DNA from: a virus
Length of the DNA stretch: 64,000 bases
Direction: 5' to 3' (one strand)
IMG/VR virus record: IMGVR_UViG_3300021256_000098
Shown here: positions 1-64,000 of the stretch, piece by piece
Layout of the letters: each line of letters begins with the position of its first letter
Position numbering within the stretch: position 1 is the first letter of the stretch
Made by a program: the position numbers and the translations under genes
Notes under the pieces: model-generated
Seen by the model: the letters and a program-made list of their open reading frames with translations, nothing else
Database searches by the model: none
Told to the model about the DNA's origin: nothing

Positions 1-117
1 GTCGCGGCTGCTGGGCAGGCGTTCCCGTCCGGCAGAGTCTCCGCGTCGCGGCTGCTGGGCAGGCGTTCCCGTCCGGCAGAGTCTCCGCGTCGCGGCTGCT
101 GGGCAGGCGTTCTCGTA
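1..117. repeat. GC-rich 44-bp direct tandem repeat (unit gtcgcggctgctgggcaggcgttcccgtccggcagagtctccgc), 2.7 copies, truncated by the window edge
   Basis: Units at 1-44 and 45-88 are identical; the third copy degenerates after ~112. Read directly from the sequence. Confidence 0.9.
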
Positions 118-276
118 TAATTACAAGCAACATATTTACTTGCCAAGGTACTAAACAACGTGTTACCGATACTATGAACGATGGTAAACCGTGTCGGAAT
201 CATAGTGCCGCACGTTGAAATGGGCATGGGACTTTTTGAGTAGAAGTCCCACGAGAAACTACATTATTAAAACTTG

Positions 277-1170
277 TTACTTCAGTCCAAGCAGAGCACG
301 AACCTCATGCTCTATGCTATTCAAATCGCCTGCATGGTCGGCACAAAGTGCACGCAATTTAGATACAGTGTCTTTATATGCAGAGAGTGAGAGAGCATCA
401 GCGCGCGCTGTTTCAAGGTCTTTTTCAAGAACCTTGTTAGTTGCCTCCAGGCGCTTTGCCTTAGCGGTTGCGCTCTCTTTCTTTTCGTTGTTGCCTGTCG
501 CCTTCTTTTTGAAGTCGATAGCCTCCAGCCGACGACCGGATAACAGACCTTTCAGCAACCGCATCACACGCGCCGAAAAAGTATCAAACGTGCAAATTTT
601 GCCAGTTGCGCCACGCATCTCCGGGACAATGTAGTCAAGCTCGTTCGCGTCAACGCGGATAGCATGTTTAGCCTGCTTGCTGCCGTTATAGCGAACGGCA
701 AACAGGTCAGACAAGGCGCGGAGGGCGCGTGCGGCAGTTTCGCGATTGCGTGCGATAACATCCGCGTGGAAGTCTAGTACAGTAGCATCGGCGGCGGCAT
801 GGACGGCGTTATCACGCGTTACCGAAAGGATAACTGCGAAAGAATCGTACATTGTACGCAATGCTTGTACAACGTCGGCCGTTGGAGTGTACGCGCCGTT
901 ATCGAACAAGTCAGCGCCTACGTCTGTTAAGTGAATAGTGACCGGGTAGCTTGTCTGCGTCAAGGTCAAAATGTTACCTTCACGCGTGAAGGTGATGCGG
1001 TACGGGTTAACAGTCTTCTCGGCAGATACCTTAGCAGGTTTATCCCCGAACGCCTTAGCCGCGGACGCGCCGTTGTTGAATGCGTCCCACTTGTTCTCGA
1101 TTGCCTTGACTGCATTGTAATGCTTGTTAGCATTCTCCAGCAGTGCCGTTGTTGTCATTTTCTTTGTCAT
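277..1170 (-). CDS. hypothetical phage protein, 297 aa, with a C-terminal coiled-coil/K-E-rich segment
   Basis: Long ORF with an RBS-like AGGAGG-type sequence upstream on the minus strand (ggaggctttaataatg). No recognisable catalytic motif. Flanked on both sides by 44-bp tandem-repeat arrays. Confidence 0.6.
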   Translation of the reverse strand: MTKKMTTTALLENANKHYNAVKAIENKWDAFNNGASAAKAFGDKPAKVSAEKTVNPYRITFTREGNILTLTQTSYPVTIHLTDVGADLFDNGAYTPTADVVQALRTMYDSFAVILSVTRDNAVHAAADATVLDFHADVIARNRETAARALRALSDLFAVRYNGSKQAKHAIRVDANELDYIVPEMRGATGKICTFDTFSARVMRLLKGLLSGRRLEAIDFKKKATGNNEKKESATAKAKRLEATNKVLEKDLETARADALSLSAYKDTVSKLRALCADHAGDLNSIEHEVRALLGLK

Positions 1171-1396
1171 TATTAAAGCCTCCTATTAATGTTTGTGTGT
1201 TATCAATGCGCATTCTTTTTTACATGAGATAGTATAACAGATATTCGTTATATTTGCAATATGTTTTTTCAAAAAAAATGAAAAATTTTTACTTGTAACT
1301 TTTTTGCGGTATAAACAGCGATTTTTAGTGTTTTTAGTGCGGATTAGAAACCGTTTTTCGCAAACGCTTTAGCGTATTAAAGTAAATCAATGATCG

Positions 1397-1556
1397 CAGC
1401 GCGACAGACAGACAGTGCCGCCAGCGCGCAGAGCAACGCGCAGCGCGACAGACAGACAGTGCCGCCAGCGCGCAGAGCAACGCGCAGCGCGACAGACAGA
1501 CAGTGCCGCCAGCGCGCAGAGCAACGCGCAGCGCGACAGACAGCGCGCAGAACGGC
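1397..1556. repeat. GC-rich 44-bp direct tandem repeat (unit cagcgcgacagacagacagtgccgccagcgcgcagagcaacgcg), ~3.6 copies
   Basis: Three perfect units at 1397-1440, 1441-1484 and 1485-1528, then a degenerate partial unit. The sequence differs from the 1-117 array but has the same period. Confidence 0.9.
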
Positions 1557-1699
1557 AGTAGAAATATTTGATTTTTTGTGCTATAATGAACGGGTACATT
1601 ATATAGCAACGAAAAAGTATATCAATATGCGATTAAGCAACGCGGTTTACCGCGCGTCGGATGCCCGTTTACGGAATGCTTATTAAAGCATAAAAAACG

Positions 1700-3000
1700 A
1701 TAGCAAATTGACTATAACGCAAAAAGCTATAAAGGCTATTTTTTTGCTATATTGCATCCGGGAAAGTACAAGCATTTTAGTATAGAAGTTAGCAAGTGTT
1801 AACACGGATTTAGTTAGCAAGTAGGGATAAAATGCAAGTAGAATTAAATTGCTAATAAAGAAAGAATTGTTAGCAAAACATGAACGATTAAAAATATTTG
1901 TGCGGTTTTGCTAGTAAAAATGTTATTGATTTTTAATGGTTTGTATTGTGAAATATTTTATATTTTCAAGCATAAATAGAATATTATCACATATTGTTAG
2001 TTAAATAGTATAGTGTTATATTATTATGATATACAATGTATAGTGTACAATTTGATACAAATATACATTGTATAGTTAGTATATAGTATGTATGTAGTAT
2101 GTTAGGAAGATACAAAGTATACAGTTGATAGTAACATACATTAAAGTATTAAAGAATAGTTGTTTTTCAGGCGGGAACGGCAGGCAGATTGCAGAGGTAG
2201 GAAGGCACGGCAGCCACGCAGGGAAGACGAGTTGCCGTCATTGAGAAGCAATCGGAAATTGTATCAGATAATACATATTTCAAGCGTTATTTGCATGATA
2301 AAACAGAAAATATTGTACTTTTTTTGTGTTTAGAATGTAAAAATAAAGGAAAATGTATTGTTTTTTGTACTTTTTTTAATGTTTAGATAATGTTTTATAG
2401 AGTAAGCAGCCGCTAACTTTTTAGTGAAAATGTTGCAATAATAATACAGGAAAACGGCTGTATTTGTAAAATTTGACCAAAACGAAAAATTTTGCATGGG
2501 GACAGAATTTTGAGAAAAAGGGTTTTTTTGAACTTTTCAGCCACTAAAACGGCGATTTTATATCAATAGGGGCATAATTTACAACTATATACGCATAATT
2601 TACTTCTCATTCCGGCTAGTTCATAATTTAATCTATTCAAACTTTTCATCCATCTAATCTCAAAAAACCATAAAAAACAAACCATTTTTTGTACTTTTAC
2701 AAACATTTTCACTCTATTTTCTTAAAATTTCACACAAAATTTTTTACTTTTTTCTAACAATTTCCCACAAAAATCTAAAAATTTTTCAGTAAATCCGTAA
2801 AATTTTCCACCAAACTTTTTCAAAAAATCTAAAAACTACACCCTTTTTAACATTTCAGCGAACAATTTTTTAAGTTCCAAGTTCTTTTTCCTTATCGTTA
2901 CTGGAAACATTTACAATAAAACCCCTCCCTCTTTTATGAGATATAAAATGTTTTTAATTTTACTTACTTGTAAACCTGCAAATATTATGTTATAATTAAC
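1700..3000. other. 1.3-kb AT-rich region with no ORFs. It carries short repeated motifs (TTAGCAAGT x3-4 at 1789-1880, ACAWTGTATAGT repeats at 2030-2080, AAAATCTAAAAA at 2773/2826) and a GC-rich 90-bp island at 2160-2250. Candidate origin or lysogeny-control/ncRNA region.
   Basis: No ORF of 60 aa or more on either strand. Very low GC. Repeats identified by reading the sequence. Confidence 0.4.
2968..2996 (+). promoter_or_regulatory. sigma-A type promoter: TTGTAA, 17-bp spacer, TGtTATAAT (extended -10)
   Basis: -35 at 2968-2973 and -10 at 2991-2996, with a 17-bp spacer, ~20 bp upstream of the helicase RBS/ATG at 3019. Confidence 0.6.
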
Positions 3001-3018
3001 ATCAAAACCTGCGAGGAG

Positions 3019-4590
3019 ATGGTAAAGATATTACCATTACAAAATATAAGTCAACTTAACGACGGCTCTCTTCCGGCGAATCTGAATGCTCGTACCACTA
3101 AAGTTTCGATGATACTCTCCGTCGAGAGCATACTCTCTATGCCAGAGAACAGTTCTCTCTTTTTACTGGTAGGCACAGGAGGGGGAAAAAGTCACTTTGC
3201 ATCTACTACACTATACGAGGTAGCTGAAAGGCTGCAAACGAGGGTGCTGATATTAGAGAACCGTATACGAACAAAGGAGCAGATGCAGTACGACATTACA
3301 CAAGCTGACAGTTCGGATCGTATATCGGTTCTTAGCTATCAGGCTTACGAGTTTTTGAAATCACGAGGTGAGACATTAGATTTCTCTAAGTACGGTTTAA
3401 TCGTATGTGATGAGTTTCAACACATTGTAATGGATGCACCATTACCAAAGGCTTACCGTACATACGATATCGTAGAGGATATAATGAAACTCTCTGTTCG
3501 TAGATTTTTTATGAGTGCAACGCCAGCGGGGTTAGTGCCACATTTACAGCAGTTGCACAATGAAGCCTCTATCCCCTACTACACTTTATCGTTAGATATG
3601 GATTATAGTAGAATATATTTACGTCCATTTTACAGGTTGAATGATATTCCACATATAATAAGTAAAGCTCTATCAGAAAAGAAAAAGATTATAATTTTTT
3701 CACGAGATTTACAACAAGCGAAAGAACTTTATAAAATGTACAAAACAAATAAAAATTCAAATATTATGTTTATTTGTTCTAAAAGTGCAAAGTTTTGTTA
3801 TACACGTTTAATGGATGACAAGCTAGTTAATATGTTGATCGAAACAAAACGTATTCCGGATGGAATAGATATTATTGTTACCAGTACAGTATTAGATGTA
3901 GGCATTAGCATTGTAGATCCCAAACTAACGTATGTAGTTACGATGCTCACAGACATTGAACAAAGTATTCAATGTTTAGGCCGTAAGAGGTTAGTTGGGG
4001 ATGAAGAGGTTCAATTTTACGTTCAGAATGTAAGTGAAGGCAAGTTGAGGCAAGAATTAACCACTATACAAAAACGGTATGAGGCTTACCGTATTTATAG
4101 AGATCGAGGGATTGCGGCAATGCTTATACATATTGGTGGCGTATCGCTTGATTATTATAATATGATAGTCTATCCGGACAATGATACGATACGCTGTCAA
4201 CCAATTATGGGTAGAGTATTATATGATGAGTACCGCATGGCTGCCATTACAGAAATTTTAGAGAGTAAACGCAGGTTGGTAGATGTAATGGCTGCGAAGT
4301 ATCACTTTAATCAAACAGACATGCAGCAGCCGGTCTTACCAACTCACATTACTCGTGAAGCTGTACTAGCTGACTATGTAGGGATTCCATTATTAAATAT
4401 GACTGAACGGCAACCGTTCATCCGAGCATTGGGATTGAGAGGTATTGATCGTCATTTAATAAGTAGTCGCAAAAAGATTAACACTGTACTAAAGGATGAA
4501 GGTTTGCCGTATGAAATTCATGAGTACCGTAAAATGATCGGGGGGGTTGATTATCAACGAGTATGGGAAGTAGTTAAAGCAAACGGGTAA
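3019..4590 (+). CDS. superfamily-2 (DEAD/DEAH-box type) helicase
   Basis: Walker A GTGGGKS, DExH-like box LIVCDEFQH and SAT motif (FFMSATP), in order. 523 aa. Confidence 0.7.
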   Translation: MVKILPLQNISQLNDGSLPANLNARTTKVSMILSVESILSMPENSSLFLLVGTGGGKSHFASTTLYEVAERLQTRVLILENRIRTKEQMQYDITQADSSDRISVLSYQAYEFLKSRGETLDFSKYGLIVCDEFQHIVMDAPLPKAYRTYDIVEDIMKLSVRRFFMSATPAGLVPHLQQLHNEASIPYYTLSLDMDYSRIYLRPFYRLNDIPHIISKALSEKKKIIIFSRDLQQAKELYKMYKTNKNSNIMFICSKSAKFCYTRLMDDKLVNMLIETKRIPDGIDIIVTSTVLDVGISIVDPKLTYVVTMLTDIEQSIQCLGRKRLVGDEEVQFYVQNVSEGKLRQELTTIQKRYEAYRIYRDRGIAAMLIHIGGVSLDYYNMIVYPDNDTIRCQPIMGRVLYDEYRMAAITEILESKRRLVDVMAAKYHFNQTDMQQPVLPTHITREAVLADYVGIPLLNMTERQPFIRALGLRGIDRHLISSRKKINTVLKDEGLPYEIHEYRKMIGGVDYQRVWEVVKANG

Positions 4591-4941
4591 AACCCCCCCA
4601 TGTTGCGGGAATTTATAACGGAATGCTTATAGTATAAATAAAAAATAACTACCTTAATTTATACTAAACCATACCTGTTCATTATCCACCGCGACTTGGT
4701 TCGGGGATACCACCCCCATACTTATGTCTTACAACAAAGTAGATCAATTAAAAAACGAGAAAGCAAATCAACAATACATTATCGTAACAGCAATGGGGTG
4801 TTGTAGTTGTTTGTTTATGGTCTACCTCTACTCATAACTAAAGCACCTAGGCTTTCCACTCATTTCTCTAAAAAAACTATTGTATACGATGATGTGATAT
4901 AGTTAATTCAATTCTTAAAGGAAAAATGAGGTGATTATATT

Positions 4942-5385
4942 ATGTATTCGGCATTTGAAGTAGCAAAGTACATCATATGGTACTGTACCAAAGAGAATCA
5001 TATAGTAAGCAATCTTAAATTGCAAAAAATTTTATACTTTGTACAAGCTGAATTTTTGGTTGCACGTAATACCCCATGCTTTAACGAAAAAATTGAGGCG
5101 TGGACTTTTGGGCCAGTTGTTCCTGATGTTTATTATAAATATCGAGCATTTGGAAATGCACATATTCCTTGTGTAGATATGACGGATTCGTACAATATTA
5201 CACATGAAGATAGATTACTCATCAACGGTATTATTGATGCTTGTGCGCCTTACACAGCTCCGCAATTAACGGAAATTACACGAAATCAATCTCCATGGTT
5301 AAAAGCATATCACACAAACAAATCTTGTATAATTTCTGAAACATCTATCCATGAATTTTTCAAAAAAGAGGAAAGCGATCTATGA
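4942..5385 (+). CDS. Panacea-domain (DUF4065, SocA/PanA-like) antitoxin-type protein
   Basis: 147 aa with the LKLQKILYF...AW.FGPVVPDVY pattern typical of DUF4065. RBS GAGGTGA upstream. Confidence 0.55.
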   Translation: MYSAFEVAKYIIWYCTKENHIVSNLKLQKILYFVQAEFLVARNTPCFNEKIEAWTFGPVVPDVYYKYRAFGNAHIPCVDMTDSYNITHEDRLLINGIIDACAPYTAPQLTEITRNQSPWLKAYHTNKSCIISETSIHEFFKKEESDL

Positions 5386-5570
5386 ACATACGCACTCAAT
5401 CCGGTATAAAAATCTACTGTCTTCCTAGCAGCGCTCTATGCAAATGTACAAGGAAATCTCCAGAACATATGAATGAATGTCCGATTTGCAATTTTGACTA
5501 CTTCGGCATGGAATGCGTCCCTGAATTATGTGATAAATACGAGGAAAATGAAACATCTGTAGAAGAATAA
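5382..5570 (+). CDS. small Cys-rich protein (62 aa) overlapping the upstream gene by ATGA; possible cognate toxin or zinc-binding partner
   Basis: Start overlaps the stop of the Panacea gene, giving translational coupling. Contains CxxC-like pairs. Confidence 0.4.
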   Translation: MNIRTQSGIKIYCLPSSALCKCTRKSPEHMNECPICNFDYFGMECVPELCDKYEENETSVEE

Positions 5571-5759
5571 AAAAATCCCATATTATAAATAAGTACGAAA
5601 TCCTTACGCGAACATAAGAAAAGGAATATTCATAAATAAAACCCTTTCGTTTGTCGTAGGTGGAGTCGCAAGTCACGTACCTTTAGGTGCGTGGTAGTTG
5701 ACTATGATGTAAAATCAAGAAATAGGTGTAATTCTAACTCAAGTATTTAATTATTTTAA

Positions 5760-5788
5760 TTGACATTTCTTCCATCTTATGTTATAAT
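5760..5788 (+). promoter_or_regulatory. consensus sigma-A promoter TTGACA, 17 bp, TGtTATAAT
   Basis: Perfect -35 at 5760-5765 and perfect -10 at 5783-5788 with TG at -15/-14. It precedes the early operon that starts at 5842. Confidence 0.7.
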
Positions 5789-5841
5789 ATAAACAGTATG
5801 GATATACAATCTTTTAATCGTTCTGAAAGGAGTGTTTAATC

Positions 5842-6228
5842 ATGTTACTTAATCCCAATGTAGATGTCGAGCCGACAAGTATGTGCAATCGTGATGTTGT
5901 CTGGGACTGTGTCGATATCTTGTCGTGTATTGGCCCGGTGGTTCAGGATTGTATGCAGTCTCCAGTAGTAAGCAATAGCACTGTGTATAATGCGTTAGAA
6001 GCTATGCGGATCACGGAACTGCTCTTTATTAAAGGTTATTTAGCGGGGAAAGAGGGCAGCGACGAATTTAGTGATATTTATAAAGTTCATAGTAAGATTG
6101 TCCAGATGGCGCATGAGTTAAGTCCGATTGCGGGAGCGCGGCTGAAGACAGCTTATAGTTATCTTGATGACGTAGTTCAGCGTGCTTCTGTCTCTGAGGA
6201 ATTATCTTCCGATGATGATAAGGTGTGA
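5842..6228 (+). CDS. hypothetical early protein (128 aa)
   Basis: ORF with RBS (aaaggagtg) downstream of the consensus promoter. Confidence 0.5.
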   Translation: MLLNPNVDVEPTSMCNRDVVWDCVDILSCIGPVVQDCMQSPVVSNSTVYNALEAMRITELLFIKGYLAGKEGSDEFSDIYKVHSKIVQMAHELSPIAGARLKTAYSYLDDVVQRASVSEELSSDDDKV

Positions 6229-6539
6229 TTATGAGTGGTAGAGCAACAAGGTTTGAAGCCCAAATTATAGACCCAACCCTACCTCTTAATGGACGTAAGG
6301 TTGAAGTTCTTCAATGTGATTGGGATCCTGATTTTTTATTGCTGTGTGGTTGGAATCTTATAGATGATAGAGAGGCTATGCTGACTTCGTGGCAAGTCGA
6401 AAAGGAATCTGACGTGTGTCATTATAATACATTGGAAGAATTTATCAAAGCGTGGAATAATTGGGAATTACCGCCATTCGTTCTTCTCAGACCTGAACAA
6501 GTGGAAATTTGTCAGGAGTTAGGACATGTAGATATGTAG
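6225..6539 (+). CDS. hypothetical early protein (104 aa)
   Basis: Start overlaps the preceding stop (ATGA), indicating operon structure. Confidence 0.5.
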   Translation: MIMSGRATRFEAQIIDPTLPLNGRKVEVLQCDWDPDFLLLCGWNLIDDREAMLTSWQVEKESDVCHYNTLEEFIKAWNNWELPPFVLLRPEQVEICQELGHVDM

Positions 6540-6582
6540 ACGGCAATTCTTTTAGCGAAATTTTAACACTAAGGAGATAGAT

Positions 6583-7188
6583 ATGGGTAAACTAACAATT
6601 GATGACTTTGTAAAAGCAATTAAACTCTGCATGTCGACTAAAGTAGAGGGTTGTAGTGGATGCCCCGCTGTGTATGTAGAGGATGATTGTCTGCAAATCA
6701 ATGAGATTGTTGCACCGATCGTAACTGCAAGAGTACGCGCGAAACGTCTTGAACGTGACCTTAAAGTGGCAAAAGCAGAAATTACTTTATTAAAAGGTGC
6801 AATGAAAACAATGACTGACCAGCCCGAAAAGGACACCCGGAAAACAAGTTCTACTCCCCGCAACCAGAATGAAGAAGATTTAGAACGCTGGCACCTGATT
6901 GGTGCAAAAGCTCTTAACGATTTGTTATGTTTGCACATGATTGTCGAATATGGAGCACCATTAACCGGTTGTGTTATCAGCGAGTTAGAAAATAGCATGG
7001 ATGTTTGTTTTGGCGTTTTAGCGAAAGTAGCTACTGCGTGTGAGTATCCTACTATTGGTGAATTTATGATTCGGGCTGCATTGATCTTAGATAAAAGATC
7101 GGCAGACCCCAGTAAACGAAAATATATTAACGAAACTTTAGTTGTATTGTTGATGAGAGGAGATGGATCGCATGAGTCTATTTGGTAA
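6583..7188 (+). CDS. hypothetical protein (201 aa)
   Basis: RBS aaggaga 8 nt upstream. Same strand as the operon, so preferred over the antisense ORF 6552-7214. Confidence 0.5.
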   Translation: MGKLTIDDFVKAIKLCMSTKVEGCSGCPAVYVEDDCLQINEIVAPIVTARVRAKRLERDLKVAKAEITLLKGAMKTMTDQPEKDTRKTSSTPRNQNEEDLERWHLIGAKALNDLLCLHMIVEYGAPLTGCVISELENSMDVCFGVLAKVATACEYPTIGEFMIRAALILDKRSADPSKRKYINETLVVLLMRGDGSHESIW

Positions 7189-7546
7189 GAAAGAACGTGA
7201 CGAAATGTTAGCAAAAACTGCTCACACAGTTGCTATTCGTGTTATGGATATTGCTAATCTTGCAAATATTATTTCACAGTTACATGATATTCACGGTGAA
7301 TATGTTTTAGTGAGTGATATTGTAGATGGTGTAAATGAAACAATTGACAATGCGTTCTTACATATTGCTCTAACCTCTGGCATAGTTAAGCACGATTTAA
7401 TTCAGTTGGTATTACATACAGCCGAGCGACTTGATGAATCTGCTGCAAAGTCTGGCAAAAAAACTGATATGTATAATGTTGTTCGCGATTATCTCTCCCC
7501 TGATGTAGAGGCTCATATTATAGAGATGTTTGTTGATGAAGAATAA
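7163..7546 (+). CDS. hypothetical protein (127 aa)
   Basis: Overlapping operon gene. Confidence 0.45.
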   Translation: MDRMSLFGKKERDEMLAKTAHTVAIRVMDIANLANIISQLHDIHGEYVLVSDIVDGVNETIDNAFLHIALTSGIVKHDLIQLVLHTAERLDESAAKSGKKTDMYNVVRDYLSPDVEAHIIEMFVDEE

Positions 7547-7955
7547 AATAGTCAAAGACACCTCTCCAGTCGATCTCAACCGTCATGTTGCTCTTATTCA
7601 AATTCGCGATTTCTTAAACTTCTTGCGTGATGCCGAGTATGAGTTTATCGCTGCAACAGGTATAATTGAATTAAAAGAGAGTGAACAACAAGATATCGAG
7701 CATTACTTAGAACTACACGATGTTTGTCCCAGTGATTTAGAGAAATTAAGTGCAGCTCTAACTCAGATTCGCAGAGAGCGGCGCGAAGCAAAGAATTGTG
7801 TTGAACTACTTGCGCCGATTCAGAATTGGTATAATGATAACCAAAAGATGATTTCTAGCTTGAAACATTTATTAGATGATGTATCTGCTATTGAATGTAA
7901 ACAGCAACATAGAAACTATGTAGATCGAACGGATGTTATCAGACGCACCTTATGA
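7530..7955 (+). CDS. hypothetical protein (141 aa)
   Basis: Overlapping operon gene. Confidence 0.45.
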   Translation: MLMKNKIVKDTSPVDLNRHVALIQIRDFLNFLRDAEYEFIAATGIIELKESEQQDIEHYLELHDVCPSDLEKLSAALTQIRRERREAKNCVELLAPIQNWYNDNQKMISSLKHLLDDVSAIECKQQHRNYVDRTDVIRRTL

Positions 7956-8022
7956 TTTGCAAAAGTGGTTTTAACAAATGTATTTAACGAATAAATATAT
8001 TGTTTTGGAGGTGGAATGATTT

Positions 8023-8355
8023 ATGACTACCATGATTCATCTGAAAACGGGCGAAGTTATCCCATGTTTTGGGGATGAGGAAATTCAATTGAGACGCATT
8101 ATTGAAGAAAGGCTTGGCGACGATGCAGCGAAGACATTTGATGATGTAATAGATCAATGTTGTCATAGCAATAAGGATGACGAATTCTTACTTGATGATA
8201 TTGAACGTTTACAAAACCAACGCGAAGAAATCAGAGACGCATTAGAAGATGCGTGCCAGACATTACATGAAACTGCAACTATGTTCCGGTTAGAGAATGA
8301 GATTGATGCGGATTATATTGAGGAGCAGGCGATGATATTGTCCCAGTTGTGTTGA
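8023..8355 (+). CDS. hypothetical acidic protein (110 aa)
   Basis: ORF with an RBS ggaggtg upstream. Confidence 0.45.
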   Translation: MTTMIHLKTGEVIPCFGDEEIQLRRIIEERLGDDAAKTFDDVIDQCCHSNKDDEFLLDDIERLQNQREEIRDALEDACQTLHETATMFRLENEIDADYIEEQAMILSQLC

Positions 8356-8370
8356 TAGGGAGTGACTGAA

Positions 8371-8532
8371 ATGTGGTTTGTCTTTCTTGTATCTATGATT
8401 GCTATTAGTTTGGTAAGTTCACTTTTGGTTTTATTTATCAACGCGGTAGCCAATAAGATTCACAAAGATAATATCCGAGCAGAAAAAGAACTAGAAGAAT
8501 ATCGTACAAAGGAGCACTACAAAGATGAGTAA
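8371..8532 (+). CDS. 53-aa single-pass membrane micro-protein, not in the ORF track (under 60 aa); possible NfeD-like partner of the SPFH protein
   Basis: ATG at 8371 preceded by agggag. Hydrophobic N-terminal helix. Overlaps the start of the SPFH gene by 8 nt. Confidence 0.45.
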   Translation: MWFVFLVSMIAISLVSSLLVLFINAVANKIHKDNIRAEKELEEYRTKEHYKDE

Positions 8533-9397
8533 GAAACTTATTGCTGTTATTATTGTTCTAATTGGAATTATTGGTGGTGTTTACACTGTCTTATCTTTAG
8601 AACACGTTGGTCAAGGTGAAGTTGGTGTTGTATATCGCATGAAGGACGGTGTACAAGATGAGACGCTTGCGCCAGGATTTCACTTCATCTCCCCCACTAG
8701 CAAAGTAAAGACGTACCCTATTGCTCAACAGCAACTTGTATTGAGTAATAATCCCTCTGATTACAATACTGATTCTCATGCGGATTGGCATGTCGATGCA
8801 CCCGCTAATGGCGGTATGGTAAAACTCAATATGACGATCAATTATAACTTCTTACCTGACCGTGTAGTAGAACTCTATGAAAAGTTCAACGGCATGGACG
8901 GCGATCAAATCATGGATAGTATGGTACAGAATAGTGCTATCGCTTACATCAAAGAAGTTACGCCGCAATTCACCGTAATGGATATTTATAGTGATAAACG
9001 GTCTGAGGTAAGCAAAGCAATTACTCAGTATCTTGATTCTAAATTGACGGACGAGTACGGTATCAATATTTCTTCTGCTCTTATTATTGATGTACAACTT
9101 GATAAGACATTACAAGAAAAGGTACAGGCAAAAGAACAGGCTAAACAGGATGCAGAAAAAGCTGAATTGGATAAACAGACAGCTATTGCACAGGGTGAAG
9201 CAAATAAAGCAAAGGCAGAAGCGGCTGCGGCGGTTACTATTACAAATGCGCAAGCGGAAGCTAAAGCAAACCAGATTATTTCCGCTTCTATCACTGATAA
9301 GTTAATTGCAATGAAGGAAGCAGAAGCCCGGCAGAAGTTTGGTTGGATTACTGTACAAGGAGCCAATACAGTTGTTACTACAGATGAAGATCAGTAA
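8525..9397 (+). CDS. SPFH/band-7 (prohibitin/HflKC-like) membrane protein
   Basis: N-terminal TM helix, a VGVVYRM...PGFHFISP core, and a C-terminal Ala/Lys/Glu-rich coiled-coil typical of SPFH proteins. Confidence 0.7.
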   Translation: MSKKLIAVIIVLIGIIGGVYTVLSLEHVGQGEVGVVYRMKDGVQDETLAPGFHFISPTSKVKTYPIAQQQLVLSNNPSDYNTDSHADWHVDAPANGGMVKLNMTINYNFLPDRVVELYEKFNGMDGDQIMDSMVQNSAIAYIKEVTPQFTVMDIYSDKRSEVSKAITQYLDSKLTDEYGINISSALIIDVQLDKTLQEKVQAKEQAKQDAEKAELDKQTAIAQGEANKAKAEAAAAVTITNAQAEAKANQIISASITDKLIAMKEAEARQKFGWITVQGANTVVTTDEDQ

Positions 9398-9424
9398 TGC
9401 TAATATTTGTTTTGAGGTGATTTG

Positions 9425-9550
9425 ATGTCATGTATAAATTTTATATGGTTTGAATTTGGTGGGCTATTAGGTGTTCTTTTCATGACACTACTTAATATTT
9501 GCAGAGACTATCGTGATGATGATTACTATGACGACGATGATGACGATTAA
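9425..9550 (+). CDS. 41-aa micro-protein with a hydrophobic N-terminus and poly-Asp tail (DDDYYDDDDDD), not in the ORF track
   Basis: ATG at 9425 with a strong RBS (gaggtga) 7 nt upstream. Confidence 0.4.
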   Translation: MSCINFIWFEFGGLLGVLFMTLLNICRDYRDDDYYDDDDDD

Positions 9551-9593
9551 ATAAAAGACTGTCGCAGTTAATACTGCGAGGGAGGAGGCGAAC

Positions 9594-9788
9594 ATGCCGG
9601 AGTGCCTGTACCGCGCTGCTTGCGGGAAGGAGGGATTTGATGACTGCCCTTGTGATTTTTATTTTCCGATGTCCGACTATTCGAGGCTCTCCTGTCCGGA
9701 TCGGCAGCAATTAACTTCGTATCGCATTTCTTTAGAACAAAGACAGAAAGCGTACCGTGAAATTATAAAAGACTTTAAGGATGATTAA
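9594..9788 (+). CDS. small Cys-rich hypothetical protein (64 aa)
   Basis: ORF with a gggaggagg RBS. Confidence 0.4.
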   Translation: MPECLYRAACGKEGFDDCPCDFYFPMSDYSRLSCPDRQQLTSYRISLEQRQKAYREIIKDFKDD

Positions 9789-9910
9789 ACATTTTTGCAC
9801 CACCTCTGTATAAAGTAAGAAAATTCCCTTTATCACTTTTAATAGAATGTGATTTCAAATTAAGTGATAATAAAGAATTAGACAAGTATTTAGTTAATCA
9901 GCAAGACAAT

Positions 9911-12367
9911 ATGCTGTTTCGTCAAATTAGAATGATTACCGGTGATTGCGGCAAACGCAACGATTATATTATCTTTGTTAATTGTAAAGGTGGCAAAGCT
10001 CACCGTGACGCATTATCTGATTTAGTACGAGAAGGATTTTGGATTGGTGATACACATTACGTAACCAGCGAACGGTCAGCATCTATGGTACGCACCTCTA
10101 TACTTTCTTTTGTAGATGAAAGTATTAGTGAAGAATTACGCCGTCGTGTCACGATGGATATACATTTAGAAACAACGGTTCTTTCTAAGTGGTATGCGTA
10201 TCGCGGATTGATGTTAAGCTCGTGTCATTGTTTAGAGGGTTGGACGCCGCGTATTATTATCGTACCAGACTTATATCGTGTTATTGCAAATCAGACGATT
10301 AAGTATGTTTATGATAAACACATGACCTATGAAAAGGACGGTAAAGTATTACCGTGGGTGCAAAAAGATATTGCGACCGGTGTACGAGACATCGAGATCA
10401 ATGCTGCGGATGGGTGTGGAATACATCATCCTGATATTACCGATCAAGTTCGTGGCATGTTGGACGCTAAGTCCGACCCTACTTCAATCTTGTGGCGTGC
10501 GCCTTTTATCAAAGGCGTAACCCACGAGATGGATTACATTTCATTTTTTCAAGAACGCGGGGTAACTGAAATAGTAGATATTTGGGGAGTACGTCACGAC
10601 GTCTCCCCTTCTTCCCTACCTGCTATTATTATGTGTGAATCAATGTATAAAGGTTTCAAATATTTCAAACGCAATGGAGATGTGTCAGATTGGGAACATT
10701 ATTGGGAAGTGTTTCATAAATACAATCATTGCATCGGAGTTGCGAAATGGAATTTTTCTTTAGATGAAGAACCTTTGTATACTCGCGGCAACTATCAGAT
10801 ATTGCAAGACTTAGATTTACCTTATGAGGATTTTGCTACGCTGGCGCGATATTCGATAAGTTGGGTGTCACGCATTCTTACCGGCGATCCCGTTTATCTG
10901 TATAGTTTTCTCGGATTATTTGCCGACCAACATAAGAGCTTTGATTTGCGCATGGAAGCGTTAGTTAAGAATCGTATGATGATTCATGAAGCTGGTGTAC
11001 GTCAGTACATTATATCATTGATTTCTAAAACGATTGATGATATGAAGTGTGGTAAATTATATTTGAAAGCCTGTTTTAAATTTGAAGCTCCTGACCTTAT
11101 TATGTTAATGGAACATATCGGCGGTTTGCCTTTGCATGGTTGTTTAGAATCAGATGAGTTTTTCTCGTTTAACAAACAAGGTAAGTTCAACGGTTATTAT
11201 TTGGTGGAACGCAACCCCCATATTTGTCGATCTGAGCATTGCAAATTAAAAGCGGTTAATAATGAATTAACTGACAAGTATTGTTCCCACCTGGTGAATG
11301 TAGCTATGTTAAATAGTAAATCAATTACTGCCCAGCGATTAAACGGTAGTGACTTTGACGGCGATTTAGTATTAGTAATTGATGAACCCATGATGATGGC
11401 AGGCGTAGACCCCGACGTTCCAATTACGATTGATGTTGAAGATAAAGTTACTGCTTTAGAAGAAGCTGACACGCCTGAGAATCAGGTGAAAGTTGCATTA
11501 CGTGGCATGAATTCGTTAATCGGTGAGACAAGTAATTGTGCTACGGCATACATCAATAAAACGCCGAAGACCATTGAAGCTAAATTGCGCTATGACTCTT
11601 ATATAAACTTACTGAGTGTTATCAATGGTAAAGCAATTGATTCGGCTAAGACCGGTGTAGTGTATAATATTCCTAGATATATTGCTAAGTATGGGCGACC
11701 TCTCCCCTACTTCATGAAATATGCTTCACCATATTATGCCAGCATGAAAGACTTATCTAAGTCACTTAGTAACATGAATCGTCTTTGCATGGAAATTGAA
11801 TCGTGGCAGCGGTCTATCCGGTGGAATAAACCGTTTTCTAAATTTTCTGCTACGGGAACAATGCAAAACTTTGAGTATCATATTGACACAGAGGATAATA
11901 TGAATCAGCCCGCAGAGTCACAGCATTTTGATTATAAAATCATGATCGACGATACAATCCCCGTCGATAAAAATAAACTCGAACAGATTCGGGCTATCTT
12001 TCTACAGTACAATCAAGAAAGTAGTGCTTTAACAAAAGAGTTTCGCGCAGGGTTATTAAAGGCTACAAATAAAAAGAGCCGATCTGAAAGCTATGTAATA
12101 GATATTGATTGGCAGACATTTTATAATTCGTACCGATTAAGATGTTTTGATATTTGTCCTAACATCTGTGAGCTTGCTAACTATGCTGTTATTATTTGTT
12201 ATGAGTATTATCCAAAAAGGTCAAAAGGTTTTTTGTGGCATATAGCTGGCGAAGGCATTATTGCTAATCTTAAACAAGTAGAAGAATATTTACCTATCAG
12301 AGATGATGCCGGTGACTACGAATATTTAGGTCGGCGGTATCGAATGGAGAAGATCATGTTTGATTAA
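9911..12367 (+). CDS. 818-aa protein with an NGSDFDGDLVLVI motif; candidate YonO-like single-subunit (two-barrel) RNA polymerase, or another Mg-dependent nucleotidyl transferase
   Basis: Long ORF. The DbDGD-type motif resembles the catalytic Asp triad of RNAP beta-prime (NADFDGD) and of YonO/cellular RdRP-like enzymes. Its size matches YonO (~840 aa), and it sits just upstream of the late packaging/structural genes. Confidence 0.45.
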   Translation: MLFRQIRMITGDCGKRNDYIIFVNCKGGKAHRDALSDLVREGFWIGDTHYVTSERSASMVRTSILSFVDESISEELRRRVTMDIHLETTVLSKWYAYRGLMLSSCHCLEGWTPRIIIVPDLYRVIANQTIKYVYDKHMTYEKDGKVLPWVQKDIATGVRDIEINAADGCGIHHPDITDQVRGMLDAKSDPTSILWRAPFIKGVTHEMDYISFFQERGVTEIVDIWGVRHDVSPSSLPAIIMCESMYKGFKYFKRNGDVSDWEHYWEVFHKYNHCIGVAKWNFSLDEEPLYTRGNYQILQDLDLPYEDFATLARYSISWVSRILTGDPVYLYSFLGLFADQHKSFDLRMEALVKNRMMIHEAGVRQYIISLISKTIDDMKCGKLYLKACFKFEAPDLIMLMEHIGGLPLHGCLESDEFFSFNKQGKFNGYYLVERNPHICRSEHCKLKAVNNELTDKYCSHLVNVAMLNSKSITAQRLNGSDFDGDLVLVIDEPMMMAGVDPDVPITIDVEDKVTALEEADTPENQVKVALRGMNSLIGETSNCATAYINKTPKTIEAKLRYDSYINLLSVINGKAIDSAKTGVVYNIPRYIAKYGRPLPYFMKYASPYYASMKDLSKSLSNMNRLCMEIESWQRSIRWNKPFSKFSATGTMQNFEYHIDTEDNMNQPAESQHFDYKIMIDDTIPVDKNKLEQIRAIFLQYNQESSALTKEFRAGLLKATNKKSRSESYVIDIDWQTFYNSYRLRCFDICPNICELANYAVIICYEYYPKRSKGFLWHIAGEGIIANLKQVEEYLPIRDDAGDYEYLGRRYRMEKIMFD

Positions 12368-13004
12368 CGAAATATTATTAGTTCAGAATTTATTAGATGG
12401 AATCGGTATCAATAAGGCATGTTTGTTTCAACATTGTTATTTATTGGCGAAGTATTATTTGCAGTTAGGATACGAACCGGTAGATGTTCGTCGGAATATT
12501 TTTGCGTGGGCAAATAAATATAATTTATATTTAAGCAGCACAAAAATCAATATCAACCGCATCATTTTCAAAGCGCAAGAAGATAAACGTCGTTTACGTG
12601 AGGACGTAGTTGTTCGTGTTTCGCAGAAAGATTTAGATAATATTGCAGAACGGTTTGATAATCCGAAAACGCGCCGCATTGCTCTGGCCATGTTGTGCTA
12701 TGCAAAGGTTGCAGCAGATAGCGCAAATGAGTTTGAACTATCTATCATATCATTCTGTAACTGGCTCGGAGTTGATTTCTCACGGATGCACAGGGCATAT
12801 CTAAAAGAATTGCAAACCTTTGGATATGTTGAGCGGATATCAAAGACTCATGCCAAGAAGATTTATTCGTGGGATCGCAACGTCAAAAGTAAAGCTGCGA
12901 ATTTTAAGTTGTTAGTGAAGTTTAATAATTCTGGCACGCATGTATTAAGAAATAACGATATTGATGCTTTGTTTCATGAATGTTTCGATGAGCGCACTGA
13001 CTGA
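12360..13004 (+). CDS. hypothetical protein (214 aa), translationally coupled to the 818-aa gene
   Basis: ATGA overlap with the upstream stop. Confidence 0.5.
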   Translation: MINEILLVQNLLDGIGINKACLFQHCYLLAKYYLQLGYEPVDVRRNIFAWANKYNLYLSSTKININRIIFKAQEDKRRLREDVVVRVSQKDLDNIAERFDNPKTRRIALAMLCYAKVAADSANEFELSIISFCNWLGVDFSRMHRAYLKELQTFGYVERISKTHAKKIYSWDRNVKSKAANFKLLVKFNNSGTHVLRNNDIDALFHECFDERTD

Positions 13005-13020
13005 CGAAAACTTTATATTG

Positions 13021-13060
13021 AACCACCCCTCTGTTGTTTTTGAGGGGTGGTTTTGTTTTG
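13021..13060 (+). terminator. intrinsic terminator: ccacccctc / gaggggtgg stem followed by a T-run
   Basis: Perfect 9-bp stem with loop tgttgttttt, then ttttgtttt. Confidence 0.7.
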
Positions 13061-13199
13061 AAAAAGTCTGTGTATATGAATACATAATATGTGTGGTAAA
13101 TATAAATTGTTAAAATAAATGGCTCTGGCTGAGTCAAATTTAATTTTTGCTCGTGGTCTTTGGATTACGATCAAAGAAGTAAAGGAATGAAAGAACGTA

Positions 13200-13409
13200 T
13201 TGATTAAGTTGTTAAGCACCGAAGTCACGGAGTTGGCACGCCAAAAGAAACATTATAATCTGGTTAAGACACAGGGATCTCATCGTGGACGTAAAAAATA
13301 TTATTTGAAAAACGATGATTATGAGGCTATGGCAGTTATTGCCAATATGCGAGGGTACGATCTGAATACCTTCTATCATAACTGTGTCGAGGGATTGGGA
13401 TATGTATGA
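13200..13409 (+). CDS. hypothetical small protein (69 aa)
   Basis: ORF upstream of the int module. Confidence 0.35.
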   Translation: MIKLLSTEVTELARQKKHYNLVKTQGSHRGRKKYYLKNDDYEAMAVIANMRGYDLNTFYHNCVEGLGYV

Positions 13410-13606
13410 GCCAAGATAATGTATTTGAACAGGCTATTGTAAAAATCTCAGGCGTATTCGATGTAGACGATAACGGGCAGATTGTTGTGTATGATGATGA
13501 TATGCAGCCTTGTAGGTTGTCTGAGATATTAGAAAAATATATGGGACACTACGCTTTGTTAACAATAGAAACACGCGAATTAGGAATCACAAAGAAAGGA
13601 CGGTGA
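13406..13606 (+). CDS. hypothetical small protein (66 aa)
   Basis: Overlapping start/stop with its neighbours. Confidence 0.35.
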   Translation: MSQDNVFEQAIVKISGVFDVDDNGQIVVYDDDMQPCRLSEILEKYMGHYALLTIETRELGITKKGR

Positions 13607-13945
13607 GTGCTAGTGGTTAAAAAGGAATTAGTAGCAGAGATTGCTGACCGTATGAATATCGACAAAGAAACCGCAGGTTTATTCTTTCAAACATTTCAGG
13701 ATGTAGTCTATGACACGCTTAATTCTGGCGAGGATATTTTAATTGTTAATATGATGCGTATGGAGATTGTGCTACGCGATGGACGTAGCTATTATGATTT
13801 ATCTGCAAAGGCAAACGCATGGGCACCGCCTAGATATAATTTAGTAATTCGTCCTATTGGCAAATTAAAGGACTCTATTAAGAGCCAGAAGGTTTCTACT
13901 TATGAAGCAAAGAAATTGCGTAAGCACTCTCGGAGCGAAGACTAA
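13607..13945 (+). CDS. HU/IHF-family DNA-binding protein
   Basis: KKELVAEIADR...F...V..L..G..I profile of bacterial histone-like proteins. GTG start, ending on the integrase start codon. Confidence 0.55.
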   Translation: MLVVKKELVAEIADRMNIDKETAGLFFQTFQDVVYDTLNSGEDILIVNMMRMEIVLRDGRSYYDLSAKANAWAPPRYNLVIRPIGKLKDSIKSQKVSTYEAKKLRKHSRSED

Positions 13946-14907
13946 TGGGTAGAGCAAAACAAAGTAAACACATTAAGTTGTTCGATAAAGAAAAAGTTGC
14001 GAAGATTAACCCTGAGAGTAAAAGGCTATTAAGAGAATATAAAAAAGATATGGTGTTGCGTGAACTGTCTCCCGGAACAATCGAAGGTTATTTTGGTGAC
14101 TTATATCAGTGGTTGATTTTTGTATTAGAGAATCAAGAGAATAAGTCTGTTTTAGAAATAGACGAAGATGATCTGACAGATTTTTTCTATTGGTGTAAAA
14201 CCGAAGGAAACAATACACGCCGCATGAGACGTAGATATTCTAGCATTTCAGCGTTTTATAAATTTTTAAGGAAAAAGCGCAAGGTCACAGAGAACCCGAT
14301 GGAGTTTGTAGACCGACCAATTAAAGATGTCGATGTAATCACTCAGACATATTTAACAGTAGAGCAAATTGAAGAAATGAAAGAGAAATTAGCAGCGACG
14401 GGAAATCTCACACTTGAAGTGTATGCTTTATTCTCTTTGAGTACAATGGCTCGTGTCAATGCTGTGTCCAACATCAAGTGGAAACAGATTGATTTTGCGC
14501 AACGCATTGTTACGGACGTTTTAGAAAAAGAAGGAAAAATAGTAACCTTATATTTTTCTGAGGAAGTCCGGTTAAAACTTATTCGACTTCAACAGTTCCG
14601 CGAACTAAACGAGATCGACGATGGTGGTTATGTCTTTTTCAGCAGAGATAAAGATGGTCATCCTAAACCTGTATCGACTGGTACATTACATAGTTGGGCA
14701 AGGAAGATTGGTCGCATGATTGGGGTGCCTACGCTGCATCCGCATGACTTTAGGCACTCTGGTAGCCAGCAACTTAAACTTGCTGGTATGCCCTTAGAGG
14801 AAATATCGGTTTTATTAAATCATGAATCGACTGAAACTACCCGGAGACATTACCTACAAGCCGACACACAAAGTATACGAGCATCCAAAGATAAGTATGG
14901 CTTGTGA
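13945..14907 (+). CDS. int: tyrosine recombinase (phage integrase / Xer-like)
   Basis: C-terminal LHPHDFRHSGS...LNH...TTRRHY, with the catalytic R-H-R-Y pattern. Confidence 0.85.
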   Translation: MGRAKQSKHIKLFDKEKVAKINPESKRLLREYKKDMVLRELSPGTIEGYFGDLYQWLIFVLENQENKSVLEIDEDDLTDFFYWCKTEGNNTRRMRRRYSSISAFYKFLRKKRKVTENPMEFVDRPIKDVDVITQTYLTVEQIEEMKEKLAATGNLTLEVYALFSLSTMARVNAVSNIKWKQIDFAQRIVTDVLEKEGKIVTLYFSEEVRLKLIRLQQFRELNEIDDGGYVFFSRDKDGHPKPVSTGTLHSWARKIGRMIGVPTLHPHDFRHSGSQQLKLAGMPLEEISVLLNHESTETTRRHYLQADTQSIRASKDKYGL

Positions 14908-14949
14908 GTTTGGATAATTTTGGAATAGAAGAATTAAAGGATTGATAGC

Positions 14950-16086
14950 ATGGATTTACTTGATTTACGAGCAGATCAACGTGCTGCGGCAGCTAAGAAC
15001 GAGAAACTTGGCGAGATGTATGTATTCGCGTCGCGCCATGTTAAATGTACACGGTGCGGTCTGGTGCCGCGCAAAGCTGATACTGTTTTCTTCAAAAAGA
15101 ATGATTCTCCTGTTTACTCAGCAAACAATGGACGTATTTGTATTTGTAAATCGTGTGCACAGAAAATATTTGAAGCATACGCAAAGGAAACAAATGATCC
15201 TTTGTACGCATTGATGCAATTTTGTGCTGAGTTTAATTACTATTATGATAAAGAAGTCGCCATTGCACTGTATGATAATGGCACATTATCATTAGGTAGA
15301 TACATAGCGAAGATCAATACAGTAGACAGAGGTAAAACATTTGCTGACAATTTTGCATCTGTTGTATCTACTCAACGAGAAGAACCTGCGGTTTTAGAGC
15401 AACCAACCTATAATCGTACAACGTCTTGGGCAATTGAAGACAAGAAAAACAAAGACAATGTTTCAGAACGTATCGGCTACGACCCGTTTATTGACGGGGG
15501 ATTTTCTGATGAACAGTTAAAATTTCTGTATAATACCTGCGCGGGGTATTTAACAGATGCGGTTGAACAAGACCCGCATAAATTGCAAAACGTCGTTTTG
15601 ATGTGTAAAACATTTTTACAGTTGGAAACAATTGATAAGATGTTAAATAATCAATTTAACTCAGTTAATCCAGACACACAACTCATTGCGTCACTCACTG
15701 CCACTAAAGAGAAATTGACTAATACTATTACTAGAATAGCGAACGAAAATGGTTTTGCTGAAAAAACTAGCGGTCGTTCCAACCAAGGTTCAAACACACT
15801 GTCGTTCAAAATGCGTGAAATGGAACAAAAACATTTTGAGTTTTCTAAGGTAAATATACATGATGTTCGTATGGCTGAATCATTTAAGGAAATCGCCAAA
15901 ATTAACGCACACGCTTTAATGGATGAACTTGCAGAAACCGGCGATGATTTTGCTCGTCTCTGCGCGGATCAGCGACAGTTTGTTGTGGAATTGCAAGAAG
16001 AGAACGATGAATTAACTGAGCAGAATAGATTGCTTAATATTCGTATCAAAGACTTAGAAGAACAAATAAAGGCGAAGGCTCGGTGA
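14950..16086 (+). CDS. zinc-ribbon protein with a C-terminal coiled-coil; possible terminase small subunit by position
   Basis: CTRCG...CICKSC pairs. Lies immediately upstream of terminase large. Confidence 0.4.
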   Translation: MDLLDLRADQRAAAAKNEKLGEMYVFASRHVKCTRCGLVPRKADTVFFKKNDSPVYSANNGRICICKSCAQKIFEAYAKETNDPLYALMQFCAEFNYYYDKEVAIALYDNGTLSLGRYIAKINTVDRGKTFADNFASVVSTQREEPAVLEQPTYNRTTSWAIEDKKNKDNVSERIGYDPFIDGGFSDEQLKFLYNTCAGYLTDAVEQDPHKLQNVVLMCKTFLQLETIDKMLNNQFNSVNPDTQLIASLTATKEKLTNTITRIANENGFAEKTSGRSNQGSNTLSFKMREMEQKHFEFSKVNIHDVRMAESFKEIAKINAHALMDELAETGDDFARLCADQRQFVVELQEENDELTEQNRLLNIRIKDLEEQIKAKAR

Positions 16087-16091
16087 TATAG

Positions 16092-18080
16092 GTGGCAGTT
16101 AGTACACAGCTCTCCCCCGCTATTGCCGATGATGAAATTTTCCAGTTTGACACAGTGCGTTTTGATTTAGCGTCTATTCGTTTAGACCAGATCGAGATTA
16201 CTGACCCTGACTTGTTACAGTTAGCGTACAAATACTATAAAGCACTCAGCGCAAAAAAGATTAAAGAGTATTTGCGTTTCTGCAAATTTGTGCAATGGGG
16301 ACGTTTGAATCCAGTTGATTTTGCTTCGGCTGTATTTGGCATTGAGATGTTAGATTTGCAGAAATATGCTTTAATCAACTCTTGGCCGCGACAGTTTGTA
16401 TTATGGCTTGAATGTCGAAACGCTGGCAAGACTACCTTGATCGCAATTTATGTTATGTTACGGTCGTTATTGATTCCCTATCATGTTACATACTTGTTAG
16501 GCAAAATCGGCGGTCAGTCAAAGCAAATATTCAAAAAAATTGAAGAAATTGCTACACAACGTATTGAGACATTCCTAGGTGTTACTGATGTGTTCTACAA
16601 TGAGTTGCGCAAAGATGGTGCAAACTCAACAGGATTTAAGCACGATCCGAACTCGTTTGAATTGAATTTGTTTAATAACGCTGCTGTATATACATTGAAC
16701 TCTGACCCAACAAATATTAAAGGTAAGCGTGCATCATTAGTCGTATTTGACGAAGCAGGTTGGTTCTCTGACGAATTGTTTACACAAGCAGAAGCATTTG
16801 TAAATCAGAATGAAGAATTCAAATTAGGTGGAGATGTCGATTTAAGCATTGAGCCTACAGGATTCCCTAGACAGTTATTATATGCGTCTTCGGCTTCTGA
16901 TACAAACTCTGGTTTTTATCGTAAGTTTAAGAATATATCAGAACGTATGTTACTTGGCGATACTCGGTACTTCTCTGTCAACTTTACAGCAGATGCTTTG
17001 TTGAATGCAAAGGTTGATGGTAAACCTTATACTTCTCTGGTATCTAAAGATCAGATTGATAAAATGATGACCGAAAAGCGCGAGGCTGCATTACGAGAAT
17101 ACTATAATCATTTTTCTGCTGACTCTTTTGAAGGGCAAATTATTTCTCGTCGAGATTTGATGCAGTGTACAGAAAACTATACTCCTATTATGTCCAACGA
17201 TACCGGCAATCGAATCATTTGTATGTCGTGGGACTCTGCGAGACTGAACGATAATTCGGTTATTGTAATCGCAGAATTTTATAAAAAGAAAGAACGCGAC
17301 AAAGATTCTGGCCGTACACGCGATATGGGATGGCACATGCGCATTCTCAATGTTGTCTCATTAGTTGACGTTAAAACCAAACAGCGCACGCCAATGCGTT
17401 TCCCTGAGCAAGTAGAAAGATTCAAACAATTATTGTTGGATTATAACGGCACGCAACACGGCAAAAAAGACTATGAAAACATTAAACGTATTATTTGTGA
17501 TGCCGGTGCCGGTGGTCAGATCATTGGTTCTGTAGCTGATTATATGTTAGCTCACTGGACAGATTCATTTGGTAATGAACACAAAGGCATTATTGATGTT
17601 TCTCATAAGGCGAATGAAAGTGCTAGAGCCACTTATCCTGATGCAGTTGATATTATGACGCTTGTCGATCCTAGAGCGCACAGAAATGAAATTTTTGATG
17701 CGATTGAAAAAATGGTGAAACTTGGAGTGGTATCATTCCCTGCCGATCCAGAAGGCAGAGACTTTATTACCCATATTGATGATGAAGGCAATGACATTGT
17801 TACTCAACTGACGCCGGAACAGATGGTAGCTTGTTCTCAAATCGAGTTAATGAAAACAGAAATTGTTACTATGTGCAAGTATGTAACGCAAGGTAATATT
17901 CGTTATGATTTTCCGGCCGACAAAAGAAATCGTATGCACGATGACCGCGTATTTGCGTTTGGATTGTTGTGTTGGTATTTAGCGAAACTGCGGCGCGGTG
18001 ATGTGGTAACACGTAGACCAGAAGATGAACCAGAAGTGTTTGTACTTCCGTTCCGTAAACCAGTATTAAGAAAACTCTAA
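16092..18080 (+). CDS. terL: terminase large subunit
   Basis: Walker A (RNAGKTTL), Walker B (LVVFDEAGW), Asp-rich C-terminal nuclease region, 662 aa, followed by a portal-sized gene. Confidence 0.8.
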   Translation: MAVSTQLSPAIADDEIFQFDTVRFDLASIRLDQIEITDPDLLQLAYKYYKALSAKKIKEYLRFCKFVQWGRLNPVDFASAVFGIEMLDLQKYALINSWPRQFVLWLECRNAGKTTLIAIYVMLRSLLIPYHVTYLLGKIGGQSKQIFKKIEEIATQRIETFLGVTDVFYNELRKDGANSTGFKHDPNSFELNLFNNAAVYTLNSDPTNIKGKRASLVVFDEAGWFSDELFTQAEAFVNQNEEFKLGGDVDLSIEPTGFPRQLLYASSASDTNSGFYRKFKNISERMLLGDTRYFSVNFTADALLNAKVDGKPYTSLVSKDQIDKMMTEKREAALREYYNHFSADSFEGQIISRRDLMQCTENYTPIMSNDTGNRIICMSWDSARLNDNSVIVIAEFYKKKERDKDSGRTRDMGWHMRILNVVSLVDVKTKQRTPMRFPEQVERFKQLLLDYNGTQHGKKDYENIKRIICDAGAGGQIIGSVADYMLAHWTDSFGNEHKGIIDVSHKANESARATYPDAVDIMTLVDPRAHRNEIFDAIEKMVKLGVVSFPADPEGRDFITHIDDEGNDIVTQLTPEQMVACSQIELMKTEIVTMCKYVTQGNIRYDFPADKRNRMHDDRVFAFGLLCWYLAKLRRGDVVTRRPEDEPEVFVLPFRKPVLRKL

Positions 18081-18093
18081 AGGAGGTGTATGT

Positions 18094-19548
18094 GTGAGTA
18101 GCAATCAAGTTGTAGATGAACAGTTTTTAAGATACGCGAAACTTGCGAAACAATATTTAAGACCTCCGGGCAGTATTACTTCTGATACTCAGACCACATT
18201 TGGTTCTTTTACAAAAAAAGATATTCTGGATTTGTTAGAGCGTCCAGCAAATTCTGAAAGGCAACTGCGAAAAGCATCTATCATGCTTTACAATATTTCC
18301 AGTCATTATCGTCGTTTGATTTCTTATTTTGCTAAAATGCCGACGTTTGACTTCTATCTAACACCACTTGGGGTTGATCCCCAGGCGAAAATTAACGAGA
18401 AGAGTTTTAAGAGTTGTTTCAAAAAGGCCGTTGACCAAGTAGAGCGGATGAATTTGAAACATGAATTACAAAAAGTATCAACTACGATTTGGCGTGAGGA
18501 TGTATTTTATGGATATGAGTATGAGCAGAAAGACTCGTACTTCATCCAAAAATTAAATGCTGATTATTGTAGACTGTCTGCAATTGAAGACGGCGTGTTT
18601 ACTTTTGAATTTGATTTTAGCTTTTTCAATTCTCGGTTGCATTTGCTGCCGTACTATGCTCCTGAATTTCAGCGCAAATATGAATTGTATAAATCAGATC
18701 GAAAAGGCAAACGCTGGCAAGAGCTTGATACAAAAAAAGAAGTATGTTTCAAGCTAAATGAAGATTTAGAATATATTTTCCCTCCCTTTGCAGGGACGTT
18801 CCCTGACATTTACGACATCGCTGATTATAAGCAGCTCATGAAGGCTCGCACTGAGATTGATAACTATAAATTGGTCTATTTGAAAATACCTTTTGAAAAT
18901 GGCAGATTTAAGTTACCAGAAAGACTTGCGAATAATTACTATGAGCAAATGGGACAGCAGATGCCACCCGGTGTTGGTCTTGGCATGACCCCCATGGATA
19001 TCGACCAAGTAAGTTTTGAGCAATCTGGTAATACTCGTGACACAGATACGGTTGCGCGAAGTGAAGCTGCATTTTGGAGCGGTAGCGGTGCATCGTCTGC
19101 TATTCTCGGTAAAGATGATATTACATCGTCTTCTGCAATTATGCTGTCAATCGAAACAGATGCAGAAATTGTATATTCATTACTGCGGCAGATTGAACGA
19201 TGGGTTAATCGTAAATTAAAACAATTATCGGGAACGTATCATTTTAAGCTCACATTCTTAAATTCGACTGTATTTAATAAGCAAAACGCACAGGAACAAT
19301 ACCTCAAGGCTTGTCAATATAGTTTCCCGTTGAAATATGCGGCTGCCGCAGCATACGGCATTACGCCGTCTGATTTTAGCGGTTTATTAGTATTAGAAAA
19401 TGAGACAATGAAATTGCACGAGGAAATGATACCTGTATCATCTTCTCATACGCAAAGCAGTGATAGTTCGCCGGGGCGTCCTGCCCAGGACACAGTAGAT
19501 GAGTCGGGTGAAAAGAATAGGGCGAATGATAGCAATGATAAACGGTAA
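18094..19548 (+). CDS. portal protein (by size and position)
   Basis: 484 aa immediately downstream of terL. Confidence 0.55.
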   Translation: MSSNQVVDEQFLRYAKLAKQYLRPPGSITSDTQTTFGSFTKKDILDLLERPANSERQLRKASIMLYNISSHYRRLISYFAKMPTFDFYLTPLGVDPQAKINEKSFKSCFKKAVDQVERMNLKHELQKVSTTIWREDVFYGYEYEQKDSYFIQKLNADYCRLSAIEDGVFTFEFDFSFFNSRLHLLPYYAPEFQRKYELYKSDRKGKRWQELDTKKEVCFKLNEDLEYIFPPFAGTFPDIYDIADYKQLMKARTEIDNYKLVYLKIPFENGRFKLPERLANNYYEQMGQQMPPGVGLGMTPMDIDQVSFEQSGNTRDTDTVARSEAAFWSGSGASSAILGKDDITSSSAIMLSIETDAEIVYSLLRQIERWVNRKLKQLSGTYHFKLTFLNSTVFNKQNAQEQYLKACQYSFPLKYAAAAAYGITPSDFSGLLVLENETMKLHEEMIPVSSSHTQSSDSSPGRPAQDTVDESGEKNRANDSNDKR

Positions 19549-19796
19549 CGCATTATTTTTATATACCTGCAACCCCTCAACCGCCGAACGGTTGCGAGAG
19601 TTAAATTTTGATCTATTAAATGTTAGAGGCGGTCAATATATATTCGTTTGTTCTCCTGATATGTATAGTTGTTATTCAAGTAATGAGTTAAGTGATATAT
19701 TATCAGAATTATATGTGACAAATAAATTGATACTCTAACTGCCTGATGGCAGTTTTATTATTTGATAGGAGGTGAGATATCATAGAAAAGATTCGT

Positions 19797-21326
19797 TTGA
19801 AGTCTTCACTTTCTAATTCGGTTTCTAATTTAACTGATATCAATGACTCTTTCGCTCTTGGAACATTGAATGTAGCTTACACCGGTGAAAATCGAAATCA
19901 GACTGCAATCTCCAAAGAGGCATTTGAAAAAAGTGCTTGGTCAGCCTTAAACTGTCCGATTGTTGCTAATTATGACTTCGAGACAAAAGAAATCGGTGGT
20001 CATGACACAATTTTATCATTGTCACCTAATGGAGCAAGTGTTATCAACCTCACCCAACCTGTCGGTGTTGTGCCTGAATCGGCGAAATTTTATTGGAAAT
20101 CAATTGAGGACAATGGCGTTGTGCATGACTATTTATGTATTGATAATGTTATATTATGGAAACGTCAACCATGTTATCAGAAACTTGTCGAGAATGGCAC
20201 AACCGCTCAGTCTATAGAAATTAGTGTTACTAATGGACAGTTAGATGATGGCATATTACATATCAACGAATTTCAGTTTGAAGCATTTTGTTTGTTAGAA
20301 CGCGATGAGCCGTGTTTTGAACAGGCTTCTTTGCAGTTATTTAGTAAGCAAGAATTTGCTGAACAGTGGCAACAGATGTTACAAGAATATGCACAAACCA
20401 CATTACCGGATTCCGAGAATGGAGGGAAATCAGTGGATTTAGAAAATACCGTAATTCAGGAAGTAGAAGATATAGCGGAGGAGACAGTAGTTGCCCCCGC
20501 AGATGATGGTGCACAAAATGATGTGGACGTAGCTGAACAGTCTGCGGACGAAGAGGTTGTAGCAACTTCTGAGGAAACATCTGAGGTGGAAACGACAGAA
20601 AATAAAACGTCTGATGGTGAACTGCCTGTCGATGACGAAACTGTTGAAAGCGAAGGAGCAGAAGTACTGGAGTCGTTTGCTTTAACTGCGGAACAAATTC
20701 GCTGCCAATTATTGCGAGAACTTGATGTTATGGGCAATCATTTTAGCTTGTATGATTACGATAATGAAAATGTCTATTTTTATGATTGTGAAGATGGACT
20801 GTTGTATGGATGTGCGTACCAGATCGTAGATGGACACGCGGTTATTAACTTAGAGACTAAAACTCGTAAGCAACTTGCTATTGTTGATGTAGAACAATCT
20901 GAGAGTCATTCTGTTTTGTCTGACTTAATCAATCATATGGTGGACGAGCAGGTTGGTAATTGCTCTGCTGCGTATGCAGATAAGATAGCTCAATTAGAAA
21001 CTCAGATTGGCGAATTAAATGCTACCATTAAAGAACTGACTGAGTTTAAGACACAGAAGTTGGCAGACGAGCGTGCATCTGCGGAGACGGCATTGTTTGA
21101 TCGTTTTGATGAACAACTGCAACGGTGTGATGCGTATACCGAATTAAAGCAACATGCAGCTGAGTATTCGCTCTCTGAATTAGAGACTCAGTGTTATGTA
21201 TTAGTAGCAAAGAAAGCTATGATGTTTTCAAAGGCACCTGTGTCTCGTAGAATACCCGTCGAGGGTGTTACAAATACGTCGGTAGATGCTTATGGTGGTT
21301 TACTGAACGATAAAAAACAAATTTAA
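19797..21326 (+). CDS. scaffold and/or prohead protease-like head protein with a highly acidic middle region and a coiled-coil C-terminus
   Basis: Position between portal and capsid; acidic low-complexity segment. Confidence 0.4.
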   Translation: MKSSLSNSVSNLTDINDSFALGTLNVAYTGENRNQTAISKEAFEKSAWSALNCPIVANYDFETKEIGGHDTILSLSPNGASVINLTQPVGVVPESAKFYWKSIEDNGVVHDYLCIDNVILWKRQPCYQKLVENGTTAQSIEISVTNGQLDDGILHINEFQFEAFCLLERDEPCFEQASLQLFSKQEFAEQWQQMLQEYAQTTLPDSENGGKSVDLENTVIQEVEDIAEETVVAPADDGAQNDVDVAEQSADEEVVATSEETSEVETTENKTSDGELPVDDETVESEGAEVLESFALTAEQIRCQLLRELDVMGNHFSLYDYDNENVYFYDCEDGLLYGCAYQIVDGHAVINLETKTRKQLAIVDVEQSESHSVLSDLINHMVDEQVGNCSAAYADKIAQLETQIGELNATIKELTEFKTQKLADERASAETALFDRFDEQLQRCDAYTELKQHAAEYSLSELETQCYVLVAKKAMMFSKAPVSRRIPVEGVTNTSVDAYGGLLNDKKQI

Positions 21327-21341
21327 GATGGAGGTAATATA

Positions 21342-21857
21342 ATGGCTAATTGTGTAGTTCGTACCGATCTTATGAGCGGTATTACAGATGCTTCTTGCCT
21401 TGAGCATGGTCGTTTCTATGGCTCTGACGGTAAGTTCGCAGAGATTCAAAATGGTTCGATTGTACAGGTAGGTGCTTTAGAGGAAAATGAGCGTGAGTCT
21501 CATAAATACACCGACGTTGCCGATGGTGCGACTTTAACGGATGTAGTGCTTATTGCTGAACCGGAGATGGGTAAGACTTATAGAAATCATGTTGATCTGA
21601 CTGAGTATATCAACGAGGCAGGCAAGTGTATCCGTGGTTATCGTCTGCACGCTTTTGATGAGTTTTCTGTAACCGCAGATGGTTTTAAGGACGCAACAGC
21701 AGCAAAGGTTGGTGCCTTTGTGTCGGTTGCTAAGAATGAGCACATTCTGACTGTTGGTGCTTCTAAGCCGTCCTCTGGTCTGTACATTGGTAAGATTGAG
21801 CATGTAGAGACTCGCGGAACTCTGACGTTCTATAACATCGCTGTTTACGCAAAGTAA
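21342..21857 (+). CDS. head decoration/scaffold-like protein (171 aa) with highly-expressed codon usage
   Basis: Strong RBS ggaggt. Codon bias (cgt/ggt/ctg) shared with the capsid gene. Confidence 0.4.
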   Translation: MANCVVRTDLMSGITDASCLEHGRFYGSDGKFAEIQNGSIVQVGALEENERESHKYTDVADGATLTDVVLIAEPEMGKTYRNHVDLTEYINEAGKCIRGYRLHAFDEFSVTADGFKDATAAKVGAFVSVAKNEHILTVGASKPSSGLYIGKIEHVETRGTLTFYNIAVYAK

Positions 21858-21881
21858 TTATAAGAGGAGGTTTTAATAATA

Positions 21882-22898
21882 ATGGCTAATACTAACGAGA
21901 TCGTAAGACTGGCTCTTGATAGCCGTCATGGTCGTGGTGATGCGACACATTATTCTGCGCATGACGTGCAAGACTCCCTGCGTTCTGCTCTGATTGACCT
22001 GAATGGTGGTTCTACGAAGTTGAATGCAAAGGCTATCCGCAATGGCAATGCTAATGAGATGTTTTCTGTTGCCGAAGAGGTTATCCAGCATGAGTTAAAT
22101 GATTATTGGACGAACAACGAGATTGTTAATCGTGTTGTTGAGCATCGCAATGCAGCTCTTGGCGATGACCTTGAGTTCTATGTACCGGACAATTCTCTGT
22201 TCGCAGTTGCTACTATTTCTGAGGGTAACACTGGTATTCGTCGCCAGCGTTTTACGAATGGCCAGTACGTTAATGTTCCGGTTGAACTGCGCGGTATTAA
22301 GATTTATGAGGATATGATTCGCGTACTGTCTGGCCGTGTTGATTTTAATGATATGATTGACAGAGCTATTGCATCTATGGCAAAGGACGGTTACGACCGC
22401 GCTATGAGTGCATGGGCTAAGATTTCTGCTACCGAGCTTGGCGACACTTATGTTCCGACCGTAACTGGCACATACGACGAGGACACTCTTCTGCGCCTGG
22501 TTGATGACGTCGAGGCTGAAACCGGTAAGAAGGCTGTTATTTACGGCACGAAGCGTGCTCTGCGCACCATTGCTCCGTCCGTTGAGATGGCAGCATCGTC
22601 TGCGAAGGAAGACCTGTATCAGATGGGTTACTTTGGTAAGTTCTATGGCACCGATTGTGTTGCTATGCAGCAGGCGCACAAGACCAATTCGACCGAAATG
22701 GTTCTTGATGACAAGACCTTGTTTGTTATGGCAGCAGATGACAAGCCGATCAAGCACGTTACTTATGGTGAAGGACTCATCCTGCAAAAGGATGCTATCG
22801 AGAATGCTGATCTTACCTACGAGTGGCTTTACACTGAACGCGATGGTTTTGGTGTTGTTGTCAGCGACGTATTTGGTAAGTACACGTTTGCGAACTAA
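21882..22898 (+). CDS. major capsid protein (candidate)
   Basis: 338 aa, RBS gaggaggt, pronounced high-expression codon bias, head-module position. Confidence 0.55.
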   Translation: MANTNEIVRLALDSRHGRGDATHYSAHDVQDSLRSALIDLNGGSTKLNAKAIRNGNANEMFSVAEEVIQHELNDYWTNNEIVNRVVEHRNAALGDDLEFYVPDNSLFAVATISEGNTGIRRQRFTNGQYVNVPVELRGIKIYEDMIRVLSGRVDFNDMIDRAIASMAKDGYDRAMSAWAKISATELGDTYVPTVTGTYDEDTLLRLVDDVEAETGKKAVIYGTKRALRTIAPSVEMAASSAKEDLYQMGYFGKFYGTDCVAMQQAHKTNSTEMVLDDKTLFVMAADDKPIKHVTYGEGLILQKDAIENADLTYEWLYTERDGFGVVVSDVFGKYTFAN

Positions 22899-22936
22899 TT
22901 TTATTTTTCCGTAGATTAAACGGGATTATTTTTTGA

Positions 22937-23509
22937 ATGAAAGGATTTAATATGGCAGAAACAAATACGAAGACTCGTAAAACGCAATCTGCAAAGGACA
23001 GCACCGAAAAAGCTACACGGAAACCGAGACACACCGCTCAACGTAGACAACAGATTAGTATTCCGCTTGATACTCAAATTTGCTGTGTGAGTGGTGTAGT
23101 TGGTAAGTTGATTTACGAAAGTAAACTGTTGCAAGGGCGTGTTTATGAATGGTCTGGATATGGCGATGAGCAGTATTTAGATTTAGCAGAATTACAGTCG
23201 ATGCGTAATGCGTATCCGGCATTCTTTACTCAAAACTGGATTTTAATTGACGATGAGGAAGTATTAAAGTTTTTGCGTATTGCGTCTTATTATCCGCACA
23301 TTCGTTCGATTGAAGATATTGAGGACGTGTTTGACGCTACGCCGAATGTAATTCGGGCAAGAGTATCGCCCTGTGGCAACACTCTGAAACACACAATTGC
23401 TTCTTTGGCACGCAAAAAATTGGCTAGTGGTGAGTTGGATTCTAATGCCGCCATTACAGCTCTTGAGGAATCGACCGGTGTAAGTATCCGAAATACGGCA
23501 TTGGGGTGA
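22937..23509 (+). CDS. hypothetical structural protein with a basic N-terminus (190 aa)
   Basis: ORF in the head-tail joining block. Confidence 0.45.
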   Translation: MKGFNMAETNTKTRKTQSAKDSTEKATRKPRHTAQRRQQISIPLDTQICCVSGVVGKLIYESKLLQGRVYEWSGYGDEQYLDLAELQSMRNAYPAFFTQNWILIDDEEVLKFLRIASYYPHIRSIEDIEDVFDATPNVIRARVSPCGNTLKHTIASLARKKLASGELDSNAAITALEESTGVSIRNTALG

Positions 23510-23513
23510 GTAT

Positions 23514-23954
23514 GTGGCTACCAGTTATACAACTATCATTGAGAGATTTCTTCCGACTGTGAAGGAATACTTATATGCTGATATTGATGAGGATGAACTC
23601 TACGAGTTAGTATGCCCTTATATTATAAGTGCTGCAACTCAATTCAACGATGCTTGCATTGTAGACCTTAATGATAGAGATGACGAAGCAAGAGAGTTCG
23701 TGAATGATTTATCTGACGAGGAAATTGATATTTTAGTTGATTTGATGCGTGTTGAGTGGCTTAAACATAAATTATATAATTCCGAGTTGTTGCGTAATGG
23801 TATGAGCACAAAGGATTATACTGTGTTCTCCCCCGCTAATCTGCAAAATCAAATTCGCATAACATATCAAGATGCACGCGAAGAAGCAAGAATGCGTTTA
23901 TATCAATACTCATACACTCACCCCCTCTCTAATAAACTGGGGGGAGTGACATGA
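23514..23954 (+). CDS. head-tail connector/adaptor-like protein (146 aa)
   Basis: Position and size only. Confidence 0.35.
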   Translation: MATSYTTIIERFLPTVKEYLYADIDEDELYELVCPYIISAATQFNDACIVDLNDRDDEAREFVNDLSDEEIDILVDLMRVEWLKHKLYNSELLRNGMSTKDYTVFSPANLQNQIRITYQDAREEARMRLYQYSYTHPLSNKLGGVT

Positions 23955-24262
23955 AATTAACATTTTCTTCGTCCGATGACCGAGCGTATGTACAAAGGTT
24001 GATTGGTAAAATTTATAAAATTTTGCCGATTTGTGAAACTAACCCGTCTACAAAGCAGGCTTATATTGAATCGTTAATGCGTGAATTACACGGTAGTTTA
24101 TATACTATTTCAAATGCGTATTATCGTGTTCAATGTATTACAGTCTTGAACACTCTCATGTATTTAAGTGTTGCAGATTACGATGCAGACATTTATCGAA
24201 GTGAGGTATTTAAGTGTCTCCATATCATTGAGTCTATCGGAGATGAGCTGAATGAATCTTAA
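23951..24262 (+). CDS. hypothetical (103 aa)
   Basis: ATGA overlap. Confidence 0.4.
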   Translation: MKLTFSSSDDRAYVQRLIGKIYKILPICETNPSTKQAYIESLMRELHGSLYTISNAYYRVQCITVLNTLMYLSVADYDADIYRSEVFKCLHIIESIGDELNES

Positions 24263-25226
24263 CACGTACCAGAAGATGCTGACTCATGATGGCGCGACAC
24301 GTAGAGAAAGGGCAGTTAATAAAATTCATCGTGATATTTACGATCTTGCTGTTGACAATCCTGCATATCACAAAGTTCTCATCAACGGAGAAGAAAGATA
24401 TGCGACTATTGTTTCATCTCTTGATCCGCATATTAAGAAGATTACTGCTATGCCGGGAGAGAGATTATCGGTAGGAAATCATGTGCGCTATTGCGATCAT
24501 GATTATTGGATTACAGCTTGTAGTGCAGATGATGGTATTTACGCATTTGGTGAAATGGTTTTGTGCAATGAGGTTGTTCGGTTCATTTCCCCTCTTGACC
24601 ATAAAACAATCTTAGAATATCCGACGTTGGTTACGAATACTACGAAGTTTAACACAGGTGAAACTCCTAATAAACGCTTGACTCTTCCGAGTGGTCAGTT
24701 TTCAATGCTGTTGCCGATCAACGAGCACACACTGTTGGTGGATAATAATTTCCGTTTCTTAATTGATAAAAGAAAGGATTACCCGTCTGCTTATCGCGTG
24801 ACTTATGTTGACCCGGAAACATACGGCTATGATGATGGCTTGTTGAGTTTGATTTTGTTGCAGTGCGAATTAAACCGCGGCACTGACAACATCGACCTTA
24901 TGATTGCAGACTATTGGAATCAAAAGGTAGATGACCCCCCTGCTCCTAAGATTTCACTGGATACTACTAAACCGACTATGCGTATAGGTTTGTCAAAGAC
25001 GTTTACGCCGATTTTAGAGGGAGATATTTTAACCCCGTTGTTATTTACTGTGACTATGATGGATGAGATTGCTCCGTATGTATCTTACGAAAAATCTGAT
25101 ACATCTATTACATTCACTGTACAAAACGATATGCGGTTGGTTGGCAATGTAGTGAATTTATCTATCACTGATGCAGATGGATATAACCAATACAAGACAT
25201 CAATTCAGATCCGAGGGGTGGTTTAA
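24252..25226 (+). CDS. hypothetical structural protein (324 aa)
   Basis: Overlapping start. Confidence 0.45.
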   Translation: MNLNTYQKMLTHDGATRRERAVNKIHRDIYDLAVDNPAYHKVLINGEERYATIVSSLDPHIKKITAMPGERLSVGNHVRYCDHDYWITACSADDGIYAFGEMVLCNEVVRFISPLDHKTILEYPTLVTNTTKFNTGETPNKRLTLPSGQFSMLLPINEHTLLVDNNFRFLIDKRKDYPSAYRVTYVDPETYGYDDGLLSLILLQCELNRGTDNIDLMIADYWNQKVDDPPAPKISLDTTKPTMRIGLSKTFTPILEGDILTPLLFTVTMMDEIAPYVSYEKSDTSITFTVQNDMRLVGNVVNLSITDADGYNQYKTSIQIRGVV

Positions 25227-25690
25227 TGGCTGGTTTGCATAGTAGCGTTATTCGCTATAAAAACAACGCAATTGCCGCGATCTTAAATGACCCTGAGATT
25301 GTTGCCGCATTAGAACCTGAGACAGATTCAATCGAGGATTTAATTGAACGCAACGTTTTTCCGTATTTTCGTGTGCCGAGGACGGACACTGAAACGCTTA
25401 CATATATCACCGTATGTATTGATTTGCCAGAAGAATATCATCCCCAAAATTTAATGCGTGATCTTATCTTGAAAATTTGTATTATTGTACATCAAGACGA
25501 GATGCACACAGACTTTGGTGCCACAAGATTAGATTATATTGCTGCGCAATTGGACGATATTTTTCTTGACAATCCAGAATATGGTTATGGACGTTTGCGT
25601 TTATTATCCAGTATTGAAAGTAGTCTGGATCAATTTCATCGTTATCGTGAGATTATGTATGTGACGAACGAGTCTCAGGTGAAGTGCTAA
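25226..25690 (+). CDS. hypothetical structural protein (154 aa)
   Basis: ATGG overlap. Confidence 0.45.
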   Translation: MAGLHSSVIRYKNNAIAAILNDPEIVAALEPETDSIEDLIERNVFPYFRVPRTDTETLTYITVCIDLPEEYHPQNLMRDLILKICIIVHQDEMHTDFGATRLDYIAAQLDDIFLDNPEYGYGRLRLLSSIESSLDQFHRYREIMYVTNESQVKC

Positions 25691-26427
25691 TGGACGAGCA
25701 CCGTCAATTATTTATTGATAAATTACAATACTATCGCGGCAACGATGTAAAAATTGATGATCTTATATTGCGCTGTCCGACTTTGGGCGAAGTATGTGAT
25801 TATGGCGATAATAGGTTTTTATCTATGGCGCACCATTTTTGCGCTATCCCCACAGATTATATGGATGAGTTGGACGCTGCCGGCATTCGTTATGAGGATT
25901 TAGATGAGTATGAATTTTTTATTACTAATATCTTCCCCTCTTTGGCAGACATGAATATTGGCATATTATTCCCGAACTTAAATATAACACAAATGCAATT
26001 AGCTGAAAATACGGAAACCAAAGAAATCCTACAGGTTGATTGGAGCACAGGGTTTCAATTCAATAAAGAAACGTACAACAAACTAATTCCGACGTTGCGT
26101 AATATTTTTGGTTTTGAATATGCACCTAAGATAGCAGGCACCGCGTTGACGAGAGAGAAAATGATAGAAGCTGCCCGTCAACAAAAATTGATGGCCAAAA
26201 ACAAGAGTCATGAATCGTTTTTGTTACCACTTATCTCAGCCTTAATAAATACGGCTGAGTTCAAATATAACCATCGAGAAGTATGGGATATGCCGTTTTT
26301 TGCATTTATGGACTCTGTTCGTAGAATTCAAGCGGTCAAGGTAGCCCATGAAATGTCTACTGGTGGTTACTTCGGATTGAAATTATCCGAAGTGAAAGAA
26401 TACTTAGATTGGATGCGTGATTTGTGA
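25684..26427 (+). CDS. hypothetical structural protein (247 aa)
   Basis: Overlapping start. Confidence 0.45.
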   Translation: MLMDEHRQLFIDKLQYYRGNDVKIDDLILRCPTLGEVCDYGDNRFLSMAHHFCAIPTDYMDELDAAGIRYEDLDEYEFFITNIFPSLADMNIGILFPNLNITQMQLAENTETKEILQVDWSTGFQFNKETYNKLIPTLRNIFGFEYAPKIAGTALTREKMIEAARQQKLMAKNKSHESFLLPLISALINTAEFKYNHREVWDMPFFAFMDSVRRIQAVKVAHEMSTGGYFGLKLSEVKEYLDWMRDL

Positions 26428-26462
26428 CGCATCTATTTTTTATGTTTGGAGGTTATTAAATA

Positions 26463-27239
26463 ATGGCTACTTTTTATAAAGACGACATTATTATCAATAT
26501 GATGCTGTCTGCCACGATGTTCAGTAAGTCTACCAACGAGGTTCTGTTCTCTGCGACGATGTTGGAAGAGCCGAGCCTTGAACTTGGCGGCGAGAAGGCA
26601 TACGTTACCGATAACTATGGCATGAACATTGCTGCATTCAATAGACAGAAGACTTGTACATTCTCTGCAACCAACTCTCTGTTTTCTCTTGGTATGTTAG
26701 CAAACCAGTTTGGTGCAACGCCGCAGACGGGTTCTGACATTCTGATTCCGGCTCGTGAAATCTTGAAGGTTGCAAGTGGCAATACTGTCAGTTTGAAGCA
26801 CGCGCCGCGTACCGGTTCTGTTTCTATTGATGTTCTGGACGATAGTCGTTCGTCTATTGGCGTTCGTCTGACTGAATCTGCTACTGGCTCTGGTGTTGCT
26901 GTTCAGGACAAGAAGGTTACTATTACGTCTGATGATGTAAAGGCAGGCACTCTGGTTGCTGTTCATTACACTTATGCAGGCGATGCAGTTCGTATTGCCA
27001 ACAAGACCGATAGCTTTACCGCTGCTGGCGAGTTCCGCATTGAAATTCTGTTCTGCGATAAGTGCGATCAGATGACTCAGTATTATGGTTTCTTAGTATT
27101 CCCGAATGCTGCCCTTGACAACAATGCTACCATCAACTTAACTTCTGATGGCAAGCACGCATTCTCTGTCGAGGCACTTGTTGACTATTGCTCTGAGGGT
27201 CAGGAGCTTTGCTACGTTGTAGTTCCGGACAGCAAGTAA
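26463..27239 (+). CDS. major tail (tube) protein (candidate)
   Basis: 258 aa, RBS ggaggt, high-expression codon bias like the capsid gene. Lies upstream of the chaperone-like genes and the tape measure. Confidence 0.5.
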   Translation: MATFYKDDIIINMMLSATMFSKSTNEVLFSATMLEEPSLELGGEKAYVTDNYGMNIAAFNRQKTCTFSATNSLFSLGMLANQFGATPQTGSDILIPAREILKVASGNTVSLKHAPRTGSVSIDVLDDSRSSIGVRLTESATGSGVAVQDKKVTITSDDVKAGTLVAVHYTYAGDAVRIANKTDSFTAAGEFRIEILFCDKCDQMTQYYGFLVFPNAALDNNATINLTSDGKHAFSVEALVDYCSEGQELCYVVVPDSK

Positions 27240-27240
27240 T

Positions 27241-27525
27241 ATGACTACGCGCATCTGTAAAATTTGCGGGAAAAAATATAAAGTATGTCCCTCATGTGAA
27301 GAAGTGCGAACTTTTGCACCGTGGCGCACGCTAGTTTGTTCGGTCGAGCATTATCAAGTGTTTACAATATTGTCTGAGCATATTTGTACTAAAGATTCAA
27401 AACAGGCCGCGCAATCGCTGCATAGACTGCATCTCACTAAAGATGAGATGATAAAGTTTACGCCAGCGGTTCAGAAATCAATTACTGATATTTATGCGGC
27501 TGCTAAAAGCGAAGCGAAAAAGTGA
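27241..27525 (+). CDS. small zinc-ribbon protein (CKICG...CPSC)
   Basis: 94 aa. Paralogous to the next micro-ORF. Confidence 0.45.
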   Translation: MTTRICKICGKKYKVCPSCEEVRTFAPWRTLVCSVEHYQVFTILSEHICTKDSKQAAQSLHRLHLTKDEMIKFTPAVQKSITDIYAAAKSEAKK

Positions 27526-27665
27526 TGACAATTAAAACATGTGAAGTATGTGGGACAAAGTATGAAGTGTGTGATACATGCCCGAAGGAAATTGTTTTCT
27601 TTTGGAAAAATTATGTTTGTAGCCCCGAATGCTTTATGATATATGCTCGTCAGCATTTGAATTAA
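27525..27665 (+). CDS. 46-aa zinc-ribbon micro-protein (CEVCG...CDTC), a paralog of the preceding gene, not in the ORF track
   Basis: TGATG overlap. Shares the CxxCGxKYxVCxxC signature. Confidence 0.4.
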   Translation: MTIKTCEVCGTKYEVCDTCPKEIVFFWKNYVCSPECFMIYARQHLN

Positions 27666-27671
27666 GGATAA

Positions 27672-27700
27672 AGGGGGAACGTAATGTTTCCCCTTTTTTC
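27672..27700 (+). terminator. intrinsic terminator (GGGGGAAC...GTTTCCCC + T6)
   Basis: GC stem followed by tttttt. Confidence 0.55.
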
Positions 27701-27714
27701 AGCGAATTTAAGGA

Positions 27715-28170
27715 GTGAATTTGGTGCCATCGAAATTTAACGTGTCTTCTGATGTTAGCAAACGTACATATGATGGCATCGTATACGATTCAGCCGTCGA
27801 GATGAAGTTTATGCGGGATTATTTGAAACCCAAATTAGAATCAGGTGAATTGGTATCTGTTGAAAGACAAGTTAAGTATGTCTTACAACCCGCTTTCCGC
27901 CGTGAGGATAAATTAGTTAGAGCTATAAATTATGTCGCTGATTTTGTAATCACATACCAAGATGGTCATGTGTCAGTAATTGATATCAAGGGTATGGCAG
28001 ATGCAACAGCATTATTAAAACGTAAGTTGTTTTGGTATACGTTTCCAGATGTAGATTATCAATGGATTTCGTATTCTAAAACAGACGGCGGTTGGATATC
28101 TTACGATACTCTCATACAAAAGCGCAAAGAGCGCAGACTAGAACGAAAGAAAAGGATGGAACATAAATGA
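27715..28170 (+). CDS. PD-(D/E)xK nuclease-fold protein (DUF1064-like)
   Basis: YVADFVI...VIDIKG motif. The true start is probably TTG/GTG at 27721/27724. Confidence 0.5.
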   Translation: MNLVPSKFNVSSDVSKRTYDGIVYDSAVEMKFMRDYLKPKLESGELVSVERQVKYVLQPAFRREDKLVRAINYVADFVITYQDGHVSVIDIKGMADATALLKRKLFWYTFPDVDYQWISYSKTDGGWISYDTLIQKRKERRLERKKRMEHK

Positions 28171-28691
28171 TCGAAACAAGTAAGTTGATGGAAGTATTGC
28201 CTGTTGACGATGTATATACTACAGAACGTGCATCAGTAAATATACAAGGTCGTACCTTAGAGTTTGAGGTTGCAAAGTTGTTACCTATCTCTTCGGTCAA
28301 CGATATATACGAAGATGTCTTATCTATGTGGTACGACAGCGAAGGTGGCTTTCGTTTTGTTATGGCAGAATATCTTTGGAGATATGTGATTATTCACGCT
28401 TACACGGATATTGATTTGCCGGAGAGTCTTGATGATGCTTATGCGTATTGTTACAGCGAGATATGGGATGCTGTGATTGATATTGTATCAGCAGATCAGT
28501 TGTTAGATTTACGCGCAGCATTAGATGCTGTAGTTGAGCAACGCGAATATCGTCAGCGGTCGAAACAACATATTACAGAGATTATGGACGATATCAACAT
28601 GATTTCTCAAGCAATGTTGAATGTTGACAATCTGCCGGAATGGTTGGCAGATAATTTAAGCGAAGACAAACATCCCTTAATTAAGGGCTGA
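28167..28691 (+). CDS. acidic protein (174 aa), possible tail assembly chaperone by position
   Basis: Acidic; upstream of the tape measure. Confidence 0.35.
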   Translation: MIETSKLMEVLPVDDVYTTERASVNIQGRTLEFEVAKLLPISSVNDIYEDVLSMWYDSEGGFRFVMAEYLWRYVIIHAYTDIDLPESLDDAYAYCYSEIWDAVIDIVSADQLLDLRAALDAVVEQREYRQRSKQHITEIMDDINMISQAMLNVDNLPEWLADNLSEDKHPLIKG

Positions 28692-28696
28692 TAGTT

Positions 28697-29125
28697 GTGC
28701 TTGTAACATGGGGAGAGGTCGAAAGACGCGCAAAAGCCGCCATAAAAACGTCAATTACAAATACTACAAAGTTCGCACAAAAGGCTGCTATAAGATCATA
28801 TGTCACCATGAAGCCAAGTTCTATTACTCATCATCAATTAGTTAGCCGTGCTGGATACTCTATGGCGGTATCTTCTACTGGTTTAGGATATATTGGCACA
28901 GTTATTCCTACAGCATCTCCGCATCAATCAATTGTTAATCCAGCCAAATATAAGGTTATTCCGGGAAGTTTAGCTTACTTGTATGAATATGGGCATCGTT
29001 ATAATTTAAGAACTCGTACTAAAGACCCTGCTTTTCCAGTTATTGCCAAAGTGCAAGCAGACGCAAATAATGAATTAAGAAAAGAGTTACTTACAAATTT
29101 CGCAGCAAAAGGATTCCGCTTATAA
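28697..29125 (+). CDS. hypothetical (142 aa)
   Basis: ORF immediately upstream of the tape measure. Confidence 0.4.
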   Translation: MLVTWGEVERRAKAAIKTSITNTTKFAQKAAIRSYVTMKPSSITHHQLVSRAGYSMAVSSTGLGYIGTVIPTASPHQSIVNPAKYKVIPGSLAYLYEYGHRYNLRTRTKDPAFPVIAKVQADANNELRKELLTNFAAKGFRL

Positions 29126-29144
29126 GAGTGTGGGGTGATCGCGG

Positions 29145-31433
29145 ATGGATGATAAATTACAAGTCAAAGTAGGCGTTGCCCTAGACCCTGCAAGCAAGCA
29201 GAAAGTATTAAGTGAACTTAAAACTCTAAAACCTAAAAACAAAATTAAAGTTCTTGTTGACGCTGATACTAAACCTGCGTCAAAAAAAATTCAGAAACTC
29301 ATTAACAAATACGCCAAAAAGAAACTTACACTTAATGTTGATGCAAAAATTGGTGGAACGAATACTTCTAGGAGTTCGGCTGCTCTCAATAAGGTGCTTG
29401 TAGGACAAGCGCAACAAACAAAAAAGAAACTTGAAAAAACTTTTCAAGGGGTTAAATTTAATACATCATTCACTGATATTGGTGCAGAACGCAAACGCCT
29501 TGAACAAAAATTACAAGCAGCGGGTAAATCAGCCAAGGTTGGTGCCGGTTATAATGTCAAGAGAGACACTGATGGTAATATTACTCGTTTTGCTTTTGGT
29601 ATTAAAAATGTAGGCGCTGAAGCTGAGTCGTCTCAGAAATCGGTTGCAAAATTATTTTATACCCTTAAAGAAATAGACGGACAAAAGATGTTCGTTTTAG
29701 ACAGCAGTTCATTAGGTTCTCTCCCTACTTTTACGAAACAAATTGATAACTATGAACAAAAACTCAAAAACCTAAAAGCATTGTGGGGAAAGGAAGGAAC
29801 TCTTTCTTCTACTCTTCCAGGTGGGCTACAACAAACTGCTATTAGTGAGTTAAGTCAATTAGAAAGCATATTACAAAAGGTTCGTGGGCAAGCAGTTGTT
29901 ACGGGCGAAGATGTGGCGCGTGTTGGGGCTGCGTTTACGAGGTTTGATAAACAACCCGCTTTGTGGAAAAAACAGTTGACCCCAGATTCAAAATCACGGA
30001 TGTCATTAGAGCAGTACAATAAACAGATAGATACTCTCTATAACAAAATGCGTCGCTTTCAAGCAGATAATCCTAAAACAAAACAAATGAGTGGGTTTTC
30101 TGGCCTATTACAAGAATTAGGTCAATTAGATCGAAACAAGGTTGACGTCAATGGGTTAAATGACCTTAAAAGTAGATATGAAGGATTAGTTACTTCTGCT
30201 CACGAAATGGGCTTTGCTGGACAATCCGCTTTTAGTGCTTTAATAGGCAAAGCTAAAGAACTTGGTCTTTATTTAAGTACCAGTGTCATGTTTACCCATG
30301 TTATAGATGGGTTTAAGATGATGGTATCTAATGTAGTTGAATTAGATACTGCATTAACAGAACTTAAAAAGACTACGAATGGTTCACAACAGGATTATGC
30401 AAACTTCATTCAAGGAGCTGCAAATACCGCACAAGCTGTTGGTGCCAAAATCTCTGATGTTGTACAATCTGCGGCTGAATGGTCACGTTCTGGTTATGGA
30501 CTACAAGAATCAGGTGACTTAGCGAAGGCAGCCAACATGTACATGAATGTCTCGGAGTATGACAATATCACTGATGCAACCCAATCTATGATTTCTTCTA
30601 TGAAAGCATATGGTTATGAAGCATCGAATGTTATGACTCTGTTAGACAAGTTCAATGCTGTCGGCAATACTACTGCAACCAGTTCGAGCGGTTTAGGCGA
30701 TGCTTTACTGCGAAGCGCAAGCGCATTAGCAACAGCAGGAAATACTATTGACCAATCGTTAGGTTTGGTCGTAGCCGCCAACGAAACGGTGCAAAACCCG
30801 GAAAAAGTTGGTAACGGATTAAAGACTATTTCTTTGCGTATTCGCAATACGAAGGGTGAACTTGAAGAACTGGGCGAAGAATCCGATGGTGCAGTAGAGT
30901 CTATCACGAAACTGCAAACTCAATTGTTGAATCAAACCCATGGCAAGGTTAACATTTTTGATTCTAACGGACAATTTAGATCAACGTATGATATTTTAAC
31001 CGACCTTTCTCAAGCATGGGGTAGCTTAGATTCGGTTGAGCAAGCGAATATTACCACCATGCTTGCCGGTGCAACACAAGCCAATACATTGACTGCGATT
31101 ATGCAGAATATGTCTGTCGGCGCGAAAGCTGTAGAAACTTCGTTACATAGTCAAGGCTCTGCGGCAGAAGAAAATGCTCGTTGGATGGATTCTATTCAGG
31201 GCAGAATGCAGCAGCTCTCTGCAAGTTTCCAAGAATTATCTGCGACTGCGATCAACACTGATTTCGTCAAAGGTTTCATTAGCGGTGGACAATCTATCAT
31301 TGAAATCTTAAATCAAATCATTTCTACAGCCGGTGTACTTAAACCTTTATTAGCAGGGTTTGGCGTCGGCGCATTTATTAAGAACTTTGGTTGGCTCATA
31401 AAACATAGAGTCACGCTTATTCCTATTTCATAA
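29145..31433 (+). CDS. tail tape measure protein, N-terminal portion (contains a TP901-family TMP core-like region)
   Basis: Long coiled-coil Lys-rich N-terminus. The ...VVELDTALTELKKTT...GLGDALLRSASALATAG... region is typical of TMP cores. Ends in a hydrophobic segment. Confidence 0.65.
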   Translation: MDDKLQVKVGVALDPASKQKVLSELKTLKPKNKIKVLVDADTKPASKKIQKLINKYAKKKLTLNVDAKIGGTNTSRSSAALNKVLVGQAQQTKKKLEKTFQGVKFNTSFTDIGAERKRLEQKLQAAGKSAKVGAGYNVKRDTDGNITRFAFGIKNVGAEAESSQKSVAKLFYTLKEIDGQKMFVLDSSSLGSLPTFTKQIDNYEQKLKNLKALWGKEGTLSSTLPGGLQQTAISELSQLESILQKVRGQAVVTGEDVARVGAAFTRFDKQPALWKKQLTPDSKSRMSLEQYNKQIDTLYNKMRRFQADNPKTKQMSGFSGLLQELGQLDRNKVDVNGLNDLKSRYEGLVTSAHEMGFAGQSAFSALIGKAKELGLYLSTSVMFTHVIDGFKMMVSNVVELDTALTELKKTTNGSQQDYANFIQGAANTAQAVGAKISDVVQSAAEWSRSGYGLQESGDLAKAANMYMNVSEYDNITDATQSMISSMKAYGYEASNVMTLLDKFNAVGNTTATSSSGLGDALLRSASALATAGNTIDQSLGLVVAANETVQNPEKVGNGLKTISLRIRNTKGELEELGEESDGAVESITKLQTQLLNQTHGKVNIFDSNGQFRSTYDILTDLSQAWGSLDSVEQANITTMLAGATQANTLTAIMQNMSVGAKAVETSLHSQGSAAEENARWMDSIQGRMQQLSASFQELSATAINTDFVKGFISGGQSIIEILNQIISTAGVLKPLLAGFGVGAFIKNFGWLIKHRVTLIPIS

Positions 31434-31854
31434 GCGGCCTACTTTATAGTAAGGATGCAACGAATATGGTGTTGCTACAAGCTATATTAACATAGGGGTT
31501 CTAAAATACCTAGAGGAGTATTGGCGGTCTGCAATTCCGCTATGCTGGAACGGAAAGTGTTATATAACCAAAACGGAATCGGTGACGATAAACGGCAATG
31601 GTTTGAAAATATATAATGCAAGAAAATAACGATTTTATTTTCATGTCCCAATCAGCAGGACACGCTTCTGATATCATTTTATGATAGTGAAGGATATACT
31701 GGTAATACAGAGTAATCTTCTTAACAGAGTGCATCTTCATCGACTACCCATCCTCCCTGCTATTCAGACCTTATATGAATAACAGGTAAAGTATAGTCAA
31801 AAATGTGCCCATAATATTTGATGGATTGTTATGGGTTAATATAATTGCAAAATA

Positions 31855-31885
31855 AAGAAGCGACAAACTGCCGCTTCTTTTTTAA
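31855..31885. terminator. hairpin agaagcg-N9-cgcttct flanked by T/A runs (bidirectional terminator of the embedded minus-strand gene)
   Basis: 7-bp perfect stem followed by tttttt. Confidence 0.55.
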
Positions 31886-32581
31886 TTAAAAATCACTATT
31901 ACAATTATTGCAATGCCACTGTTTGCCAATCTTTGAACTAGCAAGTCCTGTCATACCGACAGATACAGCTCGTCCCCCTACCCCGATCTTTTTGCAATTA
32001 TGCGATCCGCAATATGGACAAGTGACGGTATGCTCTTGAACTGGAGGGTCGAATTGTTGCATTTCTATAGCATGACGCATTTCACGTTCCATAACTTCTT
32101 CCTCGTGTTGTTCGTCTACTATTTTACTTGCGTAAGAATCGAAGTCAGCCATGATTTCATTATATTTTTTAAGTTCATCCGTGTAAGATTGCCCCATAAA
32201 TAAAACCGGGAATGTTGTAATAAACCAAAAAATCAAAATAAATATTCCAAAAATCCACCAATCAAGGTCGTATGGATCTACAAAAGTCCAAATTGCCGCG
32301 CCAAGCAATGGTGATAATAGGATAGCATATTTGAATTTATCTAGTATTGTCCATTTAACTGGTTCTTTTGGTTTTGGGACTTGCTTGATAAGTTGTTCTC
32401 GTTTTTTCTCCCATTCCAAATCTTCTTGTCTGCATTGTTCTTCAAACCTCTTTTGCTTTTGCTCTTGTTCATCTTCAAGTTGTTTGCGATAGGTTTGAAT
32501 GTCGTATCCGCAATTCGGACAAATTAAAGCACTGCTTGATACGTCTTCTTTGCCACATTCCGGGCATTTAATTAGTGCCAT
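31886..32581 (-). CDS. zinc-ribbon (CPECG...CPNCG N-terminal, CPYCG...CNNC C-terminal) protein with two central TM helices, embedded antisense in the tape-measure locus
   Basis: 231 aa. Own RBS (ggaggga) and an extended -10 promoter-like sequence upstream on the minus strand. Confidence 0.6.
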   Translation of the reverse strand: MALIKCPECGKEDVSSSALICPNCGYDIQTYRKQLEDEQEQKQKRFEEQCRQEDLEWEKKREQLIKQVPKPKEPVKWTILDKFKYAILLSPLLGAAIWTFVDPYDLDWWIFGIFILIFWFITTFPVLFMGQSYTDELKKYNEIMADFDSYASKIVDEQHEEEVMEREMRHAIEMQQFDPPVQEHTVTCPYCGSHNCKKIGVGGRAVSVGMTGLASSKIGKQWHCNNCNSDF

Positions 32582-35500
32582 ATATCATCCCTCCTTACAA
32601 AAATTATATCACATTTTGCAGTTAAAAGAAATAGGAAATATTTTTAAGGCACTACAAAATGGTAAGAATTTTGGTGATATCAAAGATTCTTTAGATGGGC
32701 TGACGAAGTTCGGACGAGCAGTTACAGGAAAAGGATTAGCGCGGTTACATGCAAAAGGTGCTATTGATGATTCTACATGGAAGGCTGCGCGCAATAGATT
32801 AGGTTTAGACGCAAGCGATGCTGCTAATGCGGCTAGTTTAATAGACACTGTTTCTGGAAAAGTTAATTCTCTAAAAACTGCATTGTCTGGATTAAAACAA
32901 ATTGGCAGCAATGGGCTGTCCACAATCGCATCTGGATTACAGCAAATTATTTCAGCAGGAGAAGGTGCTACCAACATCTTCCAAGGCGTTTGGGCTATGC
33001 TAAAACAAGGTGGAACCATGTTTATGGGTTCGTCGTTGCCGATAGTTGCTATGATTGCTGCCGCGACGGTTGCACTAAAAAAAGCATACGACGCAGCGCA
33101 TGAATACGAAAACGCTCACCAAAAAGCTGTCGATTCACAATCTTCATATGATAGTACGATCAGCGAGATAGATACACTTAATTCTAAATTAGATACTACT
33201 AAGCAACGGCTGAATGAACTGCGGACTATGCGCAGCAACGGTACTATCAGTGTAACAGACAAAGCAGAGTTGGATCGGTTAGAACGTGAAAACACTGAAC
33301 TGGAAACTAGACAAAAGTTATTAGAAGGCGAAGCAAAACGACAACAGCGAACCGCTTCTATTGATGCTGTAGGCGCACTCAAAGCTAAAGAGCAGTCTCA
33401 GTACATGAAAGAACATGGGTATGAGACAGAAGAAGCAGTTAACTATACAGATAAAATTACTGCTGTTCGGCAAGACCTGCAATATCTCGATCAATTATAT
33501 CGTAACCGTTCTGATTTAGAACAGCGACTCATCTCCGCATATAATAGTGGAGACACAAAAACTCAAGATAATCTTAAAAGCCAACTCAACGACAATGAGG
33601 CAGAAATCGAAAAGTATCATGAAACTTTATCGAAGACTATGCCTGAGATCGAAAAGTATAGAGATACTTTACAACAGGATACGAATTTAGGTTCTATTGC
33701 AGGTGGAGAACAAGCCCTTACTGCTGCTTCTCAGTTAATGAATATGTGGCAAAATATTGGCACATCTCAAAGCGCAGCCGAAAAGACCTTATCTCAACTG
33801 AATACATTCTTTGATGGTAGTTCTAACAACACCGCCATCAAAGACCAGATTATTGAGATGATGGATGCAGCAACCCCCGCTTCTGATGCTTTACATATGC
33901 TGGGCTTATCTTTGCAAGATTTAGGCGTTGAAGCTACGCCTGAAAACCTTGCTGCTTTTAATAAGTATTTTGGTGAGTTAAAACAGCAAGCAGAGGATGC
34001 TGCGACTTCTGTCAAAACGCTTCAAGACGAAGTAGATGGCACTATGTCTGGCATTGCAACAGCGATGGAGTCTCAAAATGCTGGAGCAAACTACGAACAG
34101 CTTGACCAATATTTAACTAAAGCAAAATCTTTATATGATAGCGGATTAGTTGGTACTGATGATTTTAAGACTGTCGCTAAGATGATCTCTACAGGTGGCG
34201 CAGATATTGAAAAAGCTGTTCAAGATTTTTCTACTAACTACGCAAACCTTCAGAAATATTTTACTAAAGATAGTAGTGGCAATTTCACTCGCACCGGTAT
34301 TGACAAGTTTGTTTCTGACTTAGAAGCAACTGGGAAAACCTTCCATTCTACCGCAGAGGCCGCTGATGCACTCGGCATTTCAGCGGGAGCTTTTGAAGTT
34401 ATTTTAGGCAGATTAGGAGATTATGACATCAAAAAGTATGGGGACAATGCTTTTGATGGCATGGTCAAATCTGCGGCAGCTTTTGAACAGGCCAAAGAAA
34501 ATCTGTCACAATTACAGACTTTGTATGATAATATGGATGAGGGCGGTCGCAAAGACGCTCTTGGCGATAAATTATCTAATTGGGAATCTCAAATTGACAA
34601 AGCGCAAACCGATCTGGAATCATTAGATACGGACATTGTTTTGCAAATGAAATTAGAATATGATTTAGACTCTTTGCGAAACGAGATCGACGAAGCGCGT
34701 AGCGTGGCTCAAGCTGGTGGCGACGCTACAACTTGGGCTACTGCCATTAGCAAGCAACAGAAATATACTCAGGTTTCAGAACATGCCATGGGTATTGACC
34801 GTGAAGGCATTGAATTGCCTGTTAGTTATAAGATCGCAAAAGAATCATTTGCAGATTTACAAAGCCAGTTGAAAGAAGCTGTAGATAATGGCGATACTGA
34901 ACTAATTGCTAAATTGCAACCTCAAGTTGAAAATGCTGGCGAGTTAGTTAACAGTTTAGACGACGCAATTCGAGAAAGCAAACCCGAACTCTCCCCCACG
35001 CTGGACGTCAGCGAAGCTAATAAACAACTTAGTGACTGGGAAGCACAAAGTCGCAACACAAAGTTAGTCAAAGAGGCTTATATCAACTACATAACTGGTG
35101 GACAAGAAGCTCCCGAAGAAATGGATGCTTTGATGGATTATATCTTGGCACATCAAGATAATCCGGAAGATACGCAGGCAATGCTTGATTACATTAAAAG
35201 TCATCAAGACAACCCTGATGATATGCAAGCAATGCTTGATTACTTATTAAAGCATCAAGACGATCCAAACCCAATGAAAGCAGCATTGGATTACTGGAAA
35301 CGAACTCAAGAAGGAGCGACACAATCAAATACTAAGGTTAACTATAGACGAGGATCGCAGGAAGGCCCCGCACCAAAAACAGCTTTTGTACATTATATTG
35401 CATCGGGAGTTGCGGGTGCGGTTAGACGAGCTAAAGACTGGGTATCTCAACACGCACCTCACGCCCAAGGCACAGCTCATGCTTTTGGTTCTTGGGGTTT

Positions 35501-37844
35501 GCATAAAAACCAAACTTCTCTCATCAATGAGTTAGGCGAAGAAATCATTGTTCGTAATGGTAAATGGTTTACTCTCAATAATGGCTATCCTACTTTTGCA
35601 AAACTCCGGCGCGGTGACATAATTTTCAATCATAAACAAACAGAAGAATTGTTGAAGAATGGTTATGTCACCAATTCTCATGCTCGTATATTTGGTGCGG
35701 CTCGTGCAGCAGGAACAGTCAGCGGTACTGCATTTGCAACTGGAACGAAAAAATCTAAATCATCTAAGAATACATCTTCTGATAAAACAACAATTGATTG
35801 GCTTGAAATTCTGCTTGACCGCGCAGAACGTGCCGTTAAAAAACTGACTGATAAAGTTGGAAACACTTTTGCAAAGTACACATATCGTTTACAAGATGTT
35901 GCAAAAGCAATTACATCTACTCAGTCTGAAATCGCCAAACAACGCAAGGCGCAAGCTGCTTATCAGAAAAAAGCAAATGCTGTAAAACTTTCTGCTGGCT
36001 TAAAAAAGCAAGTGCGCGAAGGTGCATACTATATTTATGATTATGATGAGAAAACCCAAAAACTCATTAACGATTATAAAGAGTGGTATGAAAAGAGTTT
36101 AGACGCCAAGGATGCTATTGATGAATTAACTGAATCGTTAGGCGAGTTAGCGCAGAAGGCGTTTGACATTGTATCAAAAGAGTATGCGAATGAGTTTGAT
36201 ACATTAGAAAACCATGGAAAGTTGATTAGTGGCGCGGCAGACCTTGCAGAAGCAAGAGGGTACTTTGTTAATAGCGGCACGTATACCGATCTTATTGGTA
36301 TGGAACAACGCAAACGCGATAAAGGCATTAAACAATACAATGACTTAAAAGCACAACTTGATAAAGCTGTAAAATCCGGCGCGGTCGCAAAATTTTCCGA
36401 AGAATGGTGGGCGATGTCGAACGAGGTTCGTGAAGCCTCTATTGCAATTCAAGAGTGCGATGTAAGCATTGCAGAGTTCCAGCAAAAGATCAATGAGTTG
36501 AACTGGGAGAAGTTTGATTATCTGCAAGATACAATTAGTAAAGTAATTGACGAATCTAATTTCTTAATTGATTTATTGGAAGATTCGGATTTATTTACTG
36601 ATTCGGGTCAGCCTACATCTGAAGGCTGGGCAACGATTGGATTGCACAGTTCTAACATTAAAGTGTATCAAGATCAAGTTAAGCAATACGCCAAAGCTAT
36701 TCAAGATGTAGACAAACAACTCGCCAACGATCCGTATAATAAAGAACTGATTTCTCGCAGAACTGACTTATACGAAGCGCAACAAAAAGCTATTCTAGCA
36801 GCCAAAGATGAAAAGAAGGCTATTTCTGATTTAATCGAAGATGGTATTGATAAGCAAGTCGATCATATTAAAACTCTGATTGATACTTATACAGATGCTT
36901 TAGATGAAGCAAAGAGTTTATATGATTATCAGCGGAAGGTCACTGACCATACCAAAGAAATTGCTGCTATTCGTAAACAAATTGCGGCTTATAGCGGCGA
37001 TGAATCTGATGAATCCAAAGCACGTATTCAGAAATTACAAGTTGACTTAGAAAATGCAGAGAACGATCTTAAAGATACTGAGTATGATAAATATGTATCT
37101 GACACGAAGAAATTATTAGACAATTTCTATACACAGTACAAAGAAGATATGGAACGCCGTGCCGAACATTCTGATTCGTTGGTAGATGAATTGATTGGAC
37201 AAGTAGACAGTCATTCCACAGAAATCAATGATGTTATTCGGACTACAGCAAAAGATGTTGGTTATACGTTATCTTCTTCTATGAGCACACTAATCAGTGA
37301 CACAAATGGTGGATTAACAAATATTACATCTATGTTGCAAACCATTAGTGACTACATAAAAGAGATGGCTGATGTTGCGGGTAAAACAGAGTTAAATAAA
37401 AACGGAGATCCTGTTGTGAACAGCAATGGCGAAGTTCAGTATGTAAAACCCAAAAAATGGGTATCTCGAACCAGTATCACGACAGGAGATCCTTCTAAGA
37501 GAGTAATTTCTGCTGACAGTAATGGCGCATCTATGCTCTCAACGATGAGTAATTTGCGTCCTATAACTCATCGTACCATTGGCGTTAAACCAACAATGTA
37601 CCGCAATGGCAATAGTTTATTAAGTATGCCTGCCGTCGGATATGACACTAATAGCACAGGTGGCAATATCAATATCGCGGCAACAGCTAATGTAAGTATC
37701 GACCATGTATCTGACTACAATGATTTTGTAACGCAGTTACAGCACGACAAACAATTTGAATCTATGATTCAGTCCATGTCTGTTGATCGTCTTGTCGGCA
37801 AAACGTCTTTAGCCAAGAATAAATATAATTGGAGAAATAATTAG
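32499..37844 (+). CDS. tail tape measure protein, C-terminal portion (1781-aa ORF; the real start is probably at or after 32582, and is uncertain)
   Basis: Begins with a hydrophobic segment, then has >1000 aa of coiled-coil and a C-terminal globular region. Contiguous with part 1 except for the ~1.07-kb insert. Confidence 0.6.
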   Translation: MSYPQFGQIKALLDTSSLPHSGHLISAIYHPSLQKLYHILQLKEIGNIFKALQNGKNFGDIKDSLDGLTKFGRAVTGKGLARLHAKGAIDDSTWKAARNRLGLDASDAANAASLIDTVSGKVNSLKTALSGLKQIGSNGLSTIASGLQQIISAGEGATNIFQGVWAMLKQGGTMFMGSSLPIVAMIAAATVALKKAYDAAHEYENAHQKAVDSQSSYDSTISEIDTLNSKLDTTKQRLNELRTMRSNGTISVTDKAELDRLERENTELETRQKLLEGEAKRQQRTASIDAVGALKAKEQSQYMKEHGYETEEAVNYTDKITAVRQDLQYLDQLYRNRSDLEQRLISAYNSGDTKTQDNLKSQLNDNEAEIEKYHETLSKTMPEIEKYRDTLQQDTNLGSIAGGEQALTAASQLMNMWQNIGTSQSAAEKTLSQLNTFFDGSSNNTAIKDQIIEMMDAATPASDALHMLGLSLQDLGVEATPENLAAFNKYFGELKQQAEDAATSVKTLQDEVDGTMSGIATAMESQNAGANYEQLDQYLTKAKSLYDSGLVGTDDFKTVAKMISTGGADIEKAVQDFSTNYANLQKYFTKDSSGNFTRTGIDKFVSDLEATGKTFHSTAEAADALGISAGAFEVILGRLGDYDIKKYGDNAFDGMVKSAAAFEQAKENLSQLQTLYDNMDEGGRKDALGDKLSNWESQIDKAQTDLESLDTDIVLQMKLEYDLDSLRNEIDEARSVAQAGGDATTWATAISKQQKYTQVSEHAMGIDREGIELPVSYKIAKESFADLQSQLKEAVDNGDTELIAKLQPQVENAGELVNSLDDAIRESKPELSPTLDVSEANKQLSDWEAQSRNTKLVKEAYINYITGGQEAPEEMDALMDYILAHQDNPEDTQAMLDYIKSHQDNPDDMQAMLDYLLKHQDDPNPMKAALDYWKRTQEGATQSNTKVNYRRGSQEGPAPKTAFVHYIASGVAGAVRRAKDWVSQHAPHAQGTAHAFGSWGLHKNQTSLINELGEEIIVRNGKWFTLNNGYPTFAKLRRGDIIFNHKQTEELLKNGYVTNSHARIFGAARAAGTVSGTAFATGTKKSKSSKNTSSDKTTIDWLEILLDRAERAVKKLTDKVGNTFAKYTYRLQDVAKAITSTQSEIAKQRKAQAAYQKKANAVKLSAGLKKQVREGAYYIYDYDEKTQKLINDYKEWYEKSLDAKDAIDELTESLGELAQKAFDIVSKEYANEFDTLENHGKLISGAADLAEARGYFVNSGTYTDLIGMEQRKRDKGIKQYNDLKAQLDKAVKSGAVAKFSEEWWAMSNEVREASIAIQECDVSIAEFQQKINELNWEKFDYLQDTISKVIDESNFLIDLLEDSDLFTDSGQPTSEGWATIGLHSSNIKVYQDQVKQYAKAIQDVDKQLANDPYNKELISRRTDLYEAQQKAILAAKDEKKAISDLIEDGIDKQVDHIKTLIDTYTDALDEAKSLYDYQRKVTDHTKEIAAIRKQIAAYSGDESDESKARIQKLQVDLENAENDLKDTEYDKYVSDTKKLLDNFYTQYKEDMERRAEHSDSLVDELIGQVDSHSTEINDVIRTTAKDVGYTLSSSMSTLISDTNGGLTNITSMLQTISDYIKEMADVAGKTELNKNGDPVVNSNGEVQYVKPKKWVSRTSITTGDPSKRVISADSNGASMLSTMSNLRPITHRTIGVKPTMYRNGNSLLSMPAVGYDTNSTGGNINIAATANVSIDHVSDYNDFVTQLQHDKQFESMIQSMSVDRLVGKTSLAKNKYNWRNN

Positions 37845-37845
37845 T

Positions 37846-37880
37846 TTGGGGGGGAGGGTTTGCCCCCCCTCCCATTTTGG
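37846..37880 (+). terminator. G/C-rich hairpin (gggggggaggg...ccccccctccc) then T-run
   Basis: Sits directly after the TMP stop. Confidence 0.45.
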
Positions 37881-37917
37881 CGCATATGTTAACAATAGAA
37901 ATTGAAAGGATTAAAAA

Positions 37918-38211
37918 ATGAGAATACGTCAAGCGCGACAACGCCAGTATCTTATTGAATTAGCACAAGAGAATAAAATTCTCTTAAAAGAAAACGAGCG
38001 GTTGCGTACTCAATTAGAAGAGCAAGAAGAAATAACTGCTCAAATTGTAAATAAATATGAACAAGATCATAAAGAACACCAAGAGCAATTGGAACGATTA
38101 AGAAAAATAGAAATTGAGTATCAAGATTTAATGCGACAAGCAAGAAAAACTCAACATGATTATTCTAGCGATATGCAATTTTTGCTAAAGCAGTTGAATA
38201 TAATAACTTGA
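37918..38211 (+). CDS. coiled-coil hypothetical (97 aa)
   Basis: ORF with a strongly heptad-like pattern. Confidence 0.35.
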   Translation: MRIRQARQRQYLIELAQENKILLKENERLRTQLEEQEEITAQIVNKYEQDHKEHQEQLERLRKIEIEYQDLMRQARKTQHDYSSDMQFLLKQLNIIT

Positions 38212-39501
38212 TTGGAGGTGTTGCAAATGTATATCCGTGACTTTGAATATGACGGACAAAGGCTGAGTGATTTTGGTTTTATTGTAGGCAATGTTGATGG
38301 TAACGCAGGAACAGAATCAATCAATCCTGGCTATGATTTAACATTTAACACAGTAAGCACACGGTACGGTCAACGGTGGCTATCGGCGGGGACGCAATAT
38401 GATGAATGTTTGCAATCATCCATTCAAATTTGCAAAGACCCATGTTGTGCAGATGGGTTAGCTATTACTTCTACAGAATATCGCAATCTTGTACGATGGC
38501 TCAATCGTAAACAATTTTTACCGTTTCGTGCTATAAATACTAGCAATAATTTATTGATGGACGTTTACGCACCGAGCCTAAAAAAAGTTAATGCCCCTGC
38601 GGATCGTTACCTATCAGATGCCGCCAATATAAATACAACCGGTGCTTTTGTAGGAGTATTCGACCTCCCCGATCCAAAGGCGAATTATGTATACCGCATT
38701 ACTTCGACAGATGGTCAACGACGCATGTTATGCTGGTACGCTGGCACACACCCCCCGCTGCACGTTGGTTTAACTTATCGTATGTCGTGTTATGCAAAAG
38801 CGAATTCTGGAAACCCTAATTTGCGTTTATTTGTAAATGCAGTAGCCAGCCAGTTTTTTGAATTAACATCTGAATGGAAACGCTACGAGTATGTATTCAC
38901 CGTTCCGGTCTACGACGGCACCCCCCCCGATCAATATATGCGTGTATATTTTGGGCTAGGCGAATCGTCTGGCGCATGTGAGCTTGATATGTGTGGGTTT
39001 CGACTTGAACAAGTATCAGATATTTTATGGTGCGATGCTAGTTTTAATATGACTAAGACTATGGTTGATGGGCGTTGTTATGGCGTTGAATTGACAATGC
39101 AAACAAATCGACCGTTTTGTTATGGTGATACCATCTCCCAAACGCTAACTTTTGATGAAGTTAATGCAACGGCTACCATAGATAACCAGTCTGATGAGTT
39201 TGGATATATGTATCCGACTGTAGTAATTACATGCAAGCAGGCCGGAGATTTAACTTTAACAAATACTTTTGCTGATTGTACGACTGTCATTAAAGGATGT
39301 TCGTCTGGCGAAAAAATTACTATGTCCGGCGATACGCAAATTATTACTACATCAAAATCTAGTCATAAACTCTCAAAAAATTTTAACTTTGAATTTTTGA
39401 GATTGAATCGTTCTTATGAACAATCAGACAATATTATATCAGCCTCTCTCCCCTGCACAGTGAAAATTACATATAATCCAATTATAAAAGATGTATGGTG
39501 A
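38212..39501 (+). CDS. distal tail protein (Dit)-like, with an inserted ~150-aa carbohydrate-binding-like module
   Basis: Position after the TMP. The module LMDVYAPSLKKVNAPADRYLS...CELDMCGFRLEQVSD is shared with the fibre protein 46407-49892. Confidence 0.5.
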   Translation: MEVLQMYIRDFEYDGQRLSDFGFIVGNVDGNAGTESINPGYDLTFNTVSTRYGQRWLSAGTQYDECLQSSIQICKDPCCADGLAITSTEYRNLVRWLNRKQFLPFRAINTSNNLLMDVYAPSLKKVNAPADRYLSDAANINTTGAFVGVFDLPDPKANYVYRITSTDGQRRMLCWYAGTHPPLHVGLTYRMSCYAKANSGNPNLRLFVNAVASQFFELTSEWKRYEYVFTVPVYDGTPPDQYMRVYFGLGESSGACELDMCGFRLEQVSDILWCDASFNMTKTMVDGRCYGVELTMQTNRPFCYGDTISQTLTFDEVNATATIDNQSDEFGYMYPTVVITCKQAGDLTLTNTFADCTTVIKGCSSGEKITMSGDTQIITTSKSSHKLSKNFNFEFLRLNRSYEQSDNIISASLPCTVKITYNPIIKDVW

Positions 39502-39507
39502 TGTGGA

Positions 39508-42500
39508 ATGGATATAAAGATTAAATTCGACGACGAATGTATGCCACAGACTCCTACATTTGTACTTGCTACACGCAGCGGAGAGTATATTGGCGCGGTG
39601 CCTGCTGTTAATATTACGTGTAAAAACCCATGGAATGCTAATGCTGATTTAATGTTTCGAGTCTATAAATATGATAATGACGTAGAGTATCAATACTGGC
39701 ATGAATTAAAAGACTTTAGATTGGTTTGGTGTAGAGAATGGAATGCGTGGTTTGAGATTTCAGTAGAGTTAGAAGAAGCTCCTCATATATCAAAAATTAT
39801 TACTTGTACTTCTTTAGCAGAAGCAGAATTGGGACAAATCATGTTATATGAGACTGAAATCAATACTGAGGATGATATTGCTCGTTCTGATTATATACCG
39901 ACAGTGTTATATCAACCAGACAAACCGCGAGGTTCTTTATTAACGCGCATACTCAAAAAGGCTCCAAACTATATCATTGAACATGTAGATGACAGCATTA
40001 AAAATATCCAACGAACTTTTTCATTTCACGATGTGAGTATTTACGATGCTTTTCAAACTATTACAGAAGAAATAGATTGTATTGCGATCTTTCGCGCTTA
40101 TACTACAGATACAGGGGAAATTAAACGCTCTATATCTGTATATGATTTAGAAAATTCTTGTTCTGCATGTGGTGAACGAGGAACTTTTGAAGATATATGT
40201 CCAAAATGTGGCAGCACAAATATAACACCCGGATACGGAGAAGACACTACTGTTTTTGTTTCAGTAGATAATTTAGCTGATAATATTAACTACACTACGG
40301 ATGTAGGTTCTGTTAAGAATTGTTTCCGGTTAGAAGCTGGGGACGATTTAATGACTGCGGCGATTGTGGCTTGTAACCCGAATGGAACACAATATTTGTG
40401 GCATTTTTCGGACGATATGAAAAGCGATATGTCGCAAGCATTAGTAAAAAAAATCAACAACTATGACCAACTTTATCAATCATACCTCACCACCCACGAG
40501 ATTAGTATTGAAAACACTAAGTTATTGCAACAATATAACCAGATTGTTACGAAATATAATAATTTACATTCACAAAATTTTTCAACCATTGAATCGCCTT
40601 TGCATGGTTTTTCAGAACTAATGCGTGCGTACTACAATGTCATAGATTTTGATTTGTATTTATCCCACGGTATGATGCCATCCCCTCCCCCCGCTCCTGA
40701 TTCGGCTACCGAGCAAGCAACATTGTTAGAGACGGAGCATATGCCTGCTGTAGCTGTATTATCTATACCAAAGTGTACAGTTTCTACAGCATCAAGTGCG
40801 GTGCAGGCTATGGCTCGTGTAGTTGTAGACCCTCACTTCCAAGTTCGCGTCGGAGACAGTGCATTGAGTGATATAACAACAGAAGCATCTGGGGAGCAAT
40901 ATCGGCAATGGACAGGCACGTTTGTTATTACGAATTATGATGATGATACTGATACGGCTACAACTAATAGTATTTCTATTAGAATCACAAACGAATATAT
41001 AAGCTATGTTCAGCAACGTATGCAGTCTCTTTTGGATCGACACAGTGAAGACGCTTCAGATATTGTTACTTTATTTCAGTTACCCATTGCTAACTTTAAG
41101 CAAGAATTAAAAAAGTATGGACAAGCATCTTTGCAAATATTTTATGATGCTTGTCAGTCTTGTATGGATGTTTTAATTCAGCAACAGGCGTATGCTGATT
41201 ACACAGATGTAGCAACAAGTTATTATAACAATTATTATGAACGATTATCTGCTTTATCTGATGAATTAGCCGTGAGAGCATCGGAGATTGCTGTTGTGTC
41301 TGGACAACAGGTTGGAGTGGTTGCGGGGCATAGTATGTTAGAAATCTTACAGGCTAAACGCACCAAAATTCAAGCAGCACTAGATTTTGAAACTTATTTA
41401 GGTGAAAATTTATGGTTAGAATTTTCGTTATATAGACGAGAATGCTCGTTCTCGAACAGCAACTATATTTCTGATGGCTTAGATAATTTTCAGTTATTTC
41501 AACGCGCACAAGAGTTTTTTGATAAAGCATCCCAAGAGATTTATAAATCAGCCAATTTGCAACACTCTATTACCGCTACTCTAAAAAATTTGTTAGCTAT
41601 GGAAGAATTCAAACCTTTAGTTCAACATTTTCAGTGTGGTAATTGGATTCGTATTCGAGTCGATGACAATGTTTATCGTTTGCGTTTAATAAGTTATGAC
41701 ATAGATTTTGATGATTTAACACATATAACAGTTGAATTTTCAGATGTAAAGCAAGTTTCTAATGGTGTAACTGACGCAGAAAGTATTTTTGCACAAGCCA
41801 AACAAATGGCAACCTCTTACACTGCAACACAGAGACAGGCCAGTAAAGGCAATAAGAGCAGCCGACAAGTGCAAAATTGGGTAGACGATGGTTTATCATT
41901 AACTACCATGAAGATTGTGAATGATGCTAGTAATCAAGATATTGTTTATTCTGATAGTGGCATTACGTTACGCGAAAAAATCCCGTTCACCGACGAATAT
42001 GATCCGCGCCAAATTAAATTGATAAATCAAGGGTTGTATGTCACGAATGATAATTGGCAAACGTCCAGCGCAGGGGTTGGACACTTTTATTATTATGATC
42101 CTGCTACTGGAAACATCGTTGATGATTATGGTGTTATAGCAAATACTATTGTCGGTAACTTATTATTAGGTAAGAATTTAGGTATTTATAATTCAGACGG
42201 CAGTGTAACAGTTAATGAGAATGGATTGACTTTAACAACAAATACTGATGATGACCAATCGCAAAAAAATATCTTCACCATACAAAAAGAAACGGATAAT
42301 CAGGATGGCACAAAAACAACCATTCCCCTCTTATACATTGATGACGACGGAAACCTTGTCTTAAACGGTTCGATGAAAATTGTATCTGATATTGAAGGAG
42401 TTACTACACGTACCTTTGACGATGTCGCTGCGGATGTAGACGAGATCAAATCGCAAGACAGATATCGTGTTGAAACGGTTGTATCTGGTGTCAACATTTT

Positions 42501-42726
42501 TAATTCAAGAAACCAGAGCAGTCGCATGGAATGTCATGTGTATTCGTGGGATAAAGATATCACTGATACTATAAATGCTTCGTGCTTTGCGTGGCATCGT
42601 CATTCTGCGAACCCAAACTCAGACGCGACATGGGATGCCGCTCATAAAGGCATGAAATATATTGTTGTATCAACAGAAGATGTGTTTCAGAATGCGTCGT
42701 TTACGTGCGAGGTTACGTTAGAATAA
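39508..42726 (+). CDS. tail-associated lysin / baseplate hub (Tal)-like protein (1072 aa)
   Basis: Position after Dit. Large multi-domain protein. Confidence 0.45.
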   Translation: MDIKIKFDDECMPQTPTFVLATRSGEYIGAVPAVNITCKNPWNANADLMFRVYKYDNDVEYQYWHELKDFRLVWCREWNAWFEISVELEEAPHISKIITCTSLAEAELGQIMLYETEINTEDDIARSDYIPTVLYQPDKPRGSLLTRILKKAPNYIIEHVDDSIKNIQRTFSFHDVSIYDAFQTITEEIDCIAIFRAYTTDTGEIKRSISVYDLENSCSACGERGTFEDICPKCGSTNITPGYGEDTTVFVSVDNLADNINYTTDVGSVKNCFRLEAGDDLMTAAIVACNPNGTQYLWHFSDDMKSDMSQALVKKINNYDQLYQSYLTTHEISIENTKLLQQYNQIVTKYNNLHSQNFSTIESPLHGFSELMRAYYNVIDFDLYLSHGMMPSPPPAPDSATEQATLLETEHMPAVAVLSIPKCTVSTASSAVQAMARVVVDPHFQVRVGDSALSDITTEASGEQYRQWTGTFVITNYDDDTDTATTNSISIRITNEYISYVQQRMQSLLDRHSEDASDIVTLFQLPIANFKQELKKYGQASLQIFYDACQSCMDVLIQQQAYADYTDVATSYYNNYYERLSALSDELAVRASEIAVVSGQQVGVVAGHSMLEILQAKRTKIQAALDFETYLGENLWLEFSLYRRECSFSNSNYISDGLDNFQLFQRAQEFFDKASQEIYKSANLQHSITATLKNLLAMEEFKPLVQHFQCGNWIRIRVDDNVYRLRLISYDIDFDDLTHITVEFSDVKQVSNGVTDAESIFAQAKQMATSYTATQRQASKGNKSSRQVQNWVDDGLSLTTMKIVNDASNQDIVYSDSGITLREKIPFTDEYDPRQIKLINQGLYVTNDNWQTSSAGVGHFYYYDPATGNIVDDYGVIANTIVGNLLLGKNLGIYNSDGSVTVNENGLTLTTNTDDDQSQKNIFTIQKETDNQDGTKTTIPLLYIDDDGNLVLNGSMKIVSDIEGVTTRTFDDVAADVDEIKSQDRYRVETVVSGVNIFNSRNQSSRMECHVYSWDKDITDTINASCFAWHRHSANPNSDATWDAAHKGMKYIVVSTEDVFQNASFTCEVTLE

Positions 42727-42869
42727 TTGAGTCAATTACCCACCCACTAAAGTGAGTGGGCTTGTAACTCCCCAGTAGTGCGAACGTCTTGTGACTCCTA
42801 CCTTTGGCTTATCTGATTACTCAGATAGTGGGGTTACATCGCAGGGTGATTGACTGCACCCTTATCATC

Positions 42870-44030
42870 TCAGACGTGCTGAGATGATACTGTATCCGGT
42901 ACTTGACTATCCTTTGCAAGATAGTTGATTCCCATGCGATACAGATTCATTGCTCCGATACGGTCATCATTGGACGTGTAACCGCAAGATTTACAGCAGA
43001 AGATATGCTTATTTTTATCACGGTTAGACTTTTCCGTGTGACCGCAAACAGGACAGGTCTGGCTCGTATAACGAGGGTCTACGTTAATTACTAGACTCTC
43101 GTTGAGCGCAGCCTTATACTTTAACTTCTTCTCCAGGTCGTAAAACGACCAAGATACGGTAACATAACGGTCTTTGCGACGCACCTTCTCTGTGGCAGAA
43201 CGAACGCCGGACAGGTCCTCTAAGACAAAGAGCGTGTGCTTCGGGTTAGACTCAACGAGTGCCTTTGATACACAATGGTTTACATCCTGCATCCAACGGT
43301 TTTCTCGCTGACCGATAGCTTTTAGCCTTCGTCTTGCAGAAGGAGTCTGTCTTTGCTGAAGTTCCTTGCGGAGCTGTTTGTACTTAGCACGTTTTTGCTT
43401 AATATTCCTGCCGCTTACAAAGCCGGACTTATGTTTGCTGTCATAGGTTGCAACGACAAAGTTAATACCCCTGTCTACGCCGACAACATTACAAACGTCG
43501 CAATCCAAGGCTTCAAGGATATCTCTGGTAACTGGGATATGCAGAAAATACTTGCCATGCTTTTTCACAAGTTTGGCAGTGCCAAAGGAGTAGATATCGT
43601 GGTCAAAGTATTTCTCCATGCCACCAGAATAGTATGGCAGCTTCACACGACCGCTAAGTGTATTTACAGAGAACAAGTTCTGCGTAAGAGAATAGTCTCT
43701 ATTCCACACAAGGTCGTATTGAGGATTAGAAAAATCTGGCTTAATCCATTCATGTTGGTTTTCTAAGATGGTTTTGTATCTTGCAATAACCGTCTTAAAA
43801 ACAGATTGTGCCATCTGGGATTTTAAGCCATAGCGCTTACGGAGATCATAATACAATGCCTTATTAAGCGAAAACTGCTTCAGGTCATGCGTCTGGAAGA
43901 TGTAATTTGCCACAAAGTTACACGCACTGCGATAGGTGTCCATAGTAACATCCAACAGCTCACGCTGTTCGGGTGCAACTCGGACCTGAATCTTTGCAGT
44001 AGTAGTGATTTGCATCAGTAACATCTCCAT
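42870..44030 (-). CDS. tnpB: TnpB (OrfB) RuvC-like RNA-guided nuclease of an IS200/IS605 element
   Basis: GVDRG, VLEDL and C-terminal CPVCGH...CCKSCG zinc-finger motifs. 386 aa. Confidence 0.9.
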   Translation of the reverse strand: MEMLLMQITTTAKIQVRVAPEQRELLDVTMDTYRSACNFVANYIFQTHDLKQFSLNKALYYDLRKRYGLKSQMAQSVFKTVIARYKTILENQHEWIKPDFSNPQYDLVWNRDYSLTQNLFSVNTLSGRVKLPYYSGGMEKYFDHDIYSFGTAKLVKKHGKYFLHIPVTRDILEALDCDVCNVVGVDRGINFVVATYDSKHKSGFVSGRNIKQKRAKYKQLRKELQQRQTPSARRRLKAIGQRENRWMQDVNHCVSKALVESNPKHTLFVLEDLSGVRSATEKVRRKDRYVTVSWSFYDLEKKLKYKAALNESLVINVDPRYTSQTCPVCGHTEKSNRDKNKHIFCCKSCGYTSNDDRIGAMNLYRMGINYLAKDSQVPDTVSSQHV

Positions 44031-44098
44031 TCATTGTATTTCACTATAAATTATTATAGCATGGATTTAGTGAATACACAATAGGAGGAACTAAATTT

Positions 44099-44503
44099 AT
44101 GCAAAACCGCTATAATCGCAGAAATAGACGCAAATACAATCTTAAAGTGCATATCGTACTTGTGACCAAGTATAGGAAAGCGTTGTTGCAGAATGGTATC
44201 GACGACTTCGTAAAACGTGCTATAAGCTATCTCGCAGACCAAAACGACTGGACAATTATCGTTATGGAAACGGACAAGGATCACGTTCACATACTTCTGG
44301 AATATGACGCAACAGAACGCATCTGTGACATCATCAGCATCATCAAACAGAGAACAACACATTGGCTCTGGACACGCTACAGAAATATATTAAATAAGCA
44401 ATACTGGGAAAAACACATCTTCTGGTCAGACGGATACTTTGCCTGTAGTATTGGAGAAGTATCATCTGCAACCATTGAAAAGTATATAGCCGAACAAGGC
44501 TAA
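44099..44503 (+). CDS. tnpA: IS200-type Y1 (HUH) transposase TnpA
   Basis: HVHILL HUH motif and a C-terminal Tyr region. 134 aa. Confidence 0.85.
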   Translation: MQNRYNRRNRRKYNLKVHIVLVTKYRKALLQNGIDDFVKRAISYLADQNDWTIIVMETDKDHVHILLEYDATERICDIISIIKQRTTHWLWTRYRNILNKQYWEKHIFWSDGYFACSIGEVSSATIEKYIAEQG

Positions 44504-44583
44504 GAAAGGAGAAAGCGGCTCCTCCCACCTGCTAAAGCAAGTGGGTTTCCGCCGCTAAATGATTTTATGAAAGGATTATATAA

Positions 44584-46398
44584 ATGGCTATTTTAACCAG
44601 TTCTCCGCAGACATTTATTGATATTACCGATCAACGTAAATTATCTGCGTATATAACTGCTAATTTGCCGAAAGTACAAACGGAAGACCCGAATGTGTTA
44701 CCGCATGAATACGAGCCGGATTGGACAACGACAAAACTTAAATTAACGCCCGTAGTGTTCCTCGACCAAACTGAAATTGGTCTTAAAGAAACCGGCTTAA
44801 CTATCTCATGGAAACGTAAAGATGGTTCTGGCGCGGAAACATCATTAGTGTCCGGCGAATCTGTCAGTAATGGTATTTTGACAATTTCTAAAAATGTACT
44901 ACCTACTTCAAGTAGTGGCATGATTACTTATCTTTGTCATATTAGTTTTTACGACAGTGAAACGCAAAGCACTGTAAAGATTACATCTGATTTGACTTTT
45001 ACTCTTGTCAAAAACGCATCTAATGCAAGATTAGCTTATGTGACTGCTGACACTTATGTATTCAAATATAATACAAATTCGACTTTAGTTGGAGCAAAAC
45101 AGGCTACTCTGAGCGGACAAGTACAAGGTGTGCAAATTTCTAAATGGCAATATAAAAATAGTTCAGGTAATTGGGTGGATTATCCGACCACTTCTGATAA
45201 CGATAATATCACAAGTGATACTCTAATCGTGAAACCAACTCATGCAGTATTTGTGAGCAATGTTGCTCAAATTAAATTAGTAACGGATGATGCAGATGTT
45301 TTTGATACTATTAGCATTACAAAGTTATATGATGGAGCGCAAGGCAGCGGTGGCGTAGGAGGTTTATCTGTAGTTCTCGGAAACGAAGCACAGACTATTG
45401 CGTGCACGAAGGATGGCTTAGTTGAATCTGCTTTTAACATTGAAATACCTTTTTCTGCTTATCAAGGTACAACTCAGATTGCATGTTCATGTACGGTTGG
45501 TACTTTGCCTTCTGGTATAACAATTAAAACCAATACTGCGGCTACAGCAAGTGCCGCAGGTAAATTGATTCTAGCGGTAGAAGCCAATGGGACATTAGGT
45601 GGTAAGAATGTCGTAAATGGTTCTATTACTCTTACTTTTGCTGTTTCTGATAAATCTGTCGTTAAGAATTTTACATGGTCTAAATCAACGAAAGGCGCAA
45701 CGGGAGAACCGGGTGCGGCCGGTAAAAACGCGGTCGTTTTCTCTGTTTATGCTCCTAATGGAACAATCGTTCAGAATCAATCTGGTTCTATTACATTGGC
45801 GACTGCTGCATACGACGGCGGCGATGAAATTACGTCCGACGCGACATACCAATGGGCGAAATATGTAAGTGGCAAATGGACAAATATCAGTGGCGCAACG
45901 TCCGCTACATTAAGTGTGTCTGGCAGCGATATTGTTAATATTCAATCGTATCGTTGTACCATGACATATTCTGGGACTACTTATAAAGACATTATTACAG
46001 TAGAAGATAAGTCTGACCCGTATGTATCTGAAATGTTGAGTATTGGTGGTTTTACAGTCAAAAACGGACAAGGTGGATTAGTGCCGTATGTCATTGTTCG
46101 TACAAACCAAAAAGAGGTAGATGCTCTTAAAGGTATTATAAGTACAACAGCACCAAGTAATCCAACAACTGGAACATTTTGGTACGCTATAGATCACAGT
46201 GCTAAAACTGTGACATTAAAAAAATATTCTGGTTCAGCGTGGAAAAACGCAACAGAAAAACAGTCTTTAACTTATACATGGTACAAACAAGATAAAAATG
46301 GCAATGCAGTTACCTTCAATAAGACCGGTAAAGTAATTTATTTATCAGCCGATGATATAGATGTGTTGGCAACTTTGCAATGCGACGTGACACAGTGA
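44584..46398 (+). CDS. tail fibre / receptor-binding structural protein (604 aa, Ser/Thr-rich beta-rich repeats)
   Basis: Position in the tail module; composition. Confidence 0.45.
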   Translation: MAILTSSPQTFIDITDQRKLSAYITANLPKVQTEDPNVLPHEYEPDWTTTKLKLTPVVFLDQTEIGLKETGLTISWKRKDGSGAETSLVSGESVSNGILTISKNVLPTSSSGMITYLCHISFYDSETQSTVKITSDLTFTLVKNASNARLAYVTADTYVFKYNTNSTLVGAKQATLSGQVQGVQISKWQYKNSSGNWVDYPTTSDNDNITSDTLIVKPTHAVFVSNVAQIKLVTDDADVFDTISITKLYDGAQGSGGVGGLSVVLGNEAQTIACTKDGLVESAFNIEIPFSAYQGTTQIACSCTVGTLPSGITIKTNTAATASAAGKLILAVEANGTLGGKNVVNGSITLTFAVSDKSVVKNFTWSKSTKGATGEPGAAGKNAVVFSVYAPNGTIVQNQSGSITLATAAYDGGDEITSDATYQWAKYVSGKWTNISGATSATLSVSGSDIVNIQSYRCTMTYSGTTYKDIITVEDKSDPYVSEMLSIGGFTVKNGQGGLVPYVIVRTNQKEVDALKGIISTTAPSNPTTGTFWYAIDHSAKTVTLKKYSGSAWKNATEKQSLTYTWYKQDKNGNAVTFNKTGKVIYLSADDIDVLATLQCDVTQ

Positions 46399-46406
46399 GG
46401 TGAAGT

Positions 46407-49400
46407 ATGTCAATTTTAACATCTTGTCAAAACACATTTATGGATTTAACCGATCCTGTTGGAATTAGTAATGTTTCGGAACATTATGCTGTATCTTCCT
46501 CTAATAGTACGCCCCCAACAAAATGGTACGACACGCCGCAGACCATGACGATCACGAATAAATATTTGTGGAATTACGAAACAATTACTTACTCTAACAA
46601 CACAACCAAAGATACGGATAAACGTGTTATTGGTGTTTATGGTAGTACCGGTAAAGGCATTTCTAAAGTTACAAATTATTATCTTGCGACTTCTTCATCA
46701 TCTGGAATTACAACATCAACATCTGGATGGTCAGAAGACGCTGAATCCCAAAATGTCACGCCGTCTAAAAAGTATTTGTGGAACTACGAGAAACTAACAT
46801 ACACGGATAATAGCATATACTCTACCGATCCATGTATCATAGGAGCATATGGTGAAAAAGGGGACAAAGGTGATCGCGGTACAGCCGGAACGACCTCGAA
46901 TCTGCTGCTAGACGTCTACGCGTCCACGCTGAAAAAGGTTGACGCACCGGCTGACCGGTATCTGTCGAACAGCAAAAACACAAACACAACCGGCGCGTTT
47001 GTAGCGGCAAGTGATCTGCCCGACCCGAATGCCACACATGTGTACCGCGTTACCTCGACGGACGGGAAACAAAGAATGCTGTGTTGGTACGCTAGTGGAC
47101 ATCCCCCACTGCTTGTTGGCGCAACCTACCGTCTGTCGTGTTACGCAAAAGCCAACAGCGGAAGTCCGAAGCTGCGCTTTGAGATCAACAGTGTCGGGCA
47201 CAAAACCTTTGACATCACGGACGAGTGGAAACGGTATGAATTTACCAAAACGATACCGATTTACGACAGCACACCTCCCGACACTTATCTGCGAGTATAT
47301 TTTGGATTAGGTGATTCATCCAACGCATGTGAGTTGGACCTGTGCGGATTTCGTGTAGAGCAAGTATCGGATGGCATATTTGGACTTGCTGAACACTATG
47401 CGGTATCGTCTTCTAATACCACTGCTCCGAGTACATGGTATGACACCCCGCAAACCATGACCCCCACTAAGAAATACCTGTGGAATTACGAGACGGTCAC
47501 TTACGCGGACGGAACGACTAAAGACACCACGAAACGTGTCATCGGTGTGTATGGTAATACAGGCAATCCGGGAGTCGCAGGTAAAGGAATATCTGCGGTC
47601 ACGAACTACTATCTTGCAACCGCATCATCTTCTGGTGTAACGACTACTACTTCTGGATGGACAACTACAGTACAAAATGTAACTTCATCTAAGAAATATT
47701 TATGGAACTATGAAAAGTTAACGTATACAGACAGTTCCACATATTCTACTGACCCGTGTATCATAGGAGCATATGGTGACACAGGAACGCGAGGAGCCAC
47801 ATGGTATGCAGGAACAGCGATTTCCGGAGGTAGTTCGGTATCTGCAAAGGTGTTTGATAACTCTGGTATAACCTCTGCTATCGTAGGAGATGTTTACTTA
47901 AACACGAGCACTCAAGACACATACAAGTGTGTTAAAGCAGGAAATGCAGCAACCGCACAGTGGACATATTTGAGTAATATCAAGGGCGCAACAGGATCGC
48001 CTGGAGGAAAAGGCACAGACGGGAAAACCGCATATTTTCACGTCAAGTATAGCAATGATGGTGGAAAAACTTTTACAGGAAATTCTGGAGAAGACCCCGG
48101 TACTTATATTGGTACATATACTGATAATACATCTGCGGATAGTACGTCTGTTTCAAAATATACTTGGGTGAAAATTGAAGGCGAAGACGGTGTTAGTCCA
48201 ACTGTGTCTACGTCAAAATCTGGCGCCACAACAACTATTACAATTAAAGACGCACAAGGAATAAAAACAGCAACCGTAAAAGACGGGGACAAGGGTGACA
48301 AAGGTGATAAGGGAACATCGGGTATGAGCGCAAATTTGCTGATGGACGTTTATGCGTCTACACTAACAAAAATCGACGCACCGGCTGACCGGTATCTGTC
48401 GAACAGCATAAACACAAACACAACCGGCGCGTTTGTAGCGGCAAGTGATCTGCCAGACCCGAATGCTACGCATTTGTTCCGTATTACCTCTACTGACGGG
48501 AAAACTCGCATGTTATGCTGGTACGCTGGCACACACCCCCCGCTGTTTACAGGGGCGACCTATCGCCTGTCATGTTATGCGAAGGCAAATTCCGGCAATC
48601 CGAAGTTGCGTTTATTTGTTAATGGAGTTGAGACAAAAACAGTTAACACTACCTCAGAATGGAAACGATATGAATTAACGGTAACTGTATCGGAATACGA
48701 TGGAACTCCAGATAGTAATTACCTTCGTGTTTATTTCGGACTAGCTACATCGTCGGGCGCGTGTGAGTTGGATATGTGCGGATTCCGCGTTGAACAAGTA
48801 TCAGAGGATATTTTAGATATCAAAGATACTGCTAGTAGAGCATTAACTTCTGCTGACGGAAAAAATAAAGTGTTTTATCAAAAGACAGCTCCGACTTCTG
48901 GCATGAAAACGAATGATGTATGGTTCAATACAAAAAAAGACAAAGACCATACTATGAATGTTTATGATGGAACACAGTGGGTGTTGCATAAGGCTGGAAC
49001 AACGTCAATTTCACAAGGAGCAATCACTACAGATTTACTCGCTGCGAATGCTGTAACGGCAGATAAAATATTGGCAGGAGAAATTGGGACAGACCAATTA
49101 GCTGCGAATGCTGTGACAGCTGCAAAAATAAATGTAAAGGATTTGTTTGCACAAAATATCGAAGCAACAGGAACAATCAAGGGTTTAACATTAGAGGGTG
49201 CACAAATTCGCGGAAAACAAATTGATATATGTAATTTGCCTGCGGGCGATTATGACGTATTAGAGCCGCGCTGCTCTATATCTACAAACACAGACACGAA
49301 TAGTTTGGTCTTAGAAGCCAAAGAGGGTGGCTCTACAAATGCTAAATCAATACAAATCAATCCATATAATATATACATTGGCTCCCCAAAAGGAGGAGAC

Positions 49401-49892
49401 ATTATCCTTGCAGGCGAGACTGAATTCACAGAAACCCCTTATGTTTTAAAAGGGGGAGTCGTTTATCCCATAGACGCTTGTATCACTGGAATATACTTGG
49501 ATGGGGTGATAGAGACTTGGCGATATGAGTGGCATATAGGCGGTAGACTTCGTTTAACTATGAAGATTCCAGTAAACCCTGCTGTTAAAACCGCTTTGGG
49601 TAATAGCTATCGTAGTGGGTACTGTTATACTCCATCTGATTATAAATACCCATCATCTATTCTAGATCCAAACACTGACCTAGACGTTGCCATAAAATTC
49701 TCTCAAGTTCCTGTTGTGCAGATGACATTTACCCCGACTAACAATCAAGGTGCATTCGTTTGGGCTACCGACTCTGGAACAACAACAACTCCCCCTCATT
49801 GTTATTTAGTTCGTCCTACCAGTTCAGATAGCGTACAGGGATGGATTAACATTATTGTTGATGGAGAGTGGGAATACACAAATACTGAATAA
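46407..49892 (+). CDS. large tail fibre / receptor-binding protein (1161 aa) with 2 copies of the carbohydrate-binding-like module, 2 copies of a ~140-aa KYLWNYE module and collagen-like G-X-Y triplets
   Basis: Internal duplications are visible at both protein and nucleotide level. GDKGDKGDKG runs. Confidence 0.55.
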   Translation: MSILTSCQNTFMDLTDPVGISNVSEHYAVSSSNSTPPTKWYDTPQTMTITNKYLWNYETITYSNNTTKDTDKRVIGVYGSTGKGISKVTNYYLATSSSSGITTSTSGWSEDAESQNVTPSKKYLWNYEKLTYTDNSIYSTDPCIIGAYGEKGDKGDRGTAGTTSNLLLDVYASTLKKVDAPADRYLSNSKNTNTTGAFVAASDLPDPNATHVYRVTSTDGKQRMLCWYASGHPPLLVGATYRLSCYAKANSGSPKLRFEINSVGHKTFDITDEWKRYEFTKTIPIYDSTPPDTYLRVYFGLGDSSNACELDLCGFRVEQVSDGIFGLAEHYAVSSSNTTAPSTWYDTPQTMTPTKKYLWNYETVTYADGTTKDTTKRVIGVYGNTGNPGVAGKGISAVTNYYLATASSSGVTTTTSGWTTTVQNVTSSKKYLWNYEKLTYTDSSTYSTDPCIIGAYGDTGTRGATWYAGTAISGGSSVSAKVFDNSGITSAIVGDVYLNTSTQDTYKCVKAGNAATAQWTYLSNIKGATGSPGGKGTDGKTAYFHVKYSNDGGKTFTGNSGEDPGTYIGTYTDNTSADSTSVSKYTWVKIEGEDGVSPTVSTSKSGATTTITIKDAQGIKTATVKDGDKGDKGDKGTSGMSANLLMDVYASTLTKIDAPADRYLSNSINTNTTGAFVAASDLPDPNATHLFRITSTDGKTRMLCWYAGTHPPLFTGATYRLSCYAKANSGNPKLRLFVNGVETKTVNTTSEWKRYELTVTVSEYDGTPDSNYLRVYFGLATSSGACELDMCGFRVEQVSEDILDIKDTASRALTSADGKNKVFYQKTAPTSGMKTNDVWFNTKKDKDHTMNVYDGTQWVLHKAGTTSISQGAITTDLLAANAVTADKILAGEIGTDQLAANAVTAAKINVKDLFAQNIEATGTIKGLTLEGAQIRGKQIDICNLPAGDYDVLEPRCSISTNTDTNSLVLEAKEGGSTNAKSIQINPYNIYIGSPKGGDIILAGETEFTETPYVLKGGVVYPIDACITGIYLDGVIETWRYEWHIGGRLRLTMKIPVNPAVKTALGNSYRSGYCYTPSDYKYPSSILDPNTDLDVAIKFSQVPVVQMTFTPTNNQGAFVWATDSGTTTTPPHCYLVRPTSSDSVQGWINIIVDGEWEYTNTE

Positions 49893-50017
49893 AAAATTAA
49901 GGTTATATCCCCTATTTGTAATCAGACTTCAAAAGAGGTGATTGGTCTTTTATTTTTGATGCTTTAAGTTGTTAAATAAGAGTTTTTAACAATCCACTAC
50001 CCTATTTATAAAAAGCG

Positions 50018-50419
50018 ATGTGTTTTATGGAGGTTTATCAGATACTTTGTTTGCTCGGTCTTCCCTCTTTGGTGTCTGGTGCTGTTGTATATTGTGTGAA
50101 AAAAATTGTGGCTATGATAGAAAGAATCGAATGTGCCAAGCAACAACAGATTGATAATAGTCGCCACGAGATAGAGAAAATTCAGAACCGAATTGATCTA
50201 TTAGAACACTCACAACAAGCACAGTTAAGAGATAGTCTGATAGCAAATTATGAAAAATATGCAGCCCAAGGTAGTGCGCCCCTTTATGCAAAAGATAATT
50301 TTGAAAATTGTTGGATGTGGTATCACAGCTTGGGTGCTAACGGTGTCATGGACGATATTCACGCAAAGTTCATGGCACTACCTATACATCCCGAAGGAGA
50401 TGATTCAAATGAGAATTGA
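50018..50419 (+). CDS. membrane-anchored coiled-coil protein (possible holin-associated/antiholin)
   Basis: N-terminal TM segment. Overlaps the holin start. Confidence 0.4.
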   Translation: MCFMEVYQILCLLGLPSLVSGAVVYCVKKIVAMIERIECAKQQQIDNSRHEIEKIQNRIDLLEHSQQAQLRDSLIANYEKYAAQGSAPLYAKDNFENCWMWYHSLGANGVMDDIHAKFMALPIHPEGDDSNEN

Positions 50420-50684
50420 TGTTACAAAAATCAGTTCGGCAACTGTAACACGTTTTATTGTTTTAGTATTAGCTTTAGTCAATCAAGTTCTGTCAGCGTC
50501 CGGGCACCCTGTTCTTCCCATTGATGACGCTCAAGTTGAAATGTTGGTTACTTCCCTGTTTACTGTGGGTTCTGCCCTCGTCGGTTATTGGTTTGACAAC
50601 GATGTTACTCGTTATGCGATTGAACGCAAAAAAGCCGGAGAGGAAATTATGTCCGCTCAAGAAGATACTGTAGATACATACTAA
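50409..50684 (+). CDS. holin (two TM helices, charged C-terminus)
   Basis: ATG at 50409 with a ggagatg RBS region. 91 aa. Typical class II holin topology. Confidence 0.55.
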   Translation: MRIDVTKISSATVTRFIVLVLALVNQVLSASGHPVLPIDDAQVEMLVTSLFTVGSALVGYWFDNDVTRYAIERKKAGEEIMSAQEDTVDTY

Positions 50685-50737
50685 GAGTTAAGGAGCTGTC
50701 GGACTTCGGCAGCTCCATTTTATTATGAGGTGAAATA

Positions 50738-51022
50738 ATGTTTATAGACGTTGTAAGGAAAGAAATTACAGCTAATTCTCCCGAAACATTTCAATTAAAA
50801 ATCAGTGCTTGCAGTTTTCAGGTAAAGAATTTCACTGATGGCGCCGTATTGGTATGCTTAGATCATTGGAATGAAGATGAATCTGTAATGATTGGCGCGG
50901 GTATGTGTGAGGTTATCAACAGTAATCCAGACTTTGACCGTGGCATGACACGCACGCCAACAAATAAGGTTGTTGTCAAAGGCGAACAGTCTGGTTTGGT
51001 AGAAGTTATTCGTTTTGACTAA
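50738..51022 (+). CDS. hypothetical (94 aa)
   Basis: RBS gaggtga. Confidence 0.4.
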   Translation: MFIDVVRKEITANSPETFQLKISACSFQVKNFTDGAVLVCLDHWNEDESVMIGAGMCEVINSNPDFDRGMTRTPTNKVVVKGEQSGLVEVIRFD

Positions 51023-51057
51023 TAGTGTAATCTTATTTGTATTTTTTATTCATCGTA

Positions 51058-51080
51058 CTTCTGTGACATTATCACAGAAG
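51058..51080. promoter_or_regulatory. 23-bp palindromic motif, copy 1 (cttctgtgacattatcacagaag), in the leader of gene 51101
   Basis: 9-bp inverted arms with a 5-bp spacer. One of 6 copies in the window. Confidence 0.6.
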
Positions 51081-51100
51081 TTTGCAAAGAAAGGACTACT

Positions 51101-51628
51101 ATGATTGAAAGAAAATCAATAATTGCCTCTACCCTTGGCGTTCAAAATCATGGTGGCAGTGGTGGAGATGTAGATTTAAGTGAATACAGGAAATATGTAG
51201 ATCAAGATGTGATTGATGCGGCACTGACTGCGAAGGTGACGGCATTAGAAGATAAAGCCGAACGCTTTGTTGTACATTGTACTGCCTCTTCTATCCCGCC
51301 TTTTGGAGGAGCATTTGATATTGCTACTGATAAATCGTTCAATGATATATTATCTGCATACAACAGTAATAGAGAGGTATGCGCTATTTTGACGTCATCC
51401 GCAATGCAAGGTGTTGCATTCCTTACAGGCATTGCTCCGGATGCTGCTATATTTTACACTCTCATTACTTTAGGTTCGCAAAGCAATCTTATGTACTTAC
51501 TCGTTTGTATTAGTAACGATAAACCGTTTGGCGTATTGATGTCTGCAACATATGATGATACTGATATTTCTAATCGCGTTTCCGCACTGGAAACCGCGCT
51601 GACAGGACTAGACGAGGTGATCGGATGA
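51101..51628 (+). CDS. hypothetical (175 aa)
   Basis: ORF preceded by the palindromic motif. Confidence 0.45.
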   Translation: MIERKSIIASTLGVQNHGGSGGDVDLSEYRKYVDQDVIDAALTAKVTALEDKAERFVVHCTASSIPPFGGAFDIATDKSFNDILSAYNSNREVCAILTSSAMQGVAFLTGIAPDAAIFYTLITLGSQSNLMYLLVCISNDKPFGVLMSATYDDTDISNRVSALETALTGLDEVIG

Positions 51629-53136
51629 GTACATATGTTGAGCGTATTCAAGCGCAGATTGATAAAGCGAATACTGCAACGGGAAAAGATGATTCCACGC
51701 TGGTACAAGCCGTTCAATCGCTCGTCGACGGCTACGGTGCAGGCGGCGGCGATTCCGGGGCGGAAGATATGCTGAAAGGCTTGATCGAACGCTCTGCAAC
51801 GGAAATCACGATCCCAAACGGTGTGACGAGCATCGGGGATTATGGGTTTGCATATTATTCCGGCCTGACCAGCATCACGATCCCGAACAGCGTGACAAGC
51901 ATCGGGAGTAATGCGTTTTTTAACTGTGCAAAATTAGCTAGTATTACGATCCCGGGCAGTGTGAAAACCATCGGAACCTTCGCATTTCAAAGGTGTTCAC
52001 AACTTGCCAGCGTCACAATCCTGAACGGCGTGACGAGCATCAAGGATTATGCGTTTTACAACTGTGCAGAATTAGCTAGCATCACAATTCCGAACAGCGT
52101 GACAAGCATCGGGAGTAATGCGTTCAAGGGTATCAACGCGAACGCCGTAATCACTTGCAAATTCGCAGAAGGCGCGGTGTCAGGTGCGCCGTGGGGTGCG
52201 CCAGACACGGTTCAAATTATTTACGAACGACGTGTATATACTGTATATTTTTATAACGGTTCTACGCTGTTACAGACGGTTGAAGGAGTACAAGCAGGAG
52301 GAACGGCGACTTATACCGGGGAGACCCCGACAAGGACTGGCGTGGAGAACCCTGAGGACTATTCGTTCAGCGGATGGTCGCCGTCTAACACCAACATCCA
52401 GAGCAACACATCCTGCTATGCACAGTTCAATTATACTGGCGTGCCGGAGACCATTACGGATAGTTGGGACGACATCATCGCGGCGGTCAACAACGGGACC
52501 TATGCCAGCAAGTACAGCGTCGGAGACACCAAGCAAATCGACCTCGGCACGGAGGGTATCGTGGCTATGCAGATTGCGGCCATCGACACCGACGCGCTCG
52601 CCAGCGGCAGCGGAACGGCGGCCATCACATGGATTTCGCAGCAGCTTATCGCTACGAGCCATCGCATGAACCCGGCCAGAGCCGCAGACCCGGAGGATTC
52701 CTCCAAGTATCAGGAGGGTACGGGAACCATCGGCGGCTGGGAAAAGACGGAGATGCGGAGCTGGCTGAAAGAAACGGTCAAGCCGCTTATCCCGGCGAAC
52801 GTATTGGCAGCCATCAAGCCCGTAACGAAGTACAGCAGGATTTACGACACTTCCGGCAGCGCGGTGAACAACGTCACCAGCACGGAGGATGTATGGATTC
52901 CGTCGGCCAGAGAGGTCGGCTTCACCGGGTACGAGACAGAGGGACCGACCTACACCGGGCTGTTTACGGCCAATGCAGACCGTATCAAGAGCAAGACAGG
53001 CGCGTCCAGCGCCTTGTGGTGGCGGCTGCGGTCCGCTTCCGGAAGCGATACCTTCGGTAATGTGCATTCGGCCGGCTCCTATATCAGTTACAGCGCGTAC
53101 TACTCTGGCGCGGTGGTTCTCGGCTTCTGCATATAA
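51625..53136 (+). CDS. BspA-type leucine-rich-repeat protein with a Listeria-Bacteroides-type repeat and a GC-rich C-terminal domain (WWRLRS-containing)
   Basis: At least 4 LRR_5-like repeats (ITIPNSVTSIGSNAF...), YTVYFYNGS...GETPTR repeat. GC rises to ~60% in the last ~900 bp. Confidence 0.65.
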   Translation: MSTYVERIQAQIDKANTATGKDDSTLVQAVQSLVDGYGAGGGDSGAEDMLKGLIERSATEITIPNGVTSIGDYGFAYYSGLTSITIPNSVTSIGSNAFFNCAKLASITIPGSVKTIGTFAFQRCSQLASVTILNGVTSIKDYAFYNCAELASITIPNSVTSIGSNAFKGINANAVITCKFAEGAVSGAPWGAPDTVQIIYERRVYTVYFYNGSTLLQTVEGVQAGGTATYTGETPTRTGVENPEDYSFSGWSPSNTNIQSNTSCYAQFNYTGVPETITDSWDDIIAAVNNGTYASKYSVGDTKQIDLGTEGIVAMQIAAIDTDALASGSGTAAITWISQQLIATSHRMNPARAADPEDSSKYQEGTGTIGGWEKTEMRSWLKETVKPLIPANVLAAIKPVTKYSRIYDTSGSAVNNVTSTEDVWIPSAREVGFTGYETEGPTYTGLFTANADRIKSKTGASSALWWRLRSASGSDTFGNVHSAGSYISYSAYYSGAVVLGFCI

Positions 53137-53189
53137 TCCGCAAACCCCTAATCTGGCTCCCTTTGTGGGGCCAGATAGGATTTGTCGGC

Positions 53190-53225
<36 letters not shown>

Positions 53226-53254
53226 ATAAAACATAATTTAAGGAGGATATTATC

Positions 53255-53578
53255 ATGAAATTGCAATTGATTCTTAAAGATAGAACAGTCATTGACATCG
53301 CGGAGGCTGGGTACACGAAGCATTTTGTCGTTACCTGCGCGGATGCGGATGCGTTCAAAGAAATCTGGGACAAGATGACGGACGAGAATCTGTCTGAGGT
53401 TCAGATCGCAGAAGATGGGAACACGATTCATACGATTGCCGGGATGACGCTGAACGGAACTCAGACGGTTAGCAATTCGGACGGCACGCTTACCGGACAT
53501 TTGTACATGGACGGCGGCGAGTATGTGGGGGATGAATACTCCGACGCTGGGCGAATTTTGCTTGGGGAGGAGGAATAA
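53255..53578 (+). CDS. hypothetical (107 aa), relatively GC-rich
   Basis: RBS aggagg. Confidence 0.4.
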   Translation: MKLQLILKDRTVIDIAEAGYTKHFVVTCADADAFKEIWDKMTDENLSEVQIAEDGNTIHTIAGMTLNGTQTVSNSDGTLTGHLYMDGGEYVGDEYSDAGRILLGEEE

Positions 53579-53581
53579 ACC

Positions 53582-53998
53582 ATGAGCGAAATCATTGAGA
53601 GAGCGCGACAGTTGAGAGTAAAAATCGAGGAGTTGGCAACAAATCACATTGAAGATGGTGTCGCAGCGGATTTCAAAGAACTTTTTCCCGCGTGGGACGG
53701 TAACGGAAAGGCATATACGGCTGGTGATCGTGTACGCTTCGCAGGAATCATATACAAAGTATTACAAGATCATACATCTCAATCTAACTGGACGCCTGAT
53801 GCTACCCCCTCTTTATTTACAGAAGTTCTTATCCCCGATCCGTCTGTAATTCCCGAATGGAAACAACCCGATAGCACCAATCCGTATATGAAAGGCGATG
53901 TTGTTTCGCATAATGGATTTACATGGGAATCGTTAATTGATAACAACGTATGGGAGCCGACAGAATCTTTATCTACTTTATGGAAAAAGATTTCGTGA
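53582..53998 (+). CDS. protein with two CBM5/12 (chitin-binding type 3)-like domains
   Basis: AWDGNGKAYTAGDRV...W.P and EWK...YMKGDVV...W.P patterns. Confidence 0.45.
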   Translation: MSEIIERARQLRVKIEELATNHIEDGVAADFKELFPAWDGNGKAYTAGDRVRFAGIIYKVLQDHTSQSNWTPDATPSLFTEVLIPDPSVIPEWKQPDSTNPYMKGDVVSHNGFTWESLIDNNVWEPTESLSTLWKKIS

Positions 53999-54009
53999 CG
54001 TTAATTCAA

Positions 54010-54032
54010 CTTCTGCGATATTGTCACAGAAG
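54010..54032. promoter_or_regulatory. 23-bp palindromic motif, copy 2 (cttctgcgatattgtcacagaag), in the leader of the endolysin gene
   Basis: Same motif family. Confidence 0.55.
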
Positions 54033-54056
54033 TTTCATTGGAGGTGATAAAACCAC

Positions 54057-54971
54057 ATGAGTTATCAAGTGAAATTTCAAACCGAGTCTGCATATAAAAA
54101 CATTCGCTATGGACAAGGCACAATATATTCCTCTGCTTGTGGTTGTGCGAGTTTATGTAATGTCTTAAATGTATTAGGTATTGCCAACGTCAGTGTCCCT
54201 ACGATGTGCAAGTTTGCTGTTTCGGTTGGGGCGCGTGTTGTCGGTGGCACCGATGAACAAACCTTACTGAAATATGCTTCTAAGAAATATAATTTTACAT
54301 ATAAAGCCACAAGCAAAAATTCAGAATTACTCGCACACTTAAAAGCAGGTGGCGCAGCGATTTTACATGCAGGAAATAGTTATAAATTATTTTCTAATTC
54401 TGGCCATTTTGTAGCTGCGGTTGCGGCGCAAGGTTCTACTGTTACTGTACTGGATAGTTACTGGTATACAAATAAATACGGACGTTATTCAAAACAAAGT
54501 GTACGTCATGATGTACAAGTTGTTTCAAAGGGTGTTATCAAAACATCTATTGCAAAAATTGGATATGCAACAAGTGATAGAAGTCCTAGTTATTATTTAA
54601 TTAGTAAAAATAGGAGTGACACTAAGGATATGACAGATGCTCAAGTATATGCCTTAATTGAAAAGGCTGCGAAAAATACTGCTGCTAAAATTGTTGATGA
54701 TTGGGCAAAGGATGCGTGGACACGGGCTACAAAAGTTGGCATTGTTGATGGTAGCGCACCTAAGTCTCCGCTGACCCGTGAACAATTTATTATAATAGCC
54801 GACAAACTTGGTTTAATAGACAACACAAAGCCTGCTTCTAATTGGGCAAAATCAGCATGGGACGCCGCTACTGATGCTGGTATCGTGGACGGCTCTAATC
54901 CTCGTGGATATGTTACTAGAGAAATGTTGGCACAGATTTTGCAGAATTTAAGTCTTGTAGGCCGTAAGTAA
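54057..54971 (+). CDS. endolysin: papain-like (C39_2/CHAP-type) cysteine peptidase domain plus two C-terminal SLH-like motifs
   Basis: Cys (SSACGC) and His (SGHFVAAV) catalytic candidates. DDWAKDAW...TREQ and NWAKSAW...TREM are SLH-like. Confidence 0.55.
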   Translation: MSYQVKFQTESAYKNIRYGQGTIYSSACGCASLCNVLNVLGIANVSVPTMCKFAVSVGARVVGGTDEQTLLKYASKKYNFTYKATSKNSELLAHLKAGGAAILHAGNSYKLFSNSGHFVAAVAAQGSTVTVLDSYWYTNKYGRYSKQSVRHDVQVVSKGVIKTSIAKIGYATSDRSPSYYLISKNRSDTKDMTDAQVYALIEKAAKNTAAKIVDDWAKDAWTRATKVGIVDGSAPKSPLTREQFIIIADKLGLIDNTKPASNWAKSAWDAATDAGIVDGSNPRGYVTREMLAQILQNLSLVGRK

Positions 54972-55030
54972 ATTTTAATAGGGGTACTCTTTATGGGTAT
55001 CCCTATTTTTAGCACTTATATGCTCCGCGA

Positions 55031-55141
55031 CTTCTGCGACATTATCACAGAAGTTGAAAATAGCAAAAGAAAAACCTCTGCGACATTATCACAGAGGTTA
55101 GAGGAATGGGAGGTGCTACTTCTGCGACATTATCACAGAAG
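55031..55141. promoter_or_regulatory. cluster of three copies of the 23-bp palindromic motif (55031-55053, 55075-55097, 55119-55141) between the convergent endolysin and rep genes
   Basis: Copy 2 carries compensatory changes (cCtc...gaGg) that preserve the symmetry. Confidence 0.6.
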
Positions 55142-56695
55142 TTATAAGATATACTTTAGGTTTGTTAGGCACCATTCTAAAGTCATGTGACTTACAAATG
55201 GATCAAAATTATTGTTGCTATGTTTAATATCAGAATTTATAATAGTGGTAGCATACGCATACGCATTAAATGTTAATGTGTCTTTATCGTTCATATACAG
55301 ATACGATTTCCAAAGCGCATTTAGAATAACTCGAATGTCAACATCATTGCGATAACATTCCAATATTTTTCTGTAGAATGAATAATCAATCCCGTTAAAT
55401 TTACAAGTATTTTCTGCAAAGTTCCGTATTGAAATAATATAAGTTTCTAATTCACTAACTTCCGACGTAGTTGACACAAATGGTTCATTGGATAAAACAA
55501 GTCTTTTATAATTGGCTCTTGCGGCGTCATCGCTACCAAACGACTTATATTCGATCTCACTTACCCTATCGTAATCAAATAGCTGTTGGTTAGCGTCGGT
55601 AAGAGGTAATGTTCCCGTCGCATATATATCCATCATCTTTCTTGCGTATGCCTCAACTGACTTTTCGATCATTCCAGCTTGATCTTTTTGCGCTGTATCT
55701 TCTATGGCCTGTCTAACCATACCTACTCGCACAAATTGGTCGTAGCACTCTCCGATCTTCTTCGTCAGTTTCTTACCAACCGTTCGATGCACTGTGTCTG
55801 CATAATATTGTGTCAACTCGTAAATATATTTATCTCGTGTTTTTGTAGATGTTACAATCTGTTCATTGTCGTTTTTGTTTTGACTTTCTTTCATTCTAAC
55901 AAACAATTCAAATGAATACATCCCGTTACGCTTAATAGGTGTACACTGAATAGCAAGCTCTGTCTGTGCGCTTACAGTATTTGCAGACTCTTTAATCAGT
56001 CTAACAAAGTCTCGGTCTTGTTTATATTTGTTACCTTGCCCTATGAATGTTCGTAATTCTTCTAGTGTACAAACAAACGGTTTACCTTCTTTATTGTTCT
56101 GTTGGATCAAACTAAAATACGAAATGCAATACTCATACAGTCTTATTGTTACAGGATTTGGCAGACTTAGAATGTTTTCGATCTCATAGGTTGTGTAATA
56201 ATCTTTTAATTGCACAATGTATGGAATTAAATCAGGGTTCAACTTCAATATCAAACCACCTGTTTGTGGCGTAAATTCCGAAGTAGTAACCCAATTGATT
56301 CGTTTAATTACATCTCTACCATATTCGTCCTGCTCTGTTAATTCTGTTTGGATTCGTGTCATTTCACGAATTACATCGGGCAGTTTATAGTAGATTCGTT
56401 TTGACATACCGATGTATTTTGCAAAATCTAAAACATTGCAGTGGTAAGTCAGACACGCATCATTTACATCGTTGACTGAAGAAATAATTTGTCTGATTAG
56501 TTTGATCTGTAATGTTGTCATTGGTTTCGGGGGAGGAGAGTTTTTTGTTCCATCGTCTGGCATAATCATCCCCGGAGCGCGGATCAATTTATTTTTAATG
56601 GTAACGCGACCATTTTTATCAAGCAATAATTTCTTATCCATATTCCCATCCTCCTTGCAGTGATTATATATCAAGTGTTTAACTTTGTCAATCAA
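55142..56695 (-). CDS. rep: Rep_3-family plasmid replication initiator (RepA/RepB, WH1-WH2)
   Basis: W...F....L.PY...LK.Y.T.Y....LSL....T.RLYEY... profile. Iteron array immediately upstream. Confidence 0.75.
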   Translation of the reverse strand: MIDKVKHLIYNHCKEDGNMDKKLLLDKNGRVTIKNKLIRAPGMIMPDDGTKNSPPPKPMTTLQIKLIRQIISSVNDVNDACLTYHCNVLDFAKYIGMSKRIYYKLPDVIREMTRIQTELTEQDEYGRDVIKRINWVTTSEFTPQTGGLILKLNPDLIPYIVQLKDYYTTYEIENILSLPNPVTIRLYEYCISYFSLIQQNNKEGKPFVCTLEELRTFIGQGNKYKQDRDFVRLIKESANTVSAQTELAIQCTPIKRNGMYSFELFVRMKESQNKNDNEQIVTSTKTRDKYIYELTQYYADTVHRTVGKKLTKKIGECYDQFVRVGMVRQAIEDTAQKDQAGMIEKSVEAYARKMMDIYATGTLPLTDANQQLFDYDRVSEIEYKSFGSDDAARANYKRLVLSNEPFVSTTSEVSELETYIISIRNFAENTCKFNGIDYSFYRKILECYRNDVDIRVILNALWKSYLYMNDKDTLTFNAYAYATTIINSDIKHSNNNFDPFVSHMTLEWCLTNLKYIL

Positions 56696-56953
56696 AACAA
56701 AAAAATTTTTTGTTGAGGTATCAAGGCTTGTCTATAGATTATTAGAAATATGTATGTTACCCAACATGGTTATCAACAGTTTTTCAACAGCATTATACAC
56801 ATGCCATCAAACTCAGAACCATTATATGCCGGACTTATCAACAGGTTTTTACACAACAAAATAGTTATTAACAATGTTATGCACAGACTTATACACAAAA
56901 TTAAAAAATCAGTTACATTTCGTCGCGGATAGAATGCTTCTGCAAAAAATCGA

Positions 56954-57100
56954 GTTACAATTTCTCGCGAATCGGTTACAATCTCTCGCGAATTGGTTAC
57001 AATTCCTCGCGTTTACTAGTTACAATTTCTCGCGGTCGAGTTACAATCTCTCGCGAATCAGTTACAATTTCTCGCGAATCGGTTACAATCTCTCGCGCCC
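56954..57100. repeat. iterons: 7 direct repeats of 21-23 bp (gttacaatYtctcgcgaatcg)
   Basis: Units at 56954, 56975, 56996, 57019, 57040, 57061 and 57082, followed by an AT-rich DUE-like region at 57100-57400. Confidence 0.85.
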
Positions 57101-57413
57101 TACATTATAAGAAAAAGAATAAGAATTATTTTTGAAAATTTTTTGTGCGAAATTAGAAAAAGAACGTGTAAAAAATTTTTAGAATTTTTTTATTCAATCA
57201 AGCGACGCAGTCTCCCGCAACAGTTACGATGTGTCATATTAAAACTCAAAACCAGTTCTATAAACCGGCATTTTCAAAAGTCTCTTTTGTGAACGGTGGT
57301 TTATAATTCATTTTCACCTGTTTTTAATTTTAAGCATTCGCGTGAATATTTTTGAATAAAAGTCTTTACAAATGATTCACTTTGATGTATACTGACGATA
57401 GTGAGGTGAGACT

Positions 57414-57560
57414 ATGAAGACTATTACAGTTCGCATTGATGATGAGTTGCATGAACAACTCGTCGCATGTGCAGCCAAAGAACATCGTTCCATTAGTAAT
57501 CTGATTAAAACTATCATCTTAGATTACATGGATAGGGAGGGGCAGAAGAATGAAGGCTAA
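57414..57560 (+). CDS. ribbon-helix-helix (CopG/Arc-like) protein, 48 aa, not in the ORF track; likely par operon regulator
   Basis: ITVRIDDELHEQLVACAAKEHRSISNLIKTII is a classic RHH. Overlaps the parA start. Confidence 0.55.
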   Translation: MKTITVRIDDELHEQLVACAAKEHRSISNLIKTIILDYMDREGQKNEG

Positions 57561-58311
57561 GATCATTGCTTTTGCAAACCAAAAAGGAGGAGTTGCCAAG
57601 ACAACATCTTCCGTGATGACCGCAGGGAAGTTGTCAGACATGGGATATAAAACCTTATTGGTTGACGCTGATCCGCAGGGAAGTGCTACAAGATACGTTT
57701 ATAAAGATTTTGATGAAACAACTAATGACTTGTATGATGTATTGACAAGTGCATGTGAGGTATCACAGGGAATCATTCATGATACAGACTTTGGCGATCT
57801 GATTGCAGCATCAAACAAGTTGTACGACCCTGCGCCCGTAGATAATGACCCTTACATCATCCAGAGAGTATTAGATAGCGTCAGCGATCAATACGATTAT
57901 ATAATTATTGATACGCCGCCAAACCTGGGTATGATGTTGATTGCTGTATTGTTAGCAGCGGATAGTGTTGTTATTCCCACAAAAGCAACGAAAGAATCAG
58001 TGCAAGGCGTTGACGATTTATTCAGCACGATTCAGGAATACACCGAGTACAATTCACGACTAAAGGTAGCCGGATTTTTAATAGTAATGTCGAACGCGCG
58101 TGTTCGCGCAGTTAAAAAGATCACTGAGGAATTACAGGCTTATGCTGATAGTATCGGATGCAAAGTATTTGAACATCGTATCCGTACAGCGGAAGGATTG
58201 TTTGGCGAAGCAGAGATATTCAGCGACAACATTTTCCAGAAATTTGCGCGGCATTCAGCCACAAAAGATTATTGTGGCTTTGTTAATGAATTATTGGAGG
58301 AGATGTCATGA
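57550..58311 (+). CDS. parA: ParA/Soj-family partition ATPase
   Basis: Deviant Walker A KGGVAKTT. 253 aa. Confidence 0.8.
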   Translation: MKAKIIAFANQKGGVAKTTSSVMTAGKLSDMGYKTLLVDADPQGSATRYVYKDFDETTNDLYDVLTSACEVSQGIIHDTDFGDLIAASNKLYDPAPVDNDPYIIQRVLDSVSDQYDYIIIDTPPNLGMMLIAVLLAADSVVIPTKATKESVQGVDDLFSTIQEYTEYNSRLKVAGFLIVMSNARVRAVKKITEELQAYADSIGCKVFEHRIRTAEGLFGEAEIFSDNIFQKFARHSATKDYCGFVNELLEEMS

Positions 58312-59336
58312 GTAGTAGACATAGAGATTTTAGTCAGGCTGCTCCTGTATTTAGAAACAACCCTTCATTCAAAGATAAGGTTGCTATGGCAACATCTAAA
58401 AAACAGGTGCCAGAGTCCGGCGAGGTGGCACGCATGATCCCGTTAGATGATATTGTCTTTTATCATAGAGAAACCTCCTTGAGTGACGGGGGAGAGCAGG
58501 TTGTATTTAAGGATTATGATTCTGCTAAACTCAACTATTTAGCTGACGATATTGAAACAAATGGATTATTAGAACCCATTACAGTGTTCCTGAATGAGAA
58601 TGGGAAATATGAGTGTTTAGCGGGAAAGCATCGGACAAAGGCTTCTCGTTTAGTTGCAGCCAAACATCCTGAACGTAATCAGATCATGGCAATTGTATTG
58701 CCATTAGAAAAAGTATCTGCCAATGAGTGGGCTTATGGTGACTTGGTATATGTGAATAGCAATATGTATCGCCGCAACTCGTTGTCTTTATCGGAATTAG
58801 GTATGGTATACGAAATGATGTTCCGAGCACAATCACATCAAGGGGTTAGAGGATCAAACCCAAACCAAGATATTGCAGATCGAATGCAGGACACTGTATC
58901 TCGCGTGAGGCAGTTACGAAATATTATTCCGGAGAAGATTATAACACAGTTTTTAGAGATGATAGATAAGAAATATATTGCTCTCACTACAGCCGCAGCC
59001 GAACTGTGCTATATAGACAAAGTACACCAAACATCTCTTTATCAGTGGGGAATGAGAACATATCAAGACGCTCCGACACAAGTTGAGCGGCGACTTGGGA
59101 GAACAATGACAAGAGAACATTTATCTGCACTGCGACAACTTATTGCTGAAAAGGGAGAGGAGTGTTCTTTAGCTGACGAGGATTTTGATAGTATTTTTCT
59201 TACTATACCGGTTAAAACATTTCAGTCTCCGAGAAAAAAGTTTTTACAACAACTCGTTCCGGCAGAAGCGTGGGAGAACGTAGAAGAATATTTGCGGATT
59301 GCTGTTGAAGAATATCAAAAAAATCACCAACAATAA
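58308..59336 (+). CDS. parB: ParB-N (ParB/Srx-fold) domain partition protein
   Basis: GLLEPITV...LAGKHRTKA motif. ATGA coupling to parA. Confidence 0.65.
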   Translation: MSSRHRDFSQAAPVFRNNPSFKDKVAMATSKKQVPESGEVARMIPLDDIVFYHRETSLSDGGEQVVFKDYDSAKLNYLADDIETNGLLEPITVFLNENGKYECLAGKHRTKASRLVAAKHPERNQIMAIVLPLEKVSANEWAYGDLVYVNSNMYRRNSLSLSELGMVYEMMFRAQSHQGVRGSNPNQDIADRMQDTVSRVRQLRNIIPEKIITQFLEMIDKKYIALTTAAAELCYIDKVHQTSLYQWGMRTYQDAPTQVERRLGRTMTREHLSALRQLIAEKGEECSLADEDFDSIFLTIPVKTFQSPRKKFLQQLVPAEAWENVEEYLRIAVEEYQKNHQQ

Positions 59337-59340
59337 TTTT

Positions 59341-59370
59341 AGAGCGAGGATAACCCCTCGCTCTATTTTG
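59341..59370 (+). terminator. intrinsic terminator (agagcgagg...cctcgctct + T-run)
   Basis: 9-bp stem followed by attttg. Confidence 0.6.
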
Positions 59371-59371
59371 C

Positions 59372-59400
59372 TTGACAAGTACATATATATATGTTATTAT
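59372..59400 (+). promoter_or_regulatory. sigma-A promoter TTGACA, 17 bp, TATTAT
   Basis: Spacing checked base by base. Confidence 0.6.
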
Positions 59401-59456
59401 AAAAGAGGATTTAACTAATACAAAATAAGCCTAACAAAAGTTTTTAACTAGCAACA

Positions 59457-59479
59457 CTTTTGCGACATTATCACAGAGG
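59457..59479. promoter_or_regulatory. palindromic motif, copy 6 (cttttgcgacattatcacagagg), overlapping the RBS of gene 59488
   Basis: Core tgcgacattatcacag conserved. Confidence 0.5.
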
Positions 59480-59487
59480 AGGTATAT

Positions 59488-59676
59488 ATGAAGAATCCGT
59501 ATCTGAATAAAATGGAAGTCGTTCAGAACTATAATATTCGTGCAGCCGTTGCAACTATGCGTGATGGCTACATCAACGAATATGTAGTAAAAGAATGGGC
59601 AAGAAAACATCATATCAACCCCAGCATCGCGTGGAGTTATGCCCAATATCGAGATAGAAAAAGACGCACAGCGTAA
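59488..59676 (+). CDS. hypothetical (62 aa)
   Basis: RBS ggagg. Confidence 0.4.
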   Translation: MKNPYLNKMEVVQNYNIRAAVATMRDGYINEYVVKEWARKHHINPSIAWSYAQYRDRKRRTA

Positions 59677-59731
59677 AACAACAACCTAAAAAGAGCGTTT
59701 AATTAAACATCATTATTCATGGAGACACAAA

Positions 59732-59900
59732 ATGAATCATGTTATTATGTGTGGCGACACGCTTGAATTAGTCAAAAATATTTAACTTTAGGAGTTGGCA
59801 CAACTTGGATAGTTAGTAAAAGACTTGGTAGGAATTGTGTTGGTTTTGAACTCAATAAAGATTTTTTAATTCTGCCAAACAACGCTTTGCGGAAAGTGTA
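59732..59900 (+). pseudogene. remnant of a beta-class N6/N4 DNA methyltransferase with a large internal deletion
   Basis: N-terminal MNHVIMCGDTLELVKNI (stop), then a C-terminal motif-I-like GVGTTWIVSKRLGRNCVGFELNKDF. Confidence 0.5.
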
Positions 59901-59913
59901 GGTAAATAACATT

Positions 59914-60171
59914 ATGGAACGAGAAACAATCATCAATTTTGAAGAAAGCCAAGAGTGGGCTATAATTTACACTCATAACCGCTTACTTTTAAGAACACTG
60001 CAAAAGTTATTAAAAGAATATCCAGAGGATGTATTTTACATTAACAAACACGCAGACGGAGCGCAGACATTCCAAATTCATAAAGAGTGGATTGATATTC
60101 GTCCAGCATCTATATCGCCATTCCAACGGAAAAGAGTAAACGTAAAGGTGAGGAGGAATTTACATGAGTGA
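59914..60171 (+). CDS. hypothetical (85 aa)
   Basis: ORF, ATGA-coupled to the next gene. Confidence 0.4.
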   Translation: MERETIINFEESQEWAIIYTHNRLLLRTLQKLLKEYPEDVFYINKHADGAQTFQIHKEWIDIRPASISPFQRKRVNVKVRRNLHE

Positions 60172-61141
60172 AACTGTACACGGATATAAAGTTTTCAATC
60201 CTGATTGGACTTGCAGGGGATTCCGGTATGAAGTTGGAAAAACTTTTTCTGATCTCAAGAAACCAAAAATCTGCAAATGTGGTTTCCACTTCTGCAAAAA
60301 ACCTGCTGATTGTTTCAAATACTACGATTTTGATCCTGATAACAAGATTGCAGAAGTTGAAGCAACCGGAGAAATTGACACAGATGGAATAAAGACCTGC
60401 ACTAACAGGATCAAAATCTTGCGTGAAGTCAGTTGGGAAGAAGTCCTAAATTTGGTCAATACTGGAAAAAGTTGCACAGGACTCTGCAACAGCGGAAATT
60501 GGAACAGCGGAAATTGGAACAGCGGAAATTGGAACAGCGGAAATTGGAACAGCGGAAGCCGAAACAGCGGAAATTGGAACAGCGGAAGCCGAAACAGCGG
60601 AAGTCGGAACAGCGGAGACTGCAACAGCGGAAATTGGAACAGCGGAAGTCGGAACAGCGGACACTGGAACAGTGGAAACCTGAACAGCGGAAATTGGAAC
60701 AGCGGAAGCCGAAACAGCGGAAGTCGGAACAGCGGAGACTGCAACAGCGGAAATTGGAACAGCGGAAATTGGAACAGCGGAGACTGGAATAATACTTCAT
60801 TTAGTTCAGGTTGTTTCAATACACAAGAAGCAAAAATCCTCATGTTCAACAAACCTTCTGATTGGACTTTCCAAGATTGGCGCAATTCAGATGCAAGACG
60901 GCTTCTTGAACAGATCGAGAAGGATGTGGTTGGATGGATTAACTTTTATGACATGACGGATGAAGAAAAGAAGAATCATCCTGAAGCAGAAACAACAGGT
61001 GGCTATCTGAAGGTTCTGGATGAATCTGAAAATGCACAAATTTGGTGGGATGATCTCACAGAATACAACAGAAATATCATCAAAGCGTTGCCGAATTTTG
61101 ACAAGGAAATCTTTGAACAGATCGTTGGGGTGAAGATATGA
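60164..61141 (+). CDS. Cys-rich protein containing 20 tandem pentapeptide repeats (NSGNW/NSGSR/NSGDC)
   Basis: 325 aa. Internal 15-bp tandem repeats. Confidence 0.55.
   Translation: MSETVHGYKVFNPDWTCRGFRYEVGKTFSDLKKPKICKCGFHFCKKPADCFKYYDFDPDNKIAEVEATGEIDTDGIKTCTNRIKILREVSWEEVLNLVNTGKSCTGLCNSGNWNSGNWNSGNWNSGNWNSGSRNSGNWNSGSRNSGSRNSGDCNSGNWNSGSRNSGHWNSGNLNSGNWNSGSRNSGSRNSGDCNSGNWNSGNWNSGDWNNTSFSSGCFNTQEAKILMFNKPSDWTFQDWRNSDARRLLEQIEKDVVGWINFYDMTDEEKKNHPEAETTGGYLKVLDESENAQIWWDDLTEYNRNIIKALPNFDKEIFEQIVGVKI
60488..60787. repeat. 15-bp tandem repeat x20 (aacagcggaaattgg and variants), in-frame within the CDS
   Basis: Read directly from the sequence. Confidence 0.9.
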
Positions 61142-61326
61142 AACTGTTTGAAATGGTTTTCACTTTTGTAAAAAACAGCCCCTCAATGTGATAAACAACG
61201 ATGGGCTAAGATTTTGGCGTAGGTTTTTGGGAAGATCATTAAATTCTATTATAGCATTAGAGCGGATACTTATATCGAGACAATAATGTAAATAAAATCT
61301 CAATTTTACGCATAAAGGAGTATTTA

Positions 61327-61611
61327 ATGAAATTTATAGATTTCTTCGCCGGAATCGGCGGGTTCCGGAAAGGAATGGAATTAGCAGGTCATGAGTGTGT
61401 AGGGTTTTGTGAATTTGATAAATTTGCTACAGCTAATTATACATCTATGCACCTCATTACAAATGAGCAAAGAAAACATCTTGAGGCATTAAATGTGAAA
61501 CAACGCCAAAAGGAGATATTAAAACATGAATACAGAAACGGTGAATGGTACGCAGATGACATTTGCAGAGTTAGAGCAACTGAGATTTTACTTCATTGTA
61601 TGCTAAAGTAA
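61327..61611 (+). pseudogene. N-terminal fragment of a C5-cytosine DNA methyltransferase (motif I FAGIGGF present, PCQ motif absent)
   Basis: MKFIDFFAGIGGFRKG...ECVGFCEFDK matches Dcm-family motif I. 94 aa with no catalytic motif IV. Confidence 0.45.
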
Positions 61612-61637
61612 ACTAAGGAAAGGCAAGGCACACAAGA

Positions 61638-62201
61638 ATGAATGTAGCTTATGTGAGAGTATCGACTGTCGAGCAGAACGAACAGCGGCAGATTGAAGCA
61701 CTTAAAAAGCACGATATAGACAAGTGGTACATTGAAAAGGTATCTGGGAAAGACACAAACAGACAGGAACTTAAAAAAATGCTAGACTATGTGCGTGAAG
61801 GCGATACAGTATACATACATGATTTTTCGCGGCTTGCTAGAAGCACTAAGGATCTTCTTGATATAGTAGAACAGTTAGATGCTAAAGGCGTGCATTTGGT
61901 CAGTAACAAAGAAAATATCGACAACAGCACGCCAACAGGGAAACTAATGCTAACGATGATCGGTGCTATCACCGAGTTTGAAAGGCAGAATTTGTTGGAA
62001 CGACAGAGAGAAGGAATAGCAATAGCAAAGAGAGAAGGCAAGTTTAAGGGCGGTCAGGCTAAAAAAATAGACGAAAATCAATTTGCTAAGGCTTATGAAA
62101 AATACAATTCGCGGCAGATCACCAAAAAGGCAATGGCAGCGGAACTCAAGATAAGCAGACCGACGCTGGACAAACTTCTGAAAGACAAAGGGCTAAAATA
62201 A
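61638..62201 (+). CDS. small serine recombinase (resolvase/invertase family)
   Basis: YVRVSTVEQ catalytic Ser region, SRLARS, C-terminal HTH. 187 aa. Confidence 0.8.
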   Translation: MNVAYVRVSTVEQNEQRQIEALKKHDIDKWYIEKVSGKDTNRQELKKMLDYVREGDTVYIHDFSRLARSTKDLLDIVEQLDAKGVHLVSNKENIDNSTPTGKLMLTMIGAITEFERQNLLERQREGIAIAKREGKFKGGQAKKIDENQFAKAYEKYNSRQITKKAMAAELKISRPTLDKLLKDKGLK

Positions 62202-62275
62202 AAGCAGGGCAGCTAGTCAGTTATATAAGCAAGCTGGTAATGGGGCAACGGTGTCTGTCGTTGAAATGATCGGAC

Positions 62276-62881
62276 ATGCTCCGAGCGAACGAAACTAAGA
62301 TGAGGGATATCATGGATAAGTTGTTTGGAAGTCAAATTGCGTGTGGAAACACAGCCTACAAACGCGCAAAAAACGATTTTTACCCGACCCCACCGGAAGT
62401 AACACAGTCCCTTATGGATTTTTTAGGTCTTTGTGAGGATACAGTTATTTGGGAACCAGCTTGTGGGGATGGAGATATGGTTCGTACTTTGGAGCAGTAT
62501 GGGCATAAAGTGATTGGTACTGATATAAAGACAGGAACAGATTTTTTAACGGCAGACAAACCACAAAATGTAAGTTTTATTATTACTAACCCACCTTTTT
62601 CTCAGGCAAAAGAATTTATTGAAAAGGGAGCAGAACTTGGGGTTCCATTTGCGTATTTATTAAAATCGCAATTCTGGCACGCAAGAAGTCGTTATGATTT
62701 GTTTCAAAAGATACCACCTGCATACATACTGCCATTAACATGGCGACCCGACTTTCTCTTTAAGGAACGTGACCGCAACCATGGCGCACCATTGATGGAC
62801 GTTATGTGGTGTGTGTGGCTTACTGAAAAGTCCTCTACGATATATTGTCCTCTCACTAAACCCGTGAACACGAACAGATAA
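62276..62881 (+). CDS. orphan DNA methyltransferase (motif I EPACGDG followed by motif IV NPPF; adenine-N6 type)
   Basis: Motif order I then IV. 201 aa. Confidence 0.55.
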   Translation: MLRANETKMRDIMDKLFGSQIACGNTAYKRAKNDFYPTPPEVTQSLMDFLGLCEDTVIWEPACGDGDMVRTLEQYGHKVIGTDIKTGTDFLTADKPQNVSFIITNPPFSQAKEFIEKGAELGVPFAYLLKSQFWHARSRYDLFQKIPPAYILPLTWRPDFLFKERDRNHGAPLMDVMWCVWLTEKSSTIYCPLTKPVNTNR

Positions 62882-62882
62882 C

Positions 62883-63695
62883 GTGTTCCAAAAAAATATA
62901 CAACTATTAGAATCAACCAAAGTAGGTGTTTTATTGTCAGAAATTGAAATGTGGCAAGGGGATTGCTTGCATCTCATGCAACGGATATCAGATAAATCTG
63001 TAGATATGGTGCTTTGTGATCTACCATATGGAACGACCAGAAATAAATGGGATACGCCGATAAATCTTGAACTGTTGTGGACAGAATATAAACGAATTAT
63101 CAAAGACAACGGTGCAATAGTCCTGTTCTGTGACGGGATGTTTACAGCACAGTTAATGGCAAGTAATCCTTCTATGTGGAGATATAACTTGATTTGGGAC
63201 AAACAACGGGGTTGTGATTTTTTGAACGCCAATGTGAAGCCCCTGAAATCACATGAGGATATAGCCGTTTTTTATAAGCGCAAGCCCACATATAACAAAC
63301 AATATTGGTTCTCAAAACCATATAAACGGTCACCAAACGGAAGGCTGTCTGATAACTATGGGGACAGAAAAACAGCATGGTCAGAATCAGTGGATGGGGC
63401 AAGAAACCCGTTAAGCATTTTATCATTTGCAAGGGATTCAGACAGAAAACACCCTACTCAAAAACCTGTGGCATTATTGGAGTATTTAATTAAAACTTAC
63501 ACCAACGAAGGCGAAACCGTTCTGGATAATTGCATGGGATCAGGCAGCACCGGTATTGCTTGTTGGAATACCAATCGGAATTTTATCGGGATTGAATTAG
63601 ACGAAAAATATTTTAAGATTGCGACCGAAAGAATAACGCACCATCGAAGCATGGAACAGGAGGGCGAACGATACAGCACAGGAGATGGAACGTGA
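62883..63695 (+). CDS. beta-class N6-adenine/N4-cytosine DNA methyltransferase (DLPYG ... HPTQKP ... GSGSTG)
   Basis: Motif IV before motif I. The start may be internal (MWQGDCLHL). Confidence 0.7.
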   Translation: MFQKNIQLLESTKVGVLLSEIEMWQGDCLHLMQRISDKSVDMVLCDLPYGTTRNKWDTPINLELLWTEYKRIIKDNGAIVLFCDGMFTAQLMASNPSMWRYNLIWDKQRGCDFLNANVKPLKSHEDIAVFYKRKPTYNKQYWFSKPYKRSPNGRLSDNYGDRKTAWSESVDGARNPLSILSFARDSDRKHPTQKPVALLEYLIKTYTNEGETVLDNCMGSGSTGIACWNTNRNFIGIELDEKYFKIATERITHHRSMEQEGERYSTGDGT

Positions 63696-63833
63696 ACGGC
63701 AGCGGCAACGGGACATGTGGATGGCCTGCGTTGTGATAGATGATCTCATTAAATTTAGCCATTTTTAATGAGATGAATAAATATAACAGAACAATGACAT
63801 TAAATATCTATATTTTTAATGAGGTGAATGATA

Positions 63834-64000
63834 TGACTAACGCTGAAAAATTTATTGAGGTAATGAACAAGACTTTCGACGCTGGGCTGACAATAGATAA
63901 TCTAAATGTTTTTCAAAAACATGCAGTCAACGCTATTCAGGATCAAATGCCTTGCTCACCTTGTGGTTGGTACAAAAAAGGTGCTTGCGAAGGATATACA
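63834..64000 (+). CDS. hypothetical, 5-prime partial (truncated by the window end)
   Basis: RBS gaggtga. The ORF runs to the window edge. Confidence 0.35.

Follow-up and report, generated by a model that had tools for sequence, protein, structure and literature searches.

The analysed window, a 64,000-nt stretch of viral DNA (IMG/VR record IMGVR_UViG_3300021256_000098), carries an ORF of 818 aa on its plus strand (9911..12367), which contains NGSDFDGDLVLVI and was originally predicted to encode a YonO-like single-chain RNA polymerase. The ORF exists as described, but its start codon was probably placed 120 nt too far downstream. In related proteins the N-terminus corresponds to a point 40 codons upstream of the called ATG and begins with M/L-FAPPLYKVRKFPL. 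In the window, IFAPPLYKVRKFPL is encoded in frame from an ATT at position 9791.

As read from the sequence of the putative initiation region (9777..9793, plus strand), this ATT (9791-9793) lies 9 nt past an AAGGA Shine-Dalgarno motif (9777-9781) and is shortly preceded by an in-frame TGA (9782-9784). The homologous start codon of the relatives is ATG or TTG. When 50 codons from 9791, 40 of which precede the called ATG, were compared with locus L007, 22 differed synonymously, 11 differed non-synonymously and 17 were identical. Because the N-terminal extension is conserved in frame, the differences are mostly synonymous and the ATT is kept in all four of the other assemblies checked, ATT 9791 is probably the true start, which would give a protein of 858 aa (9791..12367, plus strand). 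Just upstream lies a 64-aa ORF (9594..9788), and its TAA (9786-9788) ends 2 nt before the putative start. This small ORF has the size of SPbeta YonP, but there is no homology between them. An unusual ATT start so close behind the stop of another ORF would perhaps throttle expression of the polymerase.

The polymerase stop codon overlaps by 8 nt (ATGTTTGATTAACGAA) with the start of a second gene, which encodes a partner protein of 214 aa from a TTG codon (12360..13004, plus strand). Because the two ORFs overlap in this way, the translational coupling that had been claimed for them is plausible. An intrinsic terminator of the polymerase-partner operon follows at 13020..13060 (plus strand), with a 12-bp GC-rich stem, a 10-nt loop and a T-run. 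Its minimum free energy is -22.5 kcal/mol (z=-5.5), and none of 200 shuffles folded as well; the sigma-70 promoter scan described below overlooked it on account of this loop length. Rfam gave no match in the window.

The original placement of the polymerase gene, just before the genes for terminase, portal and structural proteins, was also correct. An HU/IHF-like DNA-binding protein gene, a homolog of SPbeta yonN, lies at 13607..13945 (plus strand; Pfam PF00216, E=4.5e-12; BLASTP to YonN, E=2e-09). The putative regulon of SPbeta-type late genes starts at 14950..22898 (plus strand) with genes for a YonG_N-family protein of 378 aa, the large terminase, the portal, and YonD_N- and YonB-family proteins. 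These calls come from Pfam (YonG_N, YonD_N and YonB, precomputed on identical contigs) and PHROG (terminase, portal and tail). The plus-strand block runs on to about 50 kb. SPbeta and the phages TR-TP1, PMBT24 and BUCT082 share the order polymerase, HU-like gene, YonG_N/YonD_N/YonB, terminase and portal, with the HU-like gene in the same position. Additionally, a Rep3-type initiator that has its own iterons is encoded separately in the window. The element carries plasmid Rep/ParAB functions and is a phage-plasmid of a gut Clostridia-type host.

Family, fold and active site of the polymerase

The protein belongs to the Pfam family PF05183 (RdRP), with a score of 63.2 bits against a gathering cut-off of 23.8 (E=2.7e-17); residues 32-613 cover profile positions 55-573 of 582. 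The same family is precomputed on nearly all listed relatives. QDE-1 and YonO are both among its members. SPbeta YonO itself was matched by tblastn (E=2e-17) and by BLASTP (E=1e-23, 23% identity over 576 aligned positions), the two alignments spanning about 560-576 residues. A Pfam search of the polymerase gave no RNA_pol_Rpb1 or RNA_pol_Rpb2 match. Neither the polymerase nor a partner profile gave a useful match when searched by sequence against the PDB, so that fold searches were needed.

The AF2 model of the polymerase (pLDDT 89.5, pTM 0.87) yielded 21 Foldseek matches to RDR2 and QDE-1 in the PDB, with E-values from 1e-18 to 1e-14, a probability of 1.0 and some 800 aligned columns. The best of these (PDB 2J7N, 7W82 and 7ROZ) have a TM score of about 0.5 at 13-15% identity. 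Single-chain RNA polymerases of Thermus phages rank next (1e-6), followed by weak hits to beta-prime/Rpb1, and no other fold was matched. Extended homology to multisubunit polymerases was marginal in Foldseek, where beta-prime/Rpb1 reached E=0.02-0.1 with TM <0.1. The order of strands and helices in the model at residues 106-242 and 383-490 is compatible with two barrels. The profile, sequence and structure searches all agree with the original prediction: judged by its sequence and modelled fold, the protein is a YonO-class single-chain RNA polymerase with two double-psi beta-barrels and a true homolog of SPbeta YonO. Against the late-transcription reading given below, the solved structures nearest to the protein belong to RNA-dependent enzymes, and template preference (DNA or RNA) is not readable from sequence.

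All eight residues that are invariant in two-barrel RNA polymerases are present, namely D167, R196, K201, R434, P436, D481, D483 and D485. Their counterparts in QDE-1 are D709, R738, K743, R962, P964, D1007, D1009 and D1011 (PMC2919709). In the first, beta-like barrel (10409..10516, plus strand), D167 (10409-10411) and R196-A-P-F-I-K201-G202 (10496-10516) were recognised by conservation and by the spacing D-29-R-5-K, which is that of D709/R738/K743 in QDE-1 (PMC2919709). The second, beta-prime-like barrel holds R434-N-P436-H437 (11210..11221, plus strand), with R434 and P436 invariant, and the metal-binding aspartate triad D481-F-D483-G-D485 (11351..11365, plus strand), invariant in all alignments. 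Its R-x-P is as in QDE-1, and the R-to-D distance is 47 versus 45. R434 and P436 correspond to R962 and P964 of QDE-1 and to R446 and P448 of Rpb1. In the alignment with YonO, the R196-K201 region is paired with VRLPWVKG, the R434 region with LRSPHL and DFDGD with DNDGD; a 3D>3N mutant of the last motif is inactive (PMC5467207).

Among 60 family members with 22-46% identity, seven of the eight active-site residues never vary, and R196 shows at least 90% conservation. The DFDGD motif, on which the original prediction was built, stands at residues 481-485 in an invariant stretch modelled with high confidence (pLDDT about 91-95 per 10-residue block over residues 471-490), which is neither disordered nor non-conserved. 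The search for another barrel with basic residues was likewise successful, with R196 and K201 conserved together with the acidic D167.

Relatives carry insertions bearing a GIY-YIG endonuclease exactly at DFDGD and at GKAIDSAKTG. The most constrained sites of essential genes are the usual targets of mobile elements. No Rfam intron model was found in the interrupted relatives.

In SPbeta YonO, too, both double-psi beta-barrels are on one chain, of about 840 aa, and all its catalytic motifs match those of the polymerase in the window. An HU-like gene comes after both polymerase genes, and then a long co-directional series of late genes that are homologous between the two (YonG, YonD and YonB families). 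An annotated stem-loop stands right after yonO, where the window has a terminator after the polymerase-partner operon. In contrast, the C-terminal 230 or so residues are not alignable, and the C-terminal zinc ribbon of YonO (CCICG...CQSCG), a feature of the type member, is absent from the window's polymerase. The coupled gene for the 214-aa partner follows the polymerase in the window, whereas SPbeta has no separate partner gene.

The enzymes of the Thomasclavelia phages TR-TP1/TP2 and the Enterocloster phage PMBT24, annotated as 'RNA-dependent RNA polymerase', and the proteins listed at NCBI as 'RNA dependent RNA polymerase' for Anaerolentibacter, Gehongia and Diplocloster belong to the same clade, with the order polymerase, partner, HU and terminase as in the window. 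Identity to the TR-TP1 polymerase is 40.6% over the full length, and metagenomic relatives reach 50-73%. The 'RNA-dependent' in the database names of these homologs was inherited from the Pfam family and probably misstates their function.

The partner protein and candidate regulatory signals nearby

The partner is composed of an N-terminal helical domain, a winged helix-turn-helix (HTH plus beta-hairpin wing) and a small beta C-terminus. Of 81 related loci, 80 have it, and so do the phages PMBT24, BUCT082 and c-st. Sigma-70 regions 2 and 4 were not found in it. The winged helix gave weak matches to Rep3_N, HTH_36, and plasmid initiator (Rep) and DnaD structures. Its co-occurrence with the polymerase and its fold suggest that the partner may be a promoter-specificity (DNA-recognition) or initiation factor.

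No CxxC...CxxC pattern is present in either the polymerase or the partner of the window; in BUCT082 and c-st, the partner proteins carry a zinc-ribbon tail, which residues 777-820 of YonO resemble. We considered the C-terminal 239 residues of YonO as a homolog of the partner and rejected this overall (hhalign 7.6%), since only the zinc ribbon matches, in BUCT082 and c-st.

Past the terminator lies an AT-rich motif, GTGTATATGAATACATAATATGTGTGG (13070..13096, plus strand), a candidate late promoter or regulatory site suggested by conservation and by a PWM. An identical 18-mer occupies the same position in L007. In a leave-one-out PWM analysis, the best match of the whole locus fell after the partner stop (top 3) in 5 of 28 independent lineages versus about 0.5 expected, and about a third of the lineages support the motif. 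It occurs once in the window, where its 10-nt core ATATGAATAC is not repeated above chance. The 18-mer is absent from the SPbeta locus at up to 3 mismatches. In IMG/VR, the exact 17-mer had 11 matches, of which only one, from the same phage, adjoins a polymerase gene and the rest are due to chance. A sigma-70 promoter scan around the polymerase gene showed no excess over shuffles and is hence uninformative.

The published start site of SPbeta YonO (genome position 2225998) could be bracketed only to the interval between published primers (8964-9157 of the SPbeta locus, L001). The published primer sequence for mapping this start site was not found in the genome collection. We observed TCATTTATGAGGGTG in the same locus at about 9069-9083.

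A 23-bp palindrome had been placed in late-gene leaders and suggested as a possible part of a regulatory circuit shared with the polymerase. All six copies fall within 51-59.5 kb, near genes for lysis, replication and partition, and none heads the late block. Because the copies sit away from the head of this block, the link to the polymerase is unsupported. Nor does their position support the palindrome as the polymerase promoter.

Proposed role of the polymerase and its partner

Taken as a whole, the observations are very likely explained by a YonO-class RNA polymerase that serves transcription of the phage late genes. In this scheme, a single polypeptide with both double-psi beta-barrels would form its active site at the barrel interface, with D167, R196 and K201 supplied by the first barrel and R434, P436 and D481-x-D483-x-D485 by the second. 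The enzyme would transcribe the long co-directional late block at about 13-50 kb (packaging, head, tail and probably lysis), and the co-translated winged-helix protein of 214 aa may act as its DNA-recognition or initiation partner. Late transcription would start beyond the strong terminator that ends the two-gene operon, perhaps at the AT-rich motif (13070-13096). Family membership, the intact active site, the fold and the SPbeta-type late-gene synteny are shown here, while DNA-dependent activity and late-gene specificity are what we infer.

It is improbable, but deserves consideration, that the same fold does another job than late-gene transcription, acting mainly on RNA or single-stranded templates or making primers or transcripts that activate replication. 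The top structural matches are RNA-dependent RNA polymerases, and QDE-1 is reportedly active both RNA- and DNA-dependently. QDE-1 and RDR2 share the eight active-site residues with the window's enzyme, but they are eukaryotic proteins with extra N-terminal domains that copy RNA or ssDNA for silencing, and there is no sign of such a role here. The weak resemblance of the partner's winged helix to replication initiators points in the same direction, as do iteron-like tandem arrays of 13-14 nt just past the partner gene, which are lineage-specific and found in some relatives. However, no tandem array follows the partner gene in the window, which already encodes its Rep3-type initiator with iterons, and the polymerase gene is placed relative to the late genes as in SPbeta. 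Moreover, YonO, the sole characterised bacterial or phage member, is a processive DNA-dependent RNA polymerase with a strong preference for DNA templates; 37 late genes depend on it for their transcription, and it cannot do without its Asp triad (PMC5467207).

There is only a slight chance that the gene encodes a decayed, non-catalytic homolog, a structural or regulatory remnant in which the called ATG is real and the ancestral start was lost. The replacement of ATG/TTG by ATT would fit such decay, as would the in-frame TAG codons or insertions in the polymerase gene of some relatives. Nevertheless, the catalytic residues are all intact, the 818-aa ORF is fully open, and the 40 upstream codons are open in frame, with synonymous differences outnumbering non-synonymous ones in the region tested. 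Additionally, many independent assemblies (19 contigs) contain exactly the same protein.

The original prediction also allowed for an AEP primase-polymerase or another Mg-dependent nucleotidyl transferase with a DxDGD-like motif by coincidence, a reading with practically no chance of being right: the short D-x-D-G-D, which has one occurrence in all six frames of the window where composition predicts 0.12, is only mildly unusual and indecisive alone, so that its significance comes from context, but Pfam, PHROG, PDB and fold searches found no AEP, primase or nucleotidyl-transferase family, all significant matches (PF05183, YonO by BLASTP, Foldseek) are two-barrel RNA polymerases, and seven further family-specific residues are correctly spaced.

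Other phage systems offer a comparison. The gp62/gp64 class of Thermus phages P23-45/P74-26 and the non-virion RNA polymerases of AR9/phiKZ, which have a specificity subunit, are also phage two-barrel enzymes, independent of rifampicin-type inhibition, that serve middle or late genes. They match more weakly (Foldseek E=1e-6 for the Thermus-phage enzymes and >0.1 for AR9), differ in domain organisation and have no sequence homology with the partner. In AR9, the non-virion RNA polymerase depends on a subunit dedicated to promoter recognition, the function proposed here for the partner.

This leads to a tentative proposal, which we consider possible though somewhat less than even: the YonO class would normally be two-component, with the partner as the missing promoter-recognition or initiation factor that directs the polymerase to a site shortly past the terminator of their own operon. 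This site would be the AT-rich motif at 13070-13096, behind which some lineages have 13-nt repeat arrays specific to them (loci L062 and L082, for example, carry such arrays). SPbeta would then be atypical, with nothing left of the partner but a zinc-ribbon remnant fused to the YonO C-terminus.

No relatives of cellular RNA polymerases smaller than the YonO-type enzymes are known, and these enzymes have been discussed as models of the ancestor of cellular polymerases. To our knowledge, only SPbeta YonO has been studied, and we know of no identified promoter or cofactors for it. The polymerase matches 1347 cluster representatives at E<=0.001, which shows that phages and phage-plasmids of human-gut Clostridia commonly carry members of the YonO family. 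The analysis also corrects a misleading database label, 'RNA-dependent RNA polymerase', on phage genes. The polymerase is an addition to the known YonO class, and the partner gene is the interesting lead: the window offers a well-defined, intact example with a strictly co-inherited winged-helix partner that is absent from the model phage, which opens the way to experiments on promoter targeting of a minimal two-barrel polymerase. If the two-component reading is true, how YonO finds its promoters, a question open since 2017, would become directly testable.

A YonO-like two-barrel RNA polymerase gene

The 818-aa open reading frame claimed at 9911..12367 on the plus strand is indeed present and includes NGSDFDGDLVLVI, and so is the downstream frame of 214 aa (12360..13004, plus strand; hereafter the partner), which has a TTG start and shares 8 nt with the polymerase stop (ATGTTTGATTAACGAA). 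The DFDGD motif occupies residues 481–485 (nt 11351–11365), and the pattern D-x-D-G-D occurs once in the six-frame translation of the window as against 0.12 expected from composition. By itself the pentapeptide is only suggestive; the weight of the case lies in its context.

In Pfam, the protein belongs to PF05183 (RdRP), which holds QDE-1, the plant RDRs and YonO, the single-chain RNA polymerase (RNAP) of the Bacillus subtilis prophage SPbeta (63.2 bits against a gathering cut-off of 23.8; profile positions 55–573 of 582). It is also matched by PHROG 8308, of unknown function, at 3.7e-73. A tblastn search of 50,697 phage records matched 40, among them the Thomasclavelia phages TR-TP1 and TR-TP2 (40.6% identity over the full length, homologs labelled 'RNA-dependent RNA polymerase'), Enterocloster phages, Clostridium botulinum phages c-st and D-1873, Bacillus phage 0305phi8-36 (ORF099), and SPbeta with its relatives at yonO itself (E=2e-17). 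Pairwise BLASTP with YonO gave E=1e-23 and 23% identity over 576 aligned positions, pairing the window motifs DGCGI, WRAPFIKG, ERNPHI, DFDGD, IGETSN and IDSAKT with DGCGM, VRLPWVKG, LRSPHL, DNDGD, IGEYSN and IDFAKT of YonO, respectively.

Ruprich-Robert and Thuriaux described eight residues invariant across all two-barrel RNAPs, in QDE-1 D709, R738, K743, R962, P964, D1007, D1009 and D1011 (PMC2919709). Their counterparts in the window are D167, R196, K201, R434, P436, D481, D483 and D485, and the first-barrel spacing D-29-R-5-K is the same as in QDE-1. Across 60 aligned family members, which share just 22–46% identity and include YonO, BUCT082, PMBT24 and TR-TP1, R196 is conserved to at least 90% and the other seven residues do not vary.

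The AlphaFold2 model, for which 59 homologs were used, is confident, having a mean pLDDT of 89.5 and a pTM of 0.87, with pLDDT of about 91–95 in the 10-residue blocks surrounding the Asp triad. A plain sequence search of the PDB gave no match, and no YonO-type structure was found among the PDB matches. The top Foldseek hits in the PDB were 21 matches to maize and Arabidopsis RDR2 and to QDE-1 (E=1e-18 to 1e-14, probability 1.0), followed by the Thermus-phage single-chain RNAPs P32 gp64 and P74 gp62 (about 1e-6) and, marginally, by beta-prime/Rpb1. These matches include no unrelated fold, and the results together argue against a protein lacking a double-psi beta-barrel, against an AEP or structural fold and against a disordered or non-conserved motif. 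The original prediction of a YonO-like polymerase is thus cleanly and confidently confirmed, and the gene is a further member of an already known kind of enzyme. Clustered at 50% identity, the family counts 1347 representatives at E<=0.001; where carriers of the clade are named, they are gut Clostridia and Bacillota (Lachnoclostridium, Faecalibacillus, Diplocloster, Anaerolentibacter, Oscillospiraceae and others).

Relatives have polymerases whose N-terminus reaches about 40 residues further upstream, opening with M/L-FAPPLYKVRKFPL at an ATG or TTG, where the window has ATT at 9791. From this ATT to the called ATG the frame is open and encodes IFAPPLYKVRKFPLSLLI. On the same (plus) strand, an in-frame TGA (9782–9784) lies just before the ATT, an AAGGA Shine-Dalgarno sequence 9 nt upstream and the stop of a preceding 64-aa ORF 2 nt upstream. 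Over the 50 codons from 9791, 40 of which precede the called ATG, comparison with L007 (a related polymerase locus) gave 17 identical, 22 synonymous and 11 non-synonymous positions, and the ATT is kept in four of four other assemblies checked. From this synonymous excess and the retained ATT we infer that purifying selection acts on the N-terminal extension. The probable start of the gene is 9791, a weak non-canonical ATT 40 codons before the called ATG, which may be used through termination-reinitiation.

Many IMG/VR relatives (L037-L050, L058-L060, L065, L066, L073, L076, L078, L081, L086, L090 and L097) carry one or two in-frame TAG codons within the polymerase gene, for example at 6037 in L038 and 6847 in L065. 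The partner, aligned by tblastn, likewise shows one in-frame stop in most of them, and the true stops checked are TAA, a pattern that suggests TAG recoding in this lineage. Elsewhere (L083, L084, L085, L091, L094, L101, L117, L118 and L119), insertions of 0.3–1.1 kb break the gene at two sites, exactly at DFDGD (query residues 482–484) and, around residue 577, at GKAIDSAKTG. GIY-YIG homing-endonuclease-like ORFs (GIYCIEN...KYIGQT) occur in the larger inserts. These insertions are probably mobile introns; no Rfam intron model matched in the interrupted relatives.

Genomic setting and predicted role

The element is a phage-plasmid, as are the C. botulinum phages c-st and D-1873, which carry YonO homologs too (tblastn). 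Its plasmid maintenance module (55142–59336) comprises a Rep3-type initiator (Rep3_N; 55142..56695, minus strand), about nine adjoining 21-bp iterons (TCGNGTTACAATYTCTCGCGAA, 56929–57118), ParA (57550..58311) and ParB (58308..59336). A tyrosine recombinase is also encoded, and the late block is siphovirus-like and full, with terminase, portal, tape measure and fibres.

Genes 3′ of the polymerase in identical contigs match Pfam YonG_N, YonD_N and YonB, named after SPbeta late proteins, and in chromosomal relatives the corresponding genes carry YomW, YomV and YomU. A 112-aa HU/IHF protein gene (13607..13945, plus strand) is homologous to SPbeta YonN (E=2e-09). As in the window, the polymerase gene comes first, the HU-like gene next and the late genes last in SPbeta, TR-TP1, PMBT24 and BUCT082. 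YonO is a processive, strictly DNA-dependent RNAP with an essential Asp triad, needed for 37 late genes that form one operon, whose transcription begins between yonN and yonK; the study defined neither a promoter for YonO nor any cofactor (Forrest et al., PMC5467207). On the most economical reading, the window polymerase would transcribe the co-directional genes lying between about 13 and 50 kb, taking the role that YonO has in SPbeta.

The original prediction also suggested that a recurring palindrome in late-gene leaders could belong to the same circuit. Six copies of this near-perfect 25-bp palindrome (ACTTCTGYGAYATTRTCACAGAAGT) occur in the window, where none is expected by chance (51057–51081, 54009–54033, 55030–55054, 55074–55098, 55118–55142 and 59456–59480). 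All lie beyond the structural genes: two directly upstream of ORFs 51101 and 54057, three, in tandem at 44-bp intervals, where the 54057 gene converges on rep, and one after parB. As the late block has no copy at its head and the polymerase gene none close by, the proposed link is unsupported by position. The palindrome looks like an operator or hairpin set of the lysis, replication and partition region, not of the main late block.

Other features were observed in the window. Within the early region, upstream of the polymerase, lie a SocA/Panacea-domain antitoxin-like gene (4942–5385) and an SPFH/Band-7 membrane protein gene (8525–9397); L007 likewise has a Band-7 gene there. Two different GC-rich 44-bp units, three copies each (1–132 and 1395–1543), are set in an AT-rich, mostly non-coding stretch before the early genes, and the window starts inside one. 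Two coding regions contain in-frame tandem repeats: ORF 60164..61141 has a 15-nt unit (about 19 register-shifted copies, 60412–60846), and ORF 51625..53136 a 69-nt unit (four copies, 51800–52112, at the local GC peak of 51%).

Signals downstream of the operon

The polymerase-partner operon is closed by a 12-bp GC-rich hairpin with a T-run (13020–13060, plus strand; -22.5 kcal/mol, z=-5.5), comparable to the stem-loop after yonO in SPbeta. Twenty nt beyond it lies the AT-rich element GTGTATATGAATACATAATATGTGTGG (13070–13096, plus strand), single-copy within the window. An 18-mer of it is identical and equally placed in L007, whose polymerase is 67% identical, and many diverged loci have kindred strings (ATATGRAATAC-TAATAAT-RTG) after the partner stop. 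In a leave-one-group-out PWM test over 28 lineages (30 less two circular cases; sites within 185 nt of the partner stop), 5 lineages had their best site among the three highest-scoring of the whole locus, where about 0.5 would be expected, and 8 had it among the ten highest-scoring (about 1.8 expected). Judged from these sequence comparisons, the element is real, yet limited to about one third of lineages. Exact 17-mer matches at other IMG/VR places were set aside as chance.

Published primer-extension primers bracket the YonO start site at 8964–9157 of the SPbeta locus (L001). This interval contains TCATTTATGAGGGTG, akin to the ATATATGAAAGGGTG variant of many TAG-interrupted relatives, and we hypothesize that the AT-rich element is a candidate promoter. 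In SPbeta, the 1.7-kb non-coding yonN-yonK spacer also holds an Rfam DUF3800-VIII sRNA motif (L001 10039–10104; 47.5 bits against a cut-off of 40.2).

Lineage-specific tandem arrays of 3–6 copies, with a period of mostly 13–14 nt, lie 10–125 nt after the partner stop in L023, L025, L030, L062, L082 and L008 (in L062, 5.7 copies of AATGTTTACACGA). Of 30 lineages, 6 have such an array in this position (P about 3e-4 when compared with other parts of the loci). The arrays could be partner binding sites or iterons; the window has none after its partner gene.

The winged-helix partner

The partner has no family assignment of its own in Pfam or PHROG. It is nevertheless conserved: it shares 32% identity with TR-TP1 gp4 (E=2e-31), and L007-L010 carry a homolog immediately 3′ of the polymerase gene. 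In a sample of 80 IMG/VR loci with a polymerase relative plus the window itself, the partner abuts or overlaps the polymerase stop in 43 loci, all in one BLAST cluster, and lies 0.2–1.5 kb downstream in 37 more; the sole locus without it is a truncated contig.

A profile of 20 diverse partners matched, by hhalign, the ORF after the polymerase in the Bacillus phage BUCT082 (Spbetavirus; 96.8%, E=2e-10) and in Enterocloster phage PMBT24 (92.9%), as well as c-st CST177 (96%; 6223–7053 of the c-st locus, L124). The existing annotation of CST177 as the C-terminal part of a split YonO is rejected on this match; the protein is instead a homolog of the partner and ends in a YonO-like zinc ribbon. No separate partner gene was found in SPbeta. 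Because YonO residues 777–820, zinc ribbon included, resemble the C-terminal zinc ribbons of the partners in BUCT082 (E=4e-05) and c-st (E=9e-04), and because the BUCT082 polymerase can be aligned to YonO as far as about residue 796, the comparison tentatively suggests that SPbeta YonO keeps merely a fused remnant of the partner.

The AlphaFold model of the partner (pLDDT 87.6) shows a helical domain at the N-terminus, followed by a winged helix and then, at the C-terminus, a small beta part. Foldseek returned only ArsR, HlyU and MarR domains with weak E-values, Pfam HTH_36 was matched by 6 of 14 members, and no sigma-like domain was found in the partner. We read it as a putative DNA-binding subunit or factor for the polymerase, the main alternative being a Rep-like role. 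A strictly co-inherited winged-helix partner, absent from the sole studied system, lifts the polymerase gene above routine annotation, and with this putative DNA-binding factor the question of how YonO-type polymerases find their targets gains a concrete candidate answer.

Follow-up and report, generated by a model that had tools for sequence, protein, structure and literature searches.

Group I introns have been described in a variety of phages, including the td, nrdB and nrdD genes of T4, the polymerase gene of SPO1, capsid and tail genes of Cluster J mycobacteriophages, the terminase and polymerase genes of KASIA, and gut jumbo phages (PMC3706429, PMC8541194, PMC12880540, PMC2988022). The tape-measure gene considered here lies in a 64,000-nt stretch of viral DNA (IMG/VR record IMGVR_UViG_3300021256_000098, hereafter the window). 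It is best explained, with a probability of about 0.85, as one gene that is interrupted by a self-splicing group I intron carrying an antisense gene. The window intron, like those described in phages, sits at a conserved codon of an essential late gene, has a stop codon shortly downstream of its 5' splice site and is absent from the alleles of some relatives. However, known phage introns either lack an ORF or encode a homing endonuclease on the sense strand, whereas the only gene of the window intron is antisense, has its own predicted promoter and terminator and contains no nuclease domain. Unlike the known introns, it is also missed by the Rfam model. No description of an intron at this tape-measure site was found in the literature that could be searched. 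The type of element is known, but the arrangement of its cargo is unusual.

Several other systems resemble parts of this arrangement. In introns of the T4 nrdD (sunY) type, the core comes first and the cargo, which in sunY is I-TevII, stands between the core and the 3' splice site. The tnpA and tnpB genes of IStrons are in sense orientation. IStrons likewise place the core first and the coding cargo downstream, before the 3' splice site (PMC10690162). The window intron shares with both a compact core at the 5' end and a long insert, predicted to be looped out, between P9 and the 3' splice site; the cargo of IStrons is IS200/605 tnpA/tnpB, whereas the window intron has neither a transposase nor an endonuclease. 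Some group I introns of nuclear rDNA, which hold homing endonuclease genes in antisense, also have a protein gene opposite the ribozyme strand with its own expression signals (PMC9548176, PMC3679873). These introns are, however, eukaryotic, they reside in rRNA genes, and their gene is still a His-Cys homing endonuclease. Moreover, organellar group I introns can house ordinary genes, for instance the giant ND5-717 intron of corallimorpharians (PMC6545197). Like that intron, the window intron appears to house genes that have no part in splicing or mobility. The organellar introns of this kind are mitochondrial, and the genes hosted there belong to the respiratory core and lie on the sense strand, whereas the window intron holds an exchangeable accessory gene. 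Finally, the cargo resembles phage morons and lysogenic-conversion genes in being small, in having its own predicted promoter and terminator, in varying between relatives and in having homologues beside cI-like repressors. Classical morons sit between genes, but this one sits inside an intron of an essential gene.

The tape measure is called as two open frames, here Part 1 and Part 2. Part 1, taken as a tape-measure ORF at 29145-31433 in the sequence-only reading, is indeed an ORF of 762 aa with the Pfam domain PhageMin_Tail at residues 430-642 (84 bits). It is matched in tblastn by tape measures annotated in Bacillus, Brevibacillus and Enterocloster phages. Tape measures are recognised by such a signature domain, by great length and by a position in the tail module, and the predicted spliced product reaches 2,490 aa. 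The source names for Part 1 are 'TP901 family tape measure' or 'minor tail protein'. From 32499 to 37844, a long open frame continues in frame with Part 1. The exons differ from these two ORFs (Table 1). Homology to uninterrupted tape measures stops at the end of exon 1, and the intron, not the tape-measure coding region, accounts for the final 13 codons of Part 1 (WLIKHRVTLIPIS*) and for codons 1-40 of the Part 2 ORF (32499-32618). With these boundaries the insert is longer than the approximately 1.07 kb originally proposed. When the exons are joined computationally, a single tape measure of 2,490 aa with one terminal stop is obtained, and its junction, ...FIKNFG/QLKEIGN..., is colinear with ...FVKNFG/KLKELGF... 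of uninterrupted relatives (slashes mark junctions). In nucleotides, the joined GCATTTATTAAGAACTTTGGT/CAGTTAAAAGAAATAGGA matches GGGTTTGTCAAAAATTTCGGC/AAATTAAAAGAATTAGGA of the uninterrupted L022, and the two proteins (KNFG/QLKEIG in the window, KNFG/KLKELG in L022) align without an indel.

Related phages provide a wider comparison. The tape measure is uninterrupted in 17 of 23 related viral contigs, with a reading frame of 1,855-3,734 aa that in several cases runs off the retrieved locus; in others, it stops at the same codon and resumes after an insert. Two separate tape-measure genes without an insert, as the sequence-only reading had considered, were not found in these relatives, which have either one uninterrupted gene of 2,600-3,700 aa or the same-codon intron split. 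Additionally, most database homologues of Part 1 end 0-25 residues past K-[NSG]-[FLVI]-[GDA]. In the sequence searches, neither a near-identity DNA search of a phage collection nor a protein query from the beginning of Part 2 gave a match, and an exact 30-mer of the core was found among viral contigs in the window's own contig only. A 19-mer scan of metagenomes and genomes returned mostly chance matches, together with four real family members (L041, L043-L045) and a Bariatricus prophage.

A KNFG-containing peptide had been noticed on both sides of the junction and regarded as a possible duplication scar. The underlying 12-nt repeat (AAGAAYTTTGGT, at 31380 and 32664) is real, with two copies versus 0.08 expected, but it marks neither the junction nor a scar. 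Its second copy lies 46 nt inside exon 2, in a run of K-x-[FI]-G motifs (KNFG, KEIG, KNFG, TKFG), and is missing in relatives such as L028. Splice sites inside the repeat were rejected because the U and G rules are unmet in frame; they are also contradicted by L028, L030 and L016, which place the sites at ...GGT/TGG and ...TTTTG/CAG. An intron-less allele built on the KNFG junction, which later proved wrong, was not found in viral contigs.

Table 1. Positions in the window of the tape-measure exons, the predicted intron with its helices, and the cargo gene with its candidate signals
Feature	Position	Strand	Remarks
Tape-measure exon 1	29145..31391	+	749 codons; ends ...GCA TTT ATT AAG AAC TTT GGT (AFIKNFG)
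Group I intron	31392..32618	+	1,227 nt; core at 5' end, antisense cargo in 3' part, last base G (omega-G); covariation test, MFE fold, mini-core covariance model, exon colinearity
Ribozyme core	31392..31835	+	P1-P9; most helices independently recovered by ViennaRNA
P1	31389-91 with 31437-39	+	GGU/GCC
P1a	31392-97 with 31408-13	+	
P1b	31414-20 with 31430-36	+	
P2	31445-49 with 31482-86	+	
P2a	31457-61 with 31471-75	+	
P2.1	31493-96 with 31509-12	+	
P3	31513-17 with 31751-55	+	
P3.1	31523-27 with 31537-41	+	
P4	31543-48 with 31652-57	+	
P5	31552-54 with 31646-48	+	
P5a-d	31559-31642	+	
P6	31664-70 with 31725-32	+	
P7	31742-46 with 31794-98	+	
P8	31757-66 with 31776-85	+	
P9.0, 5' strand (AAAATGTG)	31800..31807	+	directly after P7; pairs with 32610-32617; read from sequence
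P9	31808-35	+	
G+C-rich hairpin, T-runs on both strands	31854..31880	.	candidate intrinsic terminator of cargo gene; terminator-like on tape-measure strand too
Antisense cargo gene	31886..32581	-	231 aa; between P9 and P9.0
Cargo SD (AAGGAGGG)	32589-32596	-	7 nt before ATG; read from sequence
Cargo extended -10 (TGATATAAT)	32603-32611	-	TG overlaps P9.0 3' strand; read from sequence
P9.0, 3' strand (CACATTTT), and terminal G32618	32610..32618	+	3' splice site between 32618 and 32619
Tape-measure exon 2	32619..37844	+	1,741 codons and stop; begins CAG TTA AAA GAA ATA GGA (QLKEIG)

Judged by its sequence, the insert is a group I intron and not a simple moron insertion or a duplication scar. The P3/P7 pseudoknot and the P4-P6 and P3-P8 domains can be placed in the core. 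The elements P, Q, R and S read UGCUGGAA, AAUCAGCAG, UUCAUCGACUA and AAAGUAUAGUC and match the Rfam group I consensus, and their counterparts in an Rfam-positive intron of L021 are UGCUGGAA, AAUCAGCAG, UUCAACGACUA and AAGAUAUAGUC, respectively. The 5' splice site follows U31391, whose U·G pair is invariant in 7/7 copies. The adjacent P1 pair covaries (AU in four copies, GC in two and CG in one), and L016 has GAU/GUC as its P1. P1 measures only 3-5 bp and has two hairpins within it, an unusual form that counts against the group I reading. Hairpin P1a was rejected as an alternative P1, since no U·G is available in it and its covariation is that of a hairpin inside the intron. The 3' splice site comes after G32618, the base next to an 8-bp P9.0; L028, L030 and the Bariatricus copy show the same succession of P9.0 and terminal G, with the pairing kept by compensatory changes. 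In L030, a 3' splice site 3 nt further downstream was ruled out by the P9.0 rule. No convincing candidate for P10 was seen in the intron.

The helices were evaluated by covariation in a plain MAFFT alignment of seven homologous copies, using slid partners and 500 shuffles as controls. Paired cells amounted to 84.4%, versus 34-43% in the slid controls, and 44 pairs were changed on both sides, versus 10-15. None of the 500 shuffles reached the observed values on four of five measures, and one did so on the fifth. P3, P4 and P7 are invariant in this set and therefore lie outside the reach of covariation; their support comes from position and consensus. The energy-only MFE fold (ViennaRNA) recovers P3, P4, P5a-d, P6, P8 and P9. 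Furthermore, a mini-core covariance model of the family matches the same-site inserts of L016 (36 bits, E = 2e-7) and L021 (31 bits, E = 1e-6), which represent two other lineages. The model matched neither the Rfam-positive L021 intron nor the inserts of L023, L032, L034 and L035; assignment of the L023/L035 and L032 lineages to group I is based on visible R/S-like motifs only.

The Rfam model Intron_gpI (RF00028) gave no match in the whole window at the gathering score or in two sub-windows at E <= 10, and the same search found another tape-measure intron of L021, at a different site, with 79.5 bits. The single group I model of Rfam misses many subgroups as well as introns with large peripheral insertions. 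The weak Rfam matches all align to the hairpin at 31854-31880. This failure of recognition would suit a dead intron or a plain moron insertion, with the tape measure made as Part 1 (762 aa, with an intron-encoded tail) and an internally started Part 2. Such an explanation could also draw on the proper stop codon of Part 1, on the hairpin and T-run at 31854-31885, which on the plus strand (-10.8 kcal/mol, followed by six T's) could stop tape-measure transcription before exon 2, and on the ATG at 33018 in exon 2, a possible internal start with an SD-like AAGGTGG 4 nt upstream. However, no in-frame start codon occurs within the first 88 codons after the junction, which bears out the earlier remark that Part 2 has no start there, and initiation at 33018 would cost the protein 133 conserved residues. 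Moreover, compensatory changes have kept the helices intact among phages that share only about 45-73% identity in their Part 1 proteins, and both splice sites obey the group I rules and restore exact colinearity. A dead intron or plain insertion is accordingly regarded as quite improbable. The earlier idea of a moron that splits the tape measure into two polypeptides survives in the form of an intron cargo, but the two polypeptides are unsupported.

In the favoured reading of a self-splicing intron, the late transcript would span both exons and the intron between them, and the ribozyme core would fold at the 5' end of the intron. With an exogenous guanosine docked in P7, P1 would present it with U31391, paired as a U·G wobble, while P9.0 would loop out about 770 nt of cargo and bring G32618 to the active site. 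Ligation of the exons would then give an mRNA for a single 2,490-aa tape measure (...AFIKNFG-QLKEIGN...). Of the self-splicing or bypass element that had been suggested from the letters, self-splicing has gained a covariation-supported ribozyme and a colinear predicted product, but bypass is unsupported, as no known translational bypass comes near 1.2 kb. Ribosomal bypass, removal of the insert at the DNA level as by an IStron-like transposon, or a chimeric or otherwise artefactual assembly is together considered exceedingly improbable. An artefact might be suspected from contigs that end in the cargo region (L004, at window position 31956) or just after the core (L027 and L029), but repeated intron cores and variable cargo account better for where these contigs break off. 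The Part 1-intron junction and the cargo gene are shared by independent assemblies (L004/L031, P0001, P0080), contrary to the artefact that the sequence-only reading had allowed for, and the same architecture occurs in more than 10 independent contigs and an isolate genome. A TnpB gene is present in the window at 42870-44030, outside the intron. It would fit a transposon, but no transposase or recombinase is encoded in 31392-32618.

The only intron ORF with coding support is the minus-strand gene, whose 231-aa ORF had been correctly recognised. Its product consists of an N-terminal zinc ribbon, a charged helix, one or two hydrophobic helices, a second charged helix and a C-terminal zinc ribbon with a Gly/Ala/Ser-rich insert (CPYCGS...KIG...GLASSKIGKQWHCNNCNSDF). 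The CxxC ribbons previously proposed at both ends are confirmed by eight cysteines invariant in 33 homologues (C6, C9, C21, C24, C188, C191, C224 and C227) and by Pfam Zn_ribbon_3 at the N terminus. As for the two proposed transmembrane helices, one segment, at about residues 106-132, is strongly hydrophobic, but the preceding one is weaker. An AlphaFold2 model of the protein has a pLDDT of 87.5, and no known fold (PDB fold search), defence family (PADLOC) or named family (NCBIfam) was matched. The cargo is a zinc-ribbon membrane protein of a large accessory family whose members otherwise stand mostly beside cI-like repressors. More than 667 full-length homologues belong to this family, and of four homologues examined in context, three stand on their own near genes for cI-like HTH repressors. 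The cargo may thus provide a lysogeny-expressed accessory (moron) function, for instance exclusion or defence at the membrane, that has settled in the intron.

A ribosome-binding site, an extended -10 and a terminator had been ascribed to this gene. All three are present as candidate signals, but since the start of the Part 2 ORF is intron, the promoter falls within the last 16 nt of the intron and not inside Part 2. The SD and extended -10 layout also occurs in L016, L021, L023, L028 and L030; a two-hexamer promoter scan did not call the cargo promoter. On the minus strand, the terminator hairpin reaches -15.8 kcal/mol (z = -4.0). Owing to its position on the opposite strand with its own promoter, SD and terminator, the cargo gene would be expressible without late transcription.

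The cargo proteins of the window, L016, L028, L030, L032, L035 and the Bariatricus copies have a C-terminal module in common, CPxC..N..KI....G....C.NC...[FW], despite differences in ribozyme core. Recurrence of related ribbon modules in different intron lineages would be explained if the antisense protein worked for the intron, in DNA recognition, mobility or splicing or as a regulatory factor. Weak PHROG and Pfam matches of the module to HNH and IS1595-type ribbons point in the same direction, as does the failure to find a homing endonuclease (LAGLIDADG, GIY-YIG, HNH or His-Cys) in the intron with Pfam, PHROGs and NCBIfam. Such a role is nevertheless held to be improbable. The protein has no nuclease domain, and most of its full-length homologues stand alone, without an intron in the vicinity. 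Furthermore, other introns at the site carry unrelated cargo, namely a membrane protein without a ribbon in L023, a 62-aa peptide in L034, an added Hol_Tox peptide in L028, and GmrSD_N, DUF2513 and ANT in L061.

Among the window, L028 and L030, the cargo differs despite homologous cores. A bolder and rather unlikely extension of the accessory-cargo reading is that phages may use this tape-measure codon as a dedicated safe harbour, at which group I introns of several lineages carry exchangeable antisense accessory cassettes. These cassettes may include zinc-ribbon membrane proteins, a Hol_Tox-type toxin and arrays of up to about 5.8 kb with GmrSD_N, DUF2513 and ANT, and the conserved ribozyme core and exon 2 may serve as homology arms for cassette swapping. 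Additionally, because the predicted cassette promoter lies against the P9.0 strand and the 3' splice site, with some overlap, cargo transcription and splicing could be mutually exclusive. Such exclusion, if true, would link cargo expression in the lysogenic phase to a block on tail production.

The finding has consequences for annotation as well as for phage biology. Tape measures of these SPbeta-related gut phages are routinely called as two genes, and recognition of the intron gives the true tape measure of 2,490 aa and hence the expected tail length. The lineage is missed by the standard Rfam model, so surveys of introns in gut viromes probably undercount group I introns of this kind. A self-splicing intron in an essential gene would let a phage carry an extra, independently regulated gene without cost to the gene that it interrupts. 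Every intron examined at this site carries antisense, non-endonuclease cargo, which suggests selection on the arrangement as well as a route by which accessory or defence genes may spread between phages.

The tape-measure gene of the window consists of two open reading frames separated by an antisense gene, a layout proposed in a sequence-only reading and borne out by the ORF listing (see table). The upstream frame (Part 1) carries the tape-measure signature PhageMin_Tail (Pfam, 84 bits), and its C-terminal half is ~28-35% identical to tape measures annotated in large siphoviruses of Bacillus, Brevibacillus, and Enterocloster; no near relative of the region was found among deposited phages. 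The insert is best described as a group I intron (31392-32618), to which we assign a probability of about 0.85, with splicing inferred. Upstream of the tape measure lie genes for a 94-aa CxxC...CxxC protein (27241-27525) and a DUF1064-like protein (27715-28170), the latter position being syntenic in the related loci L027-L030.

Features of the interrupted tape-measure gene in the window
Feature	Position	Strand	Basis
Tape-measure Part 1 ORF, 762 aa	29145-31433	+	ORF listing
Cargo ORF, 231 aa, zinc ribbon N-terminal	31886-32581	-	ORF listing and Pfam
Open frame in phase with the first ORF	32499-37844	+	ORF listing
Cargo terminator hairpin	31854-31880	-	Fold -15.8 kcal/mol, z = -4.0
Cargo extended -10, TGATATAAT	32603-32611	-	By sequence; <=16 nt from 3' splice site
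Helices P1, P1a, P1b, P2, P2a, P2.1, P3, P3.1, P4, P5, P5a-d, P6, P6a-c, P7, P8, P9			Drawn on the window

A comparison with related phages, proposed along with that layout, covered 23 viral contigs. The frame runs uninterrupted across the junction in 17 of them (1,855-3,734 codons, several leaving the fetched locus) and stops and resumes past an insert in five (L004, L016, L021, L023, and L026), L004 being almost identical to the window sequence itself and L026 having its insert at a different site. In a large protein collection, nearly all close homologues of the spliced query span the Part 1 half only (480-980 aa), and their C termini end 0-25 residues past a common motif, K-[NSG]-[FLVI]-[GDA]. 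Thus, the codon is a point of repeated interruption for which intron-free alleles exist. L004 ends at window position 31956, and most of its differences from the window fall at the terminator and the end of the cargo (31853-31940). L027 and L029, like L004 independent metagenome contigs, also break just past the ribozyme core or within the cargo, which fits assemblers confused by repeated cores and variable cargo.

A block of ~440 nt directly 3' of Part 1 is common to the inserts of the window, L028, and L030, the Part 1 identities of the latter two to the window being 73% and 60%. It contains UGCUGGAA (P element, P4 5' strand), AAUCAGCAG (Q element), UUCAUCGACUA (R element, P7 5' strand), and AAAGUAUAGUC (S element, P7 3' strand), strings that are nearly identical to the Rfam group I consensus and also match an Rfam-positive intron (79.5 bits) located further along the tape measure of L021. 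Searching with a 19-mer of the core recovered more copies, four of them inside a 7.5-kb stretch of a Bariatricus massiliensis AT12 prophage. When the window structure is projected onto seven copies aligned by ordinary MAFFT, standard pairs occupy 84.4% of cells versus 34-43% in slid controls (every 3' partner shifted by 1-3 columns), and both-side changes occur in 44 pairs versus 10-15. The observed values were reached by none of 500 shuffles on four of five measures and by one on the fifth. Compensatory changes are found in P2, P2a, P2.1, P3.1, P5, P5a, P6b, P6c, and P8; P3, P4, and P7 are invariant in the alignment and supported by position and consensus only. The poor-scoring helices (P1b, P5d, P6, P6a, and P9) all lie where MAFFT visibly misaligns variable-length hairpins. 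Moreover, an energy-only fold of 31380-31850 independently gives most helices, including the long-range P3. The Rfam model RF00028 had no match to the window intron in any scan.

The intron boundaries are indicated by pairing. At the 5' end, the final exon triplet pairs with three bases just 5' of a conserved CUACUU: GGU with GCC in the window and in L030, GCU with GGC in L028, and GAU with GUC in the Bariatricus copies, L016, and L041. Since the U·G of this P1 never varies and its middle pair takes three Watson-Crick forms, the 5' splice site is placed after U31391. The shortness of P1 and the two hairpins inside it are a caveat for the group I assignment, and no convincing P10 was found in the window intron. 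At the other end, the post-P7 bases 31800-07 (AAAATGTG) are complementary to the intron end 32610-17 (CACATTTT), followed by G32618. The same arrangement recurs in L028 (AAAGTGT with ACACTTT, then G), a Bariatricus copy (AAGTGTG with CACACTT, then G/CAACTTAAAGATATCGGT), and L030 (ATATT with AATGT, then G). This pairing is an extended P9.0, by which the whole stretch from P9 to the 3' end is looped out.

Joining 31391 to 32619 yields a protein of 2,490 aa with no internal stops (...AFIKNFG/QLKEIGNIFK...). The uninterrupted L022 protein reads ...GFVKNFG/KLKELGF..., and its DNA, GTCAAAAATTTCGGC/AAATTAAAAGAATTAGGA, lines up nucleotide by nucleotide with the ligated window exons. The first 88 codons of exon 2 contain no ATG, GTG or TTG in frame, in agreement with the earlier remark that Part 2 lacks a convincing start at the junction; the sole SD-like start of exon 2, ATG 33018, would lose 133 conserved residues. 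The intron measures 1,227 nt rather than the ~1.07 kb first estimated: the final 13 codons and stop of Part 1 fall within hairpins P1a and P1b, and the 'Part 2' ORF opens with 40 codons that belong to the intron and run antisense to the cargo gene. The KNFG peptide on both sides of the junction had been considered a possible duplication scar. The 12-mer repeat is real, but its second copy, which L028 lacks, sits 46 nt into exon 2 amid several K-x-[FI]-G motifs; we take this for local repetition of the peptide rather than a scar.

The cargo gene lies between P9 (to 31835) and P9.0 (from 32610). Its ribosome-binding site (AAGGAGGG, 7 nt from the ATG), extended -10, and terminator hairpin are present as the sequence-only reading described, but the promoter adjoins the 3' splice site and the supposed 5' end of Part 2 is intron. 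The TG of the extended -10 is the complement of the initial two bases of P9.0. Judging by sequence, a cargo transcript running from ~32596 to ~31850 could pair with the looped-out segment and not with the ribozyme core. The cargo terminator also resembles a terminator on the tape-measure strand (hairpin and TTTTTT at 31854-31885, -10.8 kcal/mol), so late transcription must read through it; this plus-strand hairpin could attenuate tape-measure transcription within the intron. The window encodes a YonO-like polymerase.

The cargo family is large and well conserved, with >667 homologues at full-length coverage and eight invariant cysteines. The AlphaFold2 model of the protein (pLDDT 87.5) has no fold match in the PDB, and the protein has neither a PADLOC defence family match nor an NCBIfam name. 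Three of the four homologues with examined context (P0092, P0084, and P0166) are free-standing, co-oriented with their neighbours, and near cI-like HTH repressor genes; the fourth and closest, P0081, is antisense cargo within an insert at the identical tape-measure codon. We infer that the protein is expressed in lysogeny and serves an accessory function at the membrane, which is the weakest part of this account.

Antisense cargo is found in every insert examined at the site (the window, L016, L021, L023, L028, L030, L032, L034, L035, L061, and the Bariatricus copies), and its promoter and SD adjoin the 3' splice site wherever sequence was read. The type of cargo varies. Some inserts carry zinc-ribbon proteins of 93-231 aa with a common C-terminal module, whereas L021 carries a 108-aa zinc-ribbon membrane protein, L023 a membrane protein without a ribbon, and L061 a ~5.8-kb stretch including GmrSD_N, DUF2513, and ANT genes. 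L028 additionally carries a Hol_Tox-type peptide (24.2 bits versus the Pfam cut-off of 23.3); this hydrophobic 33-aa peptide (MSYVTYSDLYQLLSTLFLFGSLIVAIITSCKKK, ~8160-8265, minus strand, in the intron cargo region) is holin-like, of type I toxin type. No homing endonuclease was found among the cargo of the examined inserts. A covariance model of the minimal core in the window's intron family matches the inserts of L016 (E = 2e-7) and L021 (E = 1e-6) and not those of L023, L032, L034, and L035, so at least three ribozyme lineages appear to occupy this tape-measure site.

Further insertions were observed in the relatives. In L059 and L061, the ~5.8-kb insert lies at the identical codon (...SFKNVG/; Part 1 859 aa, Part 2 1,858 aa) and holds the homologue closest to the window's cargo together with GmrSD_N, two DUF2513, and an ANT antirepressor. 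The same Part 2 and left-hand cargo recur in L060 and L062, where bacterial genes (Flg_new, pseudouridine synthase, histidine kinase) come next; it looks as if an attachment site or prophage end lies within the L059/L061 insert. In Bariatricus (NZ_LT574838.1, 208001-224000; L052 and L048), each of the four cores within ~7.5 kb is followed by an antisense zinc-ribbon gene, and one core without its 5' part stands in tandem behind another. A tape-measure-like N-terminal exon of 223-233 aa (MDKNNLSVQASLDTS...) is repeated there three times, which could reflect a decaying prophage, misassembly or alternative exons. Other intron sites in tape-measure genes of this phage group include L021 12222-12509 (a canonical Rfam-positive group I intron close to the 3' end), and L026 6447-6800 (a ~350-nt insert without an ORF, within the PhageMin_Tail domain); many database proteins (P0047 and P0056-P0077) end at ...SLGLIVAA/ or ...LKTISLR/. 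A tyrosine-integrase gene directly precedes the tape measure in the tail module of L032, L033, and L035, lies one gene further upstream in Brevibacillus phage Sundance (L003), and is absent from this position in the window; L033 has an extra GIY-YIG/NUMOD3 endonuclease gene inserted just before the integrase gene.

Elsewhere in the window, a 386-aa TnpB-type gene (42870-44030, minus strand; Pfam OrfB_IS605 and Cas12f1-like TNB) lies antisense between the large tail-region ORFs 39508-42726 and 44584-46398 (flanks 42727-42869 and 44031-44583) and is probably an IS605-family insertion. Further genes lie at 9911-12367, 13945-14907, 55142-56695 (minus strand), and 57550-59336. They encode the YonO-like single-chain RNA polymerase (PF05183), a tyrosine-recombinase family protein, a Rep3-type replication initiator, and a ParA/ParB pair, which together suggest a temperate phage-plasmid related to SPbeta.

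Group I introns are well documented in phage capsid, tail, terminase, lysin, and polymerase genes, gut phages included (PMC3706429, PMC8541194, PMC6507118, PMC12880540); thus, the window intron itself adds a new member to a known kind of element. Mitochondrial group I introns can house ordinary genes (PMC6545197), and IStrons resemble the window intron in having cargo downstream of the core (PMC10690162). Nuclear rDNA group I introns share the antisense gene, but there it is a homing endonuclease (PMC9548176). In the literature searched (searchable library only), no description of phage group I introns with antisense, independently promoted, non-endonuclease genes was found. What is unusual in the window intron is the arrangement of its cargo.

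Follow-up and report, generated by a model that had tools for sequence, protein, structure and literature searches.

Three modules of the carbohydrate-binding module (CBM) type are likely to be displayed on the tail hub and on a tail fibre of a virus from gut metagenomes; they are old paralogues that, according to sequence comparison, recombine as cassettes, and a C8 tract in the hub copy is probably no switch. The window, i.e., the whole stretch of 64 kb that was analyzed, contains the adhesion region at the tail tip of a virus of the siphophage type, whose host is probably a Clostridia/Lachnospiraceae bacterium. In INPHARED, no close cultured or deposited relative was detected; the only matches were to an IS element (74% identity) and to a module (31% identity, Dulem virus 39).

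The six-frame translation of the window was searched with a module HMM, which detected exactly three copies of a module of 157 aa on the + strand. The first one (Dit copy, 38551-39021, E 2e-58) covers aa 114-270 of the Dit-like ORF, and the other two, FibA (46902-47372) and FibB (48336-48806), cover aa 166-322 and 644-800 of the tail fibre. The initial annotation had already described a module of ~150 aa occurring once in the Dit-like protein and twice in the fibre; it had found the right places, and its coordinates were off by about 10-20 nt relative to the exact boundaries. Pairwise identities between the three copies amount to 70-76% on the amino acid and 66-73% on the nucleotide level, and the module ends are conserved (NLL-DVYA at the 5′ end, CGFR-EQVS at the 3′ end).

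For the fold of the module, an AF2 model was calculated from an alignment of 35 sequences. This model is all-beta (pLDDT 93.1, pTM 0.89), with top Foldseek matches in the PDB (probability 1.00) to CBM4 (1gui, 2y64, 3p6b), CBM22 (4xup) and CBM16 (2zey) structures, to which the TM scores are 0.55-0.67. The same probability was obtained for the phi812 baseplate CBM-cenC protein (9euf_8), and in BFVD, proteins of phage tails, PblB proteins and CBM-cenC proteins were matched. Furthermore, the profile of the 35 sequences matched CBM22/CBM4 chains of the PDB with E 5e-6 to 8e-4. According to the model, the module is a beta-sandwich of the CBM4/CBM22/CBM16 type, and the structure prediction that had been proposed as a check of the CBM-like nature has thus come out in its favor.

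A cut-off of E<=1e-3 yielded 273 representative proteins of the module family out of 1.84 billion. They were found by exhaustive HMMER search, whereas a word-indexed search with one module as query returned no matches. The median length of the module-bearing proteins is ~1240 aa for the best 150 of the 273. Among the module residues, Y20, Y76 and W109 are invariant in the family and R19, Y63 and Y133 nearly so, which makes them candidate ligand residues only. Judging from the fold, glycans of the host cell wall are the probable ligands of the modules.

Alternatively, the module could be a structural or decorative beta-sandwich, serving as spacer, as stabiliser or in oligomerisation, with no receptor role, and its recombination a neutral by-product of the repeats. 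In this case, the weak match of the single Dit-copy sequence to Pfam CBM_4_9 (E 0.0025), which at 18.6 bits remains under the gathering score of 25.9, would be taken at face value, as would the lack of identified binding residues in the module and the occurrence of similar beta-sandwiches without a binding role, namely Cry toxin domains and cyclases, among the lower Foldseek ranks. However, the best matches, by structure as well as by profile, are genuine CBMs throughout, and the PDB neighbours 3p6b, 2zey and 5w6h are also those of the Tal CBM_3/CBM_4 of Streptococcus thermophilus phages, whose Dit and Tal CBMs bind hosts specifically (PMC9437275). In addition, residues that vary between the paralogues are somewhat commoner outside than inside the predicted strands (36 of 85 versus 22 of 72, as counts alone), and purifying selection acts on all copies. 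A purely structural role is therefore regarded as unlikely, and glycan binding is the reading followed below.

The Dit copy resides in a tail hub gene (38227-39501, + strand) with matches to Pfam DUF6558 N and DUF6558_C (E 6e-29 and 3e-30), the latter at aa 309-421 of the 429-aa protein. The mechanically predicted ORF begins with TTG at 38212, and the true start is likely the ATG at 38227; a GGAGG is located 8 nt upstream of this ATG, and the consensus of the DUF6558 family begins with MYAxDFEYDG. The gene follows a tape-measure-like ORF (32499-37844, 1781 aa, PHROG match) and a 97-aa ORF and is followed by the gene for a 1072-aa protein (39508-42726, + strand). It thus occupies the Dit position, after the tape measure and before the Tal-position (tail tip) gene, and this order is conserved in relatives. 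The 1072-aa Tal-position protein has only a C-terminal PHROG tail-fibre match, and no copy of the module was detected in it with the module HMM.

Within the DUF6558 family, 8 of 32 members match phrog_33 'distal tail protein Dit' (best E 3e-10) and three of 32 match Pfam SPP1_Dit weakly. The hub protein of the window itself has no PHROG match at E<=1e-3, the family profile matched no chain in the PDB, and hhalign against the SPP1 Dit (gp19.1) gave a probability of 2%, which is not significant. The single-sequence AF2 model of the whole protein (pLDDT 35) was unusable. The protein is designated as Dit-like on the basis of synteny, the Pfam name and the transitive PHROG matches.

An alignment with 31 homologues revealed a clean insertion of 157 aa between ...FRAINTSN and ILWCDASFN, by which the Pfam model of the DUF6558 N-domain is interrupted at position 108 of 140. 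In uninterrupted homologues, the N-domain comprises residues 1-140 and the C-domain residues 142-262, and the insertion loop corresponds to residues ~105-113, the domains being placed by Pfam model and not by structure. The insertion is absent in all 118 DUF6558 homologues listed, which are 263-278 aa long, as well as in all 46 full-length matches (~750-860 nt) among 51 Clostridia prophage loci (GTDB). Among the best 150 of the 273 module-bearing representatives, only this Dit combines the Dit scaffold with the module, and scans for exact relatives in IMG/VR and in GTDB genomes, with the Dit-like protein as query, found nothing. Since the module was found in none of the 51 plain-DUF6558 prophage loci (E<=1e-5, retrieved sequence up to 10 kb on either side), a transfer in the direction from fibre to Dit would rest on the wider family being fibre-borne.

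The tail fibre (46407-49892, + strand) has a length of 1161 aa, with the RBS GAGGTG upstream of its ATG at 46407. It is composed of an N-terminal motif, KYLWNYE unit 1, a collagen-like run, FibA, KYLWNYE unit 2, CFSR, a second collagen-like run, FibB and a C-terminal domain. Its first ~17 residues are in common with a 604-aa tail protein encoded upstream (44584-46398, + strand; phrog_3267 'tail protein', E 2e-73). The KYLWNYE motif occurs four times (aa 52, 122, 356 and 430). Collagen-like G-X-Y runs are located directly upstream of FibA (GAYGEKGDKGDRGTAGTT, 46842-46895, + strand) and directly upstream of FibB (GDKGDKGDKGTSGMS, 48285-48329, + strand), so that the duplicated KYLWNYE modules and collagen-like triplets noticed at first inspection are indeed present, the latter as short runs. 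The Pfam match to CFSR (aa 592-637) overlaps the second run. The surroundings of FibB, consisting of CFSR, collagen-like run, module and C-terminal domain, are kept in an IMG/VR relative (L001).

Concerning the age of the copies, synonymous sites are saturated between them (pS 0.57-0.82), with a dN of about 0.2 and dN/dS values of 0.11-0.17 for the three pairs with estimable dS. By these substitution rates, the three copies are shown to be old paralogues under purifying selection. Because of this saturation, they are not recent duplicates, as had been concluded at first from identical stretches of at least 30 nt. Such stretches do exist: the 30-mer quoted at that time was found at 46944-46973 and 48378-48407, thus in FibA and FibB only. 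It belongs to a patch of 80 nt with one mismatch (34 + 45 nt exact; 46941-47020 versus 48375-48454, + strand). A second patch of 39 identical nt is shared by the Dit copy (38722-38760) and FibB (48507-48545), again on the + strand. The longest concordant runs of FibA/FibB and of Dit/FibB are significant by permutation of polymorphic sites (p<1e-4), and those of the other pairs are not. As far as can be judged from the sequences, the identical stretches of 34-45 nt are short gene-conversion patches within the genome. The module was also considered as the target of a diversity-generating retroelement (VR/TR), which was rejected because the mismatches show no A bias, just 22-30% of them involving A in either copy. 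The differences between copies are spread over all codon positions.

Recombination at the repeats was followed in natural relatives. All of this population evidence stems from short-read metagenome assemblies, in which repeats are error-prone; the novel junctions are found in assemblies ERZ28655260 (sample WOLF17-1), ERZ12302818 and ERZ28612947, with SHIW14-1 as a further source sample. In one relative (P0273/L004), the flanks of the Dit gene are 98-99% identical to the window, and the module is of the FibA type (95% versus 67%). Over 438 nt, no difference exists between this Dit module and the fibre module of L004 itself. Furthermore, fibre lengths of 683, 1161 and 1639 aa were observed, corresponding to one, two and three modules in steps of exactly 478 aa. 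On the nucleotide level, the repeat unit of 1434 nt (46902-48335, + strand) equals the distance between the starts of FibA and FibB, and zero, one and two extra units are present in L004, in the window and in L016/L017, respectively. The single fibre module of L004, seen in one contig only, has an A-to-B crossover at a module offset of about 440-449. The fibres of L016 and L017 (P0282, 1639 aa) contain three modules as assembled from short reads. At the junction of the 3-module allele, where the collagen-like run of FibB passes into module A, only about 5-6 nt of sequence are shared, contrary to the prediction of a simple homologous crossover. Both module replacement and changes in module number are in line with the earlier proposal that the repeats are a substrate for recombination, and variation at the repeats, which was to be looked for on the population level, is seen in the relatives.

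It might be objected that these structural variants are repeat-driven artefacts of metagenome assembly and that only the arrangement of the window is real. Many related contigs do break off at the modules or at the IS element, or inside them, a 'short fibre' variant (L012) proved to be a scaffold gap of 100 N and was dropped, and the copy number in L016 is difficult to assemble, as its two 1434-nt units are 99.9% identical (2 of 1434 nt differ). However, the Dit-type and FibA-type modules of the window have no exact run of more than 11 nt in common, so that k-mer graphs are unable to swap them. In the Dit copy of L004, the 5′ junction is unique and marked by 12 private differences within the initial 32 nt, and no N occurs across the junctions of L004. 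Likewise, the short common sequence at the 3-module junction is located outside the 34- and 45-nt common k-mers, and this junction is present in two assemblies, those of L016 and L017, between which 61 differing sites were counted in 8.8 kb. An origin of all variants from assembly errors thus appears quite improbable, and natural recombination between the module copies is the preferred explanation.

The C8 homopolymer of the Dit copy (38921-38928, + strand), initially placed at 38923-38930, is real and unique to this copy. It is part of ACC CCC CCC, encoding Thr-Pro-Pro in a variable surface loop (module residues 121-130), which is the block of lowest pLDDT in the AF2 model. It is best seen as an accident of codon choice, since the other copies encode T-P-P or T-P with mixed codons. 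On the consensus level, no length variants were found in the 15 related contigs carrying the allele, all of which have C8. A frameshift in C8 would remove the C-terminal domain of the hub (aa 309-421) and would be expected to be lethal rather than to act as a switch; the proposed on/off switch is unsupported because such a frameshift would truncate the Dit-like protein, a hub presumed to be essential. An A7 tract (38580-38586, + strand) of the Dit copy is shortened to A6 in the related contig L070, resulting in a frameshifted product of 137 aa; this is possibly a sequencing error, since L070 is a single low-coverage Logan contig. A further homopolymer of the window, T27, is located at 53194-53220. 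The initial reading, i.e., three recent duplicates and a slipped-strand C8 switch of the Dit module, could thus draw on the restriction of C8 to the Dit copy, on identical stretches of 30-45 nt between copies and on one homopolymer frameshift, though at A7, but given the saturated synonymous sites of old copies, the constancy of C8, the expected loss of DUF6558_C and the mixed codons of the other copies it is highly improbable.

In the proposed mechanism, modules on a presumably ring-forming hub and on a presumably trimeric fibre would bind glycans through avidity. As sequence comparison shows, the copies serve as recombination cassettes because their sequence is kept similar, especially at the module ends. 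Short gene-conversion patches have arisen between copies inside one genome, the own fibre module has taken the place of the whole Dit module in one relative, and through unequal exchange between fibre modules the number of modules per fibre ranges from one to three. Whether hub-fibre gene conversion and unequal exchange together amount to a permanent cassette system, regularly used and favoured by selection, through which the glycan specificity and valency of the whole adhesion device are retuned or coordinated, is a speculative extension that we hold to be rather doubtful. If true, it would be a virion-level analogue of antigenic-variation cassettes that works without a dedicated retroelement or invertase.

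To our knowledge, evolved Dits and adhesion devices with several CBMs have been described almost exclusively from dairy phages and phages of lactic acid bacteria. The acquisition and exchange of CBM modules in phages has so far been inferred by comparison from phage to phage. What is new here is an uncultured gut phage in which a protein of another Dit-like family (DUF6558) appears to have captured a CBM-type module, and at another site, with relatives that seem to catch the exchange in action, by a Dit module overwritten by the own fibre module and by fibres with one to three modules. Changes in the valency and specificity of receptor binding by siphophages of gut Clostridia can be addressed with this system in a concrete and testable way. 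Such repeats are also spots where metagenome assemblies of these phages break or mislead.

With the CBM4/CBM22/CBM16 of glycoside hydrolases (Pfam CBM_4_9; 1gui, 2y64, 4xup, 4qpw, 2zey), the module has the predicted beta-sandwich and a profile-level similarity (E 5e-6) in common, whereas the sequence identity is just 13-19%. Those CBMs are part of enzymes, while the module is located in a phage virion with putative ligand binding.

The exchange resembles cassette gene conversion as in pilin antigenic variation or in paralogous domains of phage fibres that evolve in concert, with diverged copies, conserved ends and non-reciprocal exchange; the exchanged segments are patches of 39-80 nt and the whole module (438 nt). 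In contrast to the silent-to-expressed conversion of the pilin type, every copy here is expressed as part of a structural protein. Neither a dedicated recombinase nor a signal sequence was identified, and sequence comparison does not distinguish programmed from occasional exchange.

In the Tal/antireceptor extensions of S. thermophilus phages, CBMs are parted by collagen-like linkers (VR2 host-range region), and phages differ in how many modules they have (PMC9437275, PMC5601072). Unlike there, the modules are part of a separate fibre, encoded downstream of the gene in Tal position, and the collagen-like runs comprise 4-5 triplets and occur only upstream of each module. A further difference is the module paralogue in the Dit-like protein, with documented exchange between Dit and fibre.

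The likeness to evolved Dits of Lactobacillus and Lactococcus phages that had been noted initially holds in terms of function and fails with respect to the scaffold family and the insertion site. The scaffold is Pfam DUF6558, with weak or transitive links only to Sipho_tail/SPP1_Dit. Evolved Dits are defined by an insertion in the C-terminal galectin domain (PMC9437275), whereas here the N-terminal domain model is interrupted at 108/140. The inserted module is a CBM4/22-like sandwich of 157 aa according to its model, in contrast to the CBM of the J-1 type (~250 aa), and the insertion was seen in this lineage only (none of 118 listed homologues and none of 46 full-length prophage matches). As in the evolved Dits of Lactobacillus phage J-1, of the S. 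thermophilus Moineauvirus and Brussowvirus and of lactococcal phages, a hub in Dit position carries, by sequence and model, an inserted CBM-type module, which would project from the ring, and, as in phages with evolved Dits, the same virion bears more CBMs on other adhesion proteins in a 'LEGO-like' manner (PMC9437275).

Searching the whole window with a module HMM located a 157-aa module three times and nowhere else, as claimed in the initial annotation: once in the Dit-like protein (Dit copy, 38551-39021) and twice in the fibre (FibA, 46902-47372; FibB, 48336-48806), all on the + strand. The genes of this region, also on the + strand, are a 429-codon Dit-like ORF (38212-39501) with ATG 38227 as the most likely true start codon, a 1072-aa ORF in Tal position (39508-42726), a 604-aa tail protein (44584-46398) and the 1161-aa fibre (46407-49892). 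Between the two middle ORFs lies a complete IS200/IS605-type element (42870-44503), comprising tnpB (Cas12f1-like TNB/OrfB_IS605, 42870-44030, minus strand) and tnpA (Y1_Tnp, 44099-44503); it is absent from the related contig L004, and several other related contigs end inside it. The tape-measure-like ORF (32499-37844) encodes 1781 aa in the window and L071, 1742 aa in L003 and L005 and 1798 aa in L004, and a second TMP-type protein is encoded upstream (762 aa, PhageMin_Tail, 29145-31433). Downstream of fibre and holin, 51625-53998 encodes a 503-aa LRR_5/DUF6273 protein (480 aa in the related contig L016) and a 138-aa CBM_5_12 protein, which may add to the surface-binding proteins or be associated with lysis.

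The fibre contains four KYLWNYE repeats, short collagen-like G-X-Y stretches upstream of both FibA and FibB, the repeats and stretches having been recognized before, and a Pfam CFSR match (aa 592-637). A motif of about 17 residues is similar at the N-termini of the 604-aa tail protein (44584-44634) and the fibre (46407-46457), MAILTSSPQTFIDITD and MSILTSCQNTFMDLTD respectively, and may be a common baseplate docking peptide.

With one module as query, no match was found in a word-indexed database. An exhaustive search with a three-sequence profile yielded 273 representative proteins (E<=1e-3), of which the best 150 are mostly very long (median ~1240 aa) and include 12 with two full-length copies. 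The AF2 model, calculated from a 35-sequence alignment, is all-beta (pLDDT 93.1, pTM 0.89). It was matched by Foldseek with probability 1.00 to CBM4 (1gui, 2y64, 3p6b), CBM22 (4xup) and CBM16 (2zey) structures in the PDB and to the CBM-cenC baseplate protein of phage phi812 (9euf_8), and in BFVD it neighbours tail and minor structural proteins of phages. The sequence profile by itself matches CBM22/CBM4 PDB chains (E 5e-6). Due to these results, the predicted beta-sandwich, CBM-like fold holds, and the module presumably binds sugar. The same PDB neighbours (3p6b, 2zey, 5w6h) are reported for Tal CBM_3/CBM_4 of Streptococcus thermophilus phages, where collagen-like linkers separate these domains (PMC9437275).

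In the Dit-like protein, Pfam detected DUF6558 (aa 6-112) and DUF6558_C (aa 309-421) with a sub-threshold CBM_4_9 match in between. Among the best 120 database matches, all 118 DUF6558 homologues have 263-278 aa, and the sole long protein is P0001, which is 99% identical to that of the window. In the alignment, a short acidic loop of the homologues is cleanly replaced by the 157-aa module. Furthermore, 51 prophage loci were inspected in GTDB genomes, the majority being MAGs of Lachnospiraceae or other Clostridia, besides a few bins with different labels. In 46 of these loci the match is full-length and covers only ~750-860 nt, hence without the insertion, and the module is absent from all 51 loci within the retrieved sequence (up to 10 kb either side). 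Among the best 150 module-bearing representatives, the Dit scaffold occurs in this protein only. This is evidence that the module entered the Dit-like protein as a lineage-specific insertion.

The Dit assignment is supported, at the level of sequence, by the gene order (tape-measure-like ORF, small ORF, Dit-like gene, large Tal-position protein), by phrog_33 ('distal tail protein Dit'), which 8 of 32 family members match with a best E of 3e-10, and by weak co-linear SPP1_Dit C-domain matches in DUF6558 family members. In evolved Dits, by definition, it is the galectin (C-terminal) domain that carries the inserted CBM (PMC9437275), whereas the insertion found here splits the N-domain model at position 108/140. 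The proposed resemblance can thus be kept for the way in which the protein would work, but not, as far as tested, for the insertion site.

Pairwise, the three copies share 70-76% aa and 66-73% nt identity. The 30-mer from which a recent duplication had been deduced was found again in FibA (46944-46973) and FibB (48378-48407), within an 80-nt tract with one mismatch; a separate exact run of 39 nt is common to Dit copy and FibB. Recent duplicates are ruled out by a third-codon-position identity of only 39-54% and saturated synonymous sites (Nei-Gojobori pS 0.57-0.82). With dN of ~0.2 and, in the three pairs that allowed an estimate of dS, dN/dS of 0.11-0.17, the copies are old paralogues under purifying selection. 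Tracts at offsets 39-118 (FibA/FibB) and 171-209 (Dit/FibB) are far longer than expected (permutation of polymorphic sites, p<1e-4 each; remaining pairs p 0.39-1.0) and are, judged by this pattern, short gene-conversion patches, the second of which joins genes 9.8 kb apart. A DGR was excluded since the mismatches show no adenine bias.

Eight proteins form the 90%-identity cluster of the Dit-like protein; one of them, P0273, combines the same scaffold with a FibA-type module. On its 46 kb contig, L004, the Dit flanks match the window at 98-99% identity, and the module is much closer to FibA (95%) than to the window's Dit copy (67%). It shares 438 consecutive identical nt with L004's own fibre module; its 5' junction is a private mosaic and its 3' junction lies exactly at the conserved GAACAAGTATCAGA. 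The Dit-type and FibA-type modules of the window share no exact run of more than 11 nt, therefore the swap could not have been created by an assembler. In the Logan contig L070, the Dit copy turns fibre-type at offset ~88, shortly before the contig end, which points to a further partial conversion.

In L004, the fibre lacks exactly 478 aa compared with that of the window and has a single module, A-type up to offset ~440-449 and followed by the FibB tail and C-terminal region. P0282, a member of the fibre cluster, in contrast has 1639 aa (1161 + 478) and three modules, and is present in two assemblies with 61 differing sites over 8.8 kb. Its extra 1434-nt unit has 2 differences from the neighbouring unit, and the junction lies at module offset ~0-6 with only ~5-6 nt of shared sequence. 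The suggested role of the repeats as recombination substrate is borne out by the module swap and by fibres with one, two or three modules. An apparent short fibre in L012 was discarded as a scaffold gap, and the repeats trouble assemblers, as several related contigs end at modules or the IS element. An otherwise unrelated viral contig (IMG/VR UViG_3300014043_000017, 9131-11359) encodes a 742-aa fibre with a different N-terminus; its CFSR, long collagen-like run, single module (73-75% aa identity) and C-terminal domain are shared by the second half of the fibre in the window. This suggests that the latter is a fusion of two fibre architectures.

Variation had been considered for the repeats, where it was found, and for a C8 tract, which was confirmed and occurs in the Dit copy only, at 38921-38928, two bases from the position first given. 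At consensus level, C8 is unchanged in 15/15 related contigs carrying this allele. It reads ACC CCC CCC (Thr-Pro-Pro; mixed codons for the same peptide in FibA, Thr-Pro in FibB) and encodes the lowest-confidence loop of the AF2 model, and with a frameshift at this site the hub protein would lose its whole C-terminal domain. The on/off switch hypothesis is therefore not supported. A homopolymer change was seen solely in the A7 tract of the Dit copy (38580-38586), which is A6 in the low-coverage contig L070 (1461-1906) and gives a 137-aa truncated product there; it may be an error. A T27 homopolymer (53194-53220) was noted between genes, where it immediately precedes the RBS and ATG of the gene at 53255. 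Its apparent counterpart in L016, where no other T run reaches 12 nt, is T16 at 9890, again shortly before a gene (at 9940). If the sites correspond, this tract, unlike C8, would vary in length.

Taken together, the Dit-like protein carries one and the fibre two of three paralogues with CBM fold, which are maintained by purifying selection and connected by conversion patches, with whole-module replacement in a relative and changing numbers of fibre units. The modules would bind host cell-wall glycans, and their multivalent presentation, by the hub ring as well as the collagen-like, probably trimeric, fibre, would give avidity; recombination among copies could alter specificity or valency. Most similar among known systems are the evolved Dits and multi-CBM Tal/antireceptor extensions of lactic-acid-bacteria phages (PMC9437275; PMC5601072). 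The window differs from these in its DUF6558 scaffold, the insertion site in the N-domain and the CBM type and in that hub and fibre both carry paralogues of a single module, and its lineage provides direct evidence of module exchange between the two.

Follow-up and report, generated by a model that had tools for sequence, protein, structure and literature searches.

A Rep_3-type replicon with a DnaD-like initiator extension and a ParA/ParB partition cassette in a probable phage-plasmid from sheep rumen

Related phages and plasmids

P1, P7 and D6 of Enterobacteria are large tailed temperate phages that persist as low-copy circular plasmids, the state that we propose for the rumen phage described here. 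The likeness extends to an iteron-binding initiator with DnaA boxes, to a ParA-ParB-parS system (the parS of our phage being a candidate) and to a dimer-resolving recombinase, again a candidate role here, alongside separate lytic replication functions. There are, however, several differences. The P1-like phages are myoviruses of Enterobacteria, whereas ours is an SPbeta-type siphovirus of a Gram-positive-type host, and its initiator ends in a DnaD-like domain that theirs do not have. Its ParA lacks the N-terminal HTH of the type Ia ParA of P1 and is instead preceded by a separate RHH gene. Where P1-like phages have a single parS after parB, the candidate centromere here is an array downstream of rep with additional dispersed copies. 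They also have an incA-like second iteron array, and none was found when we searched for the iteron core in the window, by which we mean the whole 64,000-nt stretch analysed (IMG/VR record IMGVR_UViG_3300021256_000098). N15 resembles our phage in that palindromic centromere sites, which here are candidate sites, lie scattered over the genome, late regions included, and its Sop system reportedly influences late gene expression. In contrast to the circular map and Rep_3-type initiator found here, N15 is linear and has a protelomerase and a RepA primase-helicase.

The closest virion relatives are the Tyroviruses (Tsamsa/Thrax), Brevibacillus phage Sundance and SPbeta-like siphoviruses, with portal proteins 33-41 % identical to ours. 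Tyroviruses, for which authors have proposed a plasmid stage of the prophage, encode ParM with an RHH protein, three Xer-like recombinases and a replication initiator; Sundance carries ParA and an XerD-like gene, and SPbeta itself uses a serine recombinase to integrate. Our phage differs from Tyroviruses in having ParA/ParB where they have ParM, and in its Rep_3 initiator and iteron origin, neither of which has been reported for them; its ParA is only 33 % identical to that of Sundance. Compared with the initiators of iteron theta plasmids (F RepE, R6K Pi, pPS10 RepA and Gram-positive Rep_3 proteins), Rep is about 150-200 aa longer.

The cassette lies on scaffold_335 (108,841 bp, ~109 kb), the genome of a tailed phage from sheep rumen that encodes a portal (4.4e-122), a terminase-like protein, a tape-measure protein and an SPP1-type holin, together with YonB/YonD/YonG-type genes of the SPbeta kind that it has in common with large SPbeta-like siphoviruses. 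A lysin-like gene gave no family match. Judged by these genes the phage is a siphophage related to SPbeta and Sundance. Pfeifer et al. 2021 screened for phage-plasmids as genomes with virion, packaging and lysis genes that carry plasmid replication and/or partition genes on the same replicon, and this genome has both sets. We found no relatives of the phage among 185,579 species genomes, and no isolate or MAG with the cassette.

Rep and its origin region

The features of the cassette, together with recombinase genes elsewhere in the window, are listed in Table 1. The likely start of rep is the ATG at 56641, which has the ribosome-binding site AAGGAGGA ahead of it, and Rep is therefore 499 rather than 517 aa long. 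Rep scores 65.3 bits against Pfam Rep3_N (cutoff 22.4), its WH1 domain lies above the curated threshold of the Rep_3 family model (PF01051), and it matches PDB chains of RepE (1rep/2z9o), Pi and RepA (1hkq), those of RepE and RepA by phmmer. It has two tandem winged-helix domains (WH1+WH2); the Pfam Rep3_C model gave no sequence match to Rep. The C-terminus has the helical DnaD C-terminal-type fold (DDBH2). Rep is thus composed of a Rep_3 WH1+WH2 core (about aa 43-250) and an all-helical DnaD-like C-terminal region (aa 254-499), a fusion that goes beyond what had been noted for this locus. A search of 1.84 billion representatives turned up no more than four other proteins with such an extension on a Rep_3-type initiator, and the sole complete phage-genome match to Rep in the phage collection was the D6 initiator (25 % identity).

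Table 1. Positions of replication, partition and recombination features in the window.
Feature	Position	Strand	Details
HU-type gene	13607-13945		directly before Xer-like recombinase gene
Xer-like tyrosine recombinase	13945-14907	+	R..HxxR..H..Y kept; best matches Xer-like
Dispersed palindrome	51057-51081		20 nt upstream of gene 51101
Dispersed palindrome	54009-54033		24 nt upstream of lysin-like gene
Array of three 25-bp palindromes	55030-55142		ACTTCTGCGAcattaTCACAGAAGT; at 55030, 55074, 55118; 44-bp phasing; abuts rep stop codon
rep	55142-56641	-	499-aa initiator; ORF 55142-56695
rep promoter	56663-56691	-	perfect sigma-70 type, TTGACA-17-TATAAT, 12/12
Cluster of five DnaA-box-like 9-mers	56770-56897		TTATCAACA x2, TTATACACA x2, TTATGCACA; sixth at 56634
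Seven iterons, 21-23 bp	56948-57097		consensus AATCGGTTACAATTTCTCGCG
AT-rich, T/C-rich tract	57098-57210		23.9 % GC
Imperfect inverted repeat	57259-57305		upstream of par promoter; 22-nt arms, 77 % complementary
par promoter	57365-57393	+	TTTACA-17-TATACT
RHH gene	57414-57560	+	48 aa; Pfam RHH_1 23.9 bits (cutoff 20.5); PHROG Arc-like repressor
parA	57550-58311	+	253 aa; AAA_31 6.9e-43; phrog_164 ParA-like
parB	58308-59336	+	342 aa; ParB N-terminal domain, putative HTH about aa 185-210
par operon intrinsic terminator	59340-59365	+	
Degenerate palindrome	59456-59480		downstream of parB; overlaps next gene's ribosome-binding site
Small serine recombinase, resolvase/invertase type	61638-62201	+	187 aa

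The region ahead of rep has the layout of a Rep_3 origin, with iterons adjoining rep, an AT-rich element and DnaA boxes. Allowing up to one mismatch, the box TTATCCACA occurs at 17 sites in the window, and 6 of the 17 fall within 56634-56897 (Poisson P about 1.6e-10). Neither this cluster nor the perfect rep promoter was part of the original prediction. Tandem Repeats Finder reports 7.0 iteron copies with a period of 21, and the iteron core GTTACAATNTCTCGCG occurs seven times in the window against 0.15 expected, each time inside 56954-57097, with degenerate copies at 56905-56926 and 57211-57235. The short-read contigs L002-L004 end within the iteron array. The AT-rich tract between the iterons and the par operon is probably the DNA-unwinding element.

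We found the whole layout again in two distantly related metagenomic loci, L033 and L034, where the order is par operon, T-rich tract, 7-8 iterons, DnaA boxes, promoter, long rep and palindrome array. Their Rep proteins are 32-40 % identical over the C-terminal region, and the ParA and ParB of L034 are 51 % and 42 % identical to those of the cassette. Each locus carries two exact copies of the TTATCCACA box in the matching part of the layout, a promoter upstream of rep as in the cassette, and a similar TTCTTTTTCTTATA-type tract ahead of the first iteron; in both, the cassette adjoins non-virion genes. The cassette is complete, and its organisation resembles that of a working iteron replicon joined to a type I partition locus.

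The par operon and the 25-bp palindromes

The par operon is divergent from rep. Its 48-aa RHH protein probably autoregulates the operon, and the inverted repeat upstream of the promoter is a possible operator for it. ParA has a deviant Walker A motif, NQKGGVAKTT, that fits KGGxxK[ST], and scores 108.7 bits against NCBIfam ParA_partition, which is under the equivalog cutoff of 180. ParB matches Spo0J of H. pylori (4umk), and its AGKHRTKAS aligns with AGERRLRAS of that protein; the G, one R and the A alone are kept, making the motif atypical relative to GERRxRA, and the same motif is kept in the L034 homologue. The original prediction had proposed a minus-strand Rep_3 initiator preceded by seven iterons and an AT-rich unwinding region and followed by an RHH-ParA-ParB operon with its own promoter and terminator, and all of these elements were recovered in our searches at, or close to, the positions given, ParB with a marginal match to ParB_N (27.3 bits, cutoff 26.3).

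The palindromes follow the 25-bp pattern ACTTCT-N13-AGAAGT. A search for it gave 7 matches over two strands, corresponding to 6 sites, with 0 expected. The copy downstream of parB is 100 % conserved in variant L032 amid an otherwise variable intergenic stretch, and arrays just downstream of rep occur in all three family loci (3/3, with L033 and L034). Since L033 and L034 have separate canonical terminators, we exclude that the palindromes are rep terminators. We regard them as the best candidate for a centromere (parS) because related copies lie inside parB, at the same codon position, in four IMG/VR viral contigs whose parB genes are diverged (52-72 % identical to each other). A control search with the outer arms only returned 16 matches, none of which had the full palindrome or neighboured parAB.

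It is unlikely, in our estimate, that the palindromes act instead as operators of a tyrosine-recombinase-like repressor or as pdif-like Xer sites that delimit exchangeable modules. Read as two inverted 9-bp arms separated by 7 bp, each palindrome would have the form of a core site for a tyrosine recombinase, and symmetric compensatory changes from copy to copy suggest that palindromy itself is under selection. The dispersed copies lie directly upstream of genes, strain variant L037 has lost the one at 54009-54033 along with a swapped gene cassette, and a defence-like gene lies between copies in L033. There are precedents for both roles, as MrpR of SPbeta binds repeated elements (SPBRE) and dif modules are found on Acinetobacter plasmids of the Rep_3 type. 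However, the seven loci with full palindromes share no gene set other than ParA and ParB, and in 4/7 of these the palindrome is inside parB, where a module boundary is impossible. Tandem direct recombination sites would moreover delete one another, and no recombinase gene was seen in the short contigs of L033 or L034.

Persistence of the phage

scaffold_335 begins and ends with the same 44-bp tandem array, and its map is therefore circular. No host genes were found across the ~92 kb inspected, and no host-flank junction in any contig retrieved. On the question of a circular episome versus chromosomal flanks the map is that of a circle; a virion genome that is terminally redundant or permuted would be expected just as much to yield such an assembly. 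The cassette (55.0-59.5 kb) has the lysin gene on one side and early or methylase genes on the other. Both junctions are 100 % identical in independent assemblies of several samples, among them one strain whose upstream cassette differs. In GC and GC3 the cassette equals the phage, which is not the case for the clearly foreign GC-rich genes at 277-1170 and 51625-53136. Because of these shared flanks and the matching composition we conclude that the cassette is integral to the phage. Rep/ParAB might otherwise come from a separate plasmid or mobile element that is adjacent, newly inserted or misassembled, as could be argued from its modularity, from its other contexts in L033 and L034, and from the same palindrome bracketing it (55030-55142 and 59456). 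The constant junctions, the phage-like GC and GC3, and the phage genes that run on from both sides around the closed circle refute an adjacent separate plasmid and make any such origin extremely improbable.

We consider it fairly probable that 55.0-59.5 kb is a self-contained maintenance module with which the phage persists as a low-copy circular plasmid prophage. The earlier proposal of a probable phage-plasmid is thus upheld, as far as sequence goes, by a complete cassette, its integral place in the phage, the circular map and the precedent of related large siphoviruses that carry partition or replication genes and Xer-like recombinases; each computational test able to speak against it turned out in its favour. 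In a Firmicutes-type host of the sheep rumen, Rep would be made from its strong promoter and would bind the seven iterons with its two winged-helix domains, while host DnaA would occupy the neighbouring DnaA boxes and, with Rep, melt the AT-rich tract. The DnaD-like C-terminal domains of Rep may then recruit the Gram-positive helicase-loading machinery, leading to theta replication, and Rep bound to the iterons would hold copy number down, as is the case for other iteron plasmids. ParB would load on the palindromes adjoining rep and on the dispersed copies, ParA-ATP on the nucleoid would separate the plasmid copies, the small RHH protein would keep the par operon in check, and multimers would be resolved by one of the recombinases.

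The integrase and IHF-like genes of the original prediction are present, but as an Xer-like tyrosine recombinase and an HU-type gene, 40 kb from the cassette. The circle carries at least four recombinases, including also a 322-aa serine recombinase (integrase family phrog_95) and a 229-aa small serine recombinase, so that the phage may, as the original prediction allowed, integrate as well. The 187-aa serine recombinase is a candidate multimer resolvase, and the Xer-like enzyme a candidate for dimer resolution or integration; dimer resolution, the alternative named in the original prediction, would fit its Xer-like best matches. Lysogeny could accordingly be mainly by integration through a serine or tyrosine recombinase, with rep/par serving a transient episomal phase (establishment, post-excision maintenance or pseudolysogeny) or with the two states alternating. 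We think this rather improbable, even with the intact catalytic residues of the Xer-like enzyme, the phrog_95-type protein, the serine recombinase used by SPbeta relatives, and the mixed integration and plasmid stages proposed by the Tyrovirus authors. Besides the lack of host-flank junctions in the contigs retrieved, the 322-aa protein is short for a large serine integrase, a fully equipped replicon with partition functions and candidate centromere would be costly to keep unused, and plasmids typically resolve their dimers with enzymes of the Xer-like and small serine recombinase kinds. Quite improbable, too, is that the cassette supports no plasmid prophage and that Rep and the iterons serve as an early (theta) lytic origin, with ParAB positioning replicating genomes or segregating them into spores or a carrier state, a role suspected for such genes in some virulent Bacillus phages. 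In lambdoid phages, too, iteron-binding initiators set off lytic replication, and partition homologues are present in SPO1-like phages, which have been described as virulent; a clear repressor was not found in the window, and the high coverage given in contig names (264-1332x), which could be DNA of a lytic bloom, suggests active replication. Yet the phage has replication genes of its own away from the cassette (a sliding clamp and a helicase-like protein), so that a second, host-DnaA-dependent and promoter-autonomous origin looks like a maintenance replicon. L033 and L034 also carry the cassette beside non-virion genes, and an MrpR-type repressor candidate, found only in a variant and outside the window, points together with the several recombinases to temperance.

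The phage-plasmid lifestyle is already known; what is new with the plasmid prophage proposed here is the phage lineage and the unusual initiator. More doubtfully, the cassette may be a portable module not described before, composed of Rep_3 with its own DnaD-like domains for helicase recruitment, a divergent RHH-ParA-ParB operon and a family-specific 25-bp parS, whose dispersed copies would couple partition to late genes. If this is true, ParB loaded on the palindromes that lie just ahead of lysis and host-recognition genes would silence or time late genes in the prophage.

The initiator, its origin and the partition operon

The rep product matches Rep3_N in Pfam at 65.3 bits (cutoff 22.4) and belongs to Rep_3 both by sequence and by fold. 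The original prediction of this gene holds with a corrected start: because a ribosome-binding site, AAGGAGGA, lies 8 nt ahead of ATG 56641, the protein is most likely 499 aa and not 517 aa long, and public assemblies call precisely the 499-aa protein. Similarity to plasmid Rep_3 proteins is confined to residues ~5-350 (24-30% identity), and for the C-terminal 150-200 residues Pfam offers no credible match up to E = 10. When residues 270-499 were searched exhaustively with HMMER against 1.84 billion representatives, four distant relatives and a near-identical copy came up. The distant relatives came from exhaustive HMMER only; word-indexed protein searches yielded just near-identical Rep and ParB and ordinary Rep_3 proteins. 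No relatives of Rep or ParB were found in IMG/VR, none of Rep in GTDB species genomes or JGI metagenome contigs, and megablast of window 55000-59500 against phage and plasmid collections gave no match.

An AlphaFold2 model computed from an alignment of the distant relatives and ordinary Rep_3 proteins (mean pLDDT 82) contains WH1 (~43-147), WH2 (~154-250) and an all-helical region at 254-499. We read this model as a fusion in which one or two DnaD-like domains follow a Rep_3 core, the DnaD assignment of the C-terminus being based on predicted fold. DnaD-type domains are involved in helicase loading at Gram-positive origins, and those of Rep may recruit the Gram-positive helicase-loading machinery to the melted origin. 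These predicted domains point to a Firmicutes-type host, in agreement with the SPP1-type holin and the virion relatives of the phage.

Features of the rep/par cassette, the palindromes and the candidate resolvase genes (window coordinates)
Feature	Position	Strand	Description
rep ORF	55142-56695	minus	517 aa (ORF map of 53-64 kb)
rep promoter	56691-56663	minus	sigma-70, 12/12 match
Iterons (seven)	56948-57097		21-23 bp
AT-rich tract	57098-57210		23.9% GC
RHH, ParA and ParB ORFs	57414-59336	plus	48, 253 and 342 aa
Palindrome array (three copies)	55030, 55074, 55118		exact 44-bp phasing; between lysin terminator and rep stop codon
Degenerate palindrome copy	59456		after parB
Single palindrome copies (two)	51057, 54009		20-24 nt upstream of lysis / host-recognition region genes
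Small serine recombinase, candidate resolvase	61638-62201		187 aa
Xer-like tyrosine recombinase, candidate resolvase	13945-14907		intact catalytic set

The iteron core occurs seven times against 0.15 expected and is absent from the rest of the window; two degenerate copies accompany the seven. Near-consensus DnaA boxes number 17 in the window, and six of them fall within 264 bp (Poisson P ~1.6e-10). The par operon has a good promoter ahead of it and an intrinsic terminator after parB. Pfam assigns its 48-aa protein to RHH_1 (23.9 bits, cutoff 20.5) and its typical small ParA to the AAA_31/ParA type (6.9e-43), while ParB is an atypical ParB_N protein with a marginal match (27.3 bits, cutoff 26.3); PHROGs and NCBIfam concur with the Pfam assignments of the rep/par genes. 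Thus the Rep_3 initiator, seven iterons and AT-rich region originally proposed are borne out by the ORF map, Pfam, repeat and GC data, as is the RHH-ParA-ParB operon with its own promoter and terminator; the DnaA-box cluster and the rep promoter are additions to that description.

Conservation of the cassette and its palindromes

Contigs are available for two of the distant Rep relatives, the metagenomic L033 (7.4 kb) and L034 (4.6 kb), and in both the order of elements in the rep direction is that of the window: small ORF(s) with ParA and ParB in a divergent operon, a T/C-rich tract, iterons, DnaA boxes (two perfect TTATCCACA in L033, two in L034), a consensus promoter and a long rep gene. 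The iterons of the two contigs number 7-8 copies of 21-22 bp and differ in sequence from locus to locus, with those of the window and L034 visibly related in rep orientation (GAGAAATTGTAAC versus GAGAAAAAGTGAC). L034 ParA and ParB are 51% and 42% identical to those of the window. That the layout is kept across loci whose Rep C-termini are just 32-40% identical is the strongest sequence-level argument that the cassette would be a working origin and not a relic. Behind the L033 cassette (3222-6721) come genes for an AAA_15/AAA_21 ATPase and a reverse transcriptase, a defence-like pair with an extra palindrome copy in between.

A whole-window repeat scan found six sites of a 25-bp imperfect palindrome, ACTTCTGCGAcattaTCACAGAAGT, where 0 were expected. 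Arrays of 25-bp palindromes also lie directly downstream of rep in L033 (three copies) and L034 (five copies); their outer arms are those of the window (ACTTCT...AGAAGT), and their inner arms are changed and still palindromic. Scanning IMG/VR for ACTTCTGYG-N7-CRCAGAAGT returned 15 contigs, of which six or seven represent the coding sequence of one phage family and are uninformative. Four of the 15 carry a fully palindromic site within the parB gene, at the same codon position and with parA adjoining or close (in one, L046, only the last ~46 ParA residues lie within the stretch examined), and the four ParB proteins share 52-72% identity. A control pattern of the outer arms only gave 16 matches, none of them a full palindrome or near parAB. 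In L032, a contig whose ParB is 93% identical, the palindrome after parB is perfectly kept and the surrounding spacer is variable. In the classical case, the parS first described, the site lies within the parB gene itself (Bacillus subtilis spo0J). The location beside the cassette or inside parB, the negative control and the conservation in L032 suggest that the palindromes are probably the parS of this ParB family.

We rejected a role of the palindromes as terminators of rep or as RNA hairpins: rep has a canonical terminator of its own in L033 and L034, a T-run is missing from most copies, and in several the symmetry continues across the centre, so that only a 1-nt loop would remain. A reading that we keep alive beside parS is that they are recombinase or repressor sites, which their 9-bp arms around a 7-bp spacer and the symmetric compensatory changes between copies would fit, as would the loss of the 54009 copy in strain L037 along with a swapped gene cassette. 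MrpR, the SPbeta master repressor, has a recombinase fold and a repeated element as its target, and one variant of the phage has an MrpR-type protein. In the copies at window 55074 and at L034 4234 and 4318, the changes relative to neighbouring copies are symmetric and compensatory between the two arms. The palindromic form as such therefore seems to be maintained, which would be unexplained if only half-site recognition by a protein mattered.

The genes at 51625-53998 (503, 107 and 138 aa; LRR_5/DUF6273, CBM_5_12; 55% GC) are replaced in L037 (373-2418) by genes of 294 and 382 aa; this strain-variable cassette, probably for host recognition, carries the 54009 palindrome with it. A homopolymer of ~27 T (53196-53221) separates the 503-aa LRR_5/DUF6273 gene from the next.

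Phage context and the closed map

The window encodes a portal (phrog_2739, 4.4e-122), terminase-like and tape-measure proteins, an SPP1-type holin, SPbeta-type YonB/YonD/YonG proteins and a YonO-like RNA polymerase. With Brevibacillus phage Sundance, the Tsamsa/Thrax 'Tyroviruses' and the Lactococcus 949 group the phage shares 33-41% identity in the portal, which had no relatives in GTDB genomes. The 818-aa product of 9911-12367 (plus strand; Pfam RdRP, PF05183, 63 bits) resembles the single-subunit RNA polymerase of YonO type known from SPbeta. Other observations in the window include a TnpB/Cas12f-like gene (OrfB_IS605 + TNB domain; 42870-44030, minus) lying between tail genes on the opposite strand, probably an IS605-family insertion; a Band_7 protein (8525-9397); a 147-aa SocA_Panacea (antitoxin-type) protein (4942-5385, plus) adjoining the helicase-like gene; and a 325-aa protein with ~20 NSGNW pentapeptide repeats (60164-61141, plus), whose 15-bp tandem array (60488-60789) varies in copy number between assemblies and coincides with scaffold gaps.

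The exact Rep protein is found in sheep-rumen assemblies, including the 108,841-bp scaffold_335, and the cassette with both flanks is identical between independent assemblies. Short-read contigs break within the iteron array. The element extends past the window's left edge, where scaffold_1013 leads into small early-type genes, a SprT-like gene and a sliding-clamp gene, a variant of which lies on scaffold_335 at 10,402-11,550. Positions 402-1,580 of scaffold_335 equal window 1192-14 at 100%, and its other end falls at about window 1494 by coordinates; the overlap of the ends is inferred from coordinates. Since both ends thus lie in or beside a 44-bp tandem array (window 1395-1543), the sequence would close at ~108.7 kb. 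No host genes occur in the ~92 kb inspected of this circle. A terminally redundant virion genome predicts such a closed map as much as a plasmid prophage does, so that it is compatible with both and no proof of the plasmid state.

Two different GC-rich 44-bp tandem arrays (1-132 and 1395-1543) flank a GC-rich (52%) gene for a 297-aa protein of unassigned function (277-1170, minus). All short-read contigs break at these arrays and scaffolds carry Ns there, with array A, one of the two, followed by two sequence variants. At 1200-3018, upstream of the helicase-like gene (3019-4590), lie 1.8 kb of non-coding, very AT-rich DNA (28% GC at 2001-3000) with dense short repeats, possibly with a regulatory function or as a second, lytic origin.

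Mode of maintenance and significance

We consider it likely that the phage is kept as a plasmid prophage, alone or in alternation with integration. This is favoured by a complete predicted module (host-DnaA-dependent iteron origin, partition ATPase, centromere-binding protein and candidate centromere), by the existence of separate phage replication genes and of candidate serine and tyrosine resolvases, and by precedent in Sundance, the Tyroviruses and the screen of Pfeifer et al. Genes for ParA and a XerD-like protein occur in Sundance. In the Tyroviruses, ParM and RHH go with an initiator and three Xer-like recombinases, and both a plasmid and an integrated stage were proposed by the authors who described them. 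Pfeifer et al. class phages that bear plasmid replication or partition genes as putative phage-plasmids, which are frequent in Bacillus and Clostridia. By such sequence criteria the present phage would be one, the defining trait being extrachromosomal lysogeny.

A mainly integrating lifestyle, with the cassette in an auxiliary role, appears rather unlikely; further recombinases, including an integrase-like serine recombinase of 322 aa, speak for it. Scans of the window for tRNAs and Rfam families returned nothing, and neither a tRNA-type att site nor a regulatory RNA is therefore evident. A little less probable still is that the cassette provides lytic or carrier-state functions only, for which one may cite partition genes in some phages regarded as virulent and the high coverage, which counts against plasmid maintenance or leaves it open. 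The original alternative of Rep/ParAB as an adjacent, separate plasmid is essentially excluded by the shared flanks, the circle and the phage-like composition (GC 37% in the cassette versus 40% in the phage, GC3 0.33-0.40 versus 0.31-0.35; two genes in other parts of the window are markedly GC-rich), and a foreign or adjacent origin of any kind is most improbable.

Elsewhere on the circle (L054 19110-20078; L056 11851-12367; L036 17525-18214) lie genes for the 322-aa serine recombinase with its integrase-like similarity, for a 229-aa resolvase and, in one variant, for a protein of MrpR_N_CB type resembling SPbeta's recombinase-fold master repressor. ThyX, AcrVA2-like and RadC-like genes also belong to this part.

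In its predicted function the system resembles P1 or D6, where an iteron initiator with DnaA boxes is joined by a ParAB-centromere pair and a resolvase; D6 Rep is the sole phage-genome match to this Rep. The dispersed palindromes recall the dispersed centromere copies of N15. The kind is known, and what is new is the lineage, the habitat, the DnaD-fused initiator and the palindrome family.

Phage-plasmids are increasingly regarded as major vehicles of gene flow, and to our knowledge the characterised examples stem almost entirely from cultured Proteobacteria, Bacillus, Clostridia or Actinobacteria. The compact 4.5-kb cassette, with its delimited origin, initiator, partition genes and candidate centromere, is directly testable and, should it function, might be used as a replicon in anaerobic Firmicutes that are hard to manipulate. 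The predicted Rep_3-DnaD fusion suggests a route by which an iteron initiator may enter the Gram-positive helicase-loading pathway. The phage itself would be a rumen phage-plasmid in the SPbeta/Sundance/Tyrovirus super-group, whose members are usually considered integrating prophages.
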